Part shown: in pieces, positions 1 through 60,342 of the stretch | How positions within the stretch are numbered: the stretch's first letter is position 1 | How the letters are laid out: each line of letters starts with the position of its first letter | DNA from: a virus | Taxonomy: Duplodnaviria; Caudoviricetes | Length of the DNA stretch: 60,342 nt | Reading direction: 5' to 3' (one strand) | IMG/VR virus record: IMGVR_UViG_3300005613_000071 | Location: 1 to 60,342 of that record | Position numbers and translations under genes: made by a program | Notes under the pieces: model-generated | What the model was told of the DNA's origin: nothing | The model's input: only the letters and a program-made list of their open reading frames with translations | Databases searched by the model: none

Positions 1-123
1 CGCTCCGACTCCACCGAGTCATGTTGGTTGACGTGGGACCAACAGGATACTACCCAAGCATGGGACTACTTCCCCTTGTGTATGTCCTTGGTGGCTCGTG
101 TCTCCTCTGATGTCATGGACAAC
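1..123. repeat. Perfect 123-bp direct repeat, copy 1 (copy 2 at 59098..59220)
   Basis: Base-by-base identity from CGCTCCGACTCC to CATGGACAAC, then divergence. Confidence 0.9.
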
Positions 124-285
124 ACAGGCAAGTACACCTGCCATGAGACCAATATGTACCAACTCACGGAGTTCATCTCCTCGGTGTACTACCGCAACCA
201 CGCCTTCATTGACGTTGACGACTACGTGATGCACGCTTTCCGTATCCCCAAACCCAAGAACAATGACGAAGAAACAACTGATTGA
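1..285 (+). CDS. 3' part of early hypothetical protein (allele of 58783..59370), truncated by window start
   Basis: Frame open from base 1; nt 1-123 identical to 59098-59220; translation matches the C-terminus of 58783..59370. Confidence 0.75.
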   Translation, partial: RSDSTESCWLTWDQQDTTQAWDYFPLCMSLVARVSSDVMDNTGKYTCHETNMYQLTEFISSVYYRNHAFIDVDDYVMHAFRIPKPKNNDEETTD

Positions 286-454
286 TAGCCTGTCTGACTT
301 CAAGGACGACGACCTTGTTGTCATCATGGTGCATGACACCACGGCTCACGAGGACATCTACGACTTCTATGTAGATGCTGTATACCTCGACCCTTTGCAC
401 AACAACTGCGAATCAGAGATTCAATTAACCCTTATCAACCACAACAATGACTGA
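263..454 (+). CDS. Small early hypothetical protein (homolog of 59348..59575)
   Basis: MTKKQL...HDTT.HED.YDF shared with 59348..59575; overlaps upstream ORF in the same way. Confidence 0.7.
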   Translation: MTKKQLIDSLSDFKDDDLVVIMVHDTTAHEDIYDFYVDAVYLDPLHNNCESEIQLTLINHNND

Positions 455-671
455 AGAAACCTTATACGACCTCCGTCTCTACGTTAGCGACTGCTTCAAC
501 CACCGCGAATCATACACCGCAGACAGCGGATATATGCGACTCACCAAGCTGATGCAAGAAGAGTACGACCTCGACAACAACGACGTGGACGAGGTGGTAA
601 GCGAAATCGAAGAGCTTGTTGCCAAGTTTATCATGGAGAACTCACCAAAATTTACAGACAATGACGAATGA
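447..671 (+). CDS. Small acidic hypothetical protein
   Basis: 74-aa ORF tightly coupled to both neighbours. Confidence 0.65.
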   Translation: MTEETLYDLRLYVSDCFNHRESYTADSGYMRLTKLMQEEYDLDNNDVDEVVSEIEELVAKFIMENSPKFTDNDE

Positions 672-972
672 AGAATGGAGCACAAAGCTCAAGAAACACT
701 GGGAAGAATTGCCTGACCAAATCGAAACACCAATGACTAGTAAAGACATCCAAAACTACATCGAGAAAGACCTCGGCAAACCCCTACGTCACGATCCTGA
801 TATGCTCCTCGAAGCGACACAAGAAACCGCATCCGAATTTGAGCTTGACGAGTGGAGTGTGTTGCGGTTCATGTTAGCCGACGAACCCATAAAGTACAGC
901 CACAGCTATGGATTCCACACTGCATACGGCAGGGCTATCTGCGAACACTTCTCATTTATCTACGGCTCATGA
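661..972 (+). CDS. Hypothetical protein
   Basis: ATG at 661 overlapping upstream ORF end; phage-like codon usage. Confidence 0.65.
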   Translation: MTNEEWSTKLKKHWEELPDQIETPMTSKDIQNYIEKDLGKPLRHDPDMLLEATQETASEFELDEWSVLRFMLADEPIKYSHSYGFHTAYGRAICEHFSFIYGS

Positions 973-1157
973 TACGAGTACACGACATCATCAGTGCCAA
1001 CCCATACGACGGGGACTACCGCATCCGAGTAGAACACATCGAACGGGAAGCACCTGAAACTACACGACAACTACAAAAACATTTACAAACTTCACCACAA
1101 CCCAAGAGCGTAGTCATTGACTGCGTCAATTCAATCTTCAAAGCAACATTACAATGA
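969..1157 (+). CDS. Hypothetical protein
   Basis: ATGA overlaps at both ends. Confidence 0.55.
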   Translation: MIRVHDIISANPYDGDYRIRVEHIEREAPETTRQLQKHLQTSPQPKSVVIDCVNSIFKATLQ

Positions 1158-1381
1158 GCAAAGTCGACAAAGCCAAAATGGACAAATACATGTACAACCT
1201 GATTGAGGAAACACTCATAAGCCTGTGGAAACAGGGTAAGGTCGTTCGGTCATCCAACCCTGATACAAAGACGGGCGAGTACTACTACACCCAGCCATCC
1301 AAGGCCAAGGCCGCCACCAAAAACAGACCTGAATTGGGTGATTACCTGACCTACGAAGAATTCCAATCTCAAATTAACTAA
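1154..1381 (+). CDS. Hypothetical protein (possible winged-helix-like)
   Basis: 75-aa ORF, ATGA coupled; LWKQGKVVRS...GEYYY resembles a wHTH wing (weak). Confidence 0.6.
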   Translation: MSKVDKAKMDKYMYNLIEETLISLWKQGKVVRSSNPDTKTGEYYYTQPSKAKAATKNRPELGDYLTYEEFQSQIN

Positions 1382-1383
1382 TC

Positions 1384-2100
1384 ATGAATTCATTCCAAGA
1401 ATCTAAGAACGAACTCGAAGCGGCTATCCGCTACGCAGAGAACGCTATCTCCTCTGCCAGTGCTACCATCGAGTCGATGGAGTTCCGTCAAGAGATGGCC
1501 AAGAAGCAGTACGCAGAGCAGACGGGACGTGAGCAAGCCCTCCAAAATCAGGTCGATGAACTCAAGTCCGAGCTTGACAAGCTCCGCAAGGAGAAAGAAG
1601 CATCAAGCGGACCATGCGGATGCCAAGCATACCGCGACCTCGAAGAAGCACGTGGCCGTGCAGAGGGTGAGGTTGAATTGCTTCAGAGCTCTATCAAGCA
1701 GTTGGAGCGTGACCTCACCGTCAAGACATCCCAAGCGGAAGCGTGGAAGAAGGAGGCGCGAGAGCCCAAAGAGGGCGCACCTACTATGCCCGTCATCCCT
1801 AAGGACGTAGCCATCGCCATCTTCCGTGAGGGTGTGCAGTCAGGCATCAACGATGCTGTTGCTGAACTCGAAGGGCAGACCATCAATATCGAAGAGAGTG
1901 AATACTGCGGCGACTTCGAGGTGTCCTTTGCACGAGACATCGACCTCGACGACCACCTTGACCTCGACTGGATGCGAGACAAGGTTGGGCAGTACGAGGA
2001 GTCCTTCGTAGTAGATGCACTCAAGGGATTGTGTGCAGACAAGGAGTTCGAGTGCCGTATCCACGGAATCGACGACCAAGAAACAAAAGACAATGATTAA
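1384..2100 (+). CDS. Coiled-coil early protein (long allele of 59735..60307)
   Basis: Heptad-rich N-terminal half; near-identical to 59735..60307 with a ~43-aa insertion. Confidence 0.8.
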   Translation: MNSFQESKNELEAAIRYAENAISSASATIESMEFRQEMAKKQYAEQTGREQALQNQVDELKSELDKLRKEKEASSGPCGCQAYRDLEEARGRAEGEVELLQSSIKQLERDLTVKTSQAEAWKKEAREPKEGAPTMPVIPKDVAIAIFREGVQSGINDAVAELEGQTINIEESEYCGDFEVSFARDIDLDDHLDLDWMRDKVGQYEESFVVDALKGLCADKEFECRIHGIDDQETKDND

Positions 2101-2395
2101 ATACATCACCTCCCTCATCAGCCCCAGCAAGCCACAGCCTGAGCGCATGAGAAACAAGTTTGAAATCGTAAGTGAATACCCATGCGTCACTATCAAGATG
2201 CGAAGAGGCTTCTTCTTCATGCTTGTTCGTTGCGTAATCGTAGGGCAGGCAGAGATTCGAAGAACTTCAGACGAGCGTACGAAGATATCTAAGGCTATCG
2301 TAGACAGCATGTGGGAGATGCACCGAGAAGCAACACGAATGCAACATGAATCACAAACCAATAATCAGAAATGGAATCAAACCAAGCTGAATTAA
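2093..2395 (+). CDS. Hypothetical protein
   Basis: ATG at 2093 overlapping upstream ORF end. Confidence 0.55.
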   Translation: MIKYITSLISPSKPQPERMRNKFEIVSEYPCVTIKMRRGFFFMLVRCVIVGQAEIRRTSDERTKISKAIVDSMWEMHREATRMQHESQTNNQKWNQTKLN

Positions 2396-2532
2396 TCCTT
2401 AATATGTTCGTCTCCGAGTACGAACGATGGGAGGACTCACAGGCTCGACGCCCAGTCCGACCACCCAACTACGAAAAACTCGGACATAAAATGTTTGAAG
2501 CCTATAAAACCGCTAAGCACTATGGATACTGA
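2371..2532 (+). CDS. Small hypothetical protein (53 aa, MESNQAELIL...)
   Basis: Read manually; below ORF-track cutoff; fills gap in coupled operon. Confidence 0.5.
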   Translation: MESNQAELILNMFVSEYERWEDSQARRPVRPPNYEKLGHKMFEAYKTAKHYGY

Positions 2533-2656
2533 AAACGAAATCATCTACGGATACTTCCGCAACGGAGGCATCTTCGTAACCCCATCTCTTGAACTGGCGT
2601 GGAAGCGTCACACCCATGACGAACCCTTCATCGTATACGACCCATCAGATGAGTAA
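2522..2656 (+). CDS. Small hypothetical protein (44 aa, MDTENEIIYG...)
   Basis: Read manually; overlaps both neighbours. Confidence 0.5.
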   Translation: MDTENEIIYGYFRNGGIFVTPSLELAWKRHTHDEPFIVYDPSDE

Positions 2657-2996
2657 CGAAGACGCCATCAATCACATCAACGATTCATTCGACTTCGACT
2701 CTAAGGCTGTCACCTTGGCCCGCATGTTTGCTTTCGAGGACATCATAGAGTACGACATCATGGAGTGGGTAAAGATGCCCGTAAGCGCAGGTCTTGGCGA
2801 GTTCGTGGAGCACTGCCGTCAGGCTAATGAGATGGTGATACCAAAGTATACATCTCGCAAAACGTACGACCCCATAGATATGGAAGGTGCGCTTCACGAC
2901 CTGTCTGAAAAAATGGAGACGGTCATGATTGCGATGCAGGTGTATGCCGACATCCACTCAACTATGAGGGAAAAAATCCACGGGAAACTTGTTTAA
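2649..2996 (+). CDS. Hypothetical protein
   Basis: ATG at 2649 overlapping upstream ORF end. Confidence 0.65.
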   Translation: MSNEDAINHINDSFDFDSKAVTLARMFAFEDIIEYDIMEWVKMPVSAGLGEFVEHCRQANEMVIPKYTSRKTYDPIDMEGALHDLSEKMETVMIAMQVYADIHSTMREKIHGKLV

Positions 2997-3016
2997 TAGA
3001 ATCAAATCAACTAAAT

Positions 3017-3412
3017 TTGCAGACGAATCCACTTACATTTATCGACCAAGGTCACGAGGCTCTCCGCATGTATTGCGAAGCCATCGGGATCGACTACACA
3101 TCGTACGACAGGCACTTCAAGCAGACGCAACCGCGAATGGCTTTCGGTGTCGCACTTACGAAGCATATAGGTGACAGCCTCACCGCAGACGTGCTTGGTA
3201 AGGACAGAACAACAATCATACACTACAGACGCAAGCACGAGAACAACCTCGACTGGTGGGATGGGTATGAAACAATGTTCGAGACCGCAGAATACATCAT
3301 CGACTCATACTTCAATGAGATGGCTAAGGTCAACCGCATTGAGTACATCGACGAGATGATTAAGAAGTTAGTTAAAGAGAAAAATTCAGTTCAATCTCAA
3401 ATCAATGTCTAA
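3017..3412 (+). CDS. DnaA C-terminal (domain IV)-like HTH DNA-binding protein; true start may be downstream
   Basis: LTADVLGKDRTTIIHYRRK resembles the DnaA signature (GGRDHTTVLHA); TAAATTTG promoter box at 3012-3019 overlaps the listed start. Confidence 0.6.
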   Translation: MQTNPLTFIDQGHEALRMYCEAIGIDYTSYDRHFKQTQPRMAFGVALTKHIGDSLTADVLGKDRTTIIHYRRKHENNLDWWDGYETMFETAEYIIDSYFNEMAKVNRIEYIDEMIKKLVKEKNSVQSQINV

Positions 3413-3443
3413 TTACAATTTCAAGACCACAAATTATTTTTAA
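3405..3443 (+). pseudogene. Orphan 5' remnant of the annealase gene (MSNYNFKTTNYF*)
   Basis: Translation matches MSEYKFKVTN at 3970; sits directly before the GIY-YIG insertion. Confidence 0.65.
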
Positions 3444-3455
3444 GTAGAGGTTTAT

Positions 3456-3463
3456 TACCTTTG
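3456..3463 (+). promoter_or_regulatory. Bacteroidota -7 promoter box TACCTTTG
   Basis: Matches TAnnTTTG; 4 nt before ATG 3468. Confidence 0.7.
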
Positions 3464-3467
3464 CCAC

Positions 3468-3977
3468 ATGAATAAGTATTACGTTTATGGGATAATGAAC
3501 ACGGATAAAAAGCTCGTGTACATTGGTAAGGGGAGCCGAGCAAGAGTCTACAGGCAGGCGTTCAACATCAACGAAGATGCTGACTCCTTCTACTCGAATG
3601 GCGGGGACATCACGGAACTAATCACTTTCTTCCATGAAAGAGTATCTGAACGTGACGCTTTCGCACTTGAGAGACAGCTCATCGACGAGCACCTTGATAA
3701 AGGCTTTGACTTAATTAACCTTAGGCTAAATCACTCCAAGGATATGGAGTGGCGCCAAAAGATAAGCGAGTCAAACAAAGGAAAGCACAATCATTGGGGA
3801 GCGAACAACCCAAATAGGCAAAGGTGTTTATACACCGAGACCAATGAAGTGTTCGACACTCTCAAAGAGCTTTGCGACTCCAAAGGATTCAATTACTCTT
3901 CAGTAAAATCCTCGCTAAGCAGATTTAAGAAGACAAACAAACAAAATAAATACTCTAATTTAATTTCTTATGTCTGA
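3468..3977 (+). CDS. GIY-YIG family homing endonuclease with NUMOD-like DNA-binding region
   Basis: YYVYGI...VYIGKG...R motif; HSKDMEWRQKISESNKGK NUMOD3-like; AT-rich relative to flanks. Confidence 0.8.
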   Translation: MNKYYVYGIMNTDKKLVYIGKGSRARVYRQAFNINEDADSFYSNGGDITELITFFHERVSERDAFALERQLIDEHLDKGFDLINLRLNHSKDMEWRQKISESNKGKHNHWGANNPNRQRCLYTETNEVFDTLKELCDSKGFNYSSVKSSLSRFKKTNKQNKYSNLISYV

Positions 3978-4488
3978 ATACAAATTTAAGGTAACAAACA
4001 TTCGCGGTAAAAATTACGTCGAAGTCAACGAGCGTATCAAATTCTTTCGTCAGGAAGAGCAGTATAAAAACTGGGGTATTCTCACGGAGTTCCCAGTGCT
4101 TGACTCAGAGCAGTGCCTATGCTTGTGCACCATCACTACACCCGATGGTCAAATCGTAGCACAAGGCCACGCTCACGAGGAAAAGAGTTCATCTAACATC
4201 AACAAGACAAGCTATGTCGAAAACTGCGAGACCTCAGCCGTCGGACGTGCCTTGGCAATGCTCGGAATCGGAATCGACACGTCTATTGCATCAGCTAATG
4301 AAGTCTCAGACGCCATTGCTAAGCAAGACGCGAGTCCCTCTGCTCCGACAGAGAACATCATGGACAAAGCCGTGACGTACATCAAGGGGCAGTCCAATAA
4401 GCAGAAGGCTTTCGATAGCATCCTCACCAAGTATGGGGACCAGCTATCTGAGAAGCAAGTAGCAGGCCTCAAAAAGTTCGTGCGATGA
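3970..4488 (+). CDS. Phage ssDNA-annealing protein (Sak/Rad52-like)
   Basis: IRGKNYVEVNERI...GHAHE...SYVENCETSAVGRALAMLGIG motif; adjacent to nuclease and SSB-like genes. Confidence 0.7.
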   Translation: MSEYKFKVTNIRGKNYVEVNERIKFFRQEEQYKNWGILTEFPVLDSEQCLCLCTITTPDGQIVAQGHAHEEKSSSNINKTSYVENCETSAVGRALAMLGIGIDTSIASANEVSDAIAKQDASPSAPTENIMDKAVTYIKGQSNKQKAFDSILTKYGDQLSEKQVAGLKKFVR

Positions 4489-4781
4489 TTGGGTTGCTCG
4501 GCTTTATCTCAGGCATCCTCTCATCCATTGCAGTTGCCTCCATCGTGTACGAGCTTCGTGCTCGTCACGAAGGCAACTACGGAAACAAGTATGAAGAGTA
4601 CGTGCCGCAGATGTATCGAATGCGCTCTGGAGGTATGACCATCAGGGAGATTGCCAAGTATACAGGCATCCCCAAGTCCACCGTTCATCGATACTTGCAA
4701 GCTGTAGACCGAGGTCTTCACAGCTCATCAGATTACGAGGTGTCTGAGGATGGCTCGATTAAAAAGAAGCTCAATGATTAA
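4485..4781 (+). CDS. HTH protein with N-terminal hydrophobic segment
   Basis: GMTIREIAKYTGIPKSTVHRYL is a classic HTH; first ~22 aa hydrophobic. Confidence 0.7.
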   Translation: MIGLLGFISGILSSIAVASIVYELRARHEGNYGNKYEEYVPQMYRMRSGGMTIREIAKYTGIPKSTVHRYLQAVDRGLHSSSDYEVSEDGSIKKKLND

Positions 4782-5562
4782 CATCCCCGAAGCCCTGCAA
4801 GAGCGGTACAACAAGCCGCACCTTTCTTACTCGTCGCTGAAGGTGGCGCTCACCGACATGGCGAGGTTCGACCAATACATGAAAGGTGAGTTGAAGTTTG
4901 AGTCACCTGCCCTCGCCTTCGGGTCTCTCTACGATATGCTCTTGTTCGAGCGTGACAAAGCCTTCGATACCTACGCAGTAGTATCAGATGATGCTATCAT
5001 CGACAGGTGCTCTGACAAGACTCGCTCCTCTAAGCGACCGAAGCTTACGAAGGAGTACAAGGATATGCAGAAGTACCTCATCGAGGAGGCAAGCAAGCAG
5101 GGTAAGATGCTGTGCTCACCCGACGACTGGAAGCAAGCGAACGAGATGATCGACAGGCTCGAACGTTGCGGCCTCGTAAGTGACATGTTGTCCTCGGGCA
5201 AGTATCAAGTGGAGTTCAACGAAATGATTGGGCCCGTAAAGGTCAAAGGCTTTCTCGATTGCCTCGGCGACGGGTTCATCGTAGACTCCAAGTCCACTAA
5301 GGCTGTCGATAAATTCCGCTACAGCGTACGTGATTTCTGCTACGACATCCAAGCTTACATCTACTGCAAGGTGTTCGGTGTCAACAAGTTCTACTGGCTT
5401 GTGCAAGAGAAGACGTACCCGTATCTACCTGCAGTAGTAGAGTGTTCAGATGAAACCCTGTTCGCTGGAGAGATGAAGTTCAATGACGCTGTTGAGCGCA
5501 TCACGAACTTCCTCGAAGGCAACAAAGCACCTGACCAAGACTATGTACAATTCAAAGTTTGA
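4774..5562 (+). CDS. PD-(D/E)xK exonuclease (RecE/DUF3799-like)
   Basis: LSYSSLK, ALAFGS, KGFLD...IVDSKST, YDIQAYIY motifs. Confidence 0.8.
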   Translation: MINIPEALQERYNKPHLSYSSLKVALTDMARFDQYMKGELKFESPALAFGSLYDMLLFERDKAFDTYAVVSDDAIIDRCSDKTRSSKRPKLTKEYKDMQKYLIEEASKQGKMLCSPDDWKQANEMIDRLERCGLVSDMLSSGKYQVEFNEMIGPVKVKGFLDCLGDGFIVDSKSTKAVDKFRYSVRDFCYDIQAYIYCKVFGVNKFYWLVQEKTYPYLPAVVECSDETLFAGEMKFNDAVERITNFLEGNKAPDQDYVQFKV

Positions 5563-5640
5563 GTATGTATTGCTATGTGCTCTCCACATTTTGGCTTATC
5601 TTTCAATTTATTTTCTAATCTCAATTCTAATTAACAAATC

Positions 5641-5949
5641 ATGAGCGAACAGAAGTATGACTCCGTTCTCGTCGGCTGGGCTGACGAACCCAAGTACAAT
5701 GACAATGGCGAACTCCTCTCTTGGAACTTGCGCTTGAAGGACCACGAACTCAAGGACATGCTTGATCAATACGTCACCAAGCGTGACGAAGAAGGTCGAG
5801 GTGGCAACGTATACGTGACTCTCTTTATGAGCAAGAATGGCAAGGCGTGTGCCCGTGTGTTCAACCCGAGCAGCGAGGCCGCGAAGGAGAAGCGTCAACA
5901 GAAACAAGGGTCTAATGCAGAGCAAGAGTCTGCGGACTTGCCCTTCTAA
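5641..5949 (+). CDS. Probable single-stranded DNA-binding protein
   Basis: Small beta-rich protein with acidic tail ending ADLPF; located in recombination module. Confidence 0.6.
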   Translation: MSEQKYDSVLVGWADEPKYNDNGELLSWNLRLKDHELKDMLDQYVTKRDEEGRGGNVYVTLFMSKNGKACARVFNPSSEAAKEKRQQKQGSNAEQESADLPF

Positions 5950-6061
5950 ACCAGTAGGGCTTTACGCAGCTATCGAGTGGGGGCTGAGGAACATTAAGTT
6001 CCTTGGTCCCTTCTCTTTCTGTGGAAGTAAAGACGACATCAACCTGACATTTCACTGCATC

Positions 6062-6277
6062 ATGATTGACTACGACATCGACTTCAAAGTCTTTATACCC
6101 TCGTTTACAGAGAAGTACATCTGCATCATCATCCCGAACAAGAAAGGGGACAACAGCGTACTACTCACTCGTGACGATTGCAGTAGCGTTATGGGGAGCA
6201 AGGTCTCCATGCAGTGGATTGCCGACAAACTAAAAAAGAAATGGGAAATGAAGATCTCCCCAGCATCTATAGCTTGA
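6062..6277 (+). CDS. Hypothetical protein (start uncertain)
   Basis: In-frame ATG at 6062 inside ORF 5837..6277. Confidence 0.45.
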   Translation: MIDYDIDFKVFIPSFTEKYICIIIPNKKGDNSVLLTRDDCSSVMGSKVSMQWIADKLKKKWEMKISPASIA

Positions 6278-6501
6278 CTCTCGACATAGCTTACAAGAAG
6301 GGCAGTCGCATAATCAACAGGGATGCGTGGGCTATCAGCAGGTACGACACTCCTAATGAAATCATGGCCAACGACAGCAAGACTATGGACAGACTGAAGC
6401 TGGAGTTTTATGGCAAGACATACAAAGGTCAGAAGCACCTCATCATAAAGGGTGTTCGCAGCAAGAAGGTTGTGGGTAAAGTAAATCGAACAGCACTATG
6501 A
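6241..6501 (+). CDS. Hypothetical protein
   Basis: ORF coupled (ATGA) to downstream gene. Confidence 0.6.
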   Translation: MGNEDLPSIYSLTLDIAYKKGSRIINRDAWAISRYDTPNEIMANDSKTMDRLKLEFYGKTYKGQKHLIIKGVRSKKVVGKVNRTAL

Positions 6502-6806
6502 AACCATCTGAAAGACAAGAGGGCGGAGAGCATTACAACATGCCCATCCAACCCACTGAGTTCATCTTCAAGAACAACATCCCGTTCATCGAAGGTAACG
6601 TCATCAAGTATCTATGCAGACACCGCCAAAAGAATGGGGCGGAGGATATCCTAAAGGCCATTCATTACTTAGAACTAATCCTAGAATTCGAATACAATGA
6701 AAGTGACATTCTTCAAAGACGTCTTCGACAAGGACGCACCGCACCATGTCAACGTGATGACCGCCCTCGACAGAATCAAGACGGGCCAGTCGAAAACCAC
6801 GATTGA
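6498..6806 (+). CDS. DUF3310 family protein (T7 gp1.7/SaV-like)
   Basis: QEGGEHY...EGNVIKYLCRHRQKNGAEDILKAIHYLE motif. Confidence 0.8.
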   Translation: MKPSERQEGGEHYNMPIQPTEFIFKNNIPFIEGNVIKYLCRHRQKNGAEDILKAIHYLELILEFEYNESDILQRRLRQGRTAPCQRDDRPRQNQDGPVENHD

Positions 6807-8562
6807 TGCTGTACGATCGGGTGATAAGGACGCGAAGAAAAAACTTCCTGTCGTATGCTTTAGCGGTGAGTTTGCGTCACGTGCAGACGATGCTCTATTC
6901 GAGCACAGCGGACTCATTGTTCTGGACTTTGACCACATTGATGTTGACAAATCCAAGAGCGTACTTGCCACGGACAGCTATGTATTTGGGTGCTGGGTTT
7001 CACCGAGTGGTGATGGGCTCAAGGCTCTGGTAAGAGTCACCAATCCTGAGCGACACAGAGACCACTTCCGAGCCCTACGTACGTACTTCCACAAGCAATA
7101 CGACCTTGAGGTTGACGAGTCAGGCATCAACGAGTCTCGTGCATGCTTCGAGTCCTACGACCCAGAGCTAAGCCTCAACCCAGACTGCAAGAAGTTCGGG
7201 GCGTTTGCCACCGAGCGTAGCGAACAAGTGCAAGAGGCTAAGCGAGGAGAGTTCACGGACTACATGAAGCTCAACCTTGCAGCGCGTATGATACGCCAAG
7301 CAGATGACGGAGAGAAGCACGCAGCCCTACTGAAGTCTGCTAAGCTTGTGGGTGGGTACATCTCAGCAGGACGCATCGAAGAGGAGGAGGCTGTGCGCAT
7401 TCTCTTCCGCGAGATTTGCAAGCGTGATATCGACAGCGAGCAGGCGGCTATGACAACCATCCGTCAGGCTATCGAGGTAGGCAAGAACATGCCCATCCGC
7501 GAAGTCATAGACAATGAACAAGATGCACAGCGTGATCTGCTCATCAACGACGGAGACATGTCATTCATCTCATCCGATGACGAAGACTTCCGATGGATCG
7601 ACGACTACGCCAACGGCAAGATTCCTGTAGGCTTAGATACTGGTGACGACAAGCTAGACAACTACTTCCGTTACAAGAAGGAATTCGTTATCATGAATGG
7701 ACACTCGAACGTAGGTAAGACAACCTTCGCTCTTTACATGATGGTGAACTCAGCCGTGAGGCACGGGTGGAAATGGGTAGTGTACTCCTCGGAGAACCGC
7801 ACAGCCTCTCTGAAGATGTCTCTCATGCAGTTCGCGGTCAACAGGAAGATCGGGGACATGACGTATGAGCAGCGTCGGACGGCGTACAAGTGGGTGAACG
7901 AGCACTTCACAGTCATCAGCAACAACCAAGTGTACTCTTACTCAGACATCCTCGTCTTCCTTGAGAAGATCGTGCGTCAGCAGGAGTGTGATGCTGTGTT
8001 CGTGGATCCCTACAACAGTCTCAAGATTGAGCTTTCAGGCAATGGCAACTCTCACGACTACCATTACCAAGCTGCTTCAGAGTTCTTGACTTTCTCCAAT
8101 GCAAACAACGTAGCGGTGTGGCTTAATATGCACGCTGTCACCGAGGCTCAACGCCGCAAGGGTGATGACGGGTTGCCTGTAGCTCCGTATGCAGAGGACA
8201 CAGAGGGTGGTGGTAAGTTCGTGAACCGAGCAGACTGCTTCATCACGATACACCGCAAGGTGCAAGCCCCAGATCACAACATCAAGAAAACTACTGAGCT
8301 GCACATCAGAAAGGTGCGCGAGACAGAGACAGGAGGACAGCCTACACCTATCGACGACCCGATAACGTTCACAATGAACACATCGCACACAGCTTTCAGA
8401 ATCAACACGACAGGGAGCGAGCTGTTCCAAGGTGTTGACAAGCAGTTCGATAAGTACAAGCAGTTCAACATGCCCTCTAACAGTCTATTCTTAGAAAATT
8501 CCGCTGTAACTTCGCATAGTGAAGCGACAAAGCAAAGGAACTTCGAAGAAGAAGTCCGCTAA
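6697..8562 (+). CDS. Primase-helicase: BT4734/VirE-N-like prim-pol N-terminus fused to a DnaB-like SF4 helicase
   Basis: KKKLP...FSG, SGLIVLDFD, SPSGDGLK prim-pol motifs; Walker A GHSNVGKT; Walker B VFVDPY. Confidence 0.85.
   Translation: MKVTFFKDVFDKDAPHHVNVMTALDRIKTGQSKTTIDAVRSGDKDAKKKLPVVCFSGEFASRADDALFEHSGLIVLDFDHIDVDKSKSVLATDSYVFGCWVSPSGDGLKALVRVTNPERHRDHFRALRTYFHKQYDLEVDESGINESRACFESYDPELSLNPDCKKFGAFATERSEQVQEAKRGEFTDYMKLNLAARMIRQADDGEKHAALLKSAKLVGGYISAGRIEEEEAVRILFREICKRDIDSEQAAMTTIRQAIEVGKNMPIREVIDNEQDAQRDLLINDGDMSFISSDDEDFRWIDDYANGKIPVGLDTGDDKLDNYFRYKKEFVIMNGHSNVGKTTFALYMMVNSAVRHGWKWVVYSSENRTASLKMSLMQFAVNRKIGDMTYEQRRTAYKWVNEHFTVISNNQVYSYSDILVFLEKIVRQQECDAVFVDPYNSLKIELSGNGNSHDYHYQAASEFLTFSNANNVAVWLNMHAVTEAQRRKGDDGLPVAPYAEDTEGGGKFVNRADCFITIHRKVQAPDHNIKKTTELHIRKVRETETGGQPTPIDDPITFTMNTSHTAFRINTTGSELFQGVDKQFDKYKQFNMPSNSLFLENSAVTSHSEATKQRNFEEEVR
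8507..8514 (+). promoter_or_regulatory. -7-like promoter box TAACTTCG
   Basis: One mismatch to TAnnTTTG; 4 nt before GTG 8519. Confidence 0.5.
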
Positions 8563-9031
8563 GAAAAGGGAGTTAGGTAAGTATAAGAGTGGATTGGAAA
8601 AGACATGTGCTAACCTTCTCGCTGAATCGGGGCTAAGTTTTGCCTACGAGGAACGTGAGTACGAGATCCTCCCCAAGTTTAACTACCCCCAGACGTATTG
8701 GAAGATGACCCCTAAATCCAAGGGGCTTATCGACAAGACAGACAAGGTGGTTCTCCCAATCAAATACACTCCTGATTTCGTAGCTAAAGACGGGAGCTGG
8801 ATCATAGAGACCAAAGGGTTTATTCATTCTCACCACGACTTCCCCATGAGGTGGAAGCTGTTCATGGATTACCTGATAAAACTAAACGAGCCGCTCCCGA
8901 TGTTATTCATTTGCCGTAACAGGCAGCAGATAGAAGAAGCCATCCAAATAATAAAATCAAATGGACAAAAAACAAATACCCATCGAAGAGCTGGGTCGCG
9001 TGTACGGGGTAGCCGTAAGCAGGATGTATGA
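8519..9031 (+). CDS. T7 endonuclease I-like nuclease (Holliday junction resolvase)
   Basis: YKSGLE...YE...YTPDF...IETKG motif set. Confidence 0.8.
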   Translation: MKRQSKGTSKKKSAKKRELGKYKSGLEKTCANLLAESGLSFAYEEREYEILPKFNYPQTYWKMTPKSKGLIDKTDKVVLPIKYTPDFVAKDGSWIIETKGFIHSHHDFPMRWKLFMDYLIKLNEPLPMLFICRNRQQIEEAIQIIKSNGQKTNTHRRAGSRVRGSRKQDV

Positions 9032-9218
9032 GGTCATAACAAATTACAGTGAAGACCTGTACACACAGAATGGCAAACCCAAAGAGGATCCTGGACAGGT
9101 GTCACGAGTCTTAGACTCTATGGTGTCTAAGCTCAGGCACGAAGCCAGCCTTATACGAGACGCCTCTTACGAATATTGGGAAGCAAATGCAAAGCCAGAA
9201 GAGAAGGAGTTATTCTAA
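8961..9218 (+). CDS. Hypothetical protein
   Basis: 85-aa ORF within replication operon. Confidence 0.6.
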   Translation: MDKKQIPIEELGRVYGVAVSRMYEVITNYSEDLYTQNGKPKEDPGQVSRVLDSMVSKLRHEASLIRDASYEYWEANAKPEEKELF

Positions 9219-9678
9219 CACGACTGGTAGATTTGCGGAAGAGAGATTCAAGAGGGCGGCCAAGCGGCTAGGGTTTGAGGTAATCAAATCCAGCAAGAAA
9301 GAAGACATGCAGAAACACATCGACTACTGGCTACACTACAGCGATAGGAAGCATTCAGTTGATGTGAAAGGGAACAACCTGCCAGATGAAATCTGGTGTG
9401 AGTTCAAGAACGTAGCGGGGAACGAAGGATGGATGTATGGCAACGCACATATCATCGCATTCGATATGCCTGAAGAAGGCGGATTCTCCATTGTAGATAG
9501 GGAAGAACTACGAGAGTGGTGTGAGAAGAATGTAGCTGACATATTTGTTGACAAGCGCAATGCGTATCGAAAAAAGTACCAGCGCAAAGACAGACTTGAC
9601 GTCATCACCATGCTCAACTTACACGACCTTAAGGAGTTAGATTCCTACCGAGTCTGGCCCTACGAGACGGATTATTGA
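9187..9678 (+). CDS. PD-(D/E)xK nuclease-like protein
   Basis: G..AE, HIDYW...SVDVKG, EFKN..G..GW motifs. Confidence 0.65.
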   Translation: MQSQKRRSYSNTTGRFAEERFKRAAKRLGFEVIKSSKKEDMQKHIDYWLHYSDRKHSVDVKGNNLPDEIWCEFKNVAGNEGWMYGNAHIIAFDMPEEGGFSIVDREELREWCEKNVADIFVDKRNAYRKKYQRKDRLDVITMLNLHDLKELDSYRVWPYETDY

Positions 9679-9720
9679 CTATCTTGTAGGTCCTTTTAAC
9701 CACCATTTTTTACAGCACCC

Positions 9721-10704
9721 ATGAGCAACTCGATCTTTGAGAAGAGGCTGAGCTATAAGCCCTTCGACTATTCTGAAATCACCGACCCCCTCATCAACGC
9801 GATGTGGGCTAGCCACTGGACACACAATGAATTCAACTTTAAGTCAGACGTCCAGGACTACCATACCTCACTCACGAAAGAGGAGCAAGGCGTTATCAAA
9901 CGCGCTATCCTTCTCATCTCACAGGTGGAAGTGGCGGTGAAATCGTACTGGTCGAACATCGGCAAGCACCTGCCCAAGCCAGAGATTGCAGATATGGGTG
10001 CTGTATTTGGTGGCGTTGAGGTCATCCACTCACGTGCTTACTCAGAGATACTGACGAAGCTGGGGTTGGAGGATGAGTTCAAGACCTTGCTTGATAACGA
10101 GCCAGTGCTCAACCGCGTTAACTACTTGAACAAGTATGTGGACCGCGTGTATGAGGACGATCGAAAGCAGTTCTTGTACAGCCTCATCCTATTCACACTC
10201 TTTACTGAGAACGTGTCTCTGTTCAGCCAGTTCTACACCATCCTGGGATTCAACAGGTTTCAGGCTGTCTTCAAGGACACGTCGAACGTGGTGCAGTACA
10301 CGAGCAAGGAAGAGAACCTTCATGCAGAGGGTGGCATGGCTCTGATCAATCAAATCCGCCGCGAGCATCCTGAGTTGTTTGATGCTGAGCTTGAAGAACG
10401 CATCAGTCACGAGGCTGAGGAAGCCCTTCAAGCAGAGGGTCGCTTGATTAACTGGATCCTTCAAGGGTTTGAGAATCAGTTCCTTAGCGAGTCTATCTTA
10501 AACAACTACTTGAACAACAGAGTTAACGAAAGCATGCGTCGCATCGGCTTTAATCTTGAGTTCCCTGTGAACCAAGAGAAGCTGGAGGTTACGGCATGGA
10601 TGGACGAAGAGGTGTATGCGTCCGCGTTATCTGACTTCTTCCACAAGAAGCCTATCGATTACGCAAAGAGCACCAAGAGTTTCACAGCAGAAGAACTATT
10701 TTAA
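9721..10704 (+). CDS. nrdB: Ribonucleotide reductase beta subunit, class Id-type
   Basis: Ferritin-like ligands QVE70VAVK74, E100VIH103SRAY107, TENVSLF, KEENLH; DFFHKKPIDY tail. Confidence 0.93.
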   Translation: MSNSIFEKRLSYKPFDYSEITDPLINAMWASHWTHNEFNFKSDVQDYHTSLTKEEQGVIKRAILLISQVEVAVKSYWSNIGKHLPKPEIADMGAVFGGVEVIHSRAYSEILTKLGLEDEFKTLLDNEPVLNRVNYLNKYVDRVYEDDRKQFLYSLILFTLFTENVSLFSQFYTILGFNRFQAVFKDTSNVVQYTSKEENLHAEGGMALINQIRREHPELFDAELEERISHEAEEALQAEGRLINWILQGFENQFLSESILNNYLNNRVNESMRRIGFNLEFPVNQEKLEVTAWMDEEVYASALSDFFHKKPIDYAKSTKSFTAEELF

Positions 10705-12380
10705 TGAAAGATTTTTACTGGGTCACAGAAGAGACTCGACAATTTATGGAGAAGGGATACCTTGACCCAGGCCAATCGGTCGAAGACAGGGTGAGAGAGA
10801 TAGCTGCCCACGCTGAACGCATCCTAGAAGACACCATGCAGGGTGACTGGGAAGGATTCGCTGATGACTTCTACGAATGTATGAAGCGAGGGTGGTTTAG
10901 CCTGAGCACCCCAGTGTGGGTAAACTTTGGTAAGGATAAGGGCTTGCCTATCTCGTGCTTTGGTACGCAGGTTCAGGACGATACATTCGATATCTTACGT
11001 GGGGCTGCAGAGATTGGAGCTATGAGCAAGGTGGGTGGCGGCACGGCAACGTACTTCGGTAAGCTTCGACCTCGTGGAGCTAAGATCTCTACGGGTGGCG
11101 AGACCAACGGGGCTGTGTCTATGATGGAGCTGTTCAATACGACAACCAACGTCATCTCTCAGGGCAAGGTGCGACGCGGGAGCTGGGCTGCATACCTTGA
11201 TGTGGAACACCCAGACATCGAGGAGTTCTTGCAGATCCGCAGCGAGGGGCACGCTATACAAGATGTGTCATTCGCTGTGTGTATCGGAGACAAGTGGATG
11301 AAGGAGATGATCAAGGGAGACCGCAAGAAGCGTGAGATCATGGCTAAGATTCACAAGAAGCGCAGCGAGACAGGCTATCCATACATCTTCTTTACAGACA
11401 ACGTAAACAACGCACGCCCGTACGTATACGAAGACAAGGGGTTGAAGATCACACACTCACAGTTGTGCGCAGAGATCATGGAGTACACAGACGAAGAGAA
11501 GTCTTTTGTCTGCTGCCTATCCTCTATGAACCTACTGCACTACGACGAGTGGAAGGCCCCCGATACGAAGAAAGATCCAGTCATGGTATTGACAGCCTTC
11601 CTTGACGCTGTGTATTCAGAGTTCATCGATAAAGCCAAGGACATTCCGTTCATGGAGAAAGCTGTTCGCTTTGCTGAGGATCACCGCAGCATTGGGGTCG
11701 GAGCACTTGGCTACCACTCGTACCTGCAGAGCAAGGGCATCCCATTCGAAAGCTTGCAGGCTCGGCTTATAAACAAGGAGATGTTTGCTCACATCATGCG
11801 ACAGACAAACCAAATGAGCATGCAGCTAGGAATGATGGGTGGTGTGTCTGAGTTCATGGAAGGGTACGACTATCGCCACAGCACGCGCATGGCAGTAGCT
11901 CCTACCACCTCGTCCTCATTCATCCTTGGTCAAGTCTCCCCATCTATCGAGCCGCTGCAATCTAACTACTTCACAAAGGATTTGGCTAAAGGCAAGTTCA
12001 CTTACAAGAACCCATACCTTAAAGACCTCCTTGCTGAGAAGGGTAAGGATGATGCAGCCACATGGAAGAGCATCATGATGAAGGGCGGGTCAGTACAGCA
12101 TCTGGATTTCCTTACTCAAGAAGAGAAGGATGTATTTAAGACGTTTGCTGAGATCTCGCAGATGGAGGTGGTTCAGCAGGCCGCTGACAGACAGAAGTTC
12201 ATCGATCAGGGTCAGTCTCTTAACGTGATGATCAGCGATGACGTACCACTAAAGGATGTCAATCAGCTCGTCATCAAGGCGTGGGAGTTAGGTATCAAGA
12301 CTTTGTATTACCAACGAGGAGTCAACCAGGCACAGGCTGTTGGCAGGGATATCTTAAATTGCGCAGTGTGTGAGGCGTAG
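10704..12380 (+). CDS. nrdA: Ribonucleotide reductase alpha subunit (short, no ATP-cone)
   Basis: PISCF, SQLCAEI, VCCLSS, AVAPTTSSS, KTLYYQR, C-terminal CAVCEA. Confidence 0.95.
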   Translation: MKDFYWVTEETRQFMEKGYLDPGQSVEDRVREIAAHAERILEDTMQGDWEGFADDFYECMKRGWFSLSTPVWVNFGKDKGLPISCFGTQVQDDTFDILRGAAEIGAMSKVGGGTATYFGKLRPRGAKISTGGETNGAVSMMELFNTTTNVISQGKVRRGSWAAYLDVEHPDIEEFLQIRSEGHAIQDVSFAVCIGDKWMKEMIKGDRKKREIMAKIHKKRSETGYPYIFFTDNVNNARPYVYEDKGLKITHSQLCAEIMEYTDEEKSFVCCLSSMNLLHYDEWKAPDTKKDPVMVLTAFLDAVYSEFIDKAKDIPFMEKAVRFAEDHRSIGVGALGYHSYLQSKGIPFESLQARLINKEMFAHIMRQTNQMSMQLGMMGGVSEFMEGYDYRHSTRMAVAPTTSSSFILGQVSPSIEPLQSNYFTKDLAKGKFTYKNPYLKDLLAEKGKDDAATWKSIMMKGGSVQHLDFLTQEEKDVFKTFAEISQMEVVQQAADRQKFIDQGQSLNVMISDDVPLKDVNQLVIKAWELGIKTLYYQRGVNQAQAVGRDILNCAVCEA

Positions 12381-12384
12381 TGCT

Positions 12385-12392
12385 TATATTTG
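12385..12392 (+). promoter_or_regulatory. Bacteroidota -7 promoter box TATATTTG
   Basis: Exact TAnnTTTG immediately after nrdA stop. Confidence 0.55.
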
Positions 12393-12434
12393 CATCGTTA
12401 CACAGGGTTATATATGCTGTGGAACTTCGCTACT

Positions 12435-12460
12435 GAGAGAGGGCTTCGGCCCTCTCTTTT
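12435..12460 (+). terminator. Intrinsic terminator at the nrdA / convergent-gene junction
   Basis: GAGAGAGGGC-TTCG-GCCCTCTCT-TTT hairpin. Confidence 0.8.
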
Positions 12461-12464
12461 GGTA

Positions 12465-13037
12465 TCACGTCCAGTTGTTAGAGCCCAGTACAACGAAGCG
12501 AGTGCCAGTGAACATGAAGGTCACCCACTCTCCGACACCGATAATAGGTCCAGAATGGTTGTCGAAGAAGTTAGGGGGAGAAGCAAACACATAATGTACG
12601 TCACTAAAATCTGAGAGTGTGCCATACAAAAGACTAGGTCTAACTGTTATATCTGATGTCTTGTTTTTTACCCCCACACAAAAAACAGATCCTGGAGCAA
12701 GATTAAGTTCAACATCTATTTCTCCAGTAAAACCCGCCTTCCACAATGGCCCAGAATTCAACGAAAAAACATTGAAGCCTTGGGGGCCTGAAACTTGTGA
12801 GTAGACATCATCTGGAGTCTCATTAAAGTCAATAAGTGTTTCATGATCTTTTTTGCCAAAGTACATGCGTCCAACCCCTAAGCTGCCGATTGAGGTAAAA
12901 AACCACTCAACATTCTTGTCTTCGTTGGCGCTGTATTTGCCTAAAGAAATGTCTTGCTCGTCGCCCAAGCTGTTTACGACGTCGTTATCTATGAGCCTAA
13001 ATCCAGGCTCTATAAAAGGAAATACGTGGCTTCTCAT
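12465..13037 (-). CDS. Cassette paralog 3 (MRSHVFP...WVTFMFTGTRFVVLGSNNWT); possible virion/adhesin-like protein
   Basis: Shares N- and C-terminal motifs with the next two ORFs. Confidence 0.75.
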   Translation of the reverse strand: MRSHVFPFIEPGFRLIDNDVVNSLGDEQDISLGKYSANEDKNVEWFFTSIGSLGVGRMYFGKKDHETLIDFNETPDDVYSQVSGPQGFNVFSLNSGPLWKAGFTGEIDVELNLAPGSVFCVGVKNKTSDITVRPSLLYGTLSDFSDVHYVFASPPNFFDNHSGPIIGVGEWVTFMFTGTRFVVLGSNNWT

Positions 13038-13681
13038 GATATCCAGTTGTTAGAGCCGAGGAGCACGAAGTTGGTCCCATTCCACATGAGTGTGGTCCAG
13101 CATGATTTGTCGACGACATAACCATCATTAGGGTTGTGTAAATCTATGCTAAAAGCACCAGAACCGAAAGAACCTTCTTCTGGGTAAAACACCCCCGCCC
13201 CTTCGTTGCCGTATACGACTGGAACGAGGTTTCTTTTGAGCACATTGTCTGCGGGGTTCTTTGATCCTATACAAAAAATTTCCCCAGCAGTTAATTTTTC
13301 TGGATCAGGAAGCTCGCTTGCCTCAAGAAATGTTGAGAGAGAAGCGCTACCAGAAACAATAGGGTTTGTCGAAAGTATGTAAGAGGTCCAAATGTTTAGT
13401 GCTATAATTGAATCGTGGCCTCCGCTCCAATCTAAATTTGTTTCTGAAGGGACTGATACATTTGAATCGAGTAAGTACTCTCCTCCTCCCTCCACAATAA
13501 AGTTGATGGATCCAACCTCTGAGCTCGAAGTAAGTGTACTGACCACGTACACACCCCCGTCCGAACCAACACCCCTGTAGTTACTATATTGGGCCGAATA
13601 AAAAGGAGCGCTTTCGTCTATCTCGATTCCGTCGAGCTTTTGAAATTTATTGTTTGATACAGGAAATACGTGCTTTCTCAT
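13034..13681 (-). CDS. Cassette paralog 2 (MRKHVFP...WTTLMWNGTNFVLLGSNNWIS)
   Basis: Conserved termini; ATGA coupling. Confidence 0.75.
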   Translation of the reverse strand: MRKHVFPVSNNKFQKLDGIEIDESAPFYSAQYSNYRGVGSDGGVYVVSTLTSSSEVGSINFIVEGGGEYLLDSNVSVPSETNLDWSGGHDSIIALNIWTSYILSTNPIVSGSASLSTFLEASELPDPEKLTAGEIFCIGSKNPADNVLKRNLVPVVYGNEGAGVFYPEEGSFGSGAFSIDLHNPNDGYVVDKSCWTTLMWNGTNFVLLGSNNWIS

Positions 13682-14277
13682 GATATCCAGCTATTAGACC
13701 CCAGGATTACCCAGCGAGTGCCAGTGAACATTACTGTGACCCAGATATTGCCGCCAGAAGAGTATGTTGTGGTGGAGGATAAACCAAATGCACCCGTATC
13801 AAATGGAGGTATAAAATCTGTGACCGTGTGGACGTCAAGGTTTGGAAGACTACGAGTAGTGGCTATATCCGTTGATGGTTTTGAGCCAATACAAAATATA
13901 GATCCCTCAGAAAGAGAATAGTCTTGTATATCAGTGATATAAAGACGGTTTTTAAAAAGCTCGTTGCTAGAGTTCTTAATGCTTCGGGCATGAAAAAAAG
14001 TAATAAGTAGTGGCTCACTGATTGTTATTTCCGATGGGGCTGATATATCGCTCAACAAATACTCCCCCCCGCCGCCATCGACGATAAAGTCAATACGCAC
14101 TATTAGATCTCCTGCAATATTGAAGTTAGCAGCCCCTTGGACGCCATCTGAACCAGTAGTCTTGTAGTAAATGTTATTTCCGCTAACACCAGCTAATAGA
14201 CTCCTGCCCTCATCTATCGTCTCAACATCTAGCTTATTGAAGCTAGGTCTGCATACAGGAAATACGTGGCTTCTCAT
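13678..14277 (-). CDS. Cassette paralog 1 (MRSHVFP...WVTVMFTGTRWVILGSNSWIS)
   Basis: Conserved termini; ATGA coupling. Confidence 0.75.
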   Translation of the reverse strand: MRSHVFPVCRPSFNKLDVETIDEGRSLLAGVSGNNIYYKTTGSDGVQGAANFNIAGDLIVRIDFIVDGGGGEYLLSDISAPSEITISEPLLITFFHARSIKNSSNELFKNRLYITDIQDYSLSEGSIFCIGSKPSTDIATTRSLPNLDVHTVTDFIPPFDTGAFGLSSTTTYSSGGNIWVTVMFTGTRWVILGSNSWIS

Positions 14278-14286
14278 AACGCTAGG

Positions 14287-14661
14287 TTATGTAGTAGCCG
14301 TCAACCCAATAGGCACCCAGTTTTCTCCGTTCCAGAAACAAGTGAATACTGCCGCCGAGTCCGTGCCATCACCCCCGTACTGAAGATCGACCTCTCTGAA
14401 GTCGGCGTCATTGGCGAAAGGACCGTATGGATCCATGTTCACAATGCAAGAGAAGTCTCCGTTGTCCTTTCCGATTTCCAATATGATTCCAGAAAGGTCT
14501 GGCTCTGGCTTAACGAGATTGATTACAACATCAGCCCCACCATCCTTAACCAAGATGCGACTCGTATTCATGTTCCAGTCAGCGGAGCCAGAGGCTGTGT
14601 CCACCTCTTGGACTTCTTCTTCTCGAAAGTACGGGATGATAGTCTTATAGTCTCTTGCCAT
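14287..14661 (-). CDS. Hypothetical beta-rich protein; C-terminus resembles the cassette family (FTCFWNGENWVPIG)
   Basis: First gene after minus-strand promoter box TATATTTG (~14678-14685). Confidence 0.7.
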   Translation of the reverse strand: MARDYKTIIPYFREEEVQEVDTASGSADWNMNTSRILVKDGGADVVINLVKPEPDLSGIILEIGKDNGDFSCIVNMDPYGPFANDADFREVDLQYGGDGTDSAAVFTCFWNGENWVPIGLTATT

Positions 14662-14757
14662 ATCTATTTGTTTGATGCAAATATACTAAACACAGGCTTA
14701 TGTGTTTAAGACATAATTTATTCAGCCCCCTTTTTTATTTCGTACATTTGGTGACGA

Positions 14758-16656
14758 ATGAAAACCATTATCACTACCCTCTTACTGGCAATTACCTTTT
14801 CGAGCATAGCTCAAGAATGTAGCCTATTAGTGCCTGATAACGTTAGAGTTATGGGCATGAATCGAACCGATGTAAACCTCGCTGAGGTTGACACCGTTGT
14901 ACTACCCATCGTGTTCCACATCGTACACACTGGAGCAGGAGAAGAAAATAACATCTCCGACGAGCAGATCATGTCGCAGGTCGATGTTCTCAACGAAGAG
15001 TTCGCAGACAGTAAGATCCAGTTCTGCATGGCTTCTCGTGACCCTGAAGGCAACCCCACTAACGGCATCACTCGCACGGACTATAGCTCCAATGAGGATT
15101 ACATGATGGATGGTATCAGTAATGGATCAGGTAGCGGAGCCGACCAGACACAGCTCAAGAGCGACGTCGGTTGTTGGAATCCTTCTGAGTACATCAACTA
15201 CTATGTCGTCACTGAAATCAACGGAAACGACGGGGGCTGGGGCATTCAGGGTTTTGCCTACCTCGGTCCCACTGGTGACTGCCGAGACGGTGTCGTGTGT
15301 CTGTATAACGTGACTGGAAACGTAGGCACACTCAAGGCTGGGCGTGAGCTTGGGCTCACTGGGGTTCATGAGATGGGGCACCACCTCACATTGTGGCACA
15401 CGTTCAGCAATAGCAATGACTGCGACGAAACAAACTGCGAAACTCAGGGGGACCAAGTGTGCGACACCCCGCCAACAACACCTAACGACATCGGGTGCCA
15501 GACTGCTGATTGTCCAGACGCCTTGATTGAGAACTTCATGGACTACACGCCAGAGACTTGCCGAGAGAGCTTTACCGTGGGTCAGTCGGAGCGCATGCAC
15601 GAGTGCCTTCAAACATCTAGATCAGGCCTAGTAGATAACTTGTCATGCGTGCCTGTTGTAGACTACGACGCCACCGCATTGACAGCCTACTATCAGCAAG
15701 AGTGGTGCACCCCAACCCAAGACATCTGGATTGATGTGGTAAACCAAGGCACTCTGACTATCCCCATGCTTGACGTGCAGCTCTATGTCAACGGCAACGA
15801 ATATGTACAGACTTTGTTTGATGTGCCTGTTGGCACTTCGGAAGTGTTCTTTCCTGACGTGTATGTAGATGGGGCTCAGATGTTTGAGGTTCAGACTATT
15901 AGCGACGTTGACCAATACCAAGACAACGACTACGCATGGTGGCCCATCTCTACAGTTTCGGGTGAGCTGCTAGACATCGTGGTTGGTACAGACAACTGGG
16001 CTAACGAAGTAGACTGGGTGCTGTATGACGATGATGGGGAGGTTGTGATTGGTGATGGGAACTATCCCTTTGGATACGCCACTTACGTGTATGAAGCGTG
16101 CGTGAACGAGGGATGCTACACCTTCGAAGCGACCGACACCAATGGAGATGGCATGTGTTCTCTTGACTTTGGCAACGATGGGGTGTGTGATATTGGGGGT
16201 GATGGTATTACAATCTCAGTAGGTGATAACGTAATCCTTGCTACAGGTCAGACCGAATACTCTCTGTTTGACACAACGTTCTGCTTCACTATCGGAAGCT
16301 GTCCTCTAGACTTTGATGGCAACGGAGCCGTAGGTAATGGAGACATACTTGAGATGATGCTTGAGTATGGATGCAGCAGCGGATGCCAAACAGATCCAAA
16401 CAATGACGGAATCGTAAACGTCATGGACCTGCTCTACATACTGACCAGTCTTGGTGACTGCCCCCTCGAACAAGAATTCTCTGTGGGTATGCTCAAGGAC
16501 TTAACCATTACCGCAGCTTCATCGGGCGGGGTCGGAAGAGATCCGCGTATCTACGATATGACTGGACGTCAGGTTCAAGGACCGCTAGAGAACCTTGCTA
16601 CTGGAGTGTACATCCTGAAGTGGAAGAGTCTAACCAAAAAAGTTTTCGTACAATGA
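14758..16656 (+). CDS. Secreted pappalysin-type (M43) zinc metalloprotease with dockerin-like repeats and T9SS type A-like C-terminal domain
   Basis: Signal peptide; LPIVFHIV; HEMGHHLTLWH; ENFMDY Met-turn; DFDGNG/DPNNDG repeats; IYDMTGRQV...GVYIL...KKVFVQ; TACATTTG promoter upstream. Confidence 0.85.
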   Translation: MKTIITTLLLAITFSSIAQECSLLVPDNVRVMGMNRTDVNLAEVDTVVLPIVFHIVHTGAGEENNISDEQIMSQVDVLNEEFADSKIQFCMASRDPEGNPTNGITRTDYSSNEDYMMDGISNGSGSGADQTQLKSDVGCWNPSEYINYYVVTEINGNDGGWGIQGFAYLGPTGDCRDGVVCLYNVTGNVGTLKAGRELGLTGVHEMGHHLTLWHTFSNSNDCDETNCETQGDQVCDTPPTTPNDIGCQTADCPDALIENFMDYTPETCRESFTVGQSERMHECLQTSRSGLVDNLSCVPVVDYDATALTAYYQQEWCTPTQDIWIDVVNQGTLTIPMLDVQLYVNGNEYVQTLFDVPVGTSEVFFPDVYVDGAQMFEVQTISDVDQYQDNDYAWWPISTVSGELLDIVVGTDNWANEVDWVLYDDDGEVVIGDGNYPFGYATYVYEACVNEGCYTFEATDTNGDGMCSLDFGNDGVCDIGGDGITISVGDNVILATGQTEYSLFDTTFCFTIGSCPLDFDGNGAVGNGDILEMMLEYGCSSGCQTDPNNDGIVNVMDLLYILTSLGDCPLEQEFSVGMLKDLTITAASSGGVGRDPRIYDMTGRQVQGPLENLATGVYILKWKSLTKKVFVQ

Positions 16657-17669
16657 AAAAGCTACTGTGGTTCCTGATCCCCGTGCTGTCTTACGGGCAG
16701 GGGATATGCGACATAGAGATCCTTGGGTTCAACCCCATCTCTACAGACATGACGATAGTCATTAATGGTGGGTACTGCACTCCTGAGGCAGGTGATTCTA
16801 TTGGTGAGTTCCTTCTTAGTATAGCCTTCAATCCAGCCCTCGAAGACAACGGGGATTGGGGGTGCATATATCCTAACGGATGGGCATACCTCATCTTCCC
16901 GCTTAACTTTCCTGGCTTTGACATCGGGGAAGGTGATGACGGCATGCTTCAGACAGGAGACACGGTGTCCTTCGCCCTCAATGAAATCCCAACCTTCGGG
17001 AGCGGGACAGCCTACTGCTGGATAGAGATCATGCAGAGTGGAGCTTACTTTGAGGAGTGCTTGGTTATATCTGTATGGCAGATCAACGACAGCAACCCGC
17101 TTGATGGGAGCAACACTGGCATTGGTGGGTTCCCGTATCCTGATGCAGACATATTCAACTCATGGATAATGTGGAGCTTGAACGGAGCCTGTTCACCACC
17201 GCCTCCACCCATCGTGTACGGATGCACGGATATGTTCGCGTACAACTACAACTTTGTAGCGTCTCAAGATGATGGAACGTGCGTCTATCAGGGATGCCAA
17301 GACCCGCTTGCGCTTAACTATTGCGAAGAGTGCGAGGTAGAAGGGCCTTGTATTTATGAACCCCCAGGAGGAGAGGATTGCAGTGACCCGCTAATCTTTA
17401 TTGCAAATACGTTTAGTCCTAACAACGACGGCCTCAACGACTACTGGAAGGTGGTGACTAGAGCTGAGTGCTGGCTGACATGGGAGTTACGCATATACAA
17501 CAGGTGGGGTACGCTCGTATGGATGAGCTATGACCCTGATGCTAAGTGGCTAGGGGAAAGGCTTGACGCCTTTGTTCCTGACGGTGTGTATACGTGGGCT
17601 CTTAAGGCTAAGACTTACGAGTCAACGAAGGTTGTTGACATGGCTGGACAGATAACGATATTTCGTTAA
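16653..17669 (+). CDS. Secreted Cys-rich protein with gliding-motility/T9SS type B C-terminal domain
   Basis: Signal peptide; GCTD..A.NY repeats; NTFSPNNDGLND...IYNRWG...PDGVY...GQITIFR. Confidence 0.8.
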   Translation: MKKLLWFLIPVLSYGQGICDIEILGFNPISTDMTIVINGGYCTPEAGDSIGEFLLSIAFNPALEDNGDWGCIYPNGWAYLIFPLNFPGFDIGEGDDGMLQTGDTVSFALNEIPTFGSGTAYCWIEIMQSGAYFEECLVISVWQINDSNPLDGSNTGIGGFPYPDADIFNSWIMWSLNGACSPPPPPIVYGCTDMFAYNYNFVASQDDGTCVYQGCQDPLALNYCEECEVEGPCIYEPPGGEDCSDPLIFIANTFSPNNDGLNDYWKVVTRAECWLTWELRIYNRWGTLVWMSYDPDAKWLGERLDAFVPDGVYTWALKAKTYESTKVVDMAGQITIFR

Positions 17670-17974
17670 TTGCAATCCTTCTGACGCAGATCATCGACTA
17701 GAATCTCTAAGCGGGCTACGTCTCTTTCTACGTGGTTGAGCCTGAGGTTTTGCTCTGCGTCGTCAGGCAAGCTGCCCATCTCGCCTCTAGGCCACTTGAT
17801 CCTAAACTCTGAGTTCAGTTCGATCTCTTGGTTGTGACGCATCTTATCTATCTCTAGATGCGAAATCCTTTCCATGATTGTGAAGTATCCCCACACAGCA
17901 CCGCCAACTCCAACTACAATCTGGATCAGCCACTTGATATTTATTCCGAAGCTCGTGCTATCGTCTAATTTCAT
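17666..17974 (-). CDS. Membrane-anchored hypothetical protein (lysis region)
   Basis: One hydrophobic segment followed by coiled coil. Confidence 0.65.
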   Translation of the reverse strand: MKLDDSTSFGINIKWLIQIVVGVGGAVWGYFTIMERISHLEIDKMRHNQEIELNSEFRIKWPRGEMGSLPDDAEQNLRLNHVERDVARLEILVDDLRQKDCN

Positions 17975-18183
17975 TGAACCTGGTTCTTGGCCAAGAGGAG
18001 TTTAATCTCCTGGATGTCCGCCATAAGTTTTTTGAAATCAGATTTAAATTCTTTATTGTCCGCTTCGAGAGCGTATACCCTTGAGCTAAGCTTGTTATAG
18101 TCCGCCTGGAACTTAATCCACCCGCCGACAAGCGTGCCAGCTACGGCAAGAAACTCGAAGTGAGATAGATATTGTTCAATCAT
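17971..18183 (-). CDS. Small TM + coiled-coil protein (lysis region)
   Basis: FLAVAGTLVGGWI segment then heptads; ATGA coupling. Confidence 0.65.
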   Translation of the reverse strand: MIEQYLSHFEFLAVAGTLVGGWIKFQADYNKLSSRVYALEADNKEFKSDFKKLMADIQEIKLLLAKNQVQ

Positions 18184-18623
18184 TTCTTGGACTTTTCTAT
18201 GGTCCTACCAGCGAAGTAGGCACCAAATGATGTTAGCATAAGTATCTCCAGCAAAGATACATAACTTTCTTTGACGTTAAATGGCAGATAATCAAGTGAA
18301 TCCAGGACCATAGTCACCATAAACATGCTCATCAAAGCAATCAAAGTTACAGGGCGTATGTACTTAGCGAGCTTGATGTCGCTGTTCATGTCCGCCTTCC
18401 ATCTCTCAGTAACGTTGTTCTGGAATGCAATCTCTGCGTCAATCTTTGCCTTGACTTCTTCTGGACTCAAGTCAGGGTATTGCTTGTCAATAAGGTTCTT
18501 TACAACACCCAGCGCACCCTGATCTGGCAAGAGATCCCCCACTGTATCCAATACGTTAGGGGCCTTCTCTTTAAGCCACTTGCCAAGGCTGGTATCTTTA
18601 ATCTTCTTGCTTTCCTGACTCAT
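18180..18623 (-). CDS. Putative holin
   Basis: RWKADM...IRP, two TM helices, GAYFAGRTIEK C-terminus typical of a phage holin family. Confidence 0.7.
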   Translation of the reverse strand: MSQESKKIKDTSLGKWLKEKAPNVLDTVGDLLPDQGALGVVKNLIDKQYPDLSPEEVKAKIDAEIAFQNNVTERWKADMNSDIKLAKYIRPVTLIALMSMFMVTMVLDSLDYLPFNVKESYVSLLEILMLTSFGAYFAGRTIEKSKK

Positions 18624-21600
18624 AGATTTCTTGCATGATGTCGAGGATTGCTACGGTGTGGTTTCTGAAACCTCTCCCGTCAAACTCCTTGACTGAGTTG
18701 TACTTATCATTAATCTCATCGAGAGCCTCAACCTTTTCGTCATCGTTCATCATCTCATACTGAACGCTGTTCATCAGGTTCTCGACGTCTTGATATCTTT
18801 CTTTACCAGCCACAGCCATGAGGCTGTTCATCTGCTCCGTGTTGAAGTAAACCCCGCTCTGCACGAACTTCTCATCATTAAGGAAGGTGTAGTTCTTGCC
18901 GAGCATACGGAGAGCCATCAGTTCTTTTTTGCTTGTCACGTCTGGAACGCTCACCTTGCGCTTCTTGGCAAAGGATGGGGTTGATACCACTTTAGAAACT
19001 GTTTCGGTAGATTCGAACAGCCTGTAGATTTCCTGAGATACTGGGTCATCCTCGCCTTGTCTAAGCTTGGTCACATCAAACAACTGATACATCCATCCAA
19101 CATTGCCTCGTGGGTTCTGCTTGATAGGGTTGCCCTTCCAGTCTACACGAACAGGGATGTCTGCACCTCCAAACGTCCGATCTTTGATCGTGTATTCTAG
19201 GTTAGCCATAAGTCTCTCTGCGCGGTCCATGTCCTTGGTGATGCGTCTGTCTGGCAGGAACTCTCTCTGAGCTCTGTAGATAGCGCTAAACTGGTTTGGA
19301 AGTATGACTGACATACCTACGTTTGCGATGCTGTTCAAGAGGTTATCAGAGGATCTCTCTACCTCCCCGCCAGCGAGGATCTGCAAGAAGTCATTGAGCC
19401 CCTGCAAGAAGCTCTGCTCCATCATGGATCCAGCGGCAGTCAAAGGGCCTATGCTTACCATGTCTGAGAACATGTGTTTAGCAAAGTCAATAGCTCCATC
19501 GTACTCACGTTCCCTCACTTCTTCTTTGTCATACCCTACTGCAACAGCGGCCATCAACGCTCCAGGAAGCCCGAGCTTCATGTAGTTGACGAACACGTCA
19601 TCATCTTGCTTCGACGCATCCTCTCCAGAAAGCATGCGCTTAAGGGCTGAGATGTTTATACTAGTAGGGGGGAACTGGTCGTAAGCAAGGTTCTTCTCTT
19701 CGTCCTCATCCCACTGCACTGGACCAGACAGGATACCCTCAGACAACAGCATCACCGCTGTCTCTGTTACCACGGCTCCGATCATAGCCTTGGCCACGTG
19801 TCTCGAAGCCTCGTCAAGATTGCCCTTCTTCATTTCGCTTGAGGCTCTGGCCGCAGCTACAATAGGTGACGCAAACGTAGCGCTCTCGATAAGGATGTTA
19901 GCTGGCGTGCTACGGAACGGAATCATAAACCTAAGCAAGGCCTTTGCTGTTTGCTCACCGTTGATGTATGGCAACATGTCCAGGGCTTCACCCATCTTGC
20001 GCTCCACAAAGCCTATGCTTTCGTTTACACCCTTAGAGAATGCAGTCTCCTCTTGGAATGTGATTCTACGCCCAGCGCCTCTAGCCTTCTCAGCATTCTT
20101 TCGTGGTGGGTGCTTTAGGAAATCGGCCAACGCCTCACCCTCAAGCCCCATCTCCATGGCCTGCTCGTACAGATTCTTATCTTCAAAATACTTTCTGAAC
20201 GGCGTGTCACCCAGAGACAACAGACGGAACATTACCTCTGCTGGAACTCCGAACGACCCCTGTACTGCCAACTTAAGTCGTTGGCTAGGTGGGATATCCT
20301 TTCCGCTGATAGCAGCCATCATAGATCTAAACGGCATGAGGCCTCTCGACTGTCGCCACTCCGTCGTGTCTTTGTCTTGGCCCGTGATGACTTGATCGAT
20401 GGTATCGACGAAGTTCTCGCCCATGTGACTCATGGCGTAGAAGTACGCGCCAAGAGATACACGCCTGTCGGCGTCATACTCTTTGCCAGCCAGCCTTGAC
20501 AATGACGACATGAAGGCTTTGACAGGAGCGGCGGTAATGTCGACTCCTACATCAAGGATAGAGTTTACCCCGTTGGCTTCGATGTTAGTAACTTGAGACA
20601 TGGTGGTCAACAGGTTTCCTTGAGCAATCTGACCAAGTAGCTCGCCCCATCCGCGCTCAATAACTACGTTGGTGAACGTATCCATCTCTCTTTCTACAGC
20701 CTTCAGGCGCTTGACGGCGTCTTCAAGTTCCTTTCCTACCTTCTCTCCACGTATGGCCCTTGTCTCAAGGTCTTCCACCTGAGCCTGGGCCTGGAACATC
20801 TGACCAGCCAAGTCATCGAGACGCTTGGCTTGCTCCTCAGTTAGCTTGTTTCCTTTGGCTTCTGCTGCCGCCGTGATGATAGACACCAATCCTTTTGGCG
20901 AGCTCCTCTTTACCTCTCTAAAATGGCGAAGCAATCGTCCAGCGGTAGTGCCCATAGATGACATCTCAGCAATAAGGTCTGGGATGATGTCTGCCTCTCC
21001 CCTAGCTACAGCTCTTGCAAGCCTCTCTGCTTGAGCGAGAACGCCGAGGTTGTCGTTCATAGTAGAGATTCTTCCAAGCTGTTCGTCATTGACGATGTCG
21101 ATAAGCTCTTGGTCAGTAAGGTCCTGGACATCTTTCTTTAAAGACTTAAGCTTCTGTGGAGTAATGTAGTTGCGAGGATCCTTAACGATCTTGGTTCTAA
21201 TGTCTGGATCAAAGCGTCCCTTCTGGCGACTAGCCGTCTGACGCATCTTCTTCTTCGTAGCTGTTGCAATCGATGCACGCTCTACTGCATCAGCCATGTT
21301 AGCCGCCACCTGAGACTCGCTGACCGCAACATCAGAAGGTACAACCATATTGTCGTATGCCGCCTCAAGAGCTTCGCGTGAATCAAACTCCATACCAAGC
21401 ACACCCTTGGCGTACCCCTCAAAGCGAGCGACAGCCTTGTCATACTTGGCCCCGCGAGTAGTTCTCTTGATTCTAGATTCTTCTGACTCGATTGTGCCTC
21501 TATCCAGGATTGGGTCTGACATATCGTAGTACTCAATCTTACCTCTCAGGTATACGTCGTTACCGATGATAGTAGCTTCTTCAGCCGACTTAACTGGACG

Positions 21601-24600
21601 TCCAGCCATATCAACAAACACGTTGTGGCTGAATGGGTTAAACTTAACTCTAACCCCGTCATAGTTGAGGTCAGTGCCTGAACCCACAAACTCACCATTG
21701 ACACTAGCCATCGGGAACTTGTTTTCTTGGAACGTAACAATCTTCTCTCTTGCGTTTTGATTTACATAAAGCTCTACGTTCTTAACCGTTACTGCTGGAG
21801 CGTATGTCAATGCTTCGCCGCTAGCAGTCTTGTCGTGCACGGTCTGCACTGGAACGCCAGTGTTCTTCATGACGTTGAGGTTGAGTCGGATACCTACCTT
21901 TTTCCCTGGCTCTATGTTGACTCCCTTAGCCAGGATGCGTCGTGAAGTAGCATCTGTTGACAACGCCTCATCGACTACAGTCTTGGATATCTTTACACTT
22001 GCACCCCTGACCTTAGTCATGGTGCCAACGTCTTTAGTTCTTGTTCTGAAGAGGCTGTTCTCTGCTGCATCTATGGTCTTGCCTTCGAGCTTGGTGTTAA
22101 GCTTTCTTCCTGGGGTAGGCATAACCTTCTCTGTAATTGGGTCTACGTTATCGAAAGACAAAGCCAGCTGATCACCAGGGACAGCATCCAACCCAACTGT
22201 GTTTGCGTCAGATCCGATAGACCGCTCCATCGCTGACTTGTAGTCGCTAATGAATGGCCTTCCTTGGTAGCTACTCATGGAGTACACGCCGTCGTGATAC
22301 ATGAGTTGCTGTACTTGGAATGGAGTCAACCCCATCTTTTTAGCAACCTTCTTCACAAACAGAGTAGACTCTGAATCATCATAGACGTCAAAATCTCTGA
22401 GCCTTTCAATCTGATTTCCAACCAGCTCTTTATAGATTCTAGCTGCGCCGTTTCTTACCTTGTCGTCACCCTTAGACTTGAGGTCTCTGATGGTGGCAAA
22501 CACCTCGGCATCAGAAGCCATTGCGTTCACGTCTGCTCCTAGCGCATTTAAGCGGGCAATAGCTGACGTTCTTACATCTTCTGATATGACTAGGCCCTCG
22601 GAGTAATCAACTTGATTAAACCTGCCTCTAAATACGTTGAACTGATCACGGAAGTGTCCGTCTTTAGGGATGGCATTCTTATCTCCAGTGTTTCCAAGGT
22701 ACAGATCTGCAAGCTTAGTTGTGTTTGCTCCGATCATAGACGCCAAGGCTGGGATGTTGCGAGAATCTCTCTTCTTGGCGGACTTGATGAATTGCTCCTC
22801 GTTCAACTTGCCGTCGATGTAGTACTGCTTGAAGATCTCGTTAATGTCAGACAAGTGTTTAGCCATGGTGTTAGCTCTGTCGCCTCGAACCATGCCGAGG
22901 GTACCGTCTTGTTCTCTCTTTGAGATGGCTTCAATCCTTCCTGGGGAGATGAACTCAGTAGCTCCGCTCTGCACGCGCTTGAGCCCAGCCTTAAATAGCT
23001 GCAAGCTTAGGTTTAAGTTTGGATCGATCTGAGACCCATTGGACGTGTATGACACGAGAAGGTCGTACATCATTTTAAAATCCATTGGATTGACCTCTAT
23101 TGATTCGTCAGCCGCAATAGACTTCATGACCTCGGACCTGCCCTCCTCGTAGTTACCTACTGCATCAGCCACGTCGGTGTTATGATCGTGAATCAAGTGT
23201 TGACGCAAGATGTCTAGTGACTGAGCAGCAATATCCACGCTCTGTTCGAGTGTTGGGTTATCGCCAATCTGCTGCTTAACCAAGCTGCTCTCCATTTGAA
23301 GCAACGATGACTTGTCATTAATCGAGCACGTTCCAGCACCAACCGCGCACAAGGCTCTGGCCTTGTCTCGAAGCTGTGCTTGGTATCTAGTAGACACCTC
23401 TGGGTCTGATACTATCCTGTCCGTAAAGGCGTACGCGGCTCTCTCAGTCACCCCGTCAGAGTCGTCGACGCCGAACTCTTCGTTGGCTTGCTGATATGCT
23501 TCTTGCACTTCCTCAAGGGTGGCGTAATCGTGGATGATGTCGTAAGCAAAGTCCTCCTTGGTGTAGTACTTGTCAACCTTTTGTTGTTCAATCTCATAGA
23601 TCGCATCCACCCTGTCTTGATCCATGGTCTTTACGATACGTTCAAGAGCAGAGATGTAATCCTTACCCATGTATGGCGGCTCACCCTTTGTCTTGCGTCG
23701 CTCTATATTGAGAAGCTTCGTAAACTTAGGCAGGATGTCTCTTTTGATCGAGTCTTTTTCTTTGGCTACGCGCGCTTTATCTTCTTTATATACTGGGGGC
23801 CGAAGCTTCCAGCTCTTCATGACGTCAGCATTGACAGGCTCTGTACTCCCGTCTGGCTTAACTAGCTCAAATTGTCCATACCTAACACTGCCCTTGCCCT
23901 TGCCCATGTCAGTGGCGTACTTCCACCAGTTAATGAAGTCCCACTTGCCGTTGAAAGTCTTCTCTTCTACGAATGAATTAGACGGACCGCCAAACCTATC
24001 ATAGAGCCCTCTTACATACTTGATTTTAAATGATCCACTCTCAGGAAGTTTGGACGGAGACAGAGCTGCTCTCTCAGTCGTGGTTTCTGCTGCTGTCTCT
24101 GACACAACAAAAGCCTCGCCAGTTTTAAGAGATCGCTGCAACTTCTGAAGAATAGGCTTAGCCTGCGAGATGTCCTCGATAAGCATAGCGTCCCGTCCAA
24201 GGGTGGCCTTCATGAACTTGTTGATGGCTACTCTGATGCGGTCAAGAAGATTCGGATCGGAGTAATCGTAGTTAAGGAGTTCTGTAAAGTATTCTACGAT
24301 CTGCTCTTCTGTAACCTCTTGCTCTTTTGCGTTGCGAACTTTACGATACAAGTCGCCCTTCTGCTCCACAATAGAGACGAGCTCTTCCTTGCCTGAGTTC
24401 CGAGCTATACCTTCGAGTTCATCGATCAGTCCGTACACCACCTTGGGGTTGTTCTTGTACGCCTTTCTCAGGGCTGGGCCTATGGTAGTGTGGAGCACCT
24501 CCTCTACAATAACTGCTCGTGGGTCCTTGCCACTCTTTCTAGATTCAGCTAGCCGCTTAGCATTCAGGTGTATTTCAATGCTCCCGTCTGGATTGTTTAC

Positions 24601-27525
24601 TGCAAGAGCGTTCGTTGGGGCGACCACATTAGATGATCTATCGCCAGACTCCTGAGTGTTGTGAACCACCACCTTGAAGTTCGAGCCAGCAGCAGCCTTA
24701 AGCGCTGGAGCAAGCATCTTGTTGATGACCCTAATGTCCTTTTTCGTGAGACCAGGGATAGACGTAATAGCTAGGCTGCCATCACTCTTGGCTTGAAACT
24801 CATCGAACTCTCCGTCAATACCACGGGAAGCAACTTTTTCTTGAGGCTGTTCTCTTACCTCTTCTTTGGTCGGCTCAACCTTAGGCTCGACAGGCTTAAC
24901 GAGATTTCGGATATCAGCAACCCTCTCGGCCTCTGGCTTCAGGTCTCCCTCAGCAGTGCCCGTTCCACCCGTGTCGATCTCCTCCATATTCTTGAGATCC
25001 CAAACAGCCTTCTGGTTGTACTGCTTACCAAGCTCAATGCCTACCTCTTTATCTACTGTGGCGGCTACGTCAATGTATGTCTTATTGTCGTTTGCATCGA
25101 ACCAAGTTCCTACTGAGATCACATCCTCGTTGCCTTCGAACAAGTCGTTGTTATCCTTCACGAATGCTTCGAGATCTTCTGCTGAGATGTCACCCTCGAC
25201 AATCTTGCTTCTCTCTGGGAAGATGCTTACGCTAGTCTTTTCTTGTCCAGCCTGATTTATTCCGTCGAGAGTAAACGTAGACCCCTTAGCTTCTTGGTCT
25301 GCATTGTGGTTTTCAAGCTGAGCTGCAGCTGAGTATTGCTGCGTAACTTCTGGAGCCTTCTCTTCAATGTTTGGGTTTATAGCCTTAAGCCCCAAGTGGT
25401 TGCGAAGGTCCTGCTCTGCAATGTACGCTTCTTCTGCAGCCTTTGTGAGCTCCTCGGTCATACCAGCCTGCGTTTGTGAAGCGCCTCGCTCGTCGCGCAA
25501 TACGCTTCTCTTCTCGCCGAGAACTCCGAGCAGTCTCAATGCTTCCTTCCTGTGGTCATTAGCTTTGTTGAGCCTGTCTGACAAGTCAGATATCACACGA
25601 GGATCGGTATCAACCCCCACTGCTCCGCTCATAGCTTCGTCAAGGGATTCTTTAAGAACAGCAACTTCGCCTCTAATGTTGTCCATCCTGTGGGCAACGC
25701 GAGAGTCCTCGTACTTTCTGCGCTCTTCTATATTCAGGTCAGTGCTCTCACCAGAGTGAGAGTTAATAATGCGCATGCGCTGGTCAACCAACGTGAAGAT
25801 GTTGCCAGTCAGCGCCTCAAGCTCTACGTCACTAACTCCTTGCTTCTGAGCATTCTTGTATCTGATAGTGGCTTGCTCAATAGCGATGTCAATATTATTG
25901 ATTCTCTCCATCTCTTTTGGATGGCGGAGTGTCATCATCCTATAGAACGTTTCCTTGGTAGCTTTCTCTTGCTGAAGCTGTTGGTCAAAGTTCTTTGAGA
26001 GTAGAGGGTCCACAGACTGTGACTTGTTCAAGGACTCAACGTTCTGCTGATCCTTGGACGTCATGCCGCTTTTCTCTACGCGAGAGTTGACGGCTGCCTG
26101 TGGTCTGCGAACAGCGTCGGCTCCCGCATCGAGTGCACGACGCGCACCTCCTGGGGCAGCGATAGTGCCTGAAGAGGCAATACCCATGACGGTAGCCTCA
26201 AGCCACCTGTCGAAGTAGTCGTCACCAGTGTAGTCTACGTTACCACCGATGTCCTCAGACAGCATGCGTGACGCCTCTTGCAATCCCTCAACACCACCCT
26301 CCGACAAAGCCTCAAGGCCTTGGTGTCTAAGGTATGTTCTAAGAGCTTCTGTAGCAGTCTCCTTCCTGAGGGGGTTGCTGATCATGTTCTTGAATGACCT
26401 CTTCAGGATGCTAGATTGAATAGATCCACCGCCAGCTGTAAGGGCGCCGTCCGCCACAGACATAAAGATTCTAGCAGCCTCTCCTTTAGCCGTGTCATCG
26501 AAGACAGGCTCTAATCCCTGCTGAATCCTGTTAAGATCTTCTCTCTCTGAGTCTTGGTAAGTGTTAGATGCAGCCACCGTGCCGCCGACAGCAATGCCTA
26601 CTGGCCCGAGAGCTGCCGCCGCAATGTACGGGGCACTGCCAGACACGGCTCTAGTGGATCTAGTAACGAGTTCAGCAACATCTCCAATGCTGTTAATATC
26701 CGTGGCTCTTTCCACAAAGCCTGTAGTGTACTGAGTTGTATAATCCGTTCTGGCTTTTTCTGTGAAGTCAGAAAGCTCCTGGTCTATAGATCTTTTGTAT
26801 GACTCTCTTACTTCGGCAGACATATATCCAGGCATAGCTGCGGCAGCAGAAGACATTGGGCCAGACAAGAAGTCAATCGTAGACATGCCCAGCTCAACAG
26901 CGTTGTCTCTAAAGAAGTCCCAAACACCACCACCAAAGCCAGTAGTCTCATTGTATCTGTCGTCACCATCCAGCGGGATAGCCAGCCCAAACTGGGAGTA
27001 GAGTCTGTTCGCGTAATCTTCTTTGTCTACGTCAGCCTCGCCGATTCTATTGTTGATCTCGTCGCTGTATCGAGAAAGCAGATCCTTTTGCTTATCTGAA
27101 GCCTTCTTATTGATGGCCTGCTGAATCTCGAAGCTCTTTTGCTCATCGGTCTTGTCCGTAGATCGGATGTCACTGACCATGGAGTTAAACTCTTCGTCAT
27201 CAAAAACGCTAGCATGAAGTTCTGCTTGGTCTGCAGCGAAGCGCTCGGCATACTCTCTACCGATACCGCTTACACTAAGATCTTGTGCGGGCGGAGAAGA
27301 AGCCAATTCTTCTTCCGAAGGCACTGAAGCTATAAGCGGTGTAGTTGTCGCCTCTGGTGATTCTAAATCTTTTTTTTTTGACTCATCAATCAGACCACTC
27401 GCATAATTCAATATGCCATCGTAGTCTATAGACTCGTCTTCAAAGTACAGTTCGTTGGCAATCCATGATGGGTTTTTACCTGCTGTGATGTACTCTTGTA
27501 TTCTTGCTTGAAGCTGTTCGTTCAT
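18598..27525 (-). CDS. Giant (2975 aa) multidomain virion cargo/ejection (polyvalent) protein
   Basis: Last gene of the virion operon; Gly/Ala-rich membrane-like segments; several embedded enzyme-like domains. Confidence 0.8.
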   Translation of the reverse strand: MNEQLQARIQEYITAGKNPSWIANELYFEDESIDYDGILNYASGLIDESKKKDLESPEATTTPLIASVPSEEELASSPPAQDLSVSGIGREYAERFAADQAELHASVFDDEEFNSMVSDIRSTDKTDEQKSFEIQQAINKKASDKQKDLLSRYSDEINNRIGEADVDKEDYANRLYSQFGLAIPLDGDDRYNETTGFGGGVWDFFRDNAVELGMSTIDFLSGPMSSAAAAMPGYMSAEVRESYKRSIDQELSDFTEKARTDYTTQYTTGFVERATDINSIGDVAELVTRSTRAVSGSAPYIAAAALGPVGIAVGGTVAASNTYQDSEREDLNRIQQGLEPVFDDTAKGEAARIFMSVADGALTAGGGSIQSSILKRSFKNMISNPLRKETATEALRTYLRHQGLEALSEGGVEGLQEASRMLSEDIGGNVDYTGDDYFDRWLEATVMGIASSGTIAAPGGARRALDAGADAVRRPQAAVNSRVEKSGMTSKDQQNVESLNKSQSVDPLLSKNFDQQLQQEKATKETFYRMMTLRHPKEMERINNIDIAIEQATIRYKNAQKQGVSDVELEALTGNIFTLVDQRMRIINSHSGESTDLNIEERRKYEDSRVAHRMDNIRGEVAVLKESLDEAMSGAVGVDTDPRVISDLSDRLNKANDHRKEALRLLGVLGEKRSVLRDERGASQTQAGMTEELTKAAEEAYIAEQDLRNHLGLKAINPNIEEKAPEVTQQYSAAAQLENHNADQEAKGSTFTLDGINQAGQEKTSVSIFPERSKIVEGDISAEDLEAFVKDNNDLFEGNEDVISVGTWFDANDNKTYIDVAATVDKEVGIELGKQYNQKAVWDLKNMEEIDTGGTGTAEGDLKPEAERVADIRNLVKPVEPKVEPTKEEVREQPQEKVASRGIDGEFDEFQAKSDGSLAITSIPGLTKKDIRVINKMLAPALKAAAGSNFKVVVHNTQESGDRSSNVVAPTNALAVNNPDGSIEIHLNAKRLAESRKSGKDPRAVIVEEVLHTTIGPALRKAYKNNPKVVYGLIDELEGIARNSGKEELVSIVEQKGDLYRKVRNAKEQEVTEEQIVEYFTELLNYDYSDPNLLDRIRVAINKFMKATLGRDAMLIEDISQAKPILQKLQRSLKTGEAFVVSETAAETTTERAALSPSKLPESGSFKIKYVRGLYDRFGGPSNSFVEEKTFNGKWDFINWWKYATDMGKGKGSVRYGQFELVKPDGSTEPVNADVMKSWKLRPPVYKEDKARVAKEKDSIKRDILPKFTKLLNIERRKTKGEPPYMGKDYISALERIVKTMDQDRVDAIYEIEQQKVDKYYTKEDFAYDIIHDYATLEEVQEAYQQANEEFGVDDSDGVTERAAYAFTDRIVSDPEVSTRYQAQLRDKARALCAVGAGTCSINDKSSLLQMESSLVKQQIGDNPTLEQSVDIAAQSLDILRQHLIHDHNTDVADAVGNYEEGRSEVMKSIAADESIEVNPMDFKMMYDLLVSYTSNGSQIDPNLNLSLQLFKAGLKRVQSGATEFISPGRIEAISKREQDGTLGMVRGDRANTMAKHLSDINEIFKQYYIDGKLNEEQFIKSAKKRDSRNIPALASMIGANTTKLADLYLGNTGDKNAIPKDGHFRDQFNVFRGRFNQVDYSEGLVISEDVRTSAIARLNALGADVNAMASDAEVFATIRDLKSKGDDKVRNGAARIYKELVGNQIERLRDFDVYDDSESTLFVKKVAKKMGLTPFQVQQLMYHDGVYSMSSYQGRPFISDYKSAMERSIGSDANTVGLDAVPGDQLALSFDNVDPITEKVMPTPGRKLNTKLEGKTIDAAENSLFRTRTKDVGTMTKVRGASVKISKTVVDEALSTDATSRRILAKGVNIEPGKKVGIRLNLNVMKNTGVPVQTVHDKTASGEALTYAPAVTVKNVELYVNQNAREKIVTFQENKFPMASVNGEFVGSGTDLNYDGVRVKFNPFSHNVFVDMAGRPVKSAEEATIIGNDVYLRGKIEYYDMSDPILDRGTIESEESRIKRTTRGAKYDKAVARFEGYAKGVLGMEFDSREALEAAYDNMVVPSDVAVSESQVAANMADAVERASIATATKKKMRQTASRQKGRFDPDIRTKIVKDPRNYITPQKLKSLKKDVQDLTDQELIDIVNDEQLGRISTMNDNLGVLAQAERLARAVARGEADIIPDLIAEMSSMGTTAGRLLRHFREVKRSSPKGLVSIITAAAEAKGNKLTEEQAKRLDDLAGQMFQAQAQVEDLETRAIRGEKVGKELEDAVKRLKAVEREMDTFTNVVIERGWGELLGQIAQGNLLTTMSQVTNIEANGVNSILDVGVDITAAPVKAFMSSLSRLAGKEYDADRRVSLGAYFYAMSHMGENFVDTIDQVITGQDKDTTEWRQSRGLMPFRSMMAAISGKDIPPSQRLKLAVQGSFGVPAEVMFRLLSLGDTPFRKYFEDKNLYEQAMEMGLEGEALADFLKHPPRKNAEKARGAGRRITFQEETAFSKGVNESIGFVERKMGEALDMLPYINGEQTAKALLRFMIPFRSTPANILIESATFASPIVAAARASSEMKKGNLDEASRHVAKAMIGAVVTETAVMLLSEGILSGPVQWDEDEEKNLAYDQFPPTSINISALKRMLSGEDASKQDDDVFVNYMKLGLPGALMAAVAVGYDKEEVREREYDGAIDFAKHMFSDMVSIGPLTAAGSMMEQSFLQGLNDFLQILAGGEVERSSDNLLNSIANVGMSVILPNQFSAIYRAQREFLPDRRITKDMDRAERLMANLEYTIKDRTFGGADIPVRVDWKGNPIKQNPRGNVGWMYQLFDVTKLRQGEDDPVSQEIYRLFESTETVSKVVSTPSFAKKRKVSVPDVTSKKELMALRMLGKNYTFLNDEKFVQSGVYFNTEQMNSLMAVAGKERYQDVENLMNSVQYEMMNDDEKVEALDEINDKYNSVKEFDGRGFRNHTVAILDIMQEIYESGKQED

Positions 27526-27565
27526 GGTAAACGGCTGATTTCAAGCAAAGATAAGGAAATGTGTG

Positions 27566-28915
27566 TTACTGTCCTCGCCGCCGAATCTCCTTAAGAAGGA
27601 TATTCATGTCGGTATTGTTTATATTAAGGGCACCCATAAGCGCGGTTCTAGTAGCTGATTTGGGTGACGGGTTGAGTTCAAAGTCTGACTCGACTCCATC
27701 CGTGCCCGTTACAACAACGGTGTACGTTTCAGAGCCTGGGTTGTAAATCAACTGCTGGACCTTAGCTCCGCGCATCTCACCAGTACGCAAGACCTCACCA
27801 CCTAACGCTACGCCCGTTCCGCCAATAGACGTTTCATCAGGCATGCCTTCGTTCTTAGTGTAGTTGATGTCACCAATCTGGCCGACTAGTTTCTCAGCAC
27901 TACTGCCCATCTCATACCCTTCTTCTTTCTTTTCTTCTTTCTCTCTCTGCTCGTCTCTCCACTCCTGAAGCATTTCTTGCACGTAGTCGTACTGGTCTTT
28001 AGACATGGATTCAAAACCCTTAGAGCTGCTCGGGTGCTTAGCTATCAGGGCATTACCCTGATTCGACTCTACAGATACAAACTCGCCAGTAGCTCCAGCC
28101 TTCTCTTGAGACCTTCTTCGCGTAACCTGCGGGTTGTTCAACACGTAATTAATAAAGGCTGACTCAGCCTCCACCTCGGTGTCGTACAAGTTGCCCCACT
28201 TCTCCTTGATGACCTTATCTCTTCCAGTCATAACTGGCACTGGCTGCAAGTCTGGCTTGGAGAGGTTTACCAAGTCGTTAAAGTAATCCTCTTTGGTGTC
28301 GTACTTCTTTATGATGCCTCCATCCTTGTCGCGCACGAAATACTTACCTCCAGATTTGGTAACTCTATTGTCCCTCATAGAAGCACCCTCCCCCACTGTC
28401 AGGTTGAAGTCAAGCGTACCAGCCTTCTTGTTGTACACTTCCCCAACACCAGCTATGTCGGTTGTAGCCGCTTGGTTTGGATCCTCGCCGACCTTAAGGA
28501 ACAGACTGTGCTCCTCTTCAAGGGCTTTAAAGTTTTTAATAGCCTCGGTGTACACAGTCTCTGCCTGAGACATCTCATTGTTAAACTTATCGACATCAGC
28601 TTTAAATCTAGCTATGTCGTTTAAGTTCGAAAAATCATAAGCATCTTCAGCTCTGCCCCCAATCCTGTCTTTTATCTCATTAGCATCAGCAGCAAACATA
28701 GACCTAGTAGCTTCATCATTAGTGAAGTCAGCGTCTTTAACCCTAGATCTAGCCTCAGCTTCACGGCGACCGATCTCCATCTTAGCACCAGCAAAGCCAG
28801 AGCCTACTCCAGCAATAGCCTTACCAGCTTCACGGATGCCCTGTATATAAGCTTCGCCAGCAGCAGACTTTCTAGTGTCGAATCTCCCGAGACCAGCAAT
28901 GTTACCCTCTGCCAT
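27566..28915 (-). CDS. Putative internal virion/ejection protein
   Basis: Lies between pilot-like and giant genes; helical N-terminus. Confidence 0.6.
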   Translation of the reverse strand: MAEGNIAGLGRFDTRKSAAGEAYIQGIREAGKAIAGVGSGFAGAKMEIGRREAEARSRVKDADFTNDEATRSMFAADANEIKDRIGGRAEDAYDFSNLNDIARFKADVDKFNNEMSQAETVYTEAIKNFKALEEEHSLFLKVGEDPNQAATTDIAGVGEVYNKKAGTLDFNLTVGEGASMRDNRVTKSGGKYFVRDKDGGIIKKYDTKEDYFNDLVNLSKPDLQPVPVMTGRDKVIKEKWGNLYDTEVEAESAFINYVLNNPQVTRRRSQEKAGATGEFVSVESNQGNALIAKHPSSSKGFESMSKDQYDYVQEMLQEWRDEQREKEEKKEEGYEMGSSAEKLVGQIGDINYTKNEGMPDETSIGGTGVALGGEVLRTGEMRGAKVQQLIYNPGSETYTVVVTGTDGVESDFELNPSPKSATRTALMGALNINNTDMNILLKEIRRRGQ

Positions 28916-29783
28916 TATTTTCTAATTTCTTAATGAGTCCTTTGACAAATTTATGCAAAGGTGTCTTGCCTTCTCCTGCAAGCTGTTCTAGTTTTCCAAG
29001 GTCTTCTGGTGATACCACGCCCTCTCCGCCTGTCATCTCTCCAATCTTCTGGCCGTCCTGCATGATGTCGATAGGGTTTTCGTCGTGAGAGAACTCACCT
29101 GGAGTCTTGCCTCTAACAAGACCTCCATCTTCCATGAACATCTTTAGAAGTTCTGGGTCTACGCCATCAAATTTCCCTGCTCCTGCAGCCGCCCCAGTCG
29201 CAATACCGCCAGCAGCCTGAATGCCCGCCTGAAGCATAGCCTGTCTTCCAGACCTAGCCAAATCTTCAGCACCGTACTTTTGAGCCAAGCCCTCAGCCTC
29301 TAGTCCACGACCAAGAGCAAGGTCCGTTCTTGCATCAGAGAGCTTTTGTTCAGCCACTCTCTGCTCAGCCGTGCCGACAGCTTCAAGGCCACGCGCTCTA
29401 CGCTGTTGTTCTTCAGCTGCTATCTGAGCCATCCTATCCATGCTGCCCTGAGCCACAGCCTGAGTACCCCCAAGCAGCGCTCTAGCTCCACCAGCTTGCA
29501 AGGCTTCCATCTGGCCAGCTTCTTGCCTCTGTGCCTGCTGACGCAAGTAATCAGACGTAGGGTCTTGCATGACCAGCTGTCTAAGTTCAGAGTACGACGG
29601 ACCCAATCCATACTGTCCACGAGCAGCCTTGGCCTCTCCAGAAAGCTGTTTAGCTTGGGTTATGGCATCTTGAGCTCTTGTAGCTTCATCCTCAGCCTGG
29701 TTTTTAGCTGCTCTTGACGCAGATATTCCAGACGCTAAAGATGTCCCTGCTTTTATTAGTGCCGCTATTGTTAATGGATCCAT
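28902..29783 (-). CDS. Putative internal virion (pilot-like) protein
   Basis: MDPLTIAALIKAG start; Ala/Gln/Gly-rich; GKTPGEFSHDENPID...GEMTGGE motif; promoter box 4 nt upstream. Confidence 0.7.
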   Translation of the reverse strand: MDPLTIAALIKAGTSLASGISASRAAKNQAEDEATRAQDAITQAKQLSGEAKAARGQYGLGPSYSELRQLVMQDPTSDYLRQQAQRQEAGQMEALQAGGARALLGGTQAVAQGSMDRMAQIAAEEQQRRARGLEAVGTAEQRVAEQKLSDARTDLALGRGLEAEGLAQKYGAEDLARSGRQAMLQAGIQAAGGIATGAAAGAGKFDGVDPELLKMFMEDGGLVRGKTPGEFSHDENPIDIMQDGQKIGEMTGGEGVVSPEDLGKLEQLAGEGKTPLHKFVKGLIKKLENNGRG

Positions 29784-29787
29784 TATG

Positions 29788-29795
29788 CAAATATA
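29788..29795 (-). promoter_or_regulatory. -7 promoter box TATATTTG
   Basis: Exact consensus, 4 nt before ATG 29783. Confidence 0.7.
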
Positions 29796-29796
29796 G

Positions 29797-32700
29797 TTAT
29801 TGTTGGGTTCCCCCGTGATTAGCCTTTGATTCTTCGTAAGTTGCGTTGACAGAGTACACCTCATGTAAGCCAGCTCCAGCAGGAGTCTTTGAACACTCGA
29901 CTCTAATGTAGTGGCCTCTTATCTGATCTCCAGTAAGAATCTTTTCAGCGGCTAAGAAAATGGTGTCACCGCCATTTGTATCTATTCCAGCAAGGTCAGG
30001 CCTTTCGTCAAATACGAGCTCATTACTAGATCTGTCAATACTTACAAGCTTTGAATCAAGTACGCTTCCACTAAAAGTTCTAGTTATTTTAACGAACCCT
30101 AGCGTTGGAGAGCCTTTGTACAGCTGATAGCCTATTGGAATATGCTTTCCTTTGAGGCTGGACAGCATTTTAATCCTAGCCCCAAAAGCGCTTTCAGTAG
30201 TTCCTAGAGGGATGTACTCGCTTGTGCTGAGTGAGCTCTCATCCCTAGGTATATTGATATAGAAAGCATCTTCCTTTTCAGAGAAGTTGCTCGATGGCAT
30301 ACGCACGGAAGTAATAGTCTGTCCAGAGCTTGACTGTAAAGATGTATCCCATGCGCTATCCCCCTCTATGGATATCGACTTGTAAGCCTTCACGGTACTG
30401 GGGGAGTCATTGCATATAATCGCAAAGCTAGACTTGGCCACGTCTTGAGAGCCTGGGAATTTATTAGATTCAACAAGGCTGGACTGATAGTGCACAAAGT
30501 AATTAAGGACATCAGACGTGTCGTACTGACACATAAAAAAAGTATTCTTTAAAGAAGCGTAGGTTTTAGGGTAGAATGTGTAGTTAGACTGCCACACGCC
30601 AAGGGCTTCGTTGTAACCGATTGTCCTTATTGTCTCAGTTGGGGTTCTCATCGTTACATACAAGACGCTGTCTTCTGGATCGTACCCAGTGTAGACTTTC
30701 TTAGCTCCAGACTTACTTCTCAAGGAAGCAAAGTCACCATCCATTGATGACTTAATGTCCGTCTCACTTATGACTTCCATCTTCTGGCCTATCTTAACGA
30801 TGGCAGATTGAGAGAGGTCGGCGAAATAACATATCGAATCCCTAACAAGAACAGACTCAGGGTTTTCTGTTCCGTAAAATCCAGAGTACTGTGTAAGGTT
30901 GTTCAGCACCCTGCTTGACAGAGACACCAATCCAGACTGTGTTCCAGTTTGTATGACGTCTTTGTTAATGGCTATCAAAGAACATTTGTTTTCTTGGATA
31001 GAGAGAAGGTTGTCACCAAGCTTGCCTATGAAAGAGCACCTTCCGTTTTCAGAAGGAAGGTCAAAGAAGTTAGCGGCTGAGGTATTGAATGAGCTCAGAG
31101 CTAATATCGACGTGTCATCTGAGTAGGCCTCGCTGTACGTTATGCTGTTGTATCTATTTATCGTTGCAGCCCTTTCAAACGTTGTGTGAGACCTGCCTCT
31201 ACTCCACCTTTTTGACTGGAAGAAGTCAGAAACATACTGGGACTCGATCTCCATGTTCTTGTACACGTACAAGTTTGGGTTGTCGTTGACTTGGAATGCA
31301 CCTCCTGAGTATTCTGGTGTGCTTACTGAGGATGTTCTTAGGTAGCAGTCTCCATCCGATACGATAATGTTGGGGCCGTGGCTTGTATCGTAATCTCCTT
31401 TATATACCCCAACCCTCCCAGCTTCTCCAATTTCATGCCACAGTCTTCTCTCAGATCTTCTAGGGGTTAGTATCTCGACGATAGAGGTGTGGCCCCACAA
31501 AGGGTCCTGGGCGGGTGCGGTTCCGTCTGGATATCTAACTGTGTTATCTGCATCATAGGCCACGGAAAACCAATCCCAACCTGGGTACTTAAGCTCAACA
31601 CCACTTGTTTGGCTTTCGATGCCAGCAGCCACTTGTGGCGCTTCCAGAATAATAAAATCTCCTTTATGCTGAATACTTGGCGTGGCGGATGGAGCTATAG
31701 GGTTGTTGCTATCACCGAGGGTGACGACCCCCACTACATTAAACTCTATCATTGTCGAACTGTCGTTAGCGAGAGGCCAAGTCAAATCGGATGCTGGGTC
31801 GGTATCGCCATTGACAGAGTATTTTACTACTCTGAGCTTGTCCCCTTCTGTGAAAGAGTAATCAACAGCTACCGCCGACTTATCATTCTTGTAGTTGTTA
31901 AGAGTGTCTAGCTTAACATATATCTGCTTCTTAGATGAGTTAACTGAAAAGGCAGATGTTCTAGGTACAAAGGCTCTGCCGACAGAGTACTGGATAAAAC
32001 TCTCGTAGGTAGACATACCGCCGTACACTATTTGATACCTCTCAGCCCATGAAGGAGCATCGTAATTGGAATTCCAATCAATCTCCACGCTGCAAACGCC
32101 CCTATTATCGCTTCTCTCGCCTGGATGCTTCGCGTAGAAACTACCGAGTTTATTTACAAAGCCAGACCTGTTGTATTTGTCGTAATAAACAATCCCAAGA
32201 TCGTGACTACACCCAGCCTTAAAAGTAGTTTTGGCTGCAAATGTCCGCATAGACTTGCTTGACGGACCAATCACATTGATGCCGCCTGTTATGTTGCTGC
32301 TAAGATACTGATCGGTAAAACCACTAGAAAGGCCCCAGTTCACACTATCGAAGGCAAAGTCCCCAGTGGTAGGTCCAGCCACACCTCCAAGCGACCCAGA
32401 GATAACTAGGCTGCCAAACGTAGGTTGGGATATTTCTTTCACGTAAGGGTATACCTTTACAGTTGTCGCATCAGGGTGAGTGACTTTGAAACCCCACTTA
32501 ACCTTCATCTTACCTCCAACAGGAAGTTTCGATCCAGTGGTACCACTAGCCCCTGGGGGCGCATAAAATATCTCAGCATCAAACTCAGAACCACCAAGGG
32601 TTATGGTGTACTCGATCTCGTAGCCATTAAAAAATTCGTCCACTTGTTCGAAAAACAAATCTGTAAACGCACTAAGCGTGACGTCCTCTGGCGACGATAA

Positions 32701-34281
32701 GGAAGCAGAGAACGATGGGGCTTCGATATTCGTTCCAGAATTTCCTGGCGCTGTTATATCTATATGAGTGTCAGCATCTGAAAAGTGCCCCACGCCTAGA
32801 TTGTACGTGTATCCTTGCTGATCGGTAGCGTTGCCTACAAGCAGGTAGTTGGAAGAATCATAACCGCCAACAAAACTTCCCTTGGCCACAGAAGCTTTAG
32901 GTTTGAGGACGATAGAGGTTCTGAACAGGGTGCCTCCAGGCACTGTGTCTCCAGCAGATGTAAATGACGCAACATCAAGAAAATCCCACTCCCAAAACAT
33001 ATTGTCACTGCTATTCGTTCTTGGTGTCGCTGACTCAAAAATAAGATCCGTATCATCGTCAGCGATAAGAACGCTACCTCCAGAAACCTCGTCGGCATAC
33101 TTTGCGGTAAGGTTTACAACCGTCTCAGAGTTAGGCCTGCCCTCCTCATAGTTAGAGTACATGAGCCTGTCTCCTGCAATAGACTGACCCTCAGCTTTCA
33201 AGGGTACGTTGTCGTATAGCTTGTTCACCTGATTGTCAGAAACCGCTTGATATACCCCGTCGTTGTAGAATCTATACAGCCCACTAGAAGCCTCATATAC
33301 AGTCACAGAAGATGCAAACACCTCTCTTGTAAGATTTGCATTAGCGTCAAACTCATCAATAACAAACATAGTAGAGCCATTGTCTCTAGTGCCAAGCAAT
33401 CTAATCTTAGATACATCTCTTATGTACAAGTCTGGCGTGATAGATGATGAGGACTCAGACCTCCACTTAGTGTCAATAATGCACTCGTTGTCTGTGAAAT
33501 ACAACTGACCGCTTTCGTCACCCTCAAGGCCTGAGGCAGCTATGTGATCTGGGAAGGCTAGCTTTGAGTACGGGCCTATGGCCGACAGCTCACCGTCCTT
33601 ATATATGTACTGAACCGCGAATTGAAAGGTGGCTCTTTCAAAATTATTTATCGGGACAGAAGTGTTTGTTTCAAAAGAAAACGTTGGAGGGTTTATTGGT
33701 GCGGCCTTTATAGCGTTTAGAGCGAAGTCAAGCTGAGCATCAGAATAATCATCATACTCACCAGCTAAGGCTCTATCAACATTTATCTTTCTTGGGGGGT
33801 TGTTGTTATCGGTAAAGTACAGTATACTCTGAATGACCCCGTCTTGCTGAAATGCCTTGTTGATTACGTCAGCAGAGACAAATCCATCCTGATCGAAGTT
33901 TAGCCAGTCATTCCTAAACACTGTAAGATAGACTGGGCTTGAAGCAGCATCAACTGGATCATAATTGTTGGCGTCAACACGAACAATCATGTCGTGCGTA
34001 TGAACCCCTTCAGCCGAGGTTGCCACAAAAAGATATATATACCCCAGCTGCGGGTCCTCGACCTTGCCTATGACAGTAACGTCTGCATCAACTGCGGATG
34101 TTTCGCCGTTAAGGATATCGAACAACACCCCCTTGAATCCTCTAACGGTCTTCAAGATAGATTCCGTTCCTGCTCCTCGATGACTGATGGTCACGTTTGT
34201 GGCAGCGACCATCTCCCCGTCTTTTACTAGACGTTGGTCTTTATCCGTGACAAGCTTTAAGGGTCTGTTCTTATCAATCAT
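29797..34281 (-). CDS. Tail stabilization/muzzle protein (crAss-like, P22 gp10-type)
   Basis: LYFTDNNNPPRKINV, FQFAVQYIYKDGE, YDNVPLKA...RLMYSNY, GIVYYDKYNR, YG.ENPES, IRGHY motifs; position after ring genes. Confidence 0.8.
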   Translation of the reverse strand: MIDKNRPLKLVTDKDQRLVKDGEMVAATNVTISHRGAGTESILKTVRGFKGVLFDILNGETSAVDADVTVIGKVEDPQLGYIYLFVATSAEGVHTHDMIVRVDANNYDPVDAASSPVYLTVFRNDWLNFDQDGFVSADVINKAFQQDGVIQSILYFTDNNNPPRKINVDRALAGEYDDYSDAQLDFALNAIKAAPINPPTFSFETNTSVPINNFERATFQFAVQYIYKDGELSAIGPYSKLAFPDHIAASGLEGDESGQLYFTDNECIIDTKWRSESSSSITPDLYIRDVSKIRLLGTRDNGSTMFVIDEFDANANLTREVFASSVTVYEASSGLYRFYNDGVYQAVSDNQVNKLYDNVPLKAEGQSIAGDRLMYSNYEEGRPNSETVVNLTAKYADEVSGGSVLIADDDTDLIFESATPRTNSSDNMFWEWDFLDVASFTSAGDTVPGGTLFRTSIVLKPKASVAKGSFVGGYDSSNYLLVGNATDQQGYTYNLGVGHFSDADTHIDITAPGNSGTNIEAPSFSASLSSPEDVTLSAFTDLFFEQVDEFFNGYEIEYTITLGGSEFDAEIFYAPPGASGTTGSKLPVGGKMKVKWGFKVTHPDATTVKVYPYVKEISQPTFGSLVISGSLGGVAGPTTGDFAFDSVNWGLSSGFTDQYLSSNITGGINVIGPSSKSMRTFAAKTTFKAGCSHDLGIVYYDKYNRSGFVNKLGSFYAKHPGERSDNRGVCSVEIDWNSNYDAPSWAERYQIVYGGMSTYESFIQYSVGRAFVPRTSAFSVNSSKKQIYVKLDTLNNYKNDKSAVAVDYSFTEGDKLRVVKYSVNGDTDPASDLTWPLANDSSTMIEFNVVGVVTLGDSNNPIAPSATPSIQHKGDFIILEAPQVAAGIESQTSGVELKYPGWDWFSVAYDADNTVRYPDGTAPAQDPLWGHTSIVEILTPRRSERRLWHEIGEAGRVGVYKGDYDTSHGPNIIVSDGDCYLRTSSVSTPEYSGGAFQVNDNPNLYVYKNMEIESQYVSDFFQSKRWSRGRSHTTFERAATINRYNSITYSEAYSDDTSILALSSFNTSAANFFDLPSENGRCSFIGKLGDNLLSIQENKCSLIAINKDVIQTGTQSGLVSLSSRVLNNLTQYSGFYGTENPESVLVRDSICYFADLSQSAIVKIGQKMEVISETDIKSSMDGDFASLRSKSGAKKVYTGYDPEDSVLYVTMRTPTETIRTIGYNEALGVWQSNYTFYPKTYASLKNTFFMCQYDTSDVLNYFVHYQSSLVESNKFPGSQDVAKSSFAIICNDSPSTVKAYKSISIEGDSAWDTSLQSSSGQTITSVRMPSSNFSEKEDAFYINIPRDESSLSTSEYIPLGTTESAFGARIKMLSSLKGKHIPIGYQLYKGSPTLGFVKITRTFSGSVLDSKLVSIDRSSNELVFDERPDLAGIDTNGGDTIFLAAEKILTGDQIRGHYIRVECSKTPAGAGLHEVYSVNATYEESKANHGGTQQ

Positions 34282-35096
34282 CCTTTAGGCGCTTGCTTGT
34301 AGTTCTTTCTTATAGTCCTCAAGACCTCTTCCTTGGTGAATGACTTCATACGTGAGTTAGCCTTTCTTCTTTCGTTATAGTATTCAGCCCGCGCTCTAGC
34401 CTTTTCATTGGCTGGAACAGCAGCCTTTCTTTCAATCATCTTGTAGTACAGGTAAGAAAGCAAAGCCTCTTCTGCATATACATGAACCTGAGGGTTTGAT
34501 GAGCGAGCCTCATCAGATACGTACTCAATGACGACCTCACTAATGCTAGAGTTGCTCTTAAGCTCTATCCTGTTCTGGTCTAGATTTACTCTAAACTCAC
34601 CTTTATATCTGCCTCCTCCGTGGCCGTAAAGCTGTCCTTGGGTATTCCCATACACGTAGTTTCTAAAGACATAAGAGGCGAAACCCTCGTCGGTAGACCC
34701 ACCTAGATTTCCATCTGTAGAACTCTTGTCGTCCTCTCTATCTAGGAGTCCGTCACCGTCTGAGTCGTAAGTAGTGTTTGATTCAGTAGAATACTTCTGA
34801 GAGTAGTTGATGTTTTTATTTTCACCAAGTACATACACCAACCCATCCCCGCCTACGACGCCAACCTTACTCCAGTCTACATAGTCGTCTGGCAATTCGA
34901 CCGTATTGTTAGATGAGTTCACAGACAGTTTCAAGGATCTTATCACCTTGAGCATATCAAACCCAAGCTCTCTTAACCCTCTAAGCGCGAAGTTCTTAAT
35001 AGCTGCGTCGCTTACGTGAGCAGCGAAGTCGTTGCCATCCATGCTGAGCATGAAGTCATTGATGACCTGCTGTAGTGGTACGTAATTCCTAGCCAT
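34278..35096 (-). CDS. Tail ring/tubular protein
   Basis: VELPDDYVDWSKVG, VIEYVSD, VHVYAEEAL motifs; synteny. Confidence 0.7.
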   Translation of the reverse strand: MARNYVPLQQVINDFMLSMDGNDFAAHVSDAAIKNFALRGLRELGFDMLKVIRSLKLSVNSSNNTVELPDDYVDWSKVGVVGGDGLVYVLGENKNINYSQKYSTESNTTYDSDGDGLLDREDDKSSTDGNLGGSTDEGFASYVFRNYVYGNTQGQLYGHGGGRYKGEFRVNLDQNRIELKSNSSISEVVIEYVSDEARSSNPQVHVYAEEALLSYLYYKMIERKAAVPANEKARARAEYYNERRKANSRMKSFTKEEVLRTIRKNYKQAPKG

Positions 35097-35851
35097 TAGA
35101 ATGATTGTTCGGTTTTTCTTTCTGTTTGCTCTTTCTCAGAGAATACCTGTACGTTTTGATCCCTCAGGTTCAACCCAATCAAGCTTGCAATCTCAATAAC
35201 CAGATCCATTGTGTAGTGCTCTGGCAGTTCAAAGTCCCTACTATTTGTTGAGTCGTACAAATCAACAGCCGATCCAGCAGTCACCCCGTATGTGGGTGGG
35301 TCTTCGGATCGAGCAGGTGTAGCTGTGTCGGTATAGCTCTGAGGAATCTTGTAGTAGCGAACCTTGATCTTTTGAATAGACTCGGGGAACACCTCGATGT
35401 CACCAGAGACTAGAGCCACAGGGAAAGACTCGCTAGGAGCGTTGAGGGTGCTGCCGAGGATGCGCTCAATCTTCTCTTCGTCATATACAATCTCAACTGG
35501 AGTCCTTGTGGTCTGACCCAAAAGCAAACTCCCTGCAGTTGAGATGCTTATCAATCTTGAGAAGTCACTTGGCCTAGCGTATACACCGCTAGCTTTAGTC
35601 ACGTCAGAAGACTTAGCAAAGGTGGCAAGATCCTCGTGGATCTGCTTAAACTTAGACTTGTCTCTACCCTGCCCAAAGCCAGCTCTCTCCAAGCGACTCC
35701 CATCTTTAAGGGTGTCGAATAATCTATTGAAGATTCTCAGTTGAGCGACCTGAGCAAAGCGGTTGAATTCGTCTACAGTAACGAAGCCCTGTTGGTCTTT
35801 ATTGACCAAGTCTTTAAGGGTGTTGTAGACTACGTTTACACTTGCTGGCAT
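35096..35851 (-). CDS. Head-tail ring/adaptor protein
   Basis: NKDQQGFVTVDEFNRFAQ.AQ; Y...P; DFELP motifs; synteny. Confidence 0.7.
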   Translation of the reverse strand: MPASVNVVYNTLKDLVNKDQQGFVTVDEFNRFAQVAQLRIFNRLFDTLKDGSRLERAGFGQGRDKSKFKQIHEDLATFAKSSDVTKASGVYARPSDFSRLISISTAGSLLLGQTTRTPVEIVYDEEKIERILGSTLNAPSESFPVALVSGDIEVFPESIQKIKVRYYKIPQSYTDTATPARSEDPPTYGVTAGSAVDLYDSTNSRDFELPEHYTMDLVIEIASLIGLNLRDQNVQVFSEKEQTERKTEQSF

Positions 35852-35855
35852 ACCG

Positions 35856-35863
35856 CAAATATA
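35856..35863 (-). promoter_or_regulatory. -7 promoter box TATATTTG
   Basis: Exact consensus, 4 nt before ATG 35851. Confidence 0.7.
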
Positions 35864-35918
35864 CAAAAACAAAAAGCCCTCTTAAAAGAGAGCCTTTTGA
35901 TCAATAGGTATGTGTCGT

Positions 35919-36725
35919 TTAGCTTAGCTGCTTGTCAATCTCTTCTGCAACTATATCTCCTTTTTCCGTAAGCAAGTGACGAACCATAACGTCTACACCG
36001 TCCATGCCCATAGGAACTGAAAGTATGAGGCTGTCCGTGTCGAACCAGCGAACGGAATCGGCAGTGATCTTGAGAATTTGGTAAGACACAGCTTTGTTCA
36101 CCTTAGCTCGCATGCGAACTGTGGGGTCGTCGAATGACTTGATGAACCCTTCTGGGTTGTTCTTAGCTCTCACCAAGAGGTCGTGCTTGATCTCTGCAAA
36201 GTCTCTGTCCGTATCAAGACCATAGGCCGTAGCTACAGTGAGTAGCTCATCGACTGGCTTTGTGCGGATTAGAAGAACAGCATCGGCAACAAGGAGTTCT
36301 TGATCGATACTGACCTCTGCCTTCTTCACAAAGTCGACACGTCGGAACAGATTACCTCCGTTAGCTTCATTGCGAGGGTGGAGGTCGAGAAAGCGCTTAA
36401 GGTTCGGCTTTGTCTTTTCAACCCACAGCTTGCCCTTGTTGAACATGATGGGGGTCTTGATTGGGTTGTCGGACTGCTCGTCAATGAAGATAGATGGTTC
36501 TGACGCGCAGTATCTAGTTTGACGTACGATATCTTGCGACTCATCATAATAGCTGTACGAAGCGTTACGAATCATGTGGAGAGCCCCATTAGGCTTAACC
36601 ATCTCGTACTCTACGTGTTGCGCCGATGGGCGCTTAGGATCTGGAGTGCCCTGAACCTTCTTGATCGTATTGCTCCCTGTTGTTTTTGTGGCGGCGGGGC
36701 GGCCGCGCTTAGCTTGTTGTGTCAT
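35919..36725 (-). CDS. Conserved virion-module protein following the major capsid gene
   Basis: RYCASEPSIFIDEQ...FLDLHP.N motif; likely start MTQQAK after AT-rich leader. Confidence 0.7.
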   Translation of the reverse strand: MTQQAKRGRPAATKTTGSNTIKKVQGTPDPKRPSAQHVEYEMVKPNGALHMIRNASYSYYDESQDIVRQTRYCASEPSIFIDEQSDNPIKTPIMFNKGKLWVEKTKPNLKRFLDLHPRNEANGGNLFRRVDFVKKAEVSIDQELLVADAVLLIRTKPVDELLTVATAYGLDTDRDFAEIKHDLLVRAKNNPEGFIKSFDDPTVRMRAKVNKAVSYQILKITADSVRWFDTDSLILSVPMGMDGVDVMVRHLLTEKGDIVAEEIDKQLS

Positions 36726-36749
36726 TGAATTAGAATTAAAAAGTAAAAA

Positions 36750-36789
36750 GTAATTGAGAAGGGCGGCGATTCCGCCCCTCTCAATTACC
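36750..36789 (-). terminator. Hairpin/terminator after the major capsid gene
   Basis: GTAATTGAGA(A)GGGCGG...CCGCCCTCTCAATTAC inverted repeat followed by T-rich tract on the - strand. Confidence 0.65.
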
Positions 36790-36797
36790 ATCATGTA

Positions 36798-38195
36798 TTA
36801 TCCTCTCTTGAGCAACACGTGCTGGTTAGCAGCGCGAGTCACCAAGTTGGATTCAGAGCGGTAGTGGAACTTAGCCACATCCTCACCGTTAGTAGCGTAT
36901 CCGAGGACACCACCACCTTCTACCCAGTGCTCGATATCACGGCTGTAACCGTTAGCAGCTTTGTAGTTCATCTCAAGCGCAGGGGCCTTAACACCCGTAC
37001 GAGCGTCAGCAACGTTGCTCATAGGAATCAAAGCACCAGACACTGCACCAGCAGCAATGGCACCATAAGAAGCACCAACCGTTGGGTCGTTGAGCATCTT
37101 CCAGTCATGCTTGTGGAAGGTGTATCCGCCACGCTGGAAAGACTTAAAGCCCAAAGACACCGCCATGTCAGAAGAGTTGTTGAAGGCTCCAAACTGAGCA
37201 GCGAGACCAGCCGTCAAGTTGGCAGCAGCAGAAGCTCCCTTAGCAAGAGAGTCATCCATGTTAAGCGAAGACTGTCTATCGAGGTACATAGCGTACTCGT
37301 TAGGAGCCCCTTGCTTATCGAGCAACAAGATGATAGCGTCAATATCATCGATAGAGTCAAGCTTAGCATTGTCTGTAGTGGCCACGATACCTCTGTCTTC
37401 GATAGCTGCGAAGTAACCTTCAGAACCAGCGATGGTTCCTCCGATACCAGATACAGCACCCAACTGAGAGTACATGAGCATAGCTTCGCGCTGGTTCATG
37501 AAACGCTTACGAGCATCCATCTCACCCTTGACGTACCATCTGTACTGACCGTTCACCTTCAACCAACCGATGTTAGTTGCTTGAGAACCGTTGACGTGGA
37601 ACGTCTCCTTAGTGATGATGAATGGGTTGGTGCGCTTCGTGATAGCCGTCTCGTAGAACAAGCCAGGCTGATCCGTACCCTGAGCGTATACGTTACCGAT
37701 GACGTTACCCTGCATAGCAGCAGTCACAGCAGCGAAGGTGCCTCCGTCGAGAGCCACCATAGTACCAGTAGCTGCGGTATTTGATACAGTAACAACGATG
37801 TATCTATCGCCGTTAGCTCCCAAGATCACGTCGTTCACGCGAACAGCTTGGTCAGCGATAGTGATAGCCGTATCTTCATCGACCTTAGAGATGGTGAAGG
37901 CGATAGGCGTATTTGCCGTTGTACCAACAGCGTGCGTAAACTGAATCGTTCTGTGCAAGCGACCTTCTTCGTACCACTGTACTTCGTCAGAGGTGCCAGC
38001 GCTCTTCTTTGCGCCGACGAGATCCAAGAAGCCAGTGATACCTTGATCACCGAAAGTTTCGACGTAGAGTTCTCTTACGTCAGGTTTTGTTGGGTCCAAG
38101 AGGGTTCCCAAAGTAGTGTAGGTAGCTGGCGTGAGGTCGAAGTTCTTAGGTCCGACGTCAGCTGGAGTGCTACCAGTTTGTTGACCGAGTGCCAT
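36798..38195 (-). CDS. Major capsid protein
   Basis: 465 aa; W.EEGRLH, SLGFKSFQRGGYTFHKHDW, HYRSE motifs; strong codon bias; follows scaffold-like gene. Confidence 0.85.
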   Translation of the reverse strand: MALGQQTGSTPADVGPKNFDLTPATYTTLGTLLDPTKPDVRELYVETFGDQGITGFLDLVGAKKSAGTSDEVQWYEEGRLHRTIQFTHAVGTTANTPIAFTISKVDEDTAITIADQAVRVNDVILGANGDRYIVVTVSNTAATGTMVALDGGTFAAVTAAMQGNVIGNVYAQGTDQPGLFYETAITKRTNPFIITKETFHVNGSQATNIGWLKVNGQYRWYVKGEMDARKRFMNQREAMLMYSQLGAVSGIGGTIAGSEGYFAAIEDRGIVATTDNAKLDSIDDIDAIILLLDKQGAPNEYAMYLDRQSSLNMDDSLAKGASAAANLTAGLAAQFGAFNNSSDMAVSLGFKSFQRGGYTFHKHDWKMLNDPTVGASYGAIAAGAVSGALIPMSNVADARTGVKAPALEMNYKAANGYSRDIEHWVEGGGVLGYATNGEDVAKFHYRSESNLVTRAANQHVLLKRG

Positions 38196-38240
38196 TTGTT
38201 AGTTATTGTAGGTTGTAAAAATCAAAAAAAAGTTTTGAGA

Positions 38241-39299
38241 TTACCTCCCGAGCGCGGCTCTAAGCTGTGCTGCGAGAGAGCTCTCTCCAGGTTGAGAACT
38301 TCCTTGATTCGGGCTCTTGGCACTAATGTTAGCTGCTTGGTTCACGATTCCTCGTTGGCCATCTGACATCCCCTGCTTGTACACTGACTGGACAATCGTT
38401 TCGATATTGTCAATTACAGCGCGGTGGATATTCAGCTTATCGTAGTCCCAACTCCCATCCCCGTTCACGTAGGGATCAAAGTACTCGTCAAGGCGAGTGT
38501 TCTTCTCTGCAAGCTGACCCTTGTATTCATTCGTCAATCCGAAGGTGAAGGACTTGCCATCACCGAGTTCGAACTCCACACCCTCAAGGGCGTCGAGATC
38601 TTTTCGCATGTTTGAAATCCACTGGTCATCAATAGGAGAAGTGCTTTCGACTTCAGCCTCTGTCTTCACGGGAGCTTTATATGATTCTCTAATGTTAGAG
38701 ATGCTGTCTCGCGCAGACTTAGCGTCCATCTTAAGTTGCAACTGAGAGAGTTTAACCTCATCTTCTGTGTGCAGATTCGGGTCGAGCTTATACTTGCTGC
38801 CTAGAAGAATATCCAACTCCTCTTGAGAAAGGTCTTTGTAATCAGAGATCATCTGAAGTTTTACAGCTGTAAGATCATCCATTTCGGAGGCATCTAGTTG
38901 CTGATATCGGAACCAATCTTGAGGATCTCGGCCTGTCTCGCTGACAAACCGAGCGATAGCTTCTACGCGCTCGTCAAGCACGCTCTCTTGTTGCTGAGGA
39001 GTAAGATCATCCAAAGAAGCAATCTCTCTACCGAGCCTTTCGCTCAAGTATGAAAGAACACTGCCTTCGATATCCACCTCCTCGGTATCTGGGTTTTGTG
39101 TGGTTTCTGTTTCCGTAGTGTCAACTTGTTCTTCAGAAGCTCCCGTTGAAACTTCCTGATCTACCTCACGAGCAGCGTCGATATCGATATACTCTGGCGG
39201 GACAAAATCATCTTGACCCACTCCTTGCTTCAGGTTATCGACCTGATCGTCAGACAGAAACTCCACTGAGGAGTTTTCATTAACATCTTGATTTTCCAT
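38241..39299 (-). CDS. Putative capsid scaffolding protein
   Basis: Very acidic N-terminus; directly upstream of MCP; -7 box upstream. Confidence 0.65.
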   Translation of the reverse strand: MENQDVNENSSVEFLSDDQVDNLKQGVGQDDFVPPEYIDIDAAREVDQEVSTGASEEQVDTTETETTQNPDTEEVDIEGSVLSYLSERLGREIASLDDLTPQQQESVLDERVEAIARFVSETGRDPQDWFRYQQLDASEMDDLTAVKLQMISDYKDLSQEELDILLGSKYKLDPNLHTEDEVKLSQLQLKMDAKSARDSISNIRESYKAPVKTEAEVESTSPIDDQWISNMRKDLDALEGVEFELGDGKSFTFGLTNEYKGQLAEKNTRLDEYFDPYVNGDGSWDYDKLNIHRAVIDNIETIVQSVYKQGMSDGQRGIVNQAANISAKSPNQGSSQPGESSLAAQLRAALGR

Positions 39300-39330
39300 G
39301 AATTAAATTTTACGCAAATATATAACTTAT

Positions 39331-39410
39331 TTACTTTCTGTATTTTGCAACTTTCCTCTTAATCCTCTCGGGCTGAGAGACGAACTGCTTACCCCCTCTG
39401 CTTTAGCCAT
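39331..39410 (-). pseudogene. Internally deleted remnant of a small basic phage protein gene
   Basis: ATGGCTAA start is out of frame with GKQFVSQPERIKRKVAKYRK* (80 nt in total). Confidence 0.45.
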
Positions 39411-39588
39411 GCGTCGCAGTTTTAAACTTAGCCTCTTTGACAGCACCAGGATGTGGCTTGTAGTCACCCTTCATCAGGAAGTACCTGCCACGATCTTCCA
39501 TCCAGTGATATCCACTAGGGGGTGGAACACTGACAGTTTTCGTGCTCACCTTGAGCTTCCCGCCTTTGTTGTACTTGACTGCGTTCAT
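39403..39588 (-). CDS. Small basic hypothetical protein
   Basis: KYNKGG and PPPSGYHWM...LMKG.YKPH motifs. Confidence 0.7.
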   Translation of the reverse strand: MNAVKYNKGGKLKVSTKTVSVPPPSGYHWMEDRGRYFLMKGDYKPHPGAVKEAKFKTATHG

Positions 39589-39589
39589 G

Positions 39590-39877
39590 TTACCACTTTA
39601 CTTTATCCGCCCAGTACGCCGCACTCATCTTGCCCTTAGCAATGTTCTTGGCATGCCGAGCTTTGAAGCTTGCACGCTTCTTCTGTCTCGCTGGGGTTGG
39701 GTTCGACTCTGTTACGGTATCTGCTCCTTTTTCTCCAAAGCGAATAAGCTTCACCCTATCCCCTTCTTTGGCCAGTACCATGTGCGACTTCTTCGGATGC
39801 TTTGGCGTGGACTTGGCTTTGTTTACGCCGCTAAGCCCATGCCTCTTCAGCATGTTTTTTATTCTGCTATCGCTCAT
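39590..39877 (-). CDS. Small basic conserved phage protein
   Basis: KSHMVLAK...KLIRFG...RASFKARH...SAAYWADKVKW; promoter box 4 nt upstream (39882-39889). Confidence 0.8.
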   Translation of the reverse strand: MSDSRIKNMLKRHGLSGVNKAKSTPKHPKKSHMVLAKEGDRVKLIRFGEKGADTVTESNPTPARQKKRASFKARHAKNIAKGKMSAAYWADKVKW

Positions 39878-39889
39878 GATGCAAATATA

Positions 39890-39920
39890 ATAAAACAAAG
39901 AAAGGGGCTCACGGCCCCTT
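39890..39920 (-). terminator. Intrinsic terminator
   Basis: AAGGGGC-CGTGA-GCCCCTT followed by TCTTTGTTTT on the - strand. Confidence 0.7.
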
Positions 39921-39940
39921 ATCTTTAGTCTAATCTTCTA

Positions 39941-40075
39941 TTACTTCTCTTTGACCTCTTGAAGATCTTGAAGAGCTGTCACGCCTTCGTTGACTTCCGA
40001 CCATGGGCGGCTAGACAAGTAGACGAGCAAAGCGTCACGCAGGGACGCGGGGATGACGTAGTTTTTTTCTTCCAT
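39941..40075 (-). CDS. Small protein (44 aa, MEEKNYVIPASLRDALLVYLSSRPWSEV...), possible tail-fibre accessory
   Basis: Read manually; intact frame after AT-rich leader. Confidence 0.55.
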   Translation of the reverse strand: MEEKNYVIPASLRDALLVYLSSRPWSEVNEGVTALQDLQEVKEK

Positions 40076-40094
40076 TGTATTTAAATTGTTTTTA

Positions 40095-40379
40095 TTAGGC
40101 AAGCGGTGGAGTCACCGTAGCTGTCGGGAACTCAGCAGACATAGCGGAGTTTACGATAGCATCGATGTTGGTCTCCCCAGATTCGTTCGTGTAAGAGAGG
40201 TGGGCTCTATGCTGGTAGACGCCACCGTCTTCCTTTACGGAAAGCGAGATGTTGACGTAGTCGTTAGCACCGATGTGAATATTTTCTACGGTCATAGCTG
40301 GGTTCAAGAGTGTAAATCCATCCATTTGAAACGTGTGCTCACCAGAGATGTTCCAGGTTTGAGATGTGTATAAAGGCAT
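40095..40379 (-). CDS. Hypothetical protein (tail accessory)
   Basis: ORF in tail-fibre block; -7 box upstream. Confidence 0.65.
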   Translation of the reverse strand: MPLYTSQTWNISGEHTFQMDGFTLLNPAMTVENIHIGANDYVNISLSVKEDGGVYQHRAHLSYTNESGETNIDAIVNSAMSAEFPTATVTPPLA

Positions 40380-40404
40380 ATCAGAATGTTTGTTGCAAAT
40401 ATAA

Positions 40405-40659
40405 TCAATCAGGCTTTACCCCGTACTCTCCATCTTGAAGGTTATAAGTTGTCTCACCTGAGCTGGTCAAGTAAGTGAATGATCTAGTCTCGCCTGTTGG
40501 GATTTCAAGGGTCTCATAAGTTGCGACATAGGTCCCATCATCCTGAAGACAGTCTTCGAGTGTTTCCTCATTAAAGACCCAAGACATGTTGGGGCACCTA
40601 GAGTCTGTCCAGACTTCCTTAAGCTCAGATTCGGATGTAATTGTTACGCTTCTAATCAT
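40405..40659 (-). CDS. Hypothetical protein (tail accessory)
   Basis: ATGA-coupled to upstream gene. Confidence 0.6.
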   Translation of the reverse strand: MIRSVTITSESELKEVWTDSRCPNMSWVFNEETLEDCLQDDGTYVATYETLEIPTGETRSFTYLTSSGETTYNLQDGEYGVKPD

Positions 40660-41984
40660 GATGATGCTCGGATTAAGAGAAATGTAGCATCGGAACTATT
40701 GTTTCCACAGTACGAATGAATCCAGTTTATTGTAGATCCAGAGTCAATGGGATTTGCTAAATCAGAAATGTCGACAAACCTTGTCCCTCCGATGCCGTTA
40801 CTGATGCCGTTGAGACTAGAATTTGAAGGCAAATTGTGACTACCGTAGATCGCTGGATTTGAACTGTATACTACGTAGCCTCCGTTATACTTGCCCGTAT
40901 AAACATAATTCTGAGCCATGCCATCATTAGCATCTATCTCTTCCCAAAGACCGCCTGTGCTAGTAAGCTGCCTCCACGTTCTGTCAAAGGTTAATCCAGT
41001 ACCAAATGGACTTCCGTAATTACCCGAACTGCAATACCATATTTCACCACCCTTAATAGCCATCATTACGTTTCTGGTGGGTCCAAGGTATTCCCAGTCT
41101 GTGTCGTTCCCCACTTGTTGAGGGTACAGTATATCGGTACTAGTACCAGTTCCAAGGGCCCCGTAAGCATTCTCCCCCCACCTCCAGAGCCTTCCTGTGC
41201 TATCAATAGCTCCAGGAGAGTCACTCATAACCTTAATGTCAGTCCAACCTTCTACGTCAAACGTGCCGCTGGCGGTGCCATCACTCATGAGAGTCCAAGA
41301 CGAAGTGAGCCCGCTTGTCGTGTTCAGTCCAGTTTTTCCTTCGGAGTTCGATCCTATAACATAAAGTTTACCACCATTAGATCCCTTTACCGCGATGTAA
41401 ACAGTGCTGCCATAGTATGGGTATGGGTCTCCGTGAATAGAAACCCAGTCTGTATCACTTCCAATTTGAGCGAAACTATAGTTTGCTGTAGTTCCGCTGT
41501 TTCCAAAATACGCACCGTTTCCGCTGTGGTGAAACGTTCCACTTGTGCTTACGTACATAATACCCCCGTACCCCACGAAAAAGTTGGCAACATTTTGAGC
41601 GGCCAAATGATACTCGTCCTGAGGGGCGGAGGCTGTAACAGCTCTTCCTATGGATGATGTAAAAACAGCACTAGGCCAACAGGTATAAAGGTCTCCAGAG
41701 TCTGTTAGATAGGCAGATCCAAAACCACCGAACTTGAAGTTACCTTTAGAAATAGTGGCCGTAGTTAGCTGTCCTTTTGAAGGGACGGCAGAAGGTATAA
41801 TGACATTACCATCAACCTTAATCTTAAGGACGTCTTGAGCGCCTGCCCCGCCACCCCACATAAGAACCCCTGTGTCTGCCTCTGTGAGAGCAAAGTCTTC
41901 GATAGAACCTCCTCCACCTTGCGTCACAAAGAACCCGCTTACGTTGTCGATATTCGACGTGTCTACTCCAATAATCTTACTCAT
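40656..41984 (-). CDS. RCC1/BLIP-II-like beta-propeller protein; candidate receptor-binding protein
   Basis: [36 protein letters not shown] repeats. Confidence 0.7.
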
Positions 41985-44809
41985 AGCTCAAGCCAAGTAT
42001 TGTCAGGTTTGAAATAAATAGTGCTATTAGCTCCGTCGACAACGTGACCAACAACCCTCACAAACTCTCCAGCTGTAGATGGAGCAGTAGTGGTTACTGC
42101 CCCTGCTGTCGTGCTCATGTATAGCGGCGTGCCCTTTTTAGATGCGCTCCACCCCGTGTTAGAAGACATCTTCACCACGCCTTCAACAAGCAGCTCGTCA
42201 CCACTAGCGGCATCTGTCACAACTGTGAGCATGCCAGTTGCAGCGGTACTATCTGATTGAGCTCCGACAGCTGATGGTGCGGTATTAGCAAAGTTAACTA
42301 GCGTTCCTGCCGTAGCAGCTGGTGCGGTGCCGTAAGCTCCAGTGACAAGTCGAGCTCCGTCTTGGAACTCCCCTACAGTGGTTGGCGCCGTAAATGACTG
42401 AGACATATTGGCCGAGCCGCCACCACCACTCATGGCGACCCAAGAAACTGTACCAGATCCATTTGTTTGGAGCACGTAGTTTGCGGTGCCGTCAGTAGTG
42501 GGGAGCTTAAAACCAGTTCCCAAAGGATCCCCTACTTGAAGCTGTCCGTTTACCCTTACGATGTCATTGTCGAACTCACCGTAGATAAGTGGAGTCGTCG
42601 TGCTGCTGTTGGCAATGTACAGCTTGTTGCTTTCCGTAGTGAGCTGATACCCAGCCTCATACCCAAGAAGAACATTATTGCTACCCGTGGTGAGGTTAAA
42701 CCCTGTGCGGTACCCCACCGCTGTATTAGAAGCCCCAGAGCTTACGACCTTAAGTGATTCATAGCCCACCGCTACCGTGTTGGAGAAGGTAGAAAACCCA
42801 CTTGTTCCCTGGGCTGCGTAATATCCTACCGCTACGTTGCTGTTTCCAGTGCTCAAGAAATAAAGAGATCTACGACCAAGGGCGGTGTTGGCGCCACCAC
42901 TGGTGAGGTAATACCCTGACTCTGCGCCTATCGCAGTGTTCGAGTTCCCTGAAGTAAGGAAGATCATAGCCCTATAGCCCACAGCTGTAGCAAACCTATA
43001 GACAGAGGTTCCGCTTGCACCCTTTCCAGCCGCAGTCCCCACAAGGGTGTTGGCCGCTAGGAGGTTATTGGGAACAGAGTTATACCCAGCCTCATCGCCT
43101 ACAGCAACATTATATTGCTGAGTCGTCAGGCTATGGTTAGCCCCTACACCTATCGAGACATTTCTGTTGCCACTAGTCAAAGATGATCCAGACTGCCCAC
43201 CTACAGATACGTTTCGCTGACCATCCGTCAAGGCGTCGAGAGACTGGGTTCCTATGCCTACGTTGTTGGTGGCAGTGGTGATTGAAGGCCAGCTACTCCC
43301 GATAAGAGTGTTGCTGCCTGAGTCAAGAATCTTAGCCCTGCCAACAACATGAAGCTTCTCTGTAGGGGCGGTAGTTCCGACGCCGACGTTGCCAGCCACA
43401 AGAGTTCCGCTTGCATCATCAGCATTGTTACCTATAGCAACCTTCCCCGCAGCGAGACGAGTAAACCTAACGTCTCCATTGTCTCCAGAGTTTTCTCCAA
43501 TGTGAAGGGCTCTAGATATAACAAATCTATTTACATCACCAGCGTAAGAGAATCTACCCCATTCTCCACCACCTCCCTTTTGAAAGGCCATCCTTCCACT
43601 CCACCCCACTATCCACTGATTCGTGCCGCCTGACCATCCTATCCTGTTGTAAGAGTTTACAAACAGCGTGTTTGAATTTGCAACCCCATCATCTATATGA
43701 AGTGAATAAAGTGGCGAAGTAGTGCCGATGCCGACCCTTGAGTTAGCGATATCTACATATAGCTTATCTGTAGCCGTAGCCACTCCACTTGCATCACCAG
43801 CCCATATGTTGCCAGTAGGGATGTTGGGCACGTCGTTGGCCCTGCCAGCACCCATGATGATGCCAGATATCTTATTACCACTGGTGTTTACCTTGATGAT
43901 GATGCCAAGGTTTTGAATAGCGTTGGTTCCAGTAGGCTTCGTAGTTACCCAACCTCCAGAAGCGCCTAGGTATACTGTCTGACCCTCTGAGTAGATGGAG
44001 GCGTCAGGGACGTCCACGTTGTTAATGAAGCCAAGGGCAATACCCAAACCCTCACCGTCATCGTTTAGATCTTGGTCGAGAACGAAATGAGCTGGATAGT
44101 TTGTAGCAGCATCAGCTGCAATGACTTCAGCGAGGCTTCCAACAGATCCAGTTACGTGAACAGGAGTTCCCTTGTAAAGCACACCGCCGCTAACGTTCTT
44201 TACGTTTTCTGAAATAGTACTTGGGTAAGCGAAGGAAACAGCGCCAGCGCCGTCTGCAGTTAATACTTGCCCCTCACTTCCATCTGCGGCTGGAAGAGTA
44301 TATGCGCTCCACTTGGTGTCGTAATCAGTAGCACTGTTCTTCTGAAGAAACTGATTCTCAGATCCACCAGGAGCATACCCGCCTGAAGACTCACCACGAA
44401 GATCTCCAGTTGAGAACCCAAGACCGTCGTCAGATGTAAAAGTAACAACACCAGTTCCGCTGTCGTAACTGCCCCCTGTAAAGCCTAGCCCATCAGCACC
44501 GTCAGCACCTGGAGCACCATCAATGCCATCAATACCTGGGGCCCCGTCAGCTCCGTCAGCGCCATCAGCGCCATCAGCGCCAGGAACTCCCTGAATACCT
44601 TGTATGCCCTGAGGGCCTTGTGGTCCTTGTGGACCCTGTGGGCCTTGAGCCCCTTGAGGGCCTTGAGGACCCTGAGGCCCCTGAGCTCCTTGTAGGCCAG
44701 CAGAAACCTCTACTGGGCTTACCTCTGGAGAAGAAACCTGGATAGCAGGGGTGGTCTCCACAGAGACCTTTACAACTCCTGGACCGCTATTTACAACCTT
44801 TACTGACAT
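41981..44809 (-). CDS. Tail fibre with collagen-like repeat and YadA-head-like beta-roll repeats
   Basis: (GPQ)n/(GAD)n; RVGIGTTSP; repeated N(V/T)A(V/I)G units. Confidence 0.85.
44490..44700 (-). repeat. Collagen-like Gly-X-Y repeat (9-bp periodicity)
   Basis: [12 protein letters not shown]...GADGADGAD. Confidence 0.85.
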
Positions 44810-45183
44810 CAGGCTCCTATATCGTCGTTTACTTTAAACGTACCGTACAGGAGAGTCTTTACAGATCCAGCAGTAAACCTGACCCCATTTGTATCAGTGA
44901 CTTGCAAGTCATATACGTACAGTCCTGGAGAGAGGGCACCGACCTCATTAGCGGCGGACGTTATAGCCAACTTAGAGTTGGAAGCCTCTCCACTGGAGCT
45001 GACATAACTTATAGTCAGGGTCTCAGGTGTTGCAGTATCGGAGGTAGCTACCTTCATCTCAAATGTTCCACTCACCCCATGCTCAGGCATCGCAACACCA
45101 AACTCCAAGTTGAGCTCAAATGTATCACCCCTCTTACAGACGATGTCCAAACGATTTGATATATCTACGCTTACTGTAGCCAT
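44809..45183 (-). CDS. Tail-fibre attachment/adaptor-like protein
   Basis: RGDTF...YVYDLQ...LLYGTFKV motif of small Ig-like tail proteins. Confidence 0.6.
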
Positions 45184-47639
45184 TATTCTTGAATGATGTT
45201 GTTTACGATATCAGTTACTTCCTTGTCTACCCCCTCTGGTCCTTCAGTAAGCTCGTCTCTTTCTCCTTTGCGTTGAGCGATGAGTTTGCTTTGCTCCACC
45301 GCTTGCTTCTCTACCCTATCGTCTTTCCGATCCTCTTTAAGAACTTCGAGCTTCTCTTTAAACTCTTGCTCTTCAGTACGGAATCCAAGGGTGGCCTGAG
45401 CTCTAATAAGCTCAATCTCTCTACGGAACTGGTGCTTGACTTGCTCTAGCTGCATCTCAAGTTGAGTTTTGAGCTGGAGCTTTTGAGCCTCAAGCTGCGC
45501 CTCCATCTGCATTTCTTGCTGCTTGGCTTGTGAGGTAGCTGCTGCTGATTGCTGCTGAATCTGGGCTTGCATCTGAGAATTCTGCATAGCCATCTGTTGA
45601 TTGCGAGTTATACGCTTTGATCGACGAACGATAAGCAAGCGCTCTGCTTGGTTGACATCTCTAAGCTGTCGTATTGCGATCGCGTCTTCGATGTCTAGTT
45701 CCTTCTGAGCAAGGGCTATCTGGATGTTCTGCTCAAGGTATTGCTTCTCAGCGTCCTCCATCTCCTTGACTATCCGAACCCCGAAGTTGTACATGGGAAG
45801 ATTCTCAAAAGAAGAGAGCACCTCCATGTTGGTGTTGCCGACAGCATTGGCATACGCCCTAAAGATAACGCTCTCTCTTGGCAGGATCTGCAGGCACTTA
45901 ACGATGTCAGAGCAAACCTTCTTAAACAAGATCATAGAAGCATGAGTCATATCGTAGATGGCGTTATTGCCAGCGGCGATAGCTTGCTGCTGAACCCCAA
46001 CCAGGGCTTCGCCTCTAGGTGAACTAGCATCCATAGCTTCGTTGATACCCGTTGTATCTCTTATGAGCCTGAGGTAATGGTTGTATAGCCCGATGAACTC
46101 ATTGATGTTTCGGACAGCATTGCCAATCTCTCTGATTGGTGGGTTCTGAAATCCACCCTCGGGGTTCTTGCTTCTGTAGTAGAACACACCAGTCTGCTCA
46201 TAGATGTCGTGCAACTCAAGCGGCTGAAGCTCACCTCCCTTGCCCAACTGCACATTCTCCAAACCTTCAATGTCGATGATGATTCCATCAGGCTTGGCCT
46301 TAGCTACAGCCTGTTGAATCTTTAGGTGAGTAAGCTGAAGTTGATCGGCAAACCCGATGCAGCTATTCACCATAGACTTAGGCATCATGTCCTCTATGTT
46401 CGTAGCAACCACAGAATAAGAAAGGGTCGCCCTTGATAGGTCGTGGAGGTTTTTAGGTATGTTAGTCTTCAGACCGTAGCTAAACAGCTTGCCACAACCC
46501 ATGATGTAGTATCCACCGTACACAGTCTCATTGTCAAGACTCTTAACCTCTCTCTTGTATACTGAGTTTTCTGGTGCTTTGTAGTCGTCACCCTTGTAGT
46601 AAAAGCCTACATTTCCATGTCGACTCTCTTTCTCTTCAAACATCATCTTGTCTACAGACAAGAACTCGAACTCAAGAACGTCTACCATGAACTCATCGTA
46701 GCCGTATTGAGATCTGTTTGTATCTGGGTCGTAAGATGACACGCTCATGCGCTGTGATCTGTTACCAGACTTAGATCTAAACTTCTCTGCTATGTACTGA
46801 TAGTCCTCTTCGGTTAGTTGATCACCAGCCAAGCGCTTAAGTTCGTGGATAGGCATGGTGCGCACATGACCAGCATAGATCATGTCTCCGAATGACGGGT
46901 CTTTAACTTCGCTGTGAACAAAGTCAATAGGATCGACATAGTCGGTTTTAATACCGTAGTTGGGGTCGTTGGTTCTTTTCACCACCGCCATACCCAAGTT
47001 CACGATGTCGTTGACAGATCTTCTATACACTGAATCGTGGAAGTCATTCCACTGGAGCGTCATGTTTGTAGCTATCTGAGCGGCTATCTCTGAAGAGGAC
47101 TTGATGTTATTCCCCATAAAGATTTCAGCCTCCTCTAGTGTGTCGGGAAGCTGTTCTACATCGGCCACGTCTACGCCAGTCTTTTCTTTGATCTGAAGCA
47201 GCTGCTGCTTAGCCTGGATAAGAGCCTCCATCTTTTGGCGCTCTCTGTCTTTCTCGGATGAGGAGAGTGGGTCGACAGCCTCTAGGTTTGGGTACGGTTC
47301 TCTGGAGAGGATCTTGTTGACTACTATCCGCGCAAACTTCGGGAGTATTGGCACTGGAGTAAAGTCAAGGTTCAAGAAGCTGCCATCCCCATTGTTAGGG
47401 TCCATGCTTGTCAAGAGCTGCCTATAGATAGCTGTGTCTTGTGTGCCGTTAGCGTAAGCTCTGTTCTTGAGGAAGGTATCTCTCCTGCGCCTCATAAGGG
47501 AGTTCTCTCTATCGAGAGACCCCCACTGATTCTCTATGGCTCTTGCATATTGAAGGCCATACGAGATACTTTCTTTAACCTCTCTTTTTTCAAGAGGATT
47601 GGGAAACCCTTTTTTAGATGTATTATTCTCCCCGTACAT
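45183..47639 (-). CDS. Portal protein
   Basis: 818 aa directly after terminase; LNLDFTPVPILPKF, TGINEAMD; Gln-rich C-terminal coiled coil. Confidence 0.85.
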   Translation of the reverse strand: MYGENNTSKKGFPNPLEKREVKESISYGLQYARAIENQWGSLDRENSLMRRRRDTFLKNRAYANGTQDTAIYRQLLTSMDPNNGDGSFLNLDFTPVPILPKFARIVVNKILSREPYPNLEAVDPLSSSEKDRERQKMEALIQAKQQLLQIKEKTGVDVADVEQLPDTLEEAEIFMGNNIKSSSEIAAQIATNMTLQWNDFHDSVYRRSVNDIVNLGMAVVKRTNDPNYGIKTDYVDPIDFVHSEVKDPSFGDMIYAGHVRTMPIHELKRLAGDQLTEEDYQYIAEKFRSKSGNRSQRMSVSSYDPDTNRSQYGYDEFMVDVLEFEFLSVDKMMFEEKESRHGNVGFYYKGDDYKAPENSVYKREVKSLDNETVYGGYYIMGCGKLFSYGLKTNIPKNLHDLSRATLSYSVVATNIEDMMPKSMVNSCIGFADQLQLTHLKIQQAVAKAKPDGIIIDIEGLENVQLGKGGELQPLELHDIYEQTGVFYYRSKNPEGGFQNPPIREIGNAVRNINEFIGLYNHYLRLIRDTTGINEAMDASSPRGEALVGVQQQAIAAGNNAIYDMTHASMILFKKVCSDIVKCLQILPRESVIFRAYANAVGNTNMEVLSSFENLPMYNFGVRIVKEMEDAEKQYLEQNIQIALAQKELDIEDAIAIRQLRDVNQAERLLIVRRSKRITRNQQMAMQNSQMQAQIQQQSAAATSQAKQQEMQMEAQLEAQKLQLKTQLEMQLEQVKHQFRREIELIRAQATLGFRTEEQEFKEKLEVLKEDRKDDRVEKQAVEQSKLIAQRKGERDELTEGPEGVDKEVTDIVNNIIQE

Positions 47640-47644
47640 TGGGG

Positions 47645-47652
47645 CAAATATA
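47645..47652 (-). promoter_or_regulatory. -7 promoter box TATATTTG
   Basis: Exact consensus, 5 nt before portal ATG. Confidence 0.7.
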
Positions 47653-47658
47653 CTAAAA

Positions 47659-49782
47659 TTACGAGTGCCAGTGTTTTATCTTATACTTCCTAAAGAATTC
47701 CTTCTCGTTGAGGCTTGACTTAGGCTTTTCTTGTTTTACTTTTTGAGCGGCTAGAAGGGCCAGCCCAGAGCTAATCGTCAAGTCAAACTTAGTTCTGTCA
47801 GAAATCTTGTAGCCTATCCAGTCCTCTAAAGTTCTATTGAAGTACATCTTGCCCACCTCACCCGTCTGAGGATTCTCGCCTATGTGATCGTGGATATATG
47901 TCTCTATAGCTTGAGCGTGAGACTGGATCACGTCTTGAGAGTTGGATGGTATGCCTTTTGTCTTTACGTTAACCTTAGCACTGGAAGATGACAAGTGCGC
48001 TGGTCTACCCATTAAGTATCCATCATAACCTCTTGATTCAAAGTATCTTACGATGCCGTACTTGTTGTTCTCTACGAGTAGCGGGTACCCATAATAAAAA
48101 GCGCACATCAAAACATCTTCGTAAAAGATACTGGCTAGGTCTGGACGAGACGCGTATTCAACTACAAAACAGTTACTTACGGACTCCATGTTAAACTTAT
48201 TGTAGAGGTGCATAGCACCCTTAGACCCTCTCCCATCAACCGTAGCGTCAAGGTCGTACGAGTCGACACCTCCCACGCCTACGTGGTCATTACCTGGATG
48301 TCTCTTCCCGTACTTGTCTATCACTTTGTTTCGGTTCTCTGGCGCTGGCTGCCATGACACATAGAATCTTCCGTTATGGTCTGGAGAGAATATAACCTCT
48401 TTGTCTTTCTCTTTCCACATAAAGTTGCCACGCACAACGGGGTCTGGGAATAGTTCATTGTTGTGGTCAATCTGTTGGTAGATTTTACCAACGTTGAATA
48501 GACTACCCTCGATGCTATCTCGGAAAGCTTCCTCTTCGGTAAAGGGGAACTGCCTGACAACCTCGTTAAGTTCTGAGGCGTCGCTCTTAAGACTATCTCT
48601 TTCGTTCTTTAGGTACGCCTTGCTCCCAAGCTCGATAGGTTCACCATCGATACCGCTAACGGGATTGTTCGGGTCCTCTGAAACTGGATTGCCATACTTA
48701 TCGAAAAATCCTTCGAGGGCTTCGTAAGCTGGTATAAAGATGCGATACAGCCCGCTTTTAGTCCTACCATTTGCATTGCGTTCATTAGGGTTAGAATCTT
48801 CCCAAAGGACTTTGTACTCGCTTCCGCCCTTGTCCATCGGGTTCACTGTACTACCTACAAGAGCCTTGCCAACTACCTTCTTACCGACAATAAGGCAGGT
48901 TCTCTCTATGCGCCATGCCTCTCTGATGTCCACAGGCTTCTCCCACTTGCCAGCCTCATCGAGGTACAGCATGTGTAGCTTCTCTCCATCGTATGCGTTA
49001 TTCGTCGTGTTCTTCCAGTTGATGATGGTGTTGAGCGCGTCACCTTTGTACGACGTCTTGTTGTTCTTAGTGATACGCTTCGAGGGTTCGCGGAAGGCGA
49101 GCTCCATACGGGGGTTGGTAGTTCCGTCTTGAATAGGCTTGAAAAAGAATGGGTACGACCTAAAGATCGGAACCACCTTCTTCATAAAAATATTCTCTTG
49201 AGAGTCTTTACCAGTCTTCGACTGAATCCCAAGAAGCTTGTCTTTAACTTGAGTAGCTTCGTCAACAAGTACAGAAGAACAGATATTAGTATACCCAGAG
49301 CGGCGACACTTAGTATATAGCTGACCGATACAACGGGGATCAGCTTCGCACGCAGCCATGTGTAGAAAGATTTCACGTTGGAAGGCAAGATAGTAAGGAT
49401 ACCCGATGTCGATCTTGGACCACTGGAGAAGCATGTAATGCCTTCCTGTAATGTACGTAGCGATGCCATCATTGTAAAACCAAACACCGTTGCGCCTGCG
49501 CTCAAACTCTCTCTCGATATATGAAGAAAACTTTTTTCTAAACTCCGCTGGCTTCTCGAACCACTCATCCATACTTCGTATCTTCTGCAGTTCTTCGGGC
49601 ATAGGAATGCGTTGCCACATCTGCATCGACTTTGACTTGTCATGGAAGAGTATTTCAGATCGCTTTGGTTTCTTTGGGAGTACAACAAGAAGCCCATGGA
49701 GTTCGACAACCTCTCCTTCCGTACCGTTAGGGTCGATCTTAATCCCTTTATCTTCATATCCATCTAAGTCGATTAGATTCAT
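47659..49782 (-). CDS. terL: Terminase large subunit
   Basis: KCRRSGYT (Walker A-like), LYLDEAGK (Walker B), GST motif III, GGVDSYD nuclease, LVENNK, FDLTIS. Confidence 0.9.
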   Translation of the reverse strand: MNLIDLDGYEDKGIKIDPNGTEGEVVELHGLLVVLPKKPKRSEILFHDKSKSMQMWQRIPMPEELQKIRSMDEWFEKPAEFRKKFSSYIEREFERRRNGVWFYNDGIATYITGRHYMLLQWSKIDIGYPYYLAFQREIFLHMAACEADPRCIGQLYTKCRRSGYTNICSSVLVDEATQVKDKLLGIQSKTGKDSQENIFMKKVVPIFRSYPFFFKPIQDGTTNPRMELAFREPSKRITKNNKTSYKGDALNTIINWKNTTNNAYDGEKLHMLYLDEAGKWEKPVDIREAWRIERTCLIVGKKVVGKALVGSTVNPMDKGGSEYKVLWEDSNPNERNANGRTKSGLYRIFIPAYEALEGFFDKYGNPVSEDPNNPVSGIDGEPIELGSKAYLKNERDSLKSDASELNEVVRQFPFTEEEAFRDSIEGSLFNVGKIYQQIDHNNELFPDPVVRGNFMWKEKDKEVIFSPDHNGRFYVSWQPAPENRNKVIDKYGKRHPGNDHVGVGGVDSYDLDATVDGRGSKGAMHLYNKFNMESVSNCFVVEYASRPDLASIFYEDVLMCAFYYGYPLLVENNKYGIVRYFESRGYDGYLMGRPAHLSSSSAKVNVKTKGIPSNSQDVIQSHAQAIETYIHDHIGENPQTGEVGKMYFNRTLEDWIGYKISDRTKFDLTISSGLALLAAQKVKQEKPKSSLNEKEFFRKYKIKHWHS

Positions 49783-50909
49783 GACTCACACTCTTTCTTG
49801 TATTGATCTCGTCTAGCCAACAGCTTATCGTATCCATACTCCCCCTCTTCCATCTGCTCAAGAGCTTTCTCTACGACGGAGAAGGCTACTTGCGGAGAGC
49901 CTAGCTTATACACTGCAAAAGAATACATCTCTGGGAACCAGTACTTGTAGTCAGCCATATCTACGTTCGTGTATGCCACCGACGGGTTAGCTAGCCGAGA
50001 GGCCGTCTCCCCCAAGGTGACAGCATACAAGTATCTCTCGCTTTTAATAAGCAGCTCCATGGCCCCTACTATAGGGTCTAGGCGTGACGGTGTGTGCTCC
50101 CAGGCCCTGATGAAGCTGTCGATTACTTTGTCTTGGGGTTCGCCAACATTTTGGCTGAGCTCAGCAATCCTAAGTAGCGAGATAAATACCTCGTCATCAT
50201 TACCTCGGTCTGTGATTCTTGATCTTTTTTCATATTGTTTAATTGCTTTCCTGTATTGACCTGATAGCGCATACGACTGAGCCAAGTAGTACATGCTTCT
50301 CGTATTGCTTGGGTCTCTCTTCAGATCCTTCTCAAAGATCCTTGCGTCGTTAGCATATTTCTTCTGCGCCGTCTCATCCCTCTTAAGCGGTGAGGATCTA
50401 GCGAATACGCCAGCTGTCTTTAGCATCGTACCCTCTGGGGACTCAGACTCATCTTTATGGTCGAAGCCTAGGTACTCGTGAAGAACACCGTAGTACTTAG
50501 CTTTAGACTTAGAGCTCACCATAGTGGGTCGTGAGAAGACGCCTTTGTCAGTTCTGAAGTTCATCCACACCAGGTCCTTGGGAACCTCGAAGCCTTCGAA
50601 GATGTCTTCTTGAAATGGCTCAAGGTTATCGTCAGCATCCATAAACCAAACGATATCTGCATGAGGGCGAGCGAGCTCAAGTACATAGTTGCGGTTCGTA
50701 GAGAAGTCCTTCCACTTATGTTCGTGAAGCTCCCCAGGAATGTTATGACCGTCCATAACCTCTTTGATCTTATCCATGGTGCCGTCGCTCGACCCTGTGT
50801 CGGAGATAACCCAGTAGTTGATATACGGGGCTACGCTATCGAGGCAGCGCTGGATATCCTGCTCTTCGTCTTTGACGATCATAGCAAGGCAGAAGGTAGG
50901 CTTACTCAT
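49779..50909 (-). CDS. Glycosyltransferase family 2 with TPR-like C-terminus
   Basis: CLAMIVKDE, DTGSSDGT, DFSTNRN, MDADD (DxD), GVLHE; YYLAQSY TPR helices. Confidence 0.85.
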   Translation of the reverse strand: MSKPTFCLAMIVKDEEQDIQRCLDSVAPYINYWVISDTGSSDGTMDKIKEVMDGHNIPGELHEHKWKDFSTNRNYVLELARPHADIVWFMDADDNLEPFQEDIFEGFEVPKDLVWMNFRTDKGVFSRPTMVSSKSKAKYYGVLHEYLGFDHKDESESPEGTMLKTAGVFARSSPLKRDETAQKKYANDARIFEKDLKRDPSNTRSMYYLAQSYALSGQYRKAIKQYEKRSRITDRGNDDEVFISLLRIAELSQNVGEPQDKVIDSFIRAWEHTPSRLDPIVGAMELLIKSERYLYAVTLGETASRLANPSVAYTNVDMADYKYWFPEMYSFAVYKLGSPQVAFSVVEKALEQMEEGEYGYDKLLARRDQYKKECES

Positions 50910-51097
50910 CAGAAGCTTCTTCCAAATCGATCCATACGAGCCAGCTTAGCCACCCCAGACTTAGGGTTCTTGAGCTCCATATACTTACCGCATGGACACT
51001 TGATATCGTGATACGCTCCGTCGTCACCGAACTTAATAGAGACTCCGCCCTTACTTTCTTCGTGCTTCTTGTCGCACTTGCAAATGTATTCTGCCAT
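50909..51097 (-). CDS. Small zinc-ribbon protein (FmdB-like)
   Basis: YICKC...H...KCPCGKYM. Confidence 0.65.
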   Translation of the reverse strand: MAEYICKCDKKHEESKGGVSIKFGDDGAYHDIKCPCGKYMELKNPKSGVAKLARMDRFGRSF

Positions 51098-51099
51098 GA

Positions 51100-51231
51100 T
51101 TATCGTCCTTGTGAAGCGTAGGGCTTCGTATACTTTTTTGAATTTTTATTCTTCGACTGCTTGGTCTTTGCGTGAACGCCTTTTCTTTTTACGCTCTTAG
51201 ACTTGTAGGTAGATAGTTGTTGTTTAGCCAT
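51100..51231 (-). CDS. Very basic 43-aa peptide (MAKQQLSTYKSKSVKRKGVHAKTK...YTKPYASQGR)
   Basis: Read manually; intact frame with AT-rich leader; K/R-rich. Confidence 0.6.
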   Translation of the reverse strand: MAKQQLSTYKSKSVKRKGVHAKTKQSKNKNSKKYTKPYASQGR

Positions 51232-51242
51232 TTTATTTAATT

Positions 51243-51274
51243 TGGTACCCCCGACAGGATTCGAACCTGTGACC
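51243..51274 (-). pseudogene. Orphan 3' part of a canonical tRNA (T-arm, acceptor 3' strand, CCA)
   Basis: GGTC-ACAGG-TTCGAAT-CCTGT-CGGGGGT-A-CCA with no matching 5' half nearby. Confidence 0.8.
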
Positions 51275-51313
51275 TGATGTATTTAATTTGTATCTTAGGT
51301 TCAAATATACGAA

Positions 51314-51802
51314 ATGAATCATTGCACTTACTGCGGAGCGGAAAGCAAAAACCCAAGGTTCTGCTCCAGGTCTTGCTCGGCCAGCTATACAAACAAGGCT
51401 TCACCGAAAAGAAAGTTAAAAAGAAAATGCAAGAAGTGCGATGAAGTAGTAAGAAACTATAGGTCTACACTTTGCCAGCTACACTGGGATGAACACACGG
51501 AGTGGAACAAAGAGAATAGAAGGTCAAAGACGATAGGCGAAGTCGTGGAAAAAAGATCTAATCTACATCGCAGCTCAGCATATGCTGATATAAGAAACTT
51601 TGCGCGACACGATCACAAAGAAATGCTGAAGAATCCATGCTACAACTGTGGATATGATAAGCATGTTGAACTGTGTCATATAAAAGCCATAAGCGAGTTC
51701 ACGTTAGAAGCAACAATCAACGAGGTTAACGCTGCCTCTAACGTGATTCAACTCTGCCCTAACTGCCATTGGGAATTTGACAACGGCGTGTTAGAATTGT
51801 AG
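51314..51802 (+). CDS. HNH homing endonuclease with N-terminal zinc fingers
   Basis: CTYC, FCSRSC, CKKC; CYNCGY...ELCHIK...N...NVIQLCPNCH; antisense to the surrounding operon. Confidence 0.85.
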   Translation: MNHCTYCGAESKNPRFCSRSCSASYTNKASPKRKLKRKCKKCDEVVRNYRSTLCQLHWDEHTEWNKENRRSKTIGEVVEKRSNLHRSSAYADIRNFARHDHKEMLKNPCYNCGYDKHVELCHIKAISEFTLEATINEVNAASNVIQLCPNCHWEFDNGVLEL

Positions 51803-51873
51803 ACGGGGTGGGACTCCAACCCACATATGCCAATTTAGAAGATTGGTGCATTATGCTGTTATGCTACCCGTCC
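51800..51873 (-). tRNA. tRNA-Arg (anticodon TCT), divergent
   Basis: Acceptor GGACGGG/CCCGTCT; D-stem GCAT/ATGC; anticodon arm CCAAT-CTTCTAA-ATTGG; T-arm GTGGG-TTGGAGT-CCCAC; no encoded CCA. Confidence 0.75.
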
Positions 51874-51880
51874 ATATGGT

Positions 51881-51959
51881 TGTCGGCGAGGTGGGGCTTG
51901 AACCCACATGTGACCTATTACTCTTTCTACAAGGTATAAGCTTGAGGAGATACTCGCCG
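51881..51959 (-). ncRNA. Atypical tRNA-like RNA lacking a normal D-arm
   Basis: Acceptor CGGCGAG/CTCGCCG; T-arm GTGGG-TTCAAGC-CCCAC; CAAG-CTTATAC-CTTG hairpin. Confidence 0.6.
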
Positions 51960-52121
51960 TTATTCTTCGTCCCTCTCCTCGTGAGTGCTTGTCTGGTTTT
52001 CTATCCAGTTTACGTAAGCCTCTATACCTTCTTGAGTAATCGTGATGTCATCCCACCACTCATTTTGAGAATCGCTCTGCGAATCCTCCTGAGTAGTCTT
52101 TTTCTTCTTCGATTTCTCCAT
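51960..52121 (-). CDS. Possible small hypothetical protein (53 aa, MEKSKKKKTTQ...)
   Basis: Read manually; overlaps upstream gene in +1 frame. Confidence 0.3.
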   Translation of the reverse strand: MEKSKKKKTTQEDSQSDSQNEWWDDITITQEGIEAYVNWIENQTSTHEERDEE

Positions 52122-52386
52122 TCTCTTTTAATTCTTTTACCATCTGTTCTAGCTTTTGTCGCTCTATAATTAACTCCTTGCAGTCTATTGCTGTCTGCTT
52201 AATCGACTGAAGCTCTGCTTTACGTGCCGAGCCGCCAGCTTCTGGATCTACAGGCCTTCTAACTTCATCTATCATATTGTCGATAGCTACCTGCATGCTG
52301 TCCATCAGCCTCTCCGCTGCATCAACTGTCTTGAACTTCGACGTAGAGGAATCGGTCTTCGGGGATGCGGATATATTCTTTGCCAT
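52060..52386 (-). CDS. Helical protein, candidate terminase small subunit
   Basis: Coiled-coil protein upstream of terL block ending GGFAERFSK; function inferred from position only. Confidence 0.5.
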   Translation of the reverse strand: MAKNISASPKTDSSTSKFKTVDAAERLMDSMQVAIDNMIDEVRRPVDPEAGGSARKAELQSIKQTAIDCKELIIERQKLEQMVKELKENGEIEEEKDYSGGFAERFSK

Positions 52387-52927
52387 CGATCTTAAATCTA
52401 TAGTCTATATTTTTCTCAAAACCTACGACATCGCCAACCTTAAGGCCCATGCGCTTTGTCTCTTCGCTTTCGAACGCGAGCTTAGCTTTCGTAGTAGGCT
52501 TCTCTTTGAGCTCTACAGTTACCAGGCCAGACTTACCCTCCTTGATGCTCTCTTTCTCTTCCTCTATAGGCGACAAGATCGCCCACCCACCTAGCGGGCG
52601 TACCTCCCCGTCTTTCTTACTCTTGTATGCTATAGCTTGGTTGCTGATAGCGTGCTCTTCGTTGTAGCGCACCAAGAAGTTGTTCTCTATACCAGTCAGT
52701 GGCTGACCCTCATTGAGGACCACCAGGTGGTGGAAGTACAGCGTATCGCCAACTTCAACACCAGTGTCGTACTTAAAGGGTGTGGCCACCACAGGAGCTT
52801 CATTCTTCCTGAGGTCGAACTCTCGAAAGCGATTGTCGACATACAGCTCTAGACCACCAGCAGTAGTCACTGTGTCTTCAATCTGCTTGTCTAGTTCTAT
52901 GACAAACAAATCAAATGTTCTCATCAT
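52322..52927 (-). CDS. GroES-like co-chaperonin (two tandem Cpn10-like domains)
   Basis: TTAGGLEL...GVEVGDTLYF and KSGLV...GLKVGDVVGF...IDGKEY. Confidence 0.75.
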   Translation of the reverse strand: MMRTFDLFVIELDKQIEDTVTTAGGLELYVDNRFREFDLRKNEAPVVATPFKYDTGVEVGDTLYFHHLVVLNEGQPLTGIENNFLVRYNEEHAISNQAIAYKSKKDGEVRPLGGWAILSPIEEEKESIKEGKSGLVTVELKEKPTTKAKLAFESEETKRMGLKVGDVVGFEKNIDYRFKIDGKEYIRIPEDRFLYVEVQDS

Positions 52928-53166
52928 TAAAAATTCAAGTCGTATTCAATTATCACGGGCATACCATTGACGCTCTTCCATAGGGCGTTTTCGCCATCTG
53001 TGTTCACGTATATGAGATACCGCGTTGATGCAAATTTATGAAGAAATTCTGTATCTAGCACGATAGCAGAAACATTTCCTTCGCCAGCTCTCATGCCGAC
53101 ATAATAGGCCATCCCGTTCTTAGGGTCTTGGCCAATAATAATTTTTCTTACGTATCCTTCTTCCAT
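52927..53166 (-). CDS. Hypothetical protein
   Basis: VRKIIIG...MAYYVG...WK...MPVIIEYDLNF; coupled to GroES-like gene. Confidence 0.7.
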   Translation of the reverse strand: MEEGYVRKIIIGQDPKNGMAYYVGMRAGEGNVSAIVLDTEFLHKFASTRYLIYVNTDGENALWKSVNGMPVIIEYDLNF

Positions 53167-53462
53167 TAGTTTAGAGATATACCGAGATCTCCCAGCATAT
53201 CCCCCAGGCTGTCGTCTTCATCAGAGTAGGTGCTCTTCATAACGTCTATGACGAGATCGAGCTCCTCCCATGAATCTAGATTGTAGCTGAAGAGAGACTT
53301 CATCTCTACTGATTCATCTTCGGTCGATTCAATTTCATCCATGAGTCCTACTACTATAGCTGACATCACCCTGTCCTCATATCCTCTTGACTTAACAAAG
53401 TTCTCGATTTCGAGTACCTTAGCGTAAAGCTCAGACAAGAATTCCACGTCTTCGTAGTTCAT
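53166..53462 (-). CDS. Acidic hypothetical protein
   Basis: Coupled ORF; TATCTTAG promoter-like box upstream. Confidence 0.7.
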   Translation of the reverse strand: MNYEDVEFLSELYAKVLEIENFVKSRGYEDRVMSAIVVGLMDEIESTEDESVEMKSLFSYNLDSWEELDLVIDVMKSTYSDEDDSLGDMLGDLGISLN

Positions 53463-53494
53463 GGTTTATTTTTGTCTAAGATACAAATAAATTT

Positions 53495-53917
53495 ATGCCT
53501 AAGAGTAAAGTAAAAAAGAAACGGTTGTTTAGAGAGGTCTCGTTTATGAACGAGCGATACATAAATCACAACCACCTTAAGAACTTTCGAGCAGCTCGTA
53601 TCATGTTCTGCGAGGACAACGACATCTCGTTCAGCCACCTAGAGTTCCTTTTATGGGCTTACGACAAAGAGTTCTGGACTATCAACTACGCAGCTGACGA
53701 GTACGGGTTCAATAAGAAGAACTTCGGCAACAGGATGCTATGGCCCCTTATGAAGCAAGGCCTCGTATATAAGCATTTCGACAAGCTTACCCCTAGTGCC
53801 TCTCGTGAGGACCACCTCTTCCGTGACGAGACTAAGATGAACTACCGAGTGCGCTATGCTATAACGCAAAAAGCCCGCATGGTGGTGCAGGCTTTTTACA
53901 GAAGGCTAGAATATTAA
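53495..53917 (+). CDS. Winged-helix (MarR-like) DNA-binding protein
   Basis: ISFSHLEFLLW...PLMKQGLV...YAITQKARMVV; divergent from neighbouring operon. Confidence 0.6.
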   Translation: MPKSKVKKKRLFREVSFMNERYINHNHLKNFRAARIMFCEDNDISFSHLEFLLWAYDKEFWTINYAADEYGFNKKNFGNRMLWPLMKQGLVYKHFDKLTPSASREDHLFRDETKMNYRVRYAITQKARMVVQAFYRRLEY

Positions 53918-54387
53918 GTTAGGATCGGCTCGTAGTAAGTCTTGCCTTTATCATCTCGAACAGCTTTAAGGCAGCGCCCACGATTATCTCCGCCATAAAC
54001 GTAACTGACGTGAACCCAATCAGGATTGTCTTCGTCACCAAACTCCCAGATAAGCTGATCAAACGTAAGGTTGTTGAGTATATACTGGAAGATTTGAGAA
54101 TTTGTGCACTGTCCAAATACATCTGCGTCCAGGTCGAGTGCTCTTCCTTCCACGTGTTGACTGCGGCTTGACCCGCCAATAGCAGTGTTGAGCTCAGCCG
54201 AACGATAGCCGCTCGACACGTATATAGGGCACCCGAAAGCGTCCCTAAGAGGTTGAAATATATTGAGCGCAACTTGTCTAAGGTTCTCGATAACCCAGTC
54301 ATCATCAGGTGTATTATTGATGCCACGTCGAGAAGCTGTTGTGCTTTTCGTGCATTCGGCAAGAGTTAGATTTTTAGAAAGATTCAT
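53914..54387 (-). CDS. Endolysin, peptidase M15 family
   Basis: SSGYRS..LN..IGGSSRSQHVEGRALD...WVHVSY. Confidence 0.9.
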   Translation of the reverse strand: MNLSKNLTLAECTKSTTASRRGINNTPDDDWVIENLRQVALNIFQPLRDAFGCPIYVSSGYRSAELNTAIGGSSRSQHVEGRALDLDADVFGQCTNSQIFQYILNNLTFDQLIWEFGDEDNPDWVHVSYVYGGDNRGRCLKAVRDDKGKTYYEPILT

Positions 54388-54409
54388 GCCTTGTGGTGGA
54401 GAGGGCGCG

Positions 54410-54604
54410 TTACTTCTGACCAGTCACGCGTCTGTACTCCTCTACAAGAGCCTTCGCCGCTGGAGTTCCTTTGGCAGCAGCGATCTGACCTTCAAGAGAA
54501 GCTATCTTCTTCTTCTTTTCTTTCTCGTTCTTCACAGTCGTATAGAGAGACTTCTGAGCGACACCCCCTTCGGAGTACATTGGGTATTTCTTTTTTGCTT
54601 TCAT
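54410..54604 (-). CDS. Small basic protein
   Basis: MKAKKKYPMYSEGG; -7 box 5 nt upstream (54610-54617). Confidence 0.65.
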   Translation of the reverse strand: MKAKKKYPMYSEGGVAQKSLYTTVKNEKEKKKKIASLEGQIAAAKGTPAAKALVEEYRRVTGQK

Positions 54605-54618
54605 GTTTGCAAATATAA

Positions 54619-55209
54619 TCACTTAGAGTCAACCTCCTCAAACAGAATCTTTTGAATGTAACCCTGAGTCTCTTTAGGTAGGTACTCTAGCCACTCCCTA
54701 GGGTCGCCATAGATATCTACGCCCTCAGCCTTAGCTCTCTCCAAAGCCTTCAAGACTGTTCCCTCCCCTGCATTATAGCTGCCGTATATACGAGCTAGCC
54801 TGTTGACTTCAGGGATGGGCTTAGGTGGCGACTTCACAAAAGAAAGACCAGAGATAGCTTCTATCTTGGCGTCACGCATGATGCGGCTATCAAGAGGGTC
54901 GAAAGGATCTAACCCCTTAGAGATAAAACCCCTATCCTCTAAATCCTTCTGCGTAGCTGGCATGATCTGCCAACGCCCACGAGCGCCAGCTGGAGAGACA
55001 GCGCGGTCAGGGTCTCTCTCCCCGCCAGTCTCCGCCATCATCTGACGCAAGATGCGGTCGCTAGAATTGGTTACATAGCTGAGAGTGTCGCTGCCATGAA
55101 CAGAAGACTCAGGGTCATCAACATAGAACACCTCCCCGCCAGGACCCTCAACCTTAACCTGCTTCACAGGCTTGATGGGATCACCGTTGCTTAATCGTAT
55201 TGATTTCAT
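54619..55209 (-). CDS. Lytic transglycosylase (SLT domain)
   Basis: AETGG...AVSPAGARGRWQIMPAT...SYNAGEG...LPKETQGY. Confidence 0.85.
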   Translation of the reverse strand: MKSIRLSNGDPIKPVKQVKVEGPGGEVFYVDDPESSVHGSDTLSYVTNSSDRILRQMMAETGGERDPDRAVSPAGARGRWQIMPATQKDLEDRGFISKGLDPFDPLDSRIMRDAKIEAISGLSFVKSPPKPIPEVNRLARIYGSYNAGEGTVLKALERAKAEGVDIYGDPREWLEYLPKETQGYIQKILFEEVDSK

Positions 55210-55349
55210 ATCAGAAACAAAGATACAGTCTTTGCGCCTATTCAGCATTTAAAGCTACAGCCTAGTGATTTTCTTAAATCACCTCATATCTTCTTAGTAG
55301 TGTTTCTCTATTTACTTAAGAAGCTTATCCCTTTCCCCTTGTTGCTTCG

Positions 55350-55388
55350 AGGCAAAGTTACAGCAAAAAACTTACAATGTCAACCCCC
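55350..55388 (-). promoter_or_regulatory. Leftward promoter (TTGACA ... TAACTTTG)
   Basis: Reverse complement reads GGTTGACATTGTAAGTTTTTTGCTGTAACTTTGC. Confidence 0.6.
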
Positions 55389-55878
55389 TAGAGTATTGCT
55401 TTAAGTAATAAGCGTAACTCACTGCTATAGAACAGCTTATATGATACATGCATAGGAAAAAGAAGCAGTGATCGAGAGTGGACTCGCCTAAGAAAAGAAG
55501 TGAGAAATAAAGATTGTGGGGATAATACGTACCTATAGACGTCACACCCCCGCACCCGAAACGCATTACGTACCCCCGTGGGTACAACACGCTACACGTT
55601 TGGCGCATACATTTCAGCTTTTCGTAACAGGCTGGTGGCGAGCAGGTTAGAGCACGGCAGTTGGAGTAGCGGTACAGGTTGGAGTTTGTAGCGTCTATCT
55701 TCGATAGAGGACAATCCCCTCTCCCCTTCCCCACGAATCTGCGATTCACGTCGCATATGACGCCACACTGCAATGCGCTGTCCAGGTCATGACCCGTTGT
55801 CCAGCCTCATGTATGTACGCGGTCTGATGGGCCTTTTTACCCCCCTTAGGGGGTAACTTTTTTATCAGCAAAAAAAGA

Positions 55879-55911
55879 TTTGGAATTTGGCGGAAGTCGG
55901 TTATACCTTTG
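55879..55911 (+). promoter_or_regulatory. Early rightward Bacteroidota promoter (-33 TTTG, -7 TACCTTTG)
   Basis: TTTG 55879-55882, 21-nt spacer, TACCTTTG 55904-55911; A-tract upstream. Confidence 0.75.
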
Positions 55912-55963
55912 CAGAGCCATCGGCAATCGGTTGGTGGCATTCAAACTTCAAACTTCATCTCCG

Positions 55964-56527
55964 ATGAACAACAATCAATCTCGTATCAACCTCCTCAAGG
56001 AGGTTAAGTCAGCAGTCAACACTGCTTCGTTCGCTCCAACCTCAGACCGCATCGAAGATGCGAAGAAGGCGGTTCAGGAACTCATGTCATACGTCGAATC
56101 CCTCGAAGAGGGACTGAAGCCAAAGCGTCGTCGTAAGACGAAGCAGAAGTCTTCCAAGGCTACCCCAGCTACCAAGGTAGCAGACCGCCAAGAGAAGGCT
56201 TTCCATGGCCGTCCTGACACTCCTGTCACACCATCCACACGGAAGCCGAAGGCTTCGGTCGAGGCGGCTCGGAAAGCGGCTCACGACGTGTCACGTCACA
56301 CAGGGGCTGAAAGCCGAGCCAAGCGGAAAGCCGAGGCAGTCAAGGAGGCTGTCGTCATGCCGAAGGCCGCACCTATGAAGGTGACATCACATGATGAGGC
56401 TCGATTGGCCGACCTCGAAGCTAAGATTGAGGCTCTGATTGCCTTGCAATCCATGGGGCATGACGTTACACGTTCTGCTGAAGTACTCTTCAGCGACCTC
56501 CCCTTCGACCCTACTTCAAACCTCTAA
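55964..56527 (+). CDS. First early protein; Lys/Ala-rich with DLPF near the C-terminus
   Basis: ATG 55964 after promoter and TCAAACTTCAAA leader. Confidence 0.7.
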   Translation: MNNNQSRINLLKEVKSAVNTASFAPTSDRIEDAKKAVQELMSYVESLEEGLKPKRRRKTKQKSSKATPATKVADRQEKAFHGRPDTPVTPSTRKPKASVEAARKAAHDVSRHTGAESRAKRKAEAVKEAVVMPKAAPMKVTSHDEARLADLEAKIEALIALQSMGHDVTRSAEVLFSDLPFDPTSNL

Positions 56528-56537
56528 TTCATTGAAA

Positions 56538-56696
56538 ATGAACATCTGGCAACAACACATCAACGCCAACTACCGCAGGATGGTAGCTGAACTCAACGAT
56601 ATGGCTCGTTTCGAAGGAAACGACAAGGCTCTTGCGACGCTTGATGCCATCCTCGACTGCCTGAATGCTCAAAGAGCACAACTCGAACAACAATAA
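56538..56696 (+). CDS. Small early protein (52 aa)
   Basis: MNIWQQHINANY...; in-frame ATG just after upstream stop. Confidence 0.6.
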   Translation: MNIWQQHINANYRRMVAELNDMARFEGNDKALATLDAILDCLNAQRAQLEQQ

Positions 56697-56701
56697 CCCT
56701 T

Positions 56702-56760
56702 GAGTGGGGGAGTATATACACCTTCTGAGTTTACGAAGAAGGTGATATACGACCCCTCTC
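56702..56760 (+). repeat. GA-mismatch hairpin element, copy 1
   Basis: GGGG-GA-GTATAT-A-CACCTTCT-GAGTTTACGA-AGAAGGTG-ATATAC-GA-CCCC. Confidence 0.85.
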
Positions 56761-56796
56761 TCTAACTCGAAATTCAAACTTCAAAATTCAATCATC

Positions 56797-57000
56797 ATGT
56801 CAAACGTTTCAGACATCATCGACTCCGTCATCGCTTCAGGTTACATGACAAGTGTAGACGTATACAAGACGTTCGAGGACTCCGAAGCCGAACGGAAGTA
56901 CATCCTCAAGTATCACTTGGACGAAGAACTTGAGCAGTTCTTGATGTGCAAGGCAATGGAGGATGCTCTCACCCCCAAGCCTGACAAGCCCCCATACTGA
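56797..57000 (+). CDS. Small early protein
   Basis: 67-aa ORF after TCAAACTTCAAA leader. Confidence 0.65.
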   Translation: MSNVSDIIDSVIASGYMTSVDVYKTFEDSEAERKYILKYHLDEELEQFLMCKAMEDALTPKPDKPPY

Positions 57001-57007
57001 CATCACA

Positions 57008-57060
57008 GGTACACTGATGAGCCTTGATTAGGCGAAACACCCCCTTGGGGTGTCTGTATC
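57008..57060 (+). ncRNA. Type I hammerhead ribozyme 1
   Basis: GGTACA-CTGATGA-GCCT(TGATT)AGGC-GAAA-CACCCC(CTT)GGGGTG-TC-TGTATC; complete core; predicted cleavage after C57054. Confidence 0.9.
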
Positions 57061-57080
57061 AAACTTCAAATCTGTTCACC

Positions 57081-57209
57081 ATGAACCCTTCCAAACTCCA
57101 AGCCATCCTCGACATGTTCGAAACCTTCGGTGCTGACGTGATGTGTAACACCTCTGACTGGTGTGACCTGACCTGCGAAGAGCAGATGATTGTCGAGGCC
57201 AACCTGTAA
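57081..57209 (+). CDS. Small early protein (42 aa) bracketed by the two hammerheads
   Basis: MNPSKLQAILDMF...; stop abuts ribozyme 2. Confidence 0.6.
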   Translation: MNPSKLQAILDMFETFGADVMCNTSDWCDLTCEEQMIVEANL

Positions 57210-57261
57210 GGTACACTGACGAGTCCTCAATGGACGAAACACCCTTCGGGGTGTCTGTATC
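57210..57261 (+). ncRNA. Type I hammerhead ribozyme 2
   Basis: GGTACA-CTGACGA-GTCC(TCAAT)GGAC-GAAA-CACCC(TTCG)GGGTG-TC-TGTATC; predicted cleavage after C57255. Confidence 0.9.
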
Positions 57262-57280
57262 AAACTTCAATTCATCAGAG

Positions 57281-57463
57281 ATGAACACATATCATTACAT
57301 CATCTACTACCAGCGTGACCGCGACGATTGGCGCGATGGTCATATCACGGCTAACAGCCTCGAAGAGGCCTTGAGCAAGTGTCACTACAACTTCCGTCAC
57401 ACTCCGTGGACCTTGAAGAAGGTGGAGTTGGTAAAAGATAACTCGTTGATTGTCAACGCATAA
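57281..57463 (+). CDS. Small early protein (60 aa)
   Basis: MNTYHYIIYY...ITANSLEEAL. Confidence 0.65.
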   Translation: MNTYHYIIYYQRDRDDWRDGHITANSLEEALSKCHYNFRHTPWTLKKVELVKDNSLIVNA

Positions 57464-57474
57464 CATCACATTAC

Positions 57475-57549
57475 ATGAACAAAAACTTGAACCTCGCTTT
57501 CCTTGCGTGGATGTCACTCCTTGCGTTGGTGGCCTTCCTCCAACACTAA
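57475..57549 (+). CDS. 24-aa hydrophobic peptide MNKNLNLAFLAWMSLLALVAFLQH
   Basis: Read manually; single TM-like helix filling the intergenic gap. Confidence 0.45.
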   Translation: MNKNLNLAFLAWMSLLALVAFLQH

Positions 57550-57553
57550 AATA

Positions 57554-57611
57554 GAGAGGTGAGTATATATACCTTCTGAGTTTACGAAGAAGGTAATATA
57601 CGAACCCTCTC
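57554..57611 (+). repeat. GA-mismatch hairpin element, copy 2
   Basis: Same core with compensatory TACCTTCT/AGAAGGTA; outer stem GAGAGG/CCTCTC. Confidence 0.85.
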
Positions 57612-57637
57612 AAATGTCAAACTTCAAACTTCAAATC

Positions 57638-57862
57638 ATGAAAAACTTCTTTTCTCAACCTGTTGGCCGTGCGGTTCTGTTCCTCAACGGCTTCCACTTC
57701 GGAAAGCGACTCAACGACCTGAATCGGTGTGCTCGGCTTGTTCCGAAGGACGTGAAGGGCTTTGCCTCCCTCCTCACAATGATGCCTGACGCTGACGCTG
57801 AACACGTTGGCGCAATCATCGACGAGTTGGTGTTCCTCGCTGACCAAATCGAGGGGGTATGA
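57638..57862 (+). CDS. Small early protein
   Basis: MKNFFSQ... after TCAAACTTCAAACTTCAAA leader. Confidence 0.65.
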   Translation: MKNFFSQPVGRAVLFLNGFHFGKRLNDLNRCARLVPKDVKGFASLLTMMPDADAEHVGAIIDELVFLADQIEGV

Positions 57863-58056
57863 CACAAGATAAATGCGAACGTGCAGTCCAAGCACTGCAA
57901 AACCACGGCTTCAAGGCCTCTCACGTAATGGGTGGACCTGACGACCACGGGGTGTGGTTGGATGCCGTATGGACAGACAAGCTCGGAGATGCGTGTAGCT
58001 TCCGCATCCACGACGAAGAAATCGAATGGTGGCAAACCCAAAACGAACCAGCATGA
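57859..58056 (+). CDS. Small early protein
   Basis: ATGA-coupled 65-aa ORF. Confidence 0.65.
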   Translation: MTQDKCERAVQALQNHGFKASHVMGGPDDHGVWLDAVWTDKLGDACSFRIHDEEIEWWQTQNEPA

Positions 58057-58199
58057 CACAAGCAGAACGACTCGACAACCGCACGAAGAACTGCGGTAGC
58101 TTTGAACTTGCGCTCATCAGGGCGTGGTTCAAGGCCGATAGCAACAACAAGAAGATTCTCGAAAACGCCTTCAAGGGCACAATGTTTGACCTCACATGA
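58053..58199 (+). CDS. Small early protein (48 aa, GSF...L..AWFKADSNN..IL..AF)
   Basis: Read manually; ATGA overlaps at both ends. Confidence 0.6.
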   Translation: MTQAERLDNRTKNCGSFELALIRAWFKADSNNKKILENAFKGTMFDLT

Positions 58200-58378
58200 A
58201 AAATTACCATAAGTGCCACAAGTGTGGCGGCCAAGGAATCTTCCTCGAATCACAAGAAGTGGGGTGCACCACAAACGGATACATCCAGATAGAGCACGAC
58301 TACGAGTGCGAGGACTGCCGAGCCACATGGGAAGTAAACTTTGAATTAACACCAAAAGAAAGAGATAACCATGAATGA
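58196..58378 (+). CDS. Zinc-ribbon protein
   Basis: CHKCGG...CEDCRATW. Confidence 0.7.
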   Translation: MKNYHKCHKCGGQGIFLESQEVGCTTNGYIQIEHDYECEDCRATWEVNFELTPKERDNHE

Positions 58379-58514
58379 CATCATCGAAGTAATCATCGAA
58401 CTCTCCCGTATGCAGGGGCAGGCAATCGATCGGGCACAGGCAGAGGCCATCAACACTGCCGTAGAGAAAGGCTACGACAAGTGGCAAAACGAATCAAAGG
58501 ATTTGGTTGATTGA
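58371..58514 (+). CDS. Small early protein (47 aa, MNDIIEVII...)
   Basis: Read manually; overlaps upstream ORF end. Confidence 0.5.
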   Translation: MNDIIEVIIELSRMQGQAIDRAQAEAINTAVEKGYDKWQNESKDLVD

Positions 58515-58526
58515 AGTTTGACCATC

Positions 58527-58608
58527 GAGGGGGCAGAGCAAATAACTCATGTCGGGTAAATACCATAGCTCTTACGGCTGAAACGTCAGTCCGCCCCCTC
58601 ACTTTTTT
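58527..58608 (+). ncRNA. Multi-stem structured element followed by T6 tract
   Basis: Closing stem GAGGGGGC/GCCCCCTC; inner stems AGAGC/GCTCT, GGTA/TACC, GGCTGA/TCAGTC. Confidence 0.5.
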
Positions 58609-58609
58609 C

Positions 58610-58690
58610 AAGGGAGCGCAGTCGGTGCGTACATCAAGGTGTTACACGACACCAAGGATGGCAGTTGTGTTCGAATCCCAACCTCCCTTC
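58610..58690 (+). ncRNA. tRNA-like element
   Basis: Acceptor-like AAGGGAG/CTCCCTT; CGCA/TGCG; GGTGT/ACACC; T-loop TTCGAAT in GTTGTG/CCCAAC. Confidence 0.6.
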
Positions 58691-58693
58691 TAT

Positions 58694-58748
58694 GTGTGAG
58701 TGTATATACACCTTCTGAGTTTACGAAGAAGGTGATATACACGAACAC
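58694..58748 (+). repeat. GA-mismatch hairpin element, copy 3
   Basis: GTGT-GA-GTGTATAT-A-CACCTTCT-GAGTTTACGA-AGAAGGTG-ATATACAC-GA-ACAC. Confidence 0.85.
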
Positions 58749-58782
58749 TTCAAATCATTTTCAAACTTCAAATCAATTCAGC

Positions 58783-59370
58783 ATGAAACAATATGCAGTA
58801 ATCCACGCTGTCGCAGGACTCTTCGAAGGGTACTCCGACACCACTTGCGAGTTCTTCCCCAAGCGGGGATTCGCAGAGAAGCACATCAACCAAATCCTGT
58901 CTGACTACGCAAACGATGATATGTGTGTGGACGTCAGCGGAGGGTTTGACGATGGCATTTACGCCACCATGACCCGTGACTACGAGGACTATGCGGCTTG
59001 CGTACCATCTGATATGTCGCATGACGATTGGGTTGCAGAGAATGGCGACGACGTTAGTGTCGAGGTGTTCCGCATCATCGAGGTTGATATGTCCAACCGC
59101 TCCGACTCCACCGAGTCATGTTGGTTGACGTGGGACCAACAGGATACTACCCAAGCATGGGACTACTTCCCCTTGTGTATGTCCTTGGTGGCTCGTGTCT
59201 CCTCTGATGTCATGGACAACGACCAATCGGTTCACGGCCTCGAACAACTGACGGACTTCATCTCCTCGGTATACTACGGCAGTCACGCTCTCATCGACAT
59301 CGACGACTATGTGATGCACGCTTTCCGTATCCCCAAACCAAAGAACAATGACGAAGAAACAACTGCTTGA
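58783..59370 (+). CDS. Acidic early hypothetical protein
   Basis: MKQYAVIHAV... after TCAAACTTCAAA leader; C-terminus duplicated at window start. Confidence 0.75.
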   Translation: MKQYAVIHAVAGLFEGYSDTTCEFFPKRGFAEKHINQILSDYANDDMCVDVSGGFDDGIYATMTRDYEDYAACVPSDMSHDDWVAENGDDVSVEVFRIIEVDMSNRSDSTESCWLTWDQQDTTQAWDYFPLCMSLVARVSSDVMDNDQSVHGLEQLTDFISSVYYGSHALIDIDDYVMHAFRIPKPKNNDEETTA

Positions 59371-59575
59371 CCTCATCGCACAATACCCTGACGATGCAGA
59401 GGTGGTAATCGAGGTGCATGACACCACGCTACACGAAGACCTGTACGACTTCACGTTAGACCCCATCTCGTGGGCTCGATTTGACAACACCACAGACAAT
59501 CCAATGGATTCCTTTGACTACAAAACCATGCACGAGCTACGGCTCTGCCCAATCAAGAACACAATAATCGAATAA
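59348..59575 (+). CDS. Small early protein (homolog of 263..454)
   Basis: MTKKQLLD...HDTTLHEDLYDF. Confidence 0.7.
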   Translation: MTKKQLLDLIAQYPDDAEVVIEVHDTTLHEDLYDFTLDPISWARFDNTTDNPMDSFDYKTMHELRLCPIKNTIIE

Positions 59576-59576
59576 G

Positions 59577-59732
59577 ATGCACATCAATGACTTCATGGCC
59601 ATCTGTGAGCAAGCCACAATCGATCCCGTGCTCGCATCTGAAGACGATGGTGTCAAGACCATCCTCAAGACGCCAACATCAGACGACAACCAACGAGCAA
59701 TGCTCATCAACTACTTCAACAAAAATTTCTAA
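59577..59732 (+). CDS. Small early protein (51 aa, MHINDFMAICEQ...)
   Basis: Read manually; fills the gap exactly between neighbours. Confidence 0.6.
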   Translation: MHINDFMAICEQATIDPVLASEDDGVKTILKTPTSDDNQRAMLINYFNKNF

Positions 59733-59734
59733 TC

Positions 59735-60307
59735 ATGAACTCAGTACAAGAATCCAAGAACGAGCTCGAAGCGGCTATCCGCTACGCAGAGAACGCTATC
59801 TCATCTGCACAGGGTACTATCGAGTCGATGGAGTTCCGCCAAGAGATGGCGAAGAAGAACTACCAAGAGCAGACAGGACGTGAGCAAGCCCTCGAAGCTC
59901 AGGTTGAACAACTCAAGGCCGAGCTTGATAAGCTCCGCAAGGAGAAAGAATCATCAAGCGGACCATGCGGATGCCAAGCATACCGCGACCTCGAAGAGCG
60001 AGCTACTATGCCCGTCATCCCTCGTGACGTAGCCATCGCCATCTTCCGTGAGGGTGTGCAGTCAGGCGTCAATGATGCTGTTGCTGAACTCGAAGGGCAG
60101 ACCATCAACATCTGCGAGAACGAATACTGCGGTGACTTCGAGGTGACATTCGCACGAGACATTCACCTCGATGATGAGCTTGACCTCGACTGGATGCGCG
60201 GCAAGGTTGGGCAGTACGAAGAGTCCTTCGTGGTAGATGCACTCAAGGGATTGTGTGCAAGCAAGGAGTTCGAGTGCCGCATCCACGGAATCGACGACAA
60301 TGACTAA
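59735..60307 (+). CDS. Coiled-coil early protein (short allele of 1384..2100)
   Basis: Near-identical translation lacking ~43 internal residues. Confidence 0.8.
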   Translation: MNSVQESKNELEAAIRYAENAISSAQGTIESMEFRQEMAKKNYQEQTGREQALEAQVEQLKAELDKLRKEKESSSGPCGCQAYRDLEERATMPVIPRDVAIAIFREGVQSGVNDAVAELEGQTINICENEYCGDFEVTFARDIHLDDELDLDWMRGKVGQYEESFVVDALKGLCASKEFECRIHGIDDND

Positions 60308-60342
60308 TCAAGTGAACGTAAAGCCTGAGGTAATCATCCGTA

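Follow-up and report, generated by a model that had tools for sequence, protein, structure and literature searches.

Two closely spaced type I hammerhead ribozymes, HH1 and HH2, lie between small genes of a phage genome. We consider it likely (probability roughly 0.7) that both are working ribozymes and that they serve as cis-acting punctuation in a polycistronic early transcript. The window, by which we mean the whole 60,342-nt stretch of DNA analyzed, probably derives from a marine phage of ~60 kb whose host belongs to the Flavobacteriia. Intergenic hammerheads have been recognized in phages since 2011, and the arrangement here is of that known kind as described for phages; a review describes the purpose of such intergenic hammerheads as still debated. 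The family to which HH1 and HH2 belong is an unusually clean case, with a uniform architecture, a fixed distance to the start codon, and a slot that is common to hairpin, tRNA-like, and promoter elements.

Sequence, fold, and neighboring genes

HH1 occupies positions 57008-57060 and HH2 positions 57210-57261, both on the + strand. The hammerhead core cleaves itself after GUC, leaving 2',3'-cyclic phosphate and 5'-OH ends. In HH1, the first strand of stem I (57008-57013, paired with 57055-57060) is followed by the core CUGAUGA, stem II (4 bp, 5-nt loop), GAAA, stem III (7 bp, loop CUU), and GUC. HH2 has the core CUGACGA; its stem II is GUCC/GGAC, and its stem III has 6 bp and the loop UUCG. The two elements share the same stem I, GGUACA/UGUAUC (6 bp, including one G-U), whereas two of the four pairs of stem II differ, each time with both sides changed (GCCU/AGGC in HH1 versus GUCC/GGAC in HH2). 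In both elements stem I is the open helix and loops cap stems II and III, which is the topology of type I. The cuts are predicted between 57054 and 57055 for HH1 and between 57255 and 57256 for HH2. A first-pass annotation had described the cores, stems, loops, adjacent stop codons, and cut sites in these terms, and all that it states about the sequence is correct. Its reading of the elements as type I hammerheads in which the core is intact, the stems covary, and the cuts are predicted at these sites is supported at the sequence level.

The three-stem hammerhead is both the minimum free energy (MFE) fold and the centroid fold of each isolated element in RNAfold (HH1, -18.7 kcal/mol, z -2.4; HH2, -17.4 kcal/mol, z -1.8). 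For HH1 in its full context, the three-stem fold is not the MFE structure, and stem I was misfolded in a 96-nt piece.

Four small genes on the + strand surround the elements. The 67-codon gene upstream of HH1 (56797-57000; from the list of open reading frames [ORFs] and tblastn against the related loci) ends in a TGA at 56998-57000, 7 nt ahead of HH1. Between the hammerheads lies a 42-codon gene (57081-57209), for which homologues from 15 related loci were found by tblastn and aligned; its TAA (57207-57209) abuts HH2. HH2 is followed by a 60-codon gene (57281-57463; ORF list, with tblastn homologues in relatives) and a 24-codon hydrophobic ORF (57475-57549; 59-67% identical copies in 5 loci), which is the last of the unit and is preceded by neither the leader motif described below nor a hammerhead. 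From the predicted cut to the next ATG there are 26 nt for HH1 (ATG at 57081) and 25 nt for HH2 (ATG at 57281). Proteins of the 42-codon gene family have 42-53 residues and a conserved motif, W..L(T/S)C.EQM, and the product encoded here matched no PHROG family. A comparison of ten small proteins of the block with PHROGs returned no function and two weak matches (E ~0.01), and no integrase was found among the ORFs scanned. The first-pass annotation was also borne out in that the 42-codon gene flanked by the elements is real and conserved, and in that the elements share the coding strand of a small-gene block that is probably early.

Comparative support for ribozyme identity

The bare core pattern is insignificant when taken alone: it gave 2 matches versus 0.52 expected, and at least 2 matches arose in 14 of 100 shuffles. 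With the Rfam hammerhead models, named by the first-pass annotation as a check, both elements were matched below threshold, and no hammerhead in the window reached a gathering score. HH2 matched Hammerhead_1 (RF00163) at 22.8 bits against a gathering score of 34 (E 0.0038 in 451 nt, 1.2e-4 for the genome). HH1 was matched by RAGATH-1-hammerhead (RF03152) only, at 23.9 bits against a gathering score of 56.3; the scores of this model in the window were 23.9 and 19.8 bits, both under the 56.3 of its membership threshold. None of the hammerheads of 11 related loci reached an Rfam gathering score either. The gathering score is a curated cut-off and not a structural feature, and Rfam-based annotation misses the entire family. 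The core and the type I topology are common to HH1, HH2, and both Rfam families, and the stem I of RAGATH-1 is also short; unlike in RAGATH-1, an upstream hairpin is not convincingly present here. Our own model of the family, R1, scored 74.9 bits for HH1 and 72.1 bits for HH2. A further model hit at 56386-56439 (14.1 bits) was rejected, as it has no stem III and lies inside a gene.

What we regard as decisive support beyond chance came from comparison of homologous sequences. Across 40 distinct homologues, 100% of stem cells are paired, with perfect pairing a filter on this set for stem I and stems II and III unfiltered, and changes on both sides occur in 9 of 15 pairs. Among 500 shuffles, none reached the observed value on four of five measures, and 5 did so on the fifth, the count of further pair types. 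In an unfiltered set of 63 model-fitted hits, 43 of them distinct, 99.5% of cells are paired, and both sides have changed in 11 of 15 pairs. The hammerhead consensus is C3 U4 G5 A6 N7 G8 A9, G12 A13 A14, and A15.1-U16.1, with any base but G at position 17. Core positions are invariant in the 40 aligned sequences and match this consensus; all 44 distinct copies that were parsed have C at position 17 and an intact core.

These data bear on the alternative that the elements are inactive relics or functionless chance look-alikes. Scores under the Rfam thresholds would fit such a reading, as would the decayed copies seen in relatives, namely a tandem copy without GUC in loci L007 and L038 and a copy in elemoF with 2 mispairs in stem II. 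However, the core is intact in 44/44 distinct copies, 99.5-100% of stem cells are paired, the changes are compensatory, and the position relative to stop and start codons is fixed, all of which make relics or look-alikes extremely improbable.

The family shows further constraint around the core. Stem I is exactly 6 bp in 44/44 copies, with a seventh pair possible in 1/44, and is flanked by A at -1 (43/44) and A at +1 (42/44). The 5-nt loop II follows U-N-A-N-U (U1 in 37/37, A3 and U5 each in 35/37), a conservation that fits a docking contact. Since stem I is short and lacks an internal loop, such a contact is suggested from conservation only; if it were lacking, the ribozyme could be slow at cellular Mg2+.

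A modular family in related phages

The covarying family extends over 36 IMG/VR records of related phages and 4 cultured phages of Flavobacterium and Cellulophaga. Homologous copies are present in two cultured phage-host systems, Flavobacterium sp. BAL314 with its Elemovirus phages and Cellulophaga baltica with phi18:3, which makes the family experimentally tractable for learning what role such ribozymes have in a phage. The copy of the Elemovirus phage elemoE_6-9C occupies 16304-16361 of NC_055854.1, and that of phi18:3, which grows on C. baltica #18, occupies 21904-21958 of NC_021794.1, each on the minus strand. The 36 records hold one copy (15 records), two (17), three (3), or four (1), and three of the seven records that are at least 90% complete have a single copy. 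Relatives with no hammerhead are undercounted in these figures, since the records were collected by a pattern that requires one; the hammerhead is absent from three named relatives. Successive copies are spaced 201 to 1126 nt apart.

Placement is constrained. In 38 of 49 distinct contexts, an ATG that begins a frame of 25 codons or more follows the predicted cut at a distance of 19-29 nt, and in 34 of the 49 this distance is 25-28 nt. When frames of 30 codons or longer are considered, the closest stop upstream falls between 10 nt inside and 20 nt before the element in 46/49 contexts; in 11 of these 46, the first stop encountered by the scan was the UGA of the core, and a real stop a few nucleotides upstream may thereby be masked. 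The early module is syntenic, and within it the genes next to the hammerhead, before or after it, vary from phage to phage; the hammerhead follows homologues of the 67-codon gene in 9 related loci. The family is therefore modular, with varying copy number and with neighboring genes that differ between phages. In one RefSeq phage record, a short CDS on the opposite strand is annotated across the ribozyme.

We also searched more widely. A blastn search of 55800-58700 against the phage collection gave no match. A pattern scan of bacterial genome contigs returned 10 loci, all in unrelated bacteria. Only two Saprospiraceae contigs gave model matches, and because these are weak (25.1 bits, many mispairs) they provide no clue to the host. 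No paper on the family was found among the titles and abstract openings of hammerhead literature covering Flavobacterium phages, crAss-like phages, and phage early genes.

Modularity could also point to a role at the DNA level, in which hammerhead and leader together form a conserved 70-80-bp boundary for the recombinational swap of small early genes, with ribozyme activity secondary or left over. The early module is mosaic and its cassette borders carry hammerheads. HH2 is identical to the hammerhead of locus L009, whereas HH1 is closer to hammerheads of other phages than to HH2. In RNA-library contigs of relatives, a D5 element (a hairpin described below) is fused to a homologue of the 42-codon gene, with the 67-codon gene and HH1 skipped. 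We nevertheless regard a mere recombination site as unlikely, since it would not preserve all catalytic nucleotides and compensated stems in at least 40 distinct copies. Moreover, stems II and III and the loops are free to vary, and identical tracts are therefore short (32 nt, 91% identity, for HH1 versus HH2).

The first-pass annotation had further proposed that two cuts release the 201-nt piece 57055-57255, which holds the 42-codon ORF, and that its ends are joined into a circle. Closure would be by a host RtcB-type ligase or by the reverse hammerhead reaction. Several points are compatible with such a circle. Stem I is identical in HH1 and HH2, which would allow the two ends of the excised RNA to come together as a complete but nicked hammerhead; for closure by the reverse reaction, the strand freed at the 5' end can pair again with the 5' strand of HH2. 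A homologous gene also lies between two hammerheads in L007, L025, L029, and probably L038 (a partial locus), that is, in 4 loci. It is established in the literature that ribozyme products carry ends that RtcB can join, and RtcB is common in bacteria (10/14 control genomes, Bacteroides included).

The proposal was not supported in our analysis, for four reasons: (i) bracketing is not conserved, (ii) few pairs are compatible with a ring, (iii) the phage encodes no RtcB, and (iv) the prophage precedent yielded no circles. As to the first, members of the 42-codon gene family have a hammerhead upstream only in L009, L019, L028, and L030 and downstream only in L004, L006, L008, L011, L020, and L034. 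The conserved hammerhead pair expected of a viroid- or retrozyme-like unit was thus not found, with 10 loci one-sided and one copy only in 15/36 records, and the fragments that would be excised vary from 201 to 1126 nt. As to the second, stem I is fully cross-compatible in 5 of 17 distinct successive pairs and not in the other 12; L007, L025, and L029 bracket the same gene, yet their core-adjacent stem I pair is broken. As to the fourth, Perreault et al. 2011 (PMC3088659) report that no circular or spliced product of comparable clusters was detected. In addition, the ORF at 57081-57209 ends in its own stop, so a circle would have no endless frame. We judge a circular product to be quite improbable.

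Available RNA data were also inspected. Six RNA runs match small shares of the stretch, and the contigs of the four that were compared represent relatives, mainly their D5 elements. The joint of 57255 to 57055 is absent from the contigs of these 4 runs, which come from relatives and barely cover the site. A 448-nt record from an RNA run crosses HH2 as far as 57274, which is 19 nt beyond the cut where 31 are needed for bridging. Because contigs cannot show ends, the RNA runs are silent on cleavage and circle alike.

A shared leader and a proposed role in transcript punctuation

We propose that HH1 and HH2 act independently on one transcript, and that the pair is not a unit. Transcription would run rightward on the + strand from a host-type promoter at ~55.9 kb, from a D5 element at 56.7 kb, or from both. 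Each hammerhead would fold while it is being transcribed and cut after its own GUC. Three RNAs would result: (i) an RNA with the 67-codon gene, whose 3' end would consist of the stem II and III hairpins and a 2',3'-cyclic phosphate; (ii) an RNA with the 42-codon gene and both kinds of end; and (iii) an RNA with the 60- and 24-codon genes and a 5'-OH start. We infer that cleavage takes place in vivo and that each cistron would then have its own stability and translation.

Each predicted cut would release the 3' strand of stem I, and the downstream message would then start with an unstructured leader of 25-26 nt that includes a 9-nt motif. The leader left by HH1 (57055-57080, + strand, 26 nt, with a predicted 5'-OH start) consists of the freed stem I strand, the motif AAACUUCAA, and the start codon region, in this order. 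The predicted leader of HH2 (57256-57280, + strand, 25 nt) carries the identical 9-nt motif. The first 66 nt of the HH1 3' product fold weakly, at -2.5 kcal/mol, with no advantage over shuffles, and the HH2 3' product also has a weak fold (-5.4 kcal/mol).

The motif followed by ATG was found in 106 distinct contexts, 29 of them after a hammerhead. A hairpin of -24 kcal/mol or below precedes 55 of the remaining 77, versus 19 of 600 random segments; this strict threshold was used because a cut-off of -14 kcal/mol is uninformative (232/400 random segments pass). Further contexts are preceded by TTTG..TAnnTTTG motifs or by tRNA-like T-arms. Since the leader also follows hairpins, a host-type promoter, and tRNA-like elements, we read the hammerheads as punctuation that would cut the transcript. 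A start-codon hairpin with TTCATC/GATGAA arms was considered and dropped, as it is full only at 55964 and has 4/6 pairs at 57081; it was scored at 21 ORF starts, with 57281 left out because the gene finder took the ATG at 57230.

Hairpins of the D5 repeat family delimit the unit on the + strand. The first, a D5-type hairpin with a downstream box (56707-56760; -29.6 kcal/mol, z -5.7), opens the four-gene unit with both hammerheads and is conserved in relatives. The second (57558-57611; -26.3 kcal/mol, z -7.1) closes this unit and opens the next, and a third lies at 58697-58750 (-28.2 kcal/mol, z -6.8). The length of the primary transcript depends on whether D5 is a promoter, an RNase III site, or a terminator. 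Ahead of the first + strand gene of the block is a motif (55879-55911, + strand; TTTG, 21 nt, TAnnTTTG) of the form TTTG..TAnnTTTG, which we take to be the Bacteroidota promoter consensus. The pattern was matched 5 times versus 0.9 expected, a count that none of 100 shuffles attained; between 55.9 and 60.3 kb on the + strand, the sole other TAnnTTTG is at 58097.

Two well-known systems offer a comparison. RNase III cuts the early mRNA of phage T7 at hairpins, and RiboJ is a man-made ribozyme insulator. As in these, a long transcript would be cut between cistrons, and each message would receive a defined 5' leader independent of upstream sequence. Unlike T7, which relies on a host enzyme acting on hairpins, and unlike RiboJ, which is synthetic, the phage RNA would here cut itself. 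D5-type hairpins may be the enzyme-dependent counterpart in the same slot.

The closest precedent is the work of Perreault et al. 2011 (PMC3088659), who describe clustered hammerheads that flank single genes or short gene blocks in prophages, report all expected cleavage products in vitro for three clusters, and propose that long phage transcripts are processed into single-gene mRNAs. Like those clusters, the hammerheads here are close-set, on the coding strand, and placed around small genes of changing identity. They differ from the clusters as described there in three respects: (i) the tested ones came from Clostridium, Azorhizobium, and Agrobacterium prophages, whereas ours are probably from a phage of Flavobacteriia; (ii) ours belong without exception to type I and have a stem I of invariably 6 bp, capped by A on both sides, and a predicted cut 25-28 nt from the start codon; and (iii) ours lie in an early block of a phage with no integrase among the scanned ORFs. 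The same paper describes HHphage of haloviruses HF1 and HF2, which is likewise in an early region ahead of a gene in a polycistronic transcript. It precedes the first gene's start codon by 13 nt, and a mapped 5' end is at most 3 nt from the cut. HHphage differs in that it is a single-copy structural variant from an archaeal virus, needs high Mg2+, and has another spacing from the start codon.

Retrozymes, viroid-like RNAs, and Zetavirus-like segments resemble our locus, in that two hammerheads of the same orientation bound an RNA of a few hundred nucleotides (186-399 nt for the RNA virus segments bounded by tandem hammerheads that are given in PMC13725137). Those units are circular and replicating, or are located in eukaryotic genomes and RNA viruses, whereas here a phage protein gene is bracketed and the bracketing is not conserved.

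We also entertain a stronger version of the punctuation reading, which we hold only tentatively and think less likely than not to be right. In these phages of Flavobacteriia, early messages without a Shine-Dalgarno sequence would be translated from a short leader that needs a nearby free 5' end; four interchangeable means would make such ends, namely the host-type promoter, the hairpin-plus-box element, the tRNA-like element, and the hammerhead; and ribozyme cleavage would be required for downstream translation. If true, this would be a bacterial counterpart of ribozyme-dependent translation in fungal RNA viruses, and the hammerhead would stand in for a promoter at a cost of 53 nt. For fungal RNA viruses, Lopez-Galiano et al. 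2026 (PMC13725137) report 5'-UTR hammerheads that must cleave for translation to occur. Those elements, like ours, are type I and lie directly ahead of an ORF, and there cleavage makes the 5' end that is translated; the fungal virus case as reported is one of eukaryotic cap-independent translation, unlike the bacterial setting here.

Comparative evidence for two type I hammerheads

The window is an entire IMG/VR virus record of 60,342 bp, with an estimated completeness of 99%. It carries two plus-strand elements, HH1 (57008-57060, +) and HH2 (57210-57261, +), which are 52-53 nt long and have all features of a type I hammerhead. Each has an open 6-bp stem I (GGUACA/UGUAUC) followed by the strand CUGAUGA or CUGACGA, a 4-bp stem II with a 5-nt loop, and GAAA leading into a G+C-rich stem III of 6-7 bp (loop of 3 or 4 nt) and GUC. 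Folded in isolation, both adopt the three-stem hammerhead as minimum-energy and centroid structure. Cleavage is predicted 3' of 57054 (HH1) and 3' of 57255 (HH2), and the first 65 nt of each predicted 3' product fold no better than shuffled sequences. We checked the first-pass annotation against the sequence and found its coordinates and stem sequences correct, together with its distances: stop codons lie 7 and 0 nt from HH1 and HH2, the next ATG is 26 and 25 nt past the cut, and 201 nt separate the predicted cuts.

The core pattern by itself is not significant, with 2 matches in the window versus 0.52 expected and at least two in 14 of 100 shuffles. With the Rfam models suggested earlier as a check, no hammerhead in the window reached a gathering score; sub-threshold matches were present. 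HH2 scored 22.8 bits against Hammerhead_1 (threshold 34; E-value 1.2e-4 across the genome), and RAGATH-1-hammerhead gave 23.9 and 19.8 bits, below its threshold of 56.3.

The weighty support comes from comparative data, which argue strongly that the hammerheads are more than chance. A pattern scan of IMG/VR identified 37 loci in 36 records, yielding 40 distinct hammerhead sequences. In their alignment 600 of 600 stem cells were paired, a figure that is partly circular for stem I because perfect stem I pairing was required for collection; stems II and III were unfiltered. Both sides had changed at 9 of 15 pairs (shuffled mean, 4.2), and pairing was lost when partners were slid along the alignment. 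On four of five covariation measures the observed value was not attained in any of 500 shuffles; on the fifth, the count of further pair types, it was attained in 5 of 500. A covariance model built from this alignment and run with filters off matched only HH1 and HH2 in the window, at 74.9 and 72.1 bits (next match, 14.1 bits). The same model gave 63 matches across the loci, and the model-fitted alignment of 43 distinct rows had 99.5% of cells paired and 11 of 15 pairs compensated. By core, fold and covariation, we classify the window elements as hammerheads that are predicted to cleave.

Family anatomy was tabulated for 45 distinct elements with flanks, of which 44 could be parsed. All 44 have a stem I of exactly 6 bp, with a seventh pair possible in only 1; an A lies directly 5' of this stem in 43, and the four bases 3' of it are A-A-A-C (42, 38, 40 and 36 of 44, respectively). 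Position 17 is C in every parsed element. Loop II has 5 nt in 37 of the 44, with the consensus U-N-A-N-U (fixed positions in 37, 35 and 35 of 37). The short, constant-length stem I, its capping by conserved A residues and the conserved loop II together suggest that loop II may dock onto the end of stem I. Decayed second hammerheads (26.7 bits, lacking the cleavage-site GUC) occur at two related loci, L007 (4266-4311) and L038 (5621-5666), one nucleotide 3' of the intact copy.

Placement between genes and a shared slot before the leader

Placement was surveyed in 60 matches representing 49 distinct contexts, counting an ATG when it opened at least 25 codons. The ATG lies 25-28 nt past the cut in 34 contexts and 19-29 nt past it in 38. 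The distance is 40-63 nt in 7 contexts, which belong to a sister group (loci L005, L010, L022, L024, L026 and L027) whose stem I differs (GCAAUA or GCAACA) and whose longer leaders bear a purine-rich, Shine-Dalgarno-like tract before the ATG; this hints at phages of another host group. The other 4 deviate, two preceding tRNA-like sequence and one locus ending too early to tell. In 46 of 49 contexts the nearest upstream open-frame stop falls between 10 nt inside the element and 20 nt ahead of it, although in 11 of the 46 it is the core's own UGA, met first by the scan, and this class is possibly inflated. Given these stop and ATG distances, the hammerhead fills the intergenic gap almost exactly. 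Cleavage would leave the released stem I strand at the start of the downstream RNA, and a conserved 9-nt leader motif comes next.

The leader motif plus ATG occurs in 106 distinct contexts from 26 sources, 29 of them directly after a hammerhead. Fifty-five of the other 77 are preceded, at a distance of 20-105 nt, by a hairpin of -24 kcal/mol or lower, compared with 19 of 600 random segments, and most of the remainder follow a host-type promoter motif or a tRNA-like T-arm. In the window, a repeat family of hairpin plus box (D5) has copies at 56707-56760 (+), 57558-57611 (+) and 58697-58750 (+). The copies are ~54 nt long and 81-93% alike; each forms a hairpin of some 20 bp interrupted by a small internal loop, with fold energies of -26 to -30 kcal/mol and z between -5.7 and -7.1, ahead of a conserved box and then the next gene's leader. 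Relatives keep the box and have different, compensating stems. Possible roles for D5 are those of hairpin-type promoter, RNase III-like site and terminator. Internal genes without any end-making element overlap the preceding stop (57859, 58196 and 58371).

Hammerhead, hairpin-plus-box, tRNA-like element and promoter thus occupy one shared slot just before the leader, and all four are makers of RNA ends. This shared slot leads us to read the hammerheads as probable punctuation in the transcript. A bolder idea with the same starting point is that the leader may need a free 5' end nearby.

At locus L009 of related record G008 (7527-7724, -), D5 precedes a hammerhead by 22 nt, and 35 nt further on lies an unusual tRNA-like gene (38.8 bits with the Rfam tRNA model; no anticodon assigned by ARAGORN); similar sequence follows the hammerhead at L036. 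The L009 ribozyme would cut the leader off just before the tRNA-like RNA. In the window, ORF 57614-57862 (+) as listed has the leader motif among its opening codons, and alignments with relatives begin at residue 8 or 9; translation more likely starts from the ATG at 57638. A 24-codon hydrophobic ORF at 57475-57549 (+), with 59-67% identity in 5 related loci, likely contributes a small membrane peptide to the early block.

Hammerhead pairs, the 42-codon gene and the circle proposal

The first-pass annotation had further proposed that double cleavage would excise a ~201-nt RNA that could then be joined into a circle. Ring closure would require the 5' end released by one hammerhead to pair with the 5' strand of its successor. 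Stem I is cross-compatible in this way in the window; of 17 distinct successive pairs, 5 are compatible and 12 are not, the latter including L007, L025 and L029, where hammerheads bracket the same gene and the core-adjacent pair is broken. Fragment sizes range from 201 to 1126 nt, with one record also spaced 239 nt, and RtcB is absent from the phage, although a host enzyme could serve. For clustered prophage hammerheads, about which the same idea was raised, no circular or spliced products were reported to be detected (Perreault et al., 2011). With incompatible pairs, variable fragments and a phage without RtcB, the proposal was not supported, and we consider such a circle very improbable.

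Nor is the hammerhead pair the unit. In whole-record searches, 15 records had 1 copy, 17 had 2, 3 had 3 and 1 had 4, three of the extra copies being weak (22.6-26.7 bits), and 3 of the 7 records with at least 90% completeness have a single copy. The pattern scan finds hammerhead-bearing records only, which biases this survey against zero-copy records; 3 of 7 named relatives searched had no hammerhead. In a syntenic map of the early module from 27 sources, the genes before and after the hammerhead differ.

The 42-codon gene between HH1 and HH2 (57081-57209, +) proved real and belongs to a conserved family whose members have 42-53 residues. Only an upstream hammerhead accompanies the homologues at L009, L019, L028 and L030, and only a downstream one those at L004, L006, L008, L011, L020 and L034; the gene is flanked on either side in the window and at L007, L025 and L029. 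All RNA data here are contigs from relatives, and in two of these RNA-library contigs the gene comes directly after D5 with no hammerhead between.

Host, known systems and cultured relatives

The large terminase shares 39% identity with its counterpart in the Elemovirus phages (about 60 kb) that infect Flavobacterium and 35% with its counterparts in Cellulophaga phages, and it has distant similarity to crAss-like phage terminases. A crAss muzzle C-terminal domain is found on one virion protein (1494 residues) and a BT4734-like domain on the primase-helicase. TAnnTTTG motifs, which we take to be the Bacteroidota -7 promoter element, lie ahead of minus-strand genes. They number 33 on the minus strand and 18 on the plus strand, and often sit directly in front of genes. 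The full TTTG-N17-23-TAnnTTTG motif has 5 matches versus 0.9 expected, including 54610-54642 (-), 45117-45151 (-) and an N21 form at 55879-55911 (+), directly before the first gene of the plus-strand small-gene block. These motifs point to a Bacteroidota host and to promoters for the host RNA polymerase. Because of the terminase, the crAss-type domains and the promoter motifs, the host is probably a marine member of Flavobacteriia. The plus-strand small-gene block is probably read rightwards and presumably early.

A 2975-residue ORF (18598-27525, -) adjoins the muzzle-domain protein; its sole Pfam match is a mycobacteriophage L5 gp82-like domain at residues 1890-1992. The two ends of the record resemble each other over roughly 1.2 to 2 kb (1-2100 versus 59098-60302), with 1-123 identical to 59098-59220 and the remainder 89-90% identical, which looks like imperfect terminal redundancy or a two-strain assembly across a terminal repeat. 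Relatives G008 and G017 are classed with direct terminal repeats. A tRNA-Arg (anticodon tct) lies at 51799-51873 (-), and the same tRNA occurs in L025 and L032.

Mechanistically, the window hammerheads would resemble synthetic ribozyme insulators and the cutting of T7 early mRNA by RNase III. This kind of arrangement is already known: clustered hammerheads flanking single phage genes were described in 2011, as was a halovirus hammerhead located 13 nt ahead of an early start codon (Perreault et al., 2011); in the window, by contrast, the ATG lies 26 and 25 nt past the cut. A 2019 review still treats the purpose of such hammerheads as open. What is new is a uniform type I subfamily missed by Rfam (a gathering-score search of 11 related loci recovered no member), its fixed geometry relative to start codons, the equivalence of the hammerhead to other punctuation elements, and its presence in cultured phages. 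Among the titles and abstract openings listed by literature searches, none concerned this hammerhead family.

Our model scored 47.9 bits in elemoE, 46.8 bits in elemoB, 38.6 bits in phi18:3 and 37.0 bits in elemoF, where stem II is damaged. In elemoE (NC_055854.1) the hammerhead at 16304-16361 is annotated only as an opposite-strand CDS, gp65 (108 nt, 16289-16396; 2790-2897 of locus L052). All neighbours of this CDS lie on the other strand, and it is probably a mis-call. In the same genome, an unannotated ORF of 21 codons ends at a TAG that overlaps hammerhead stem I.
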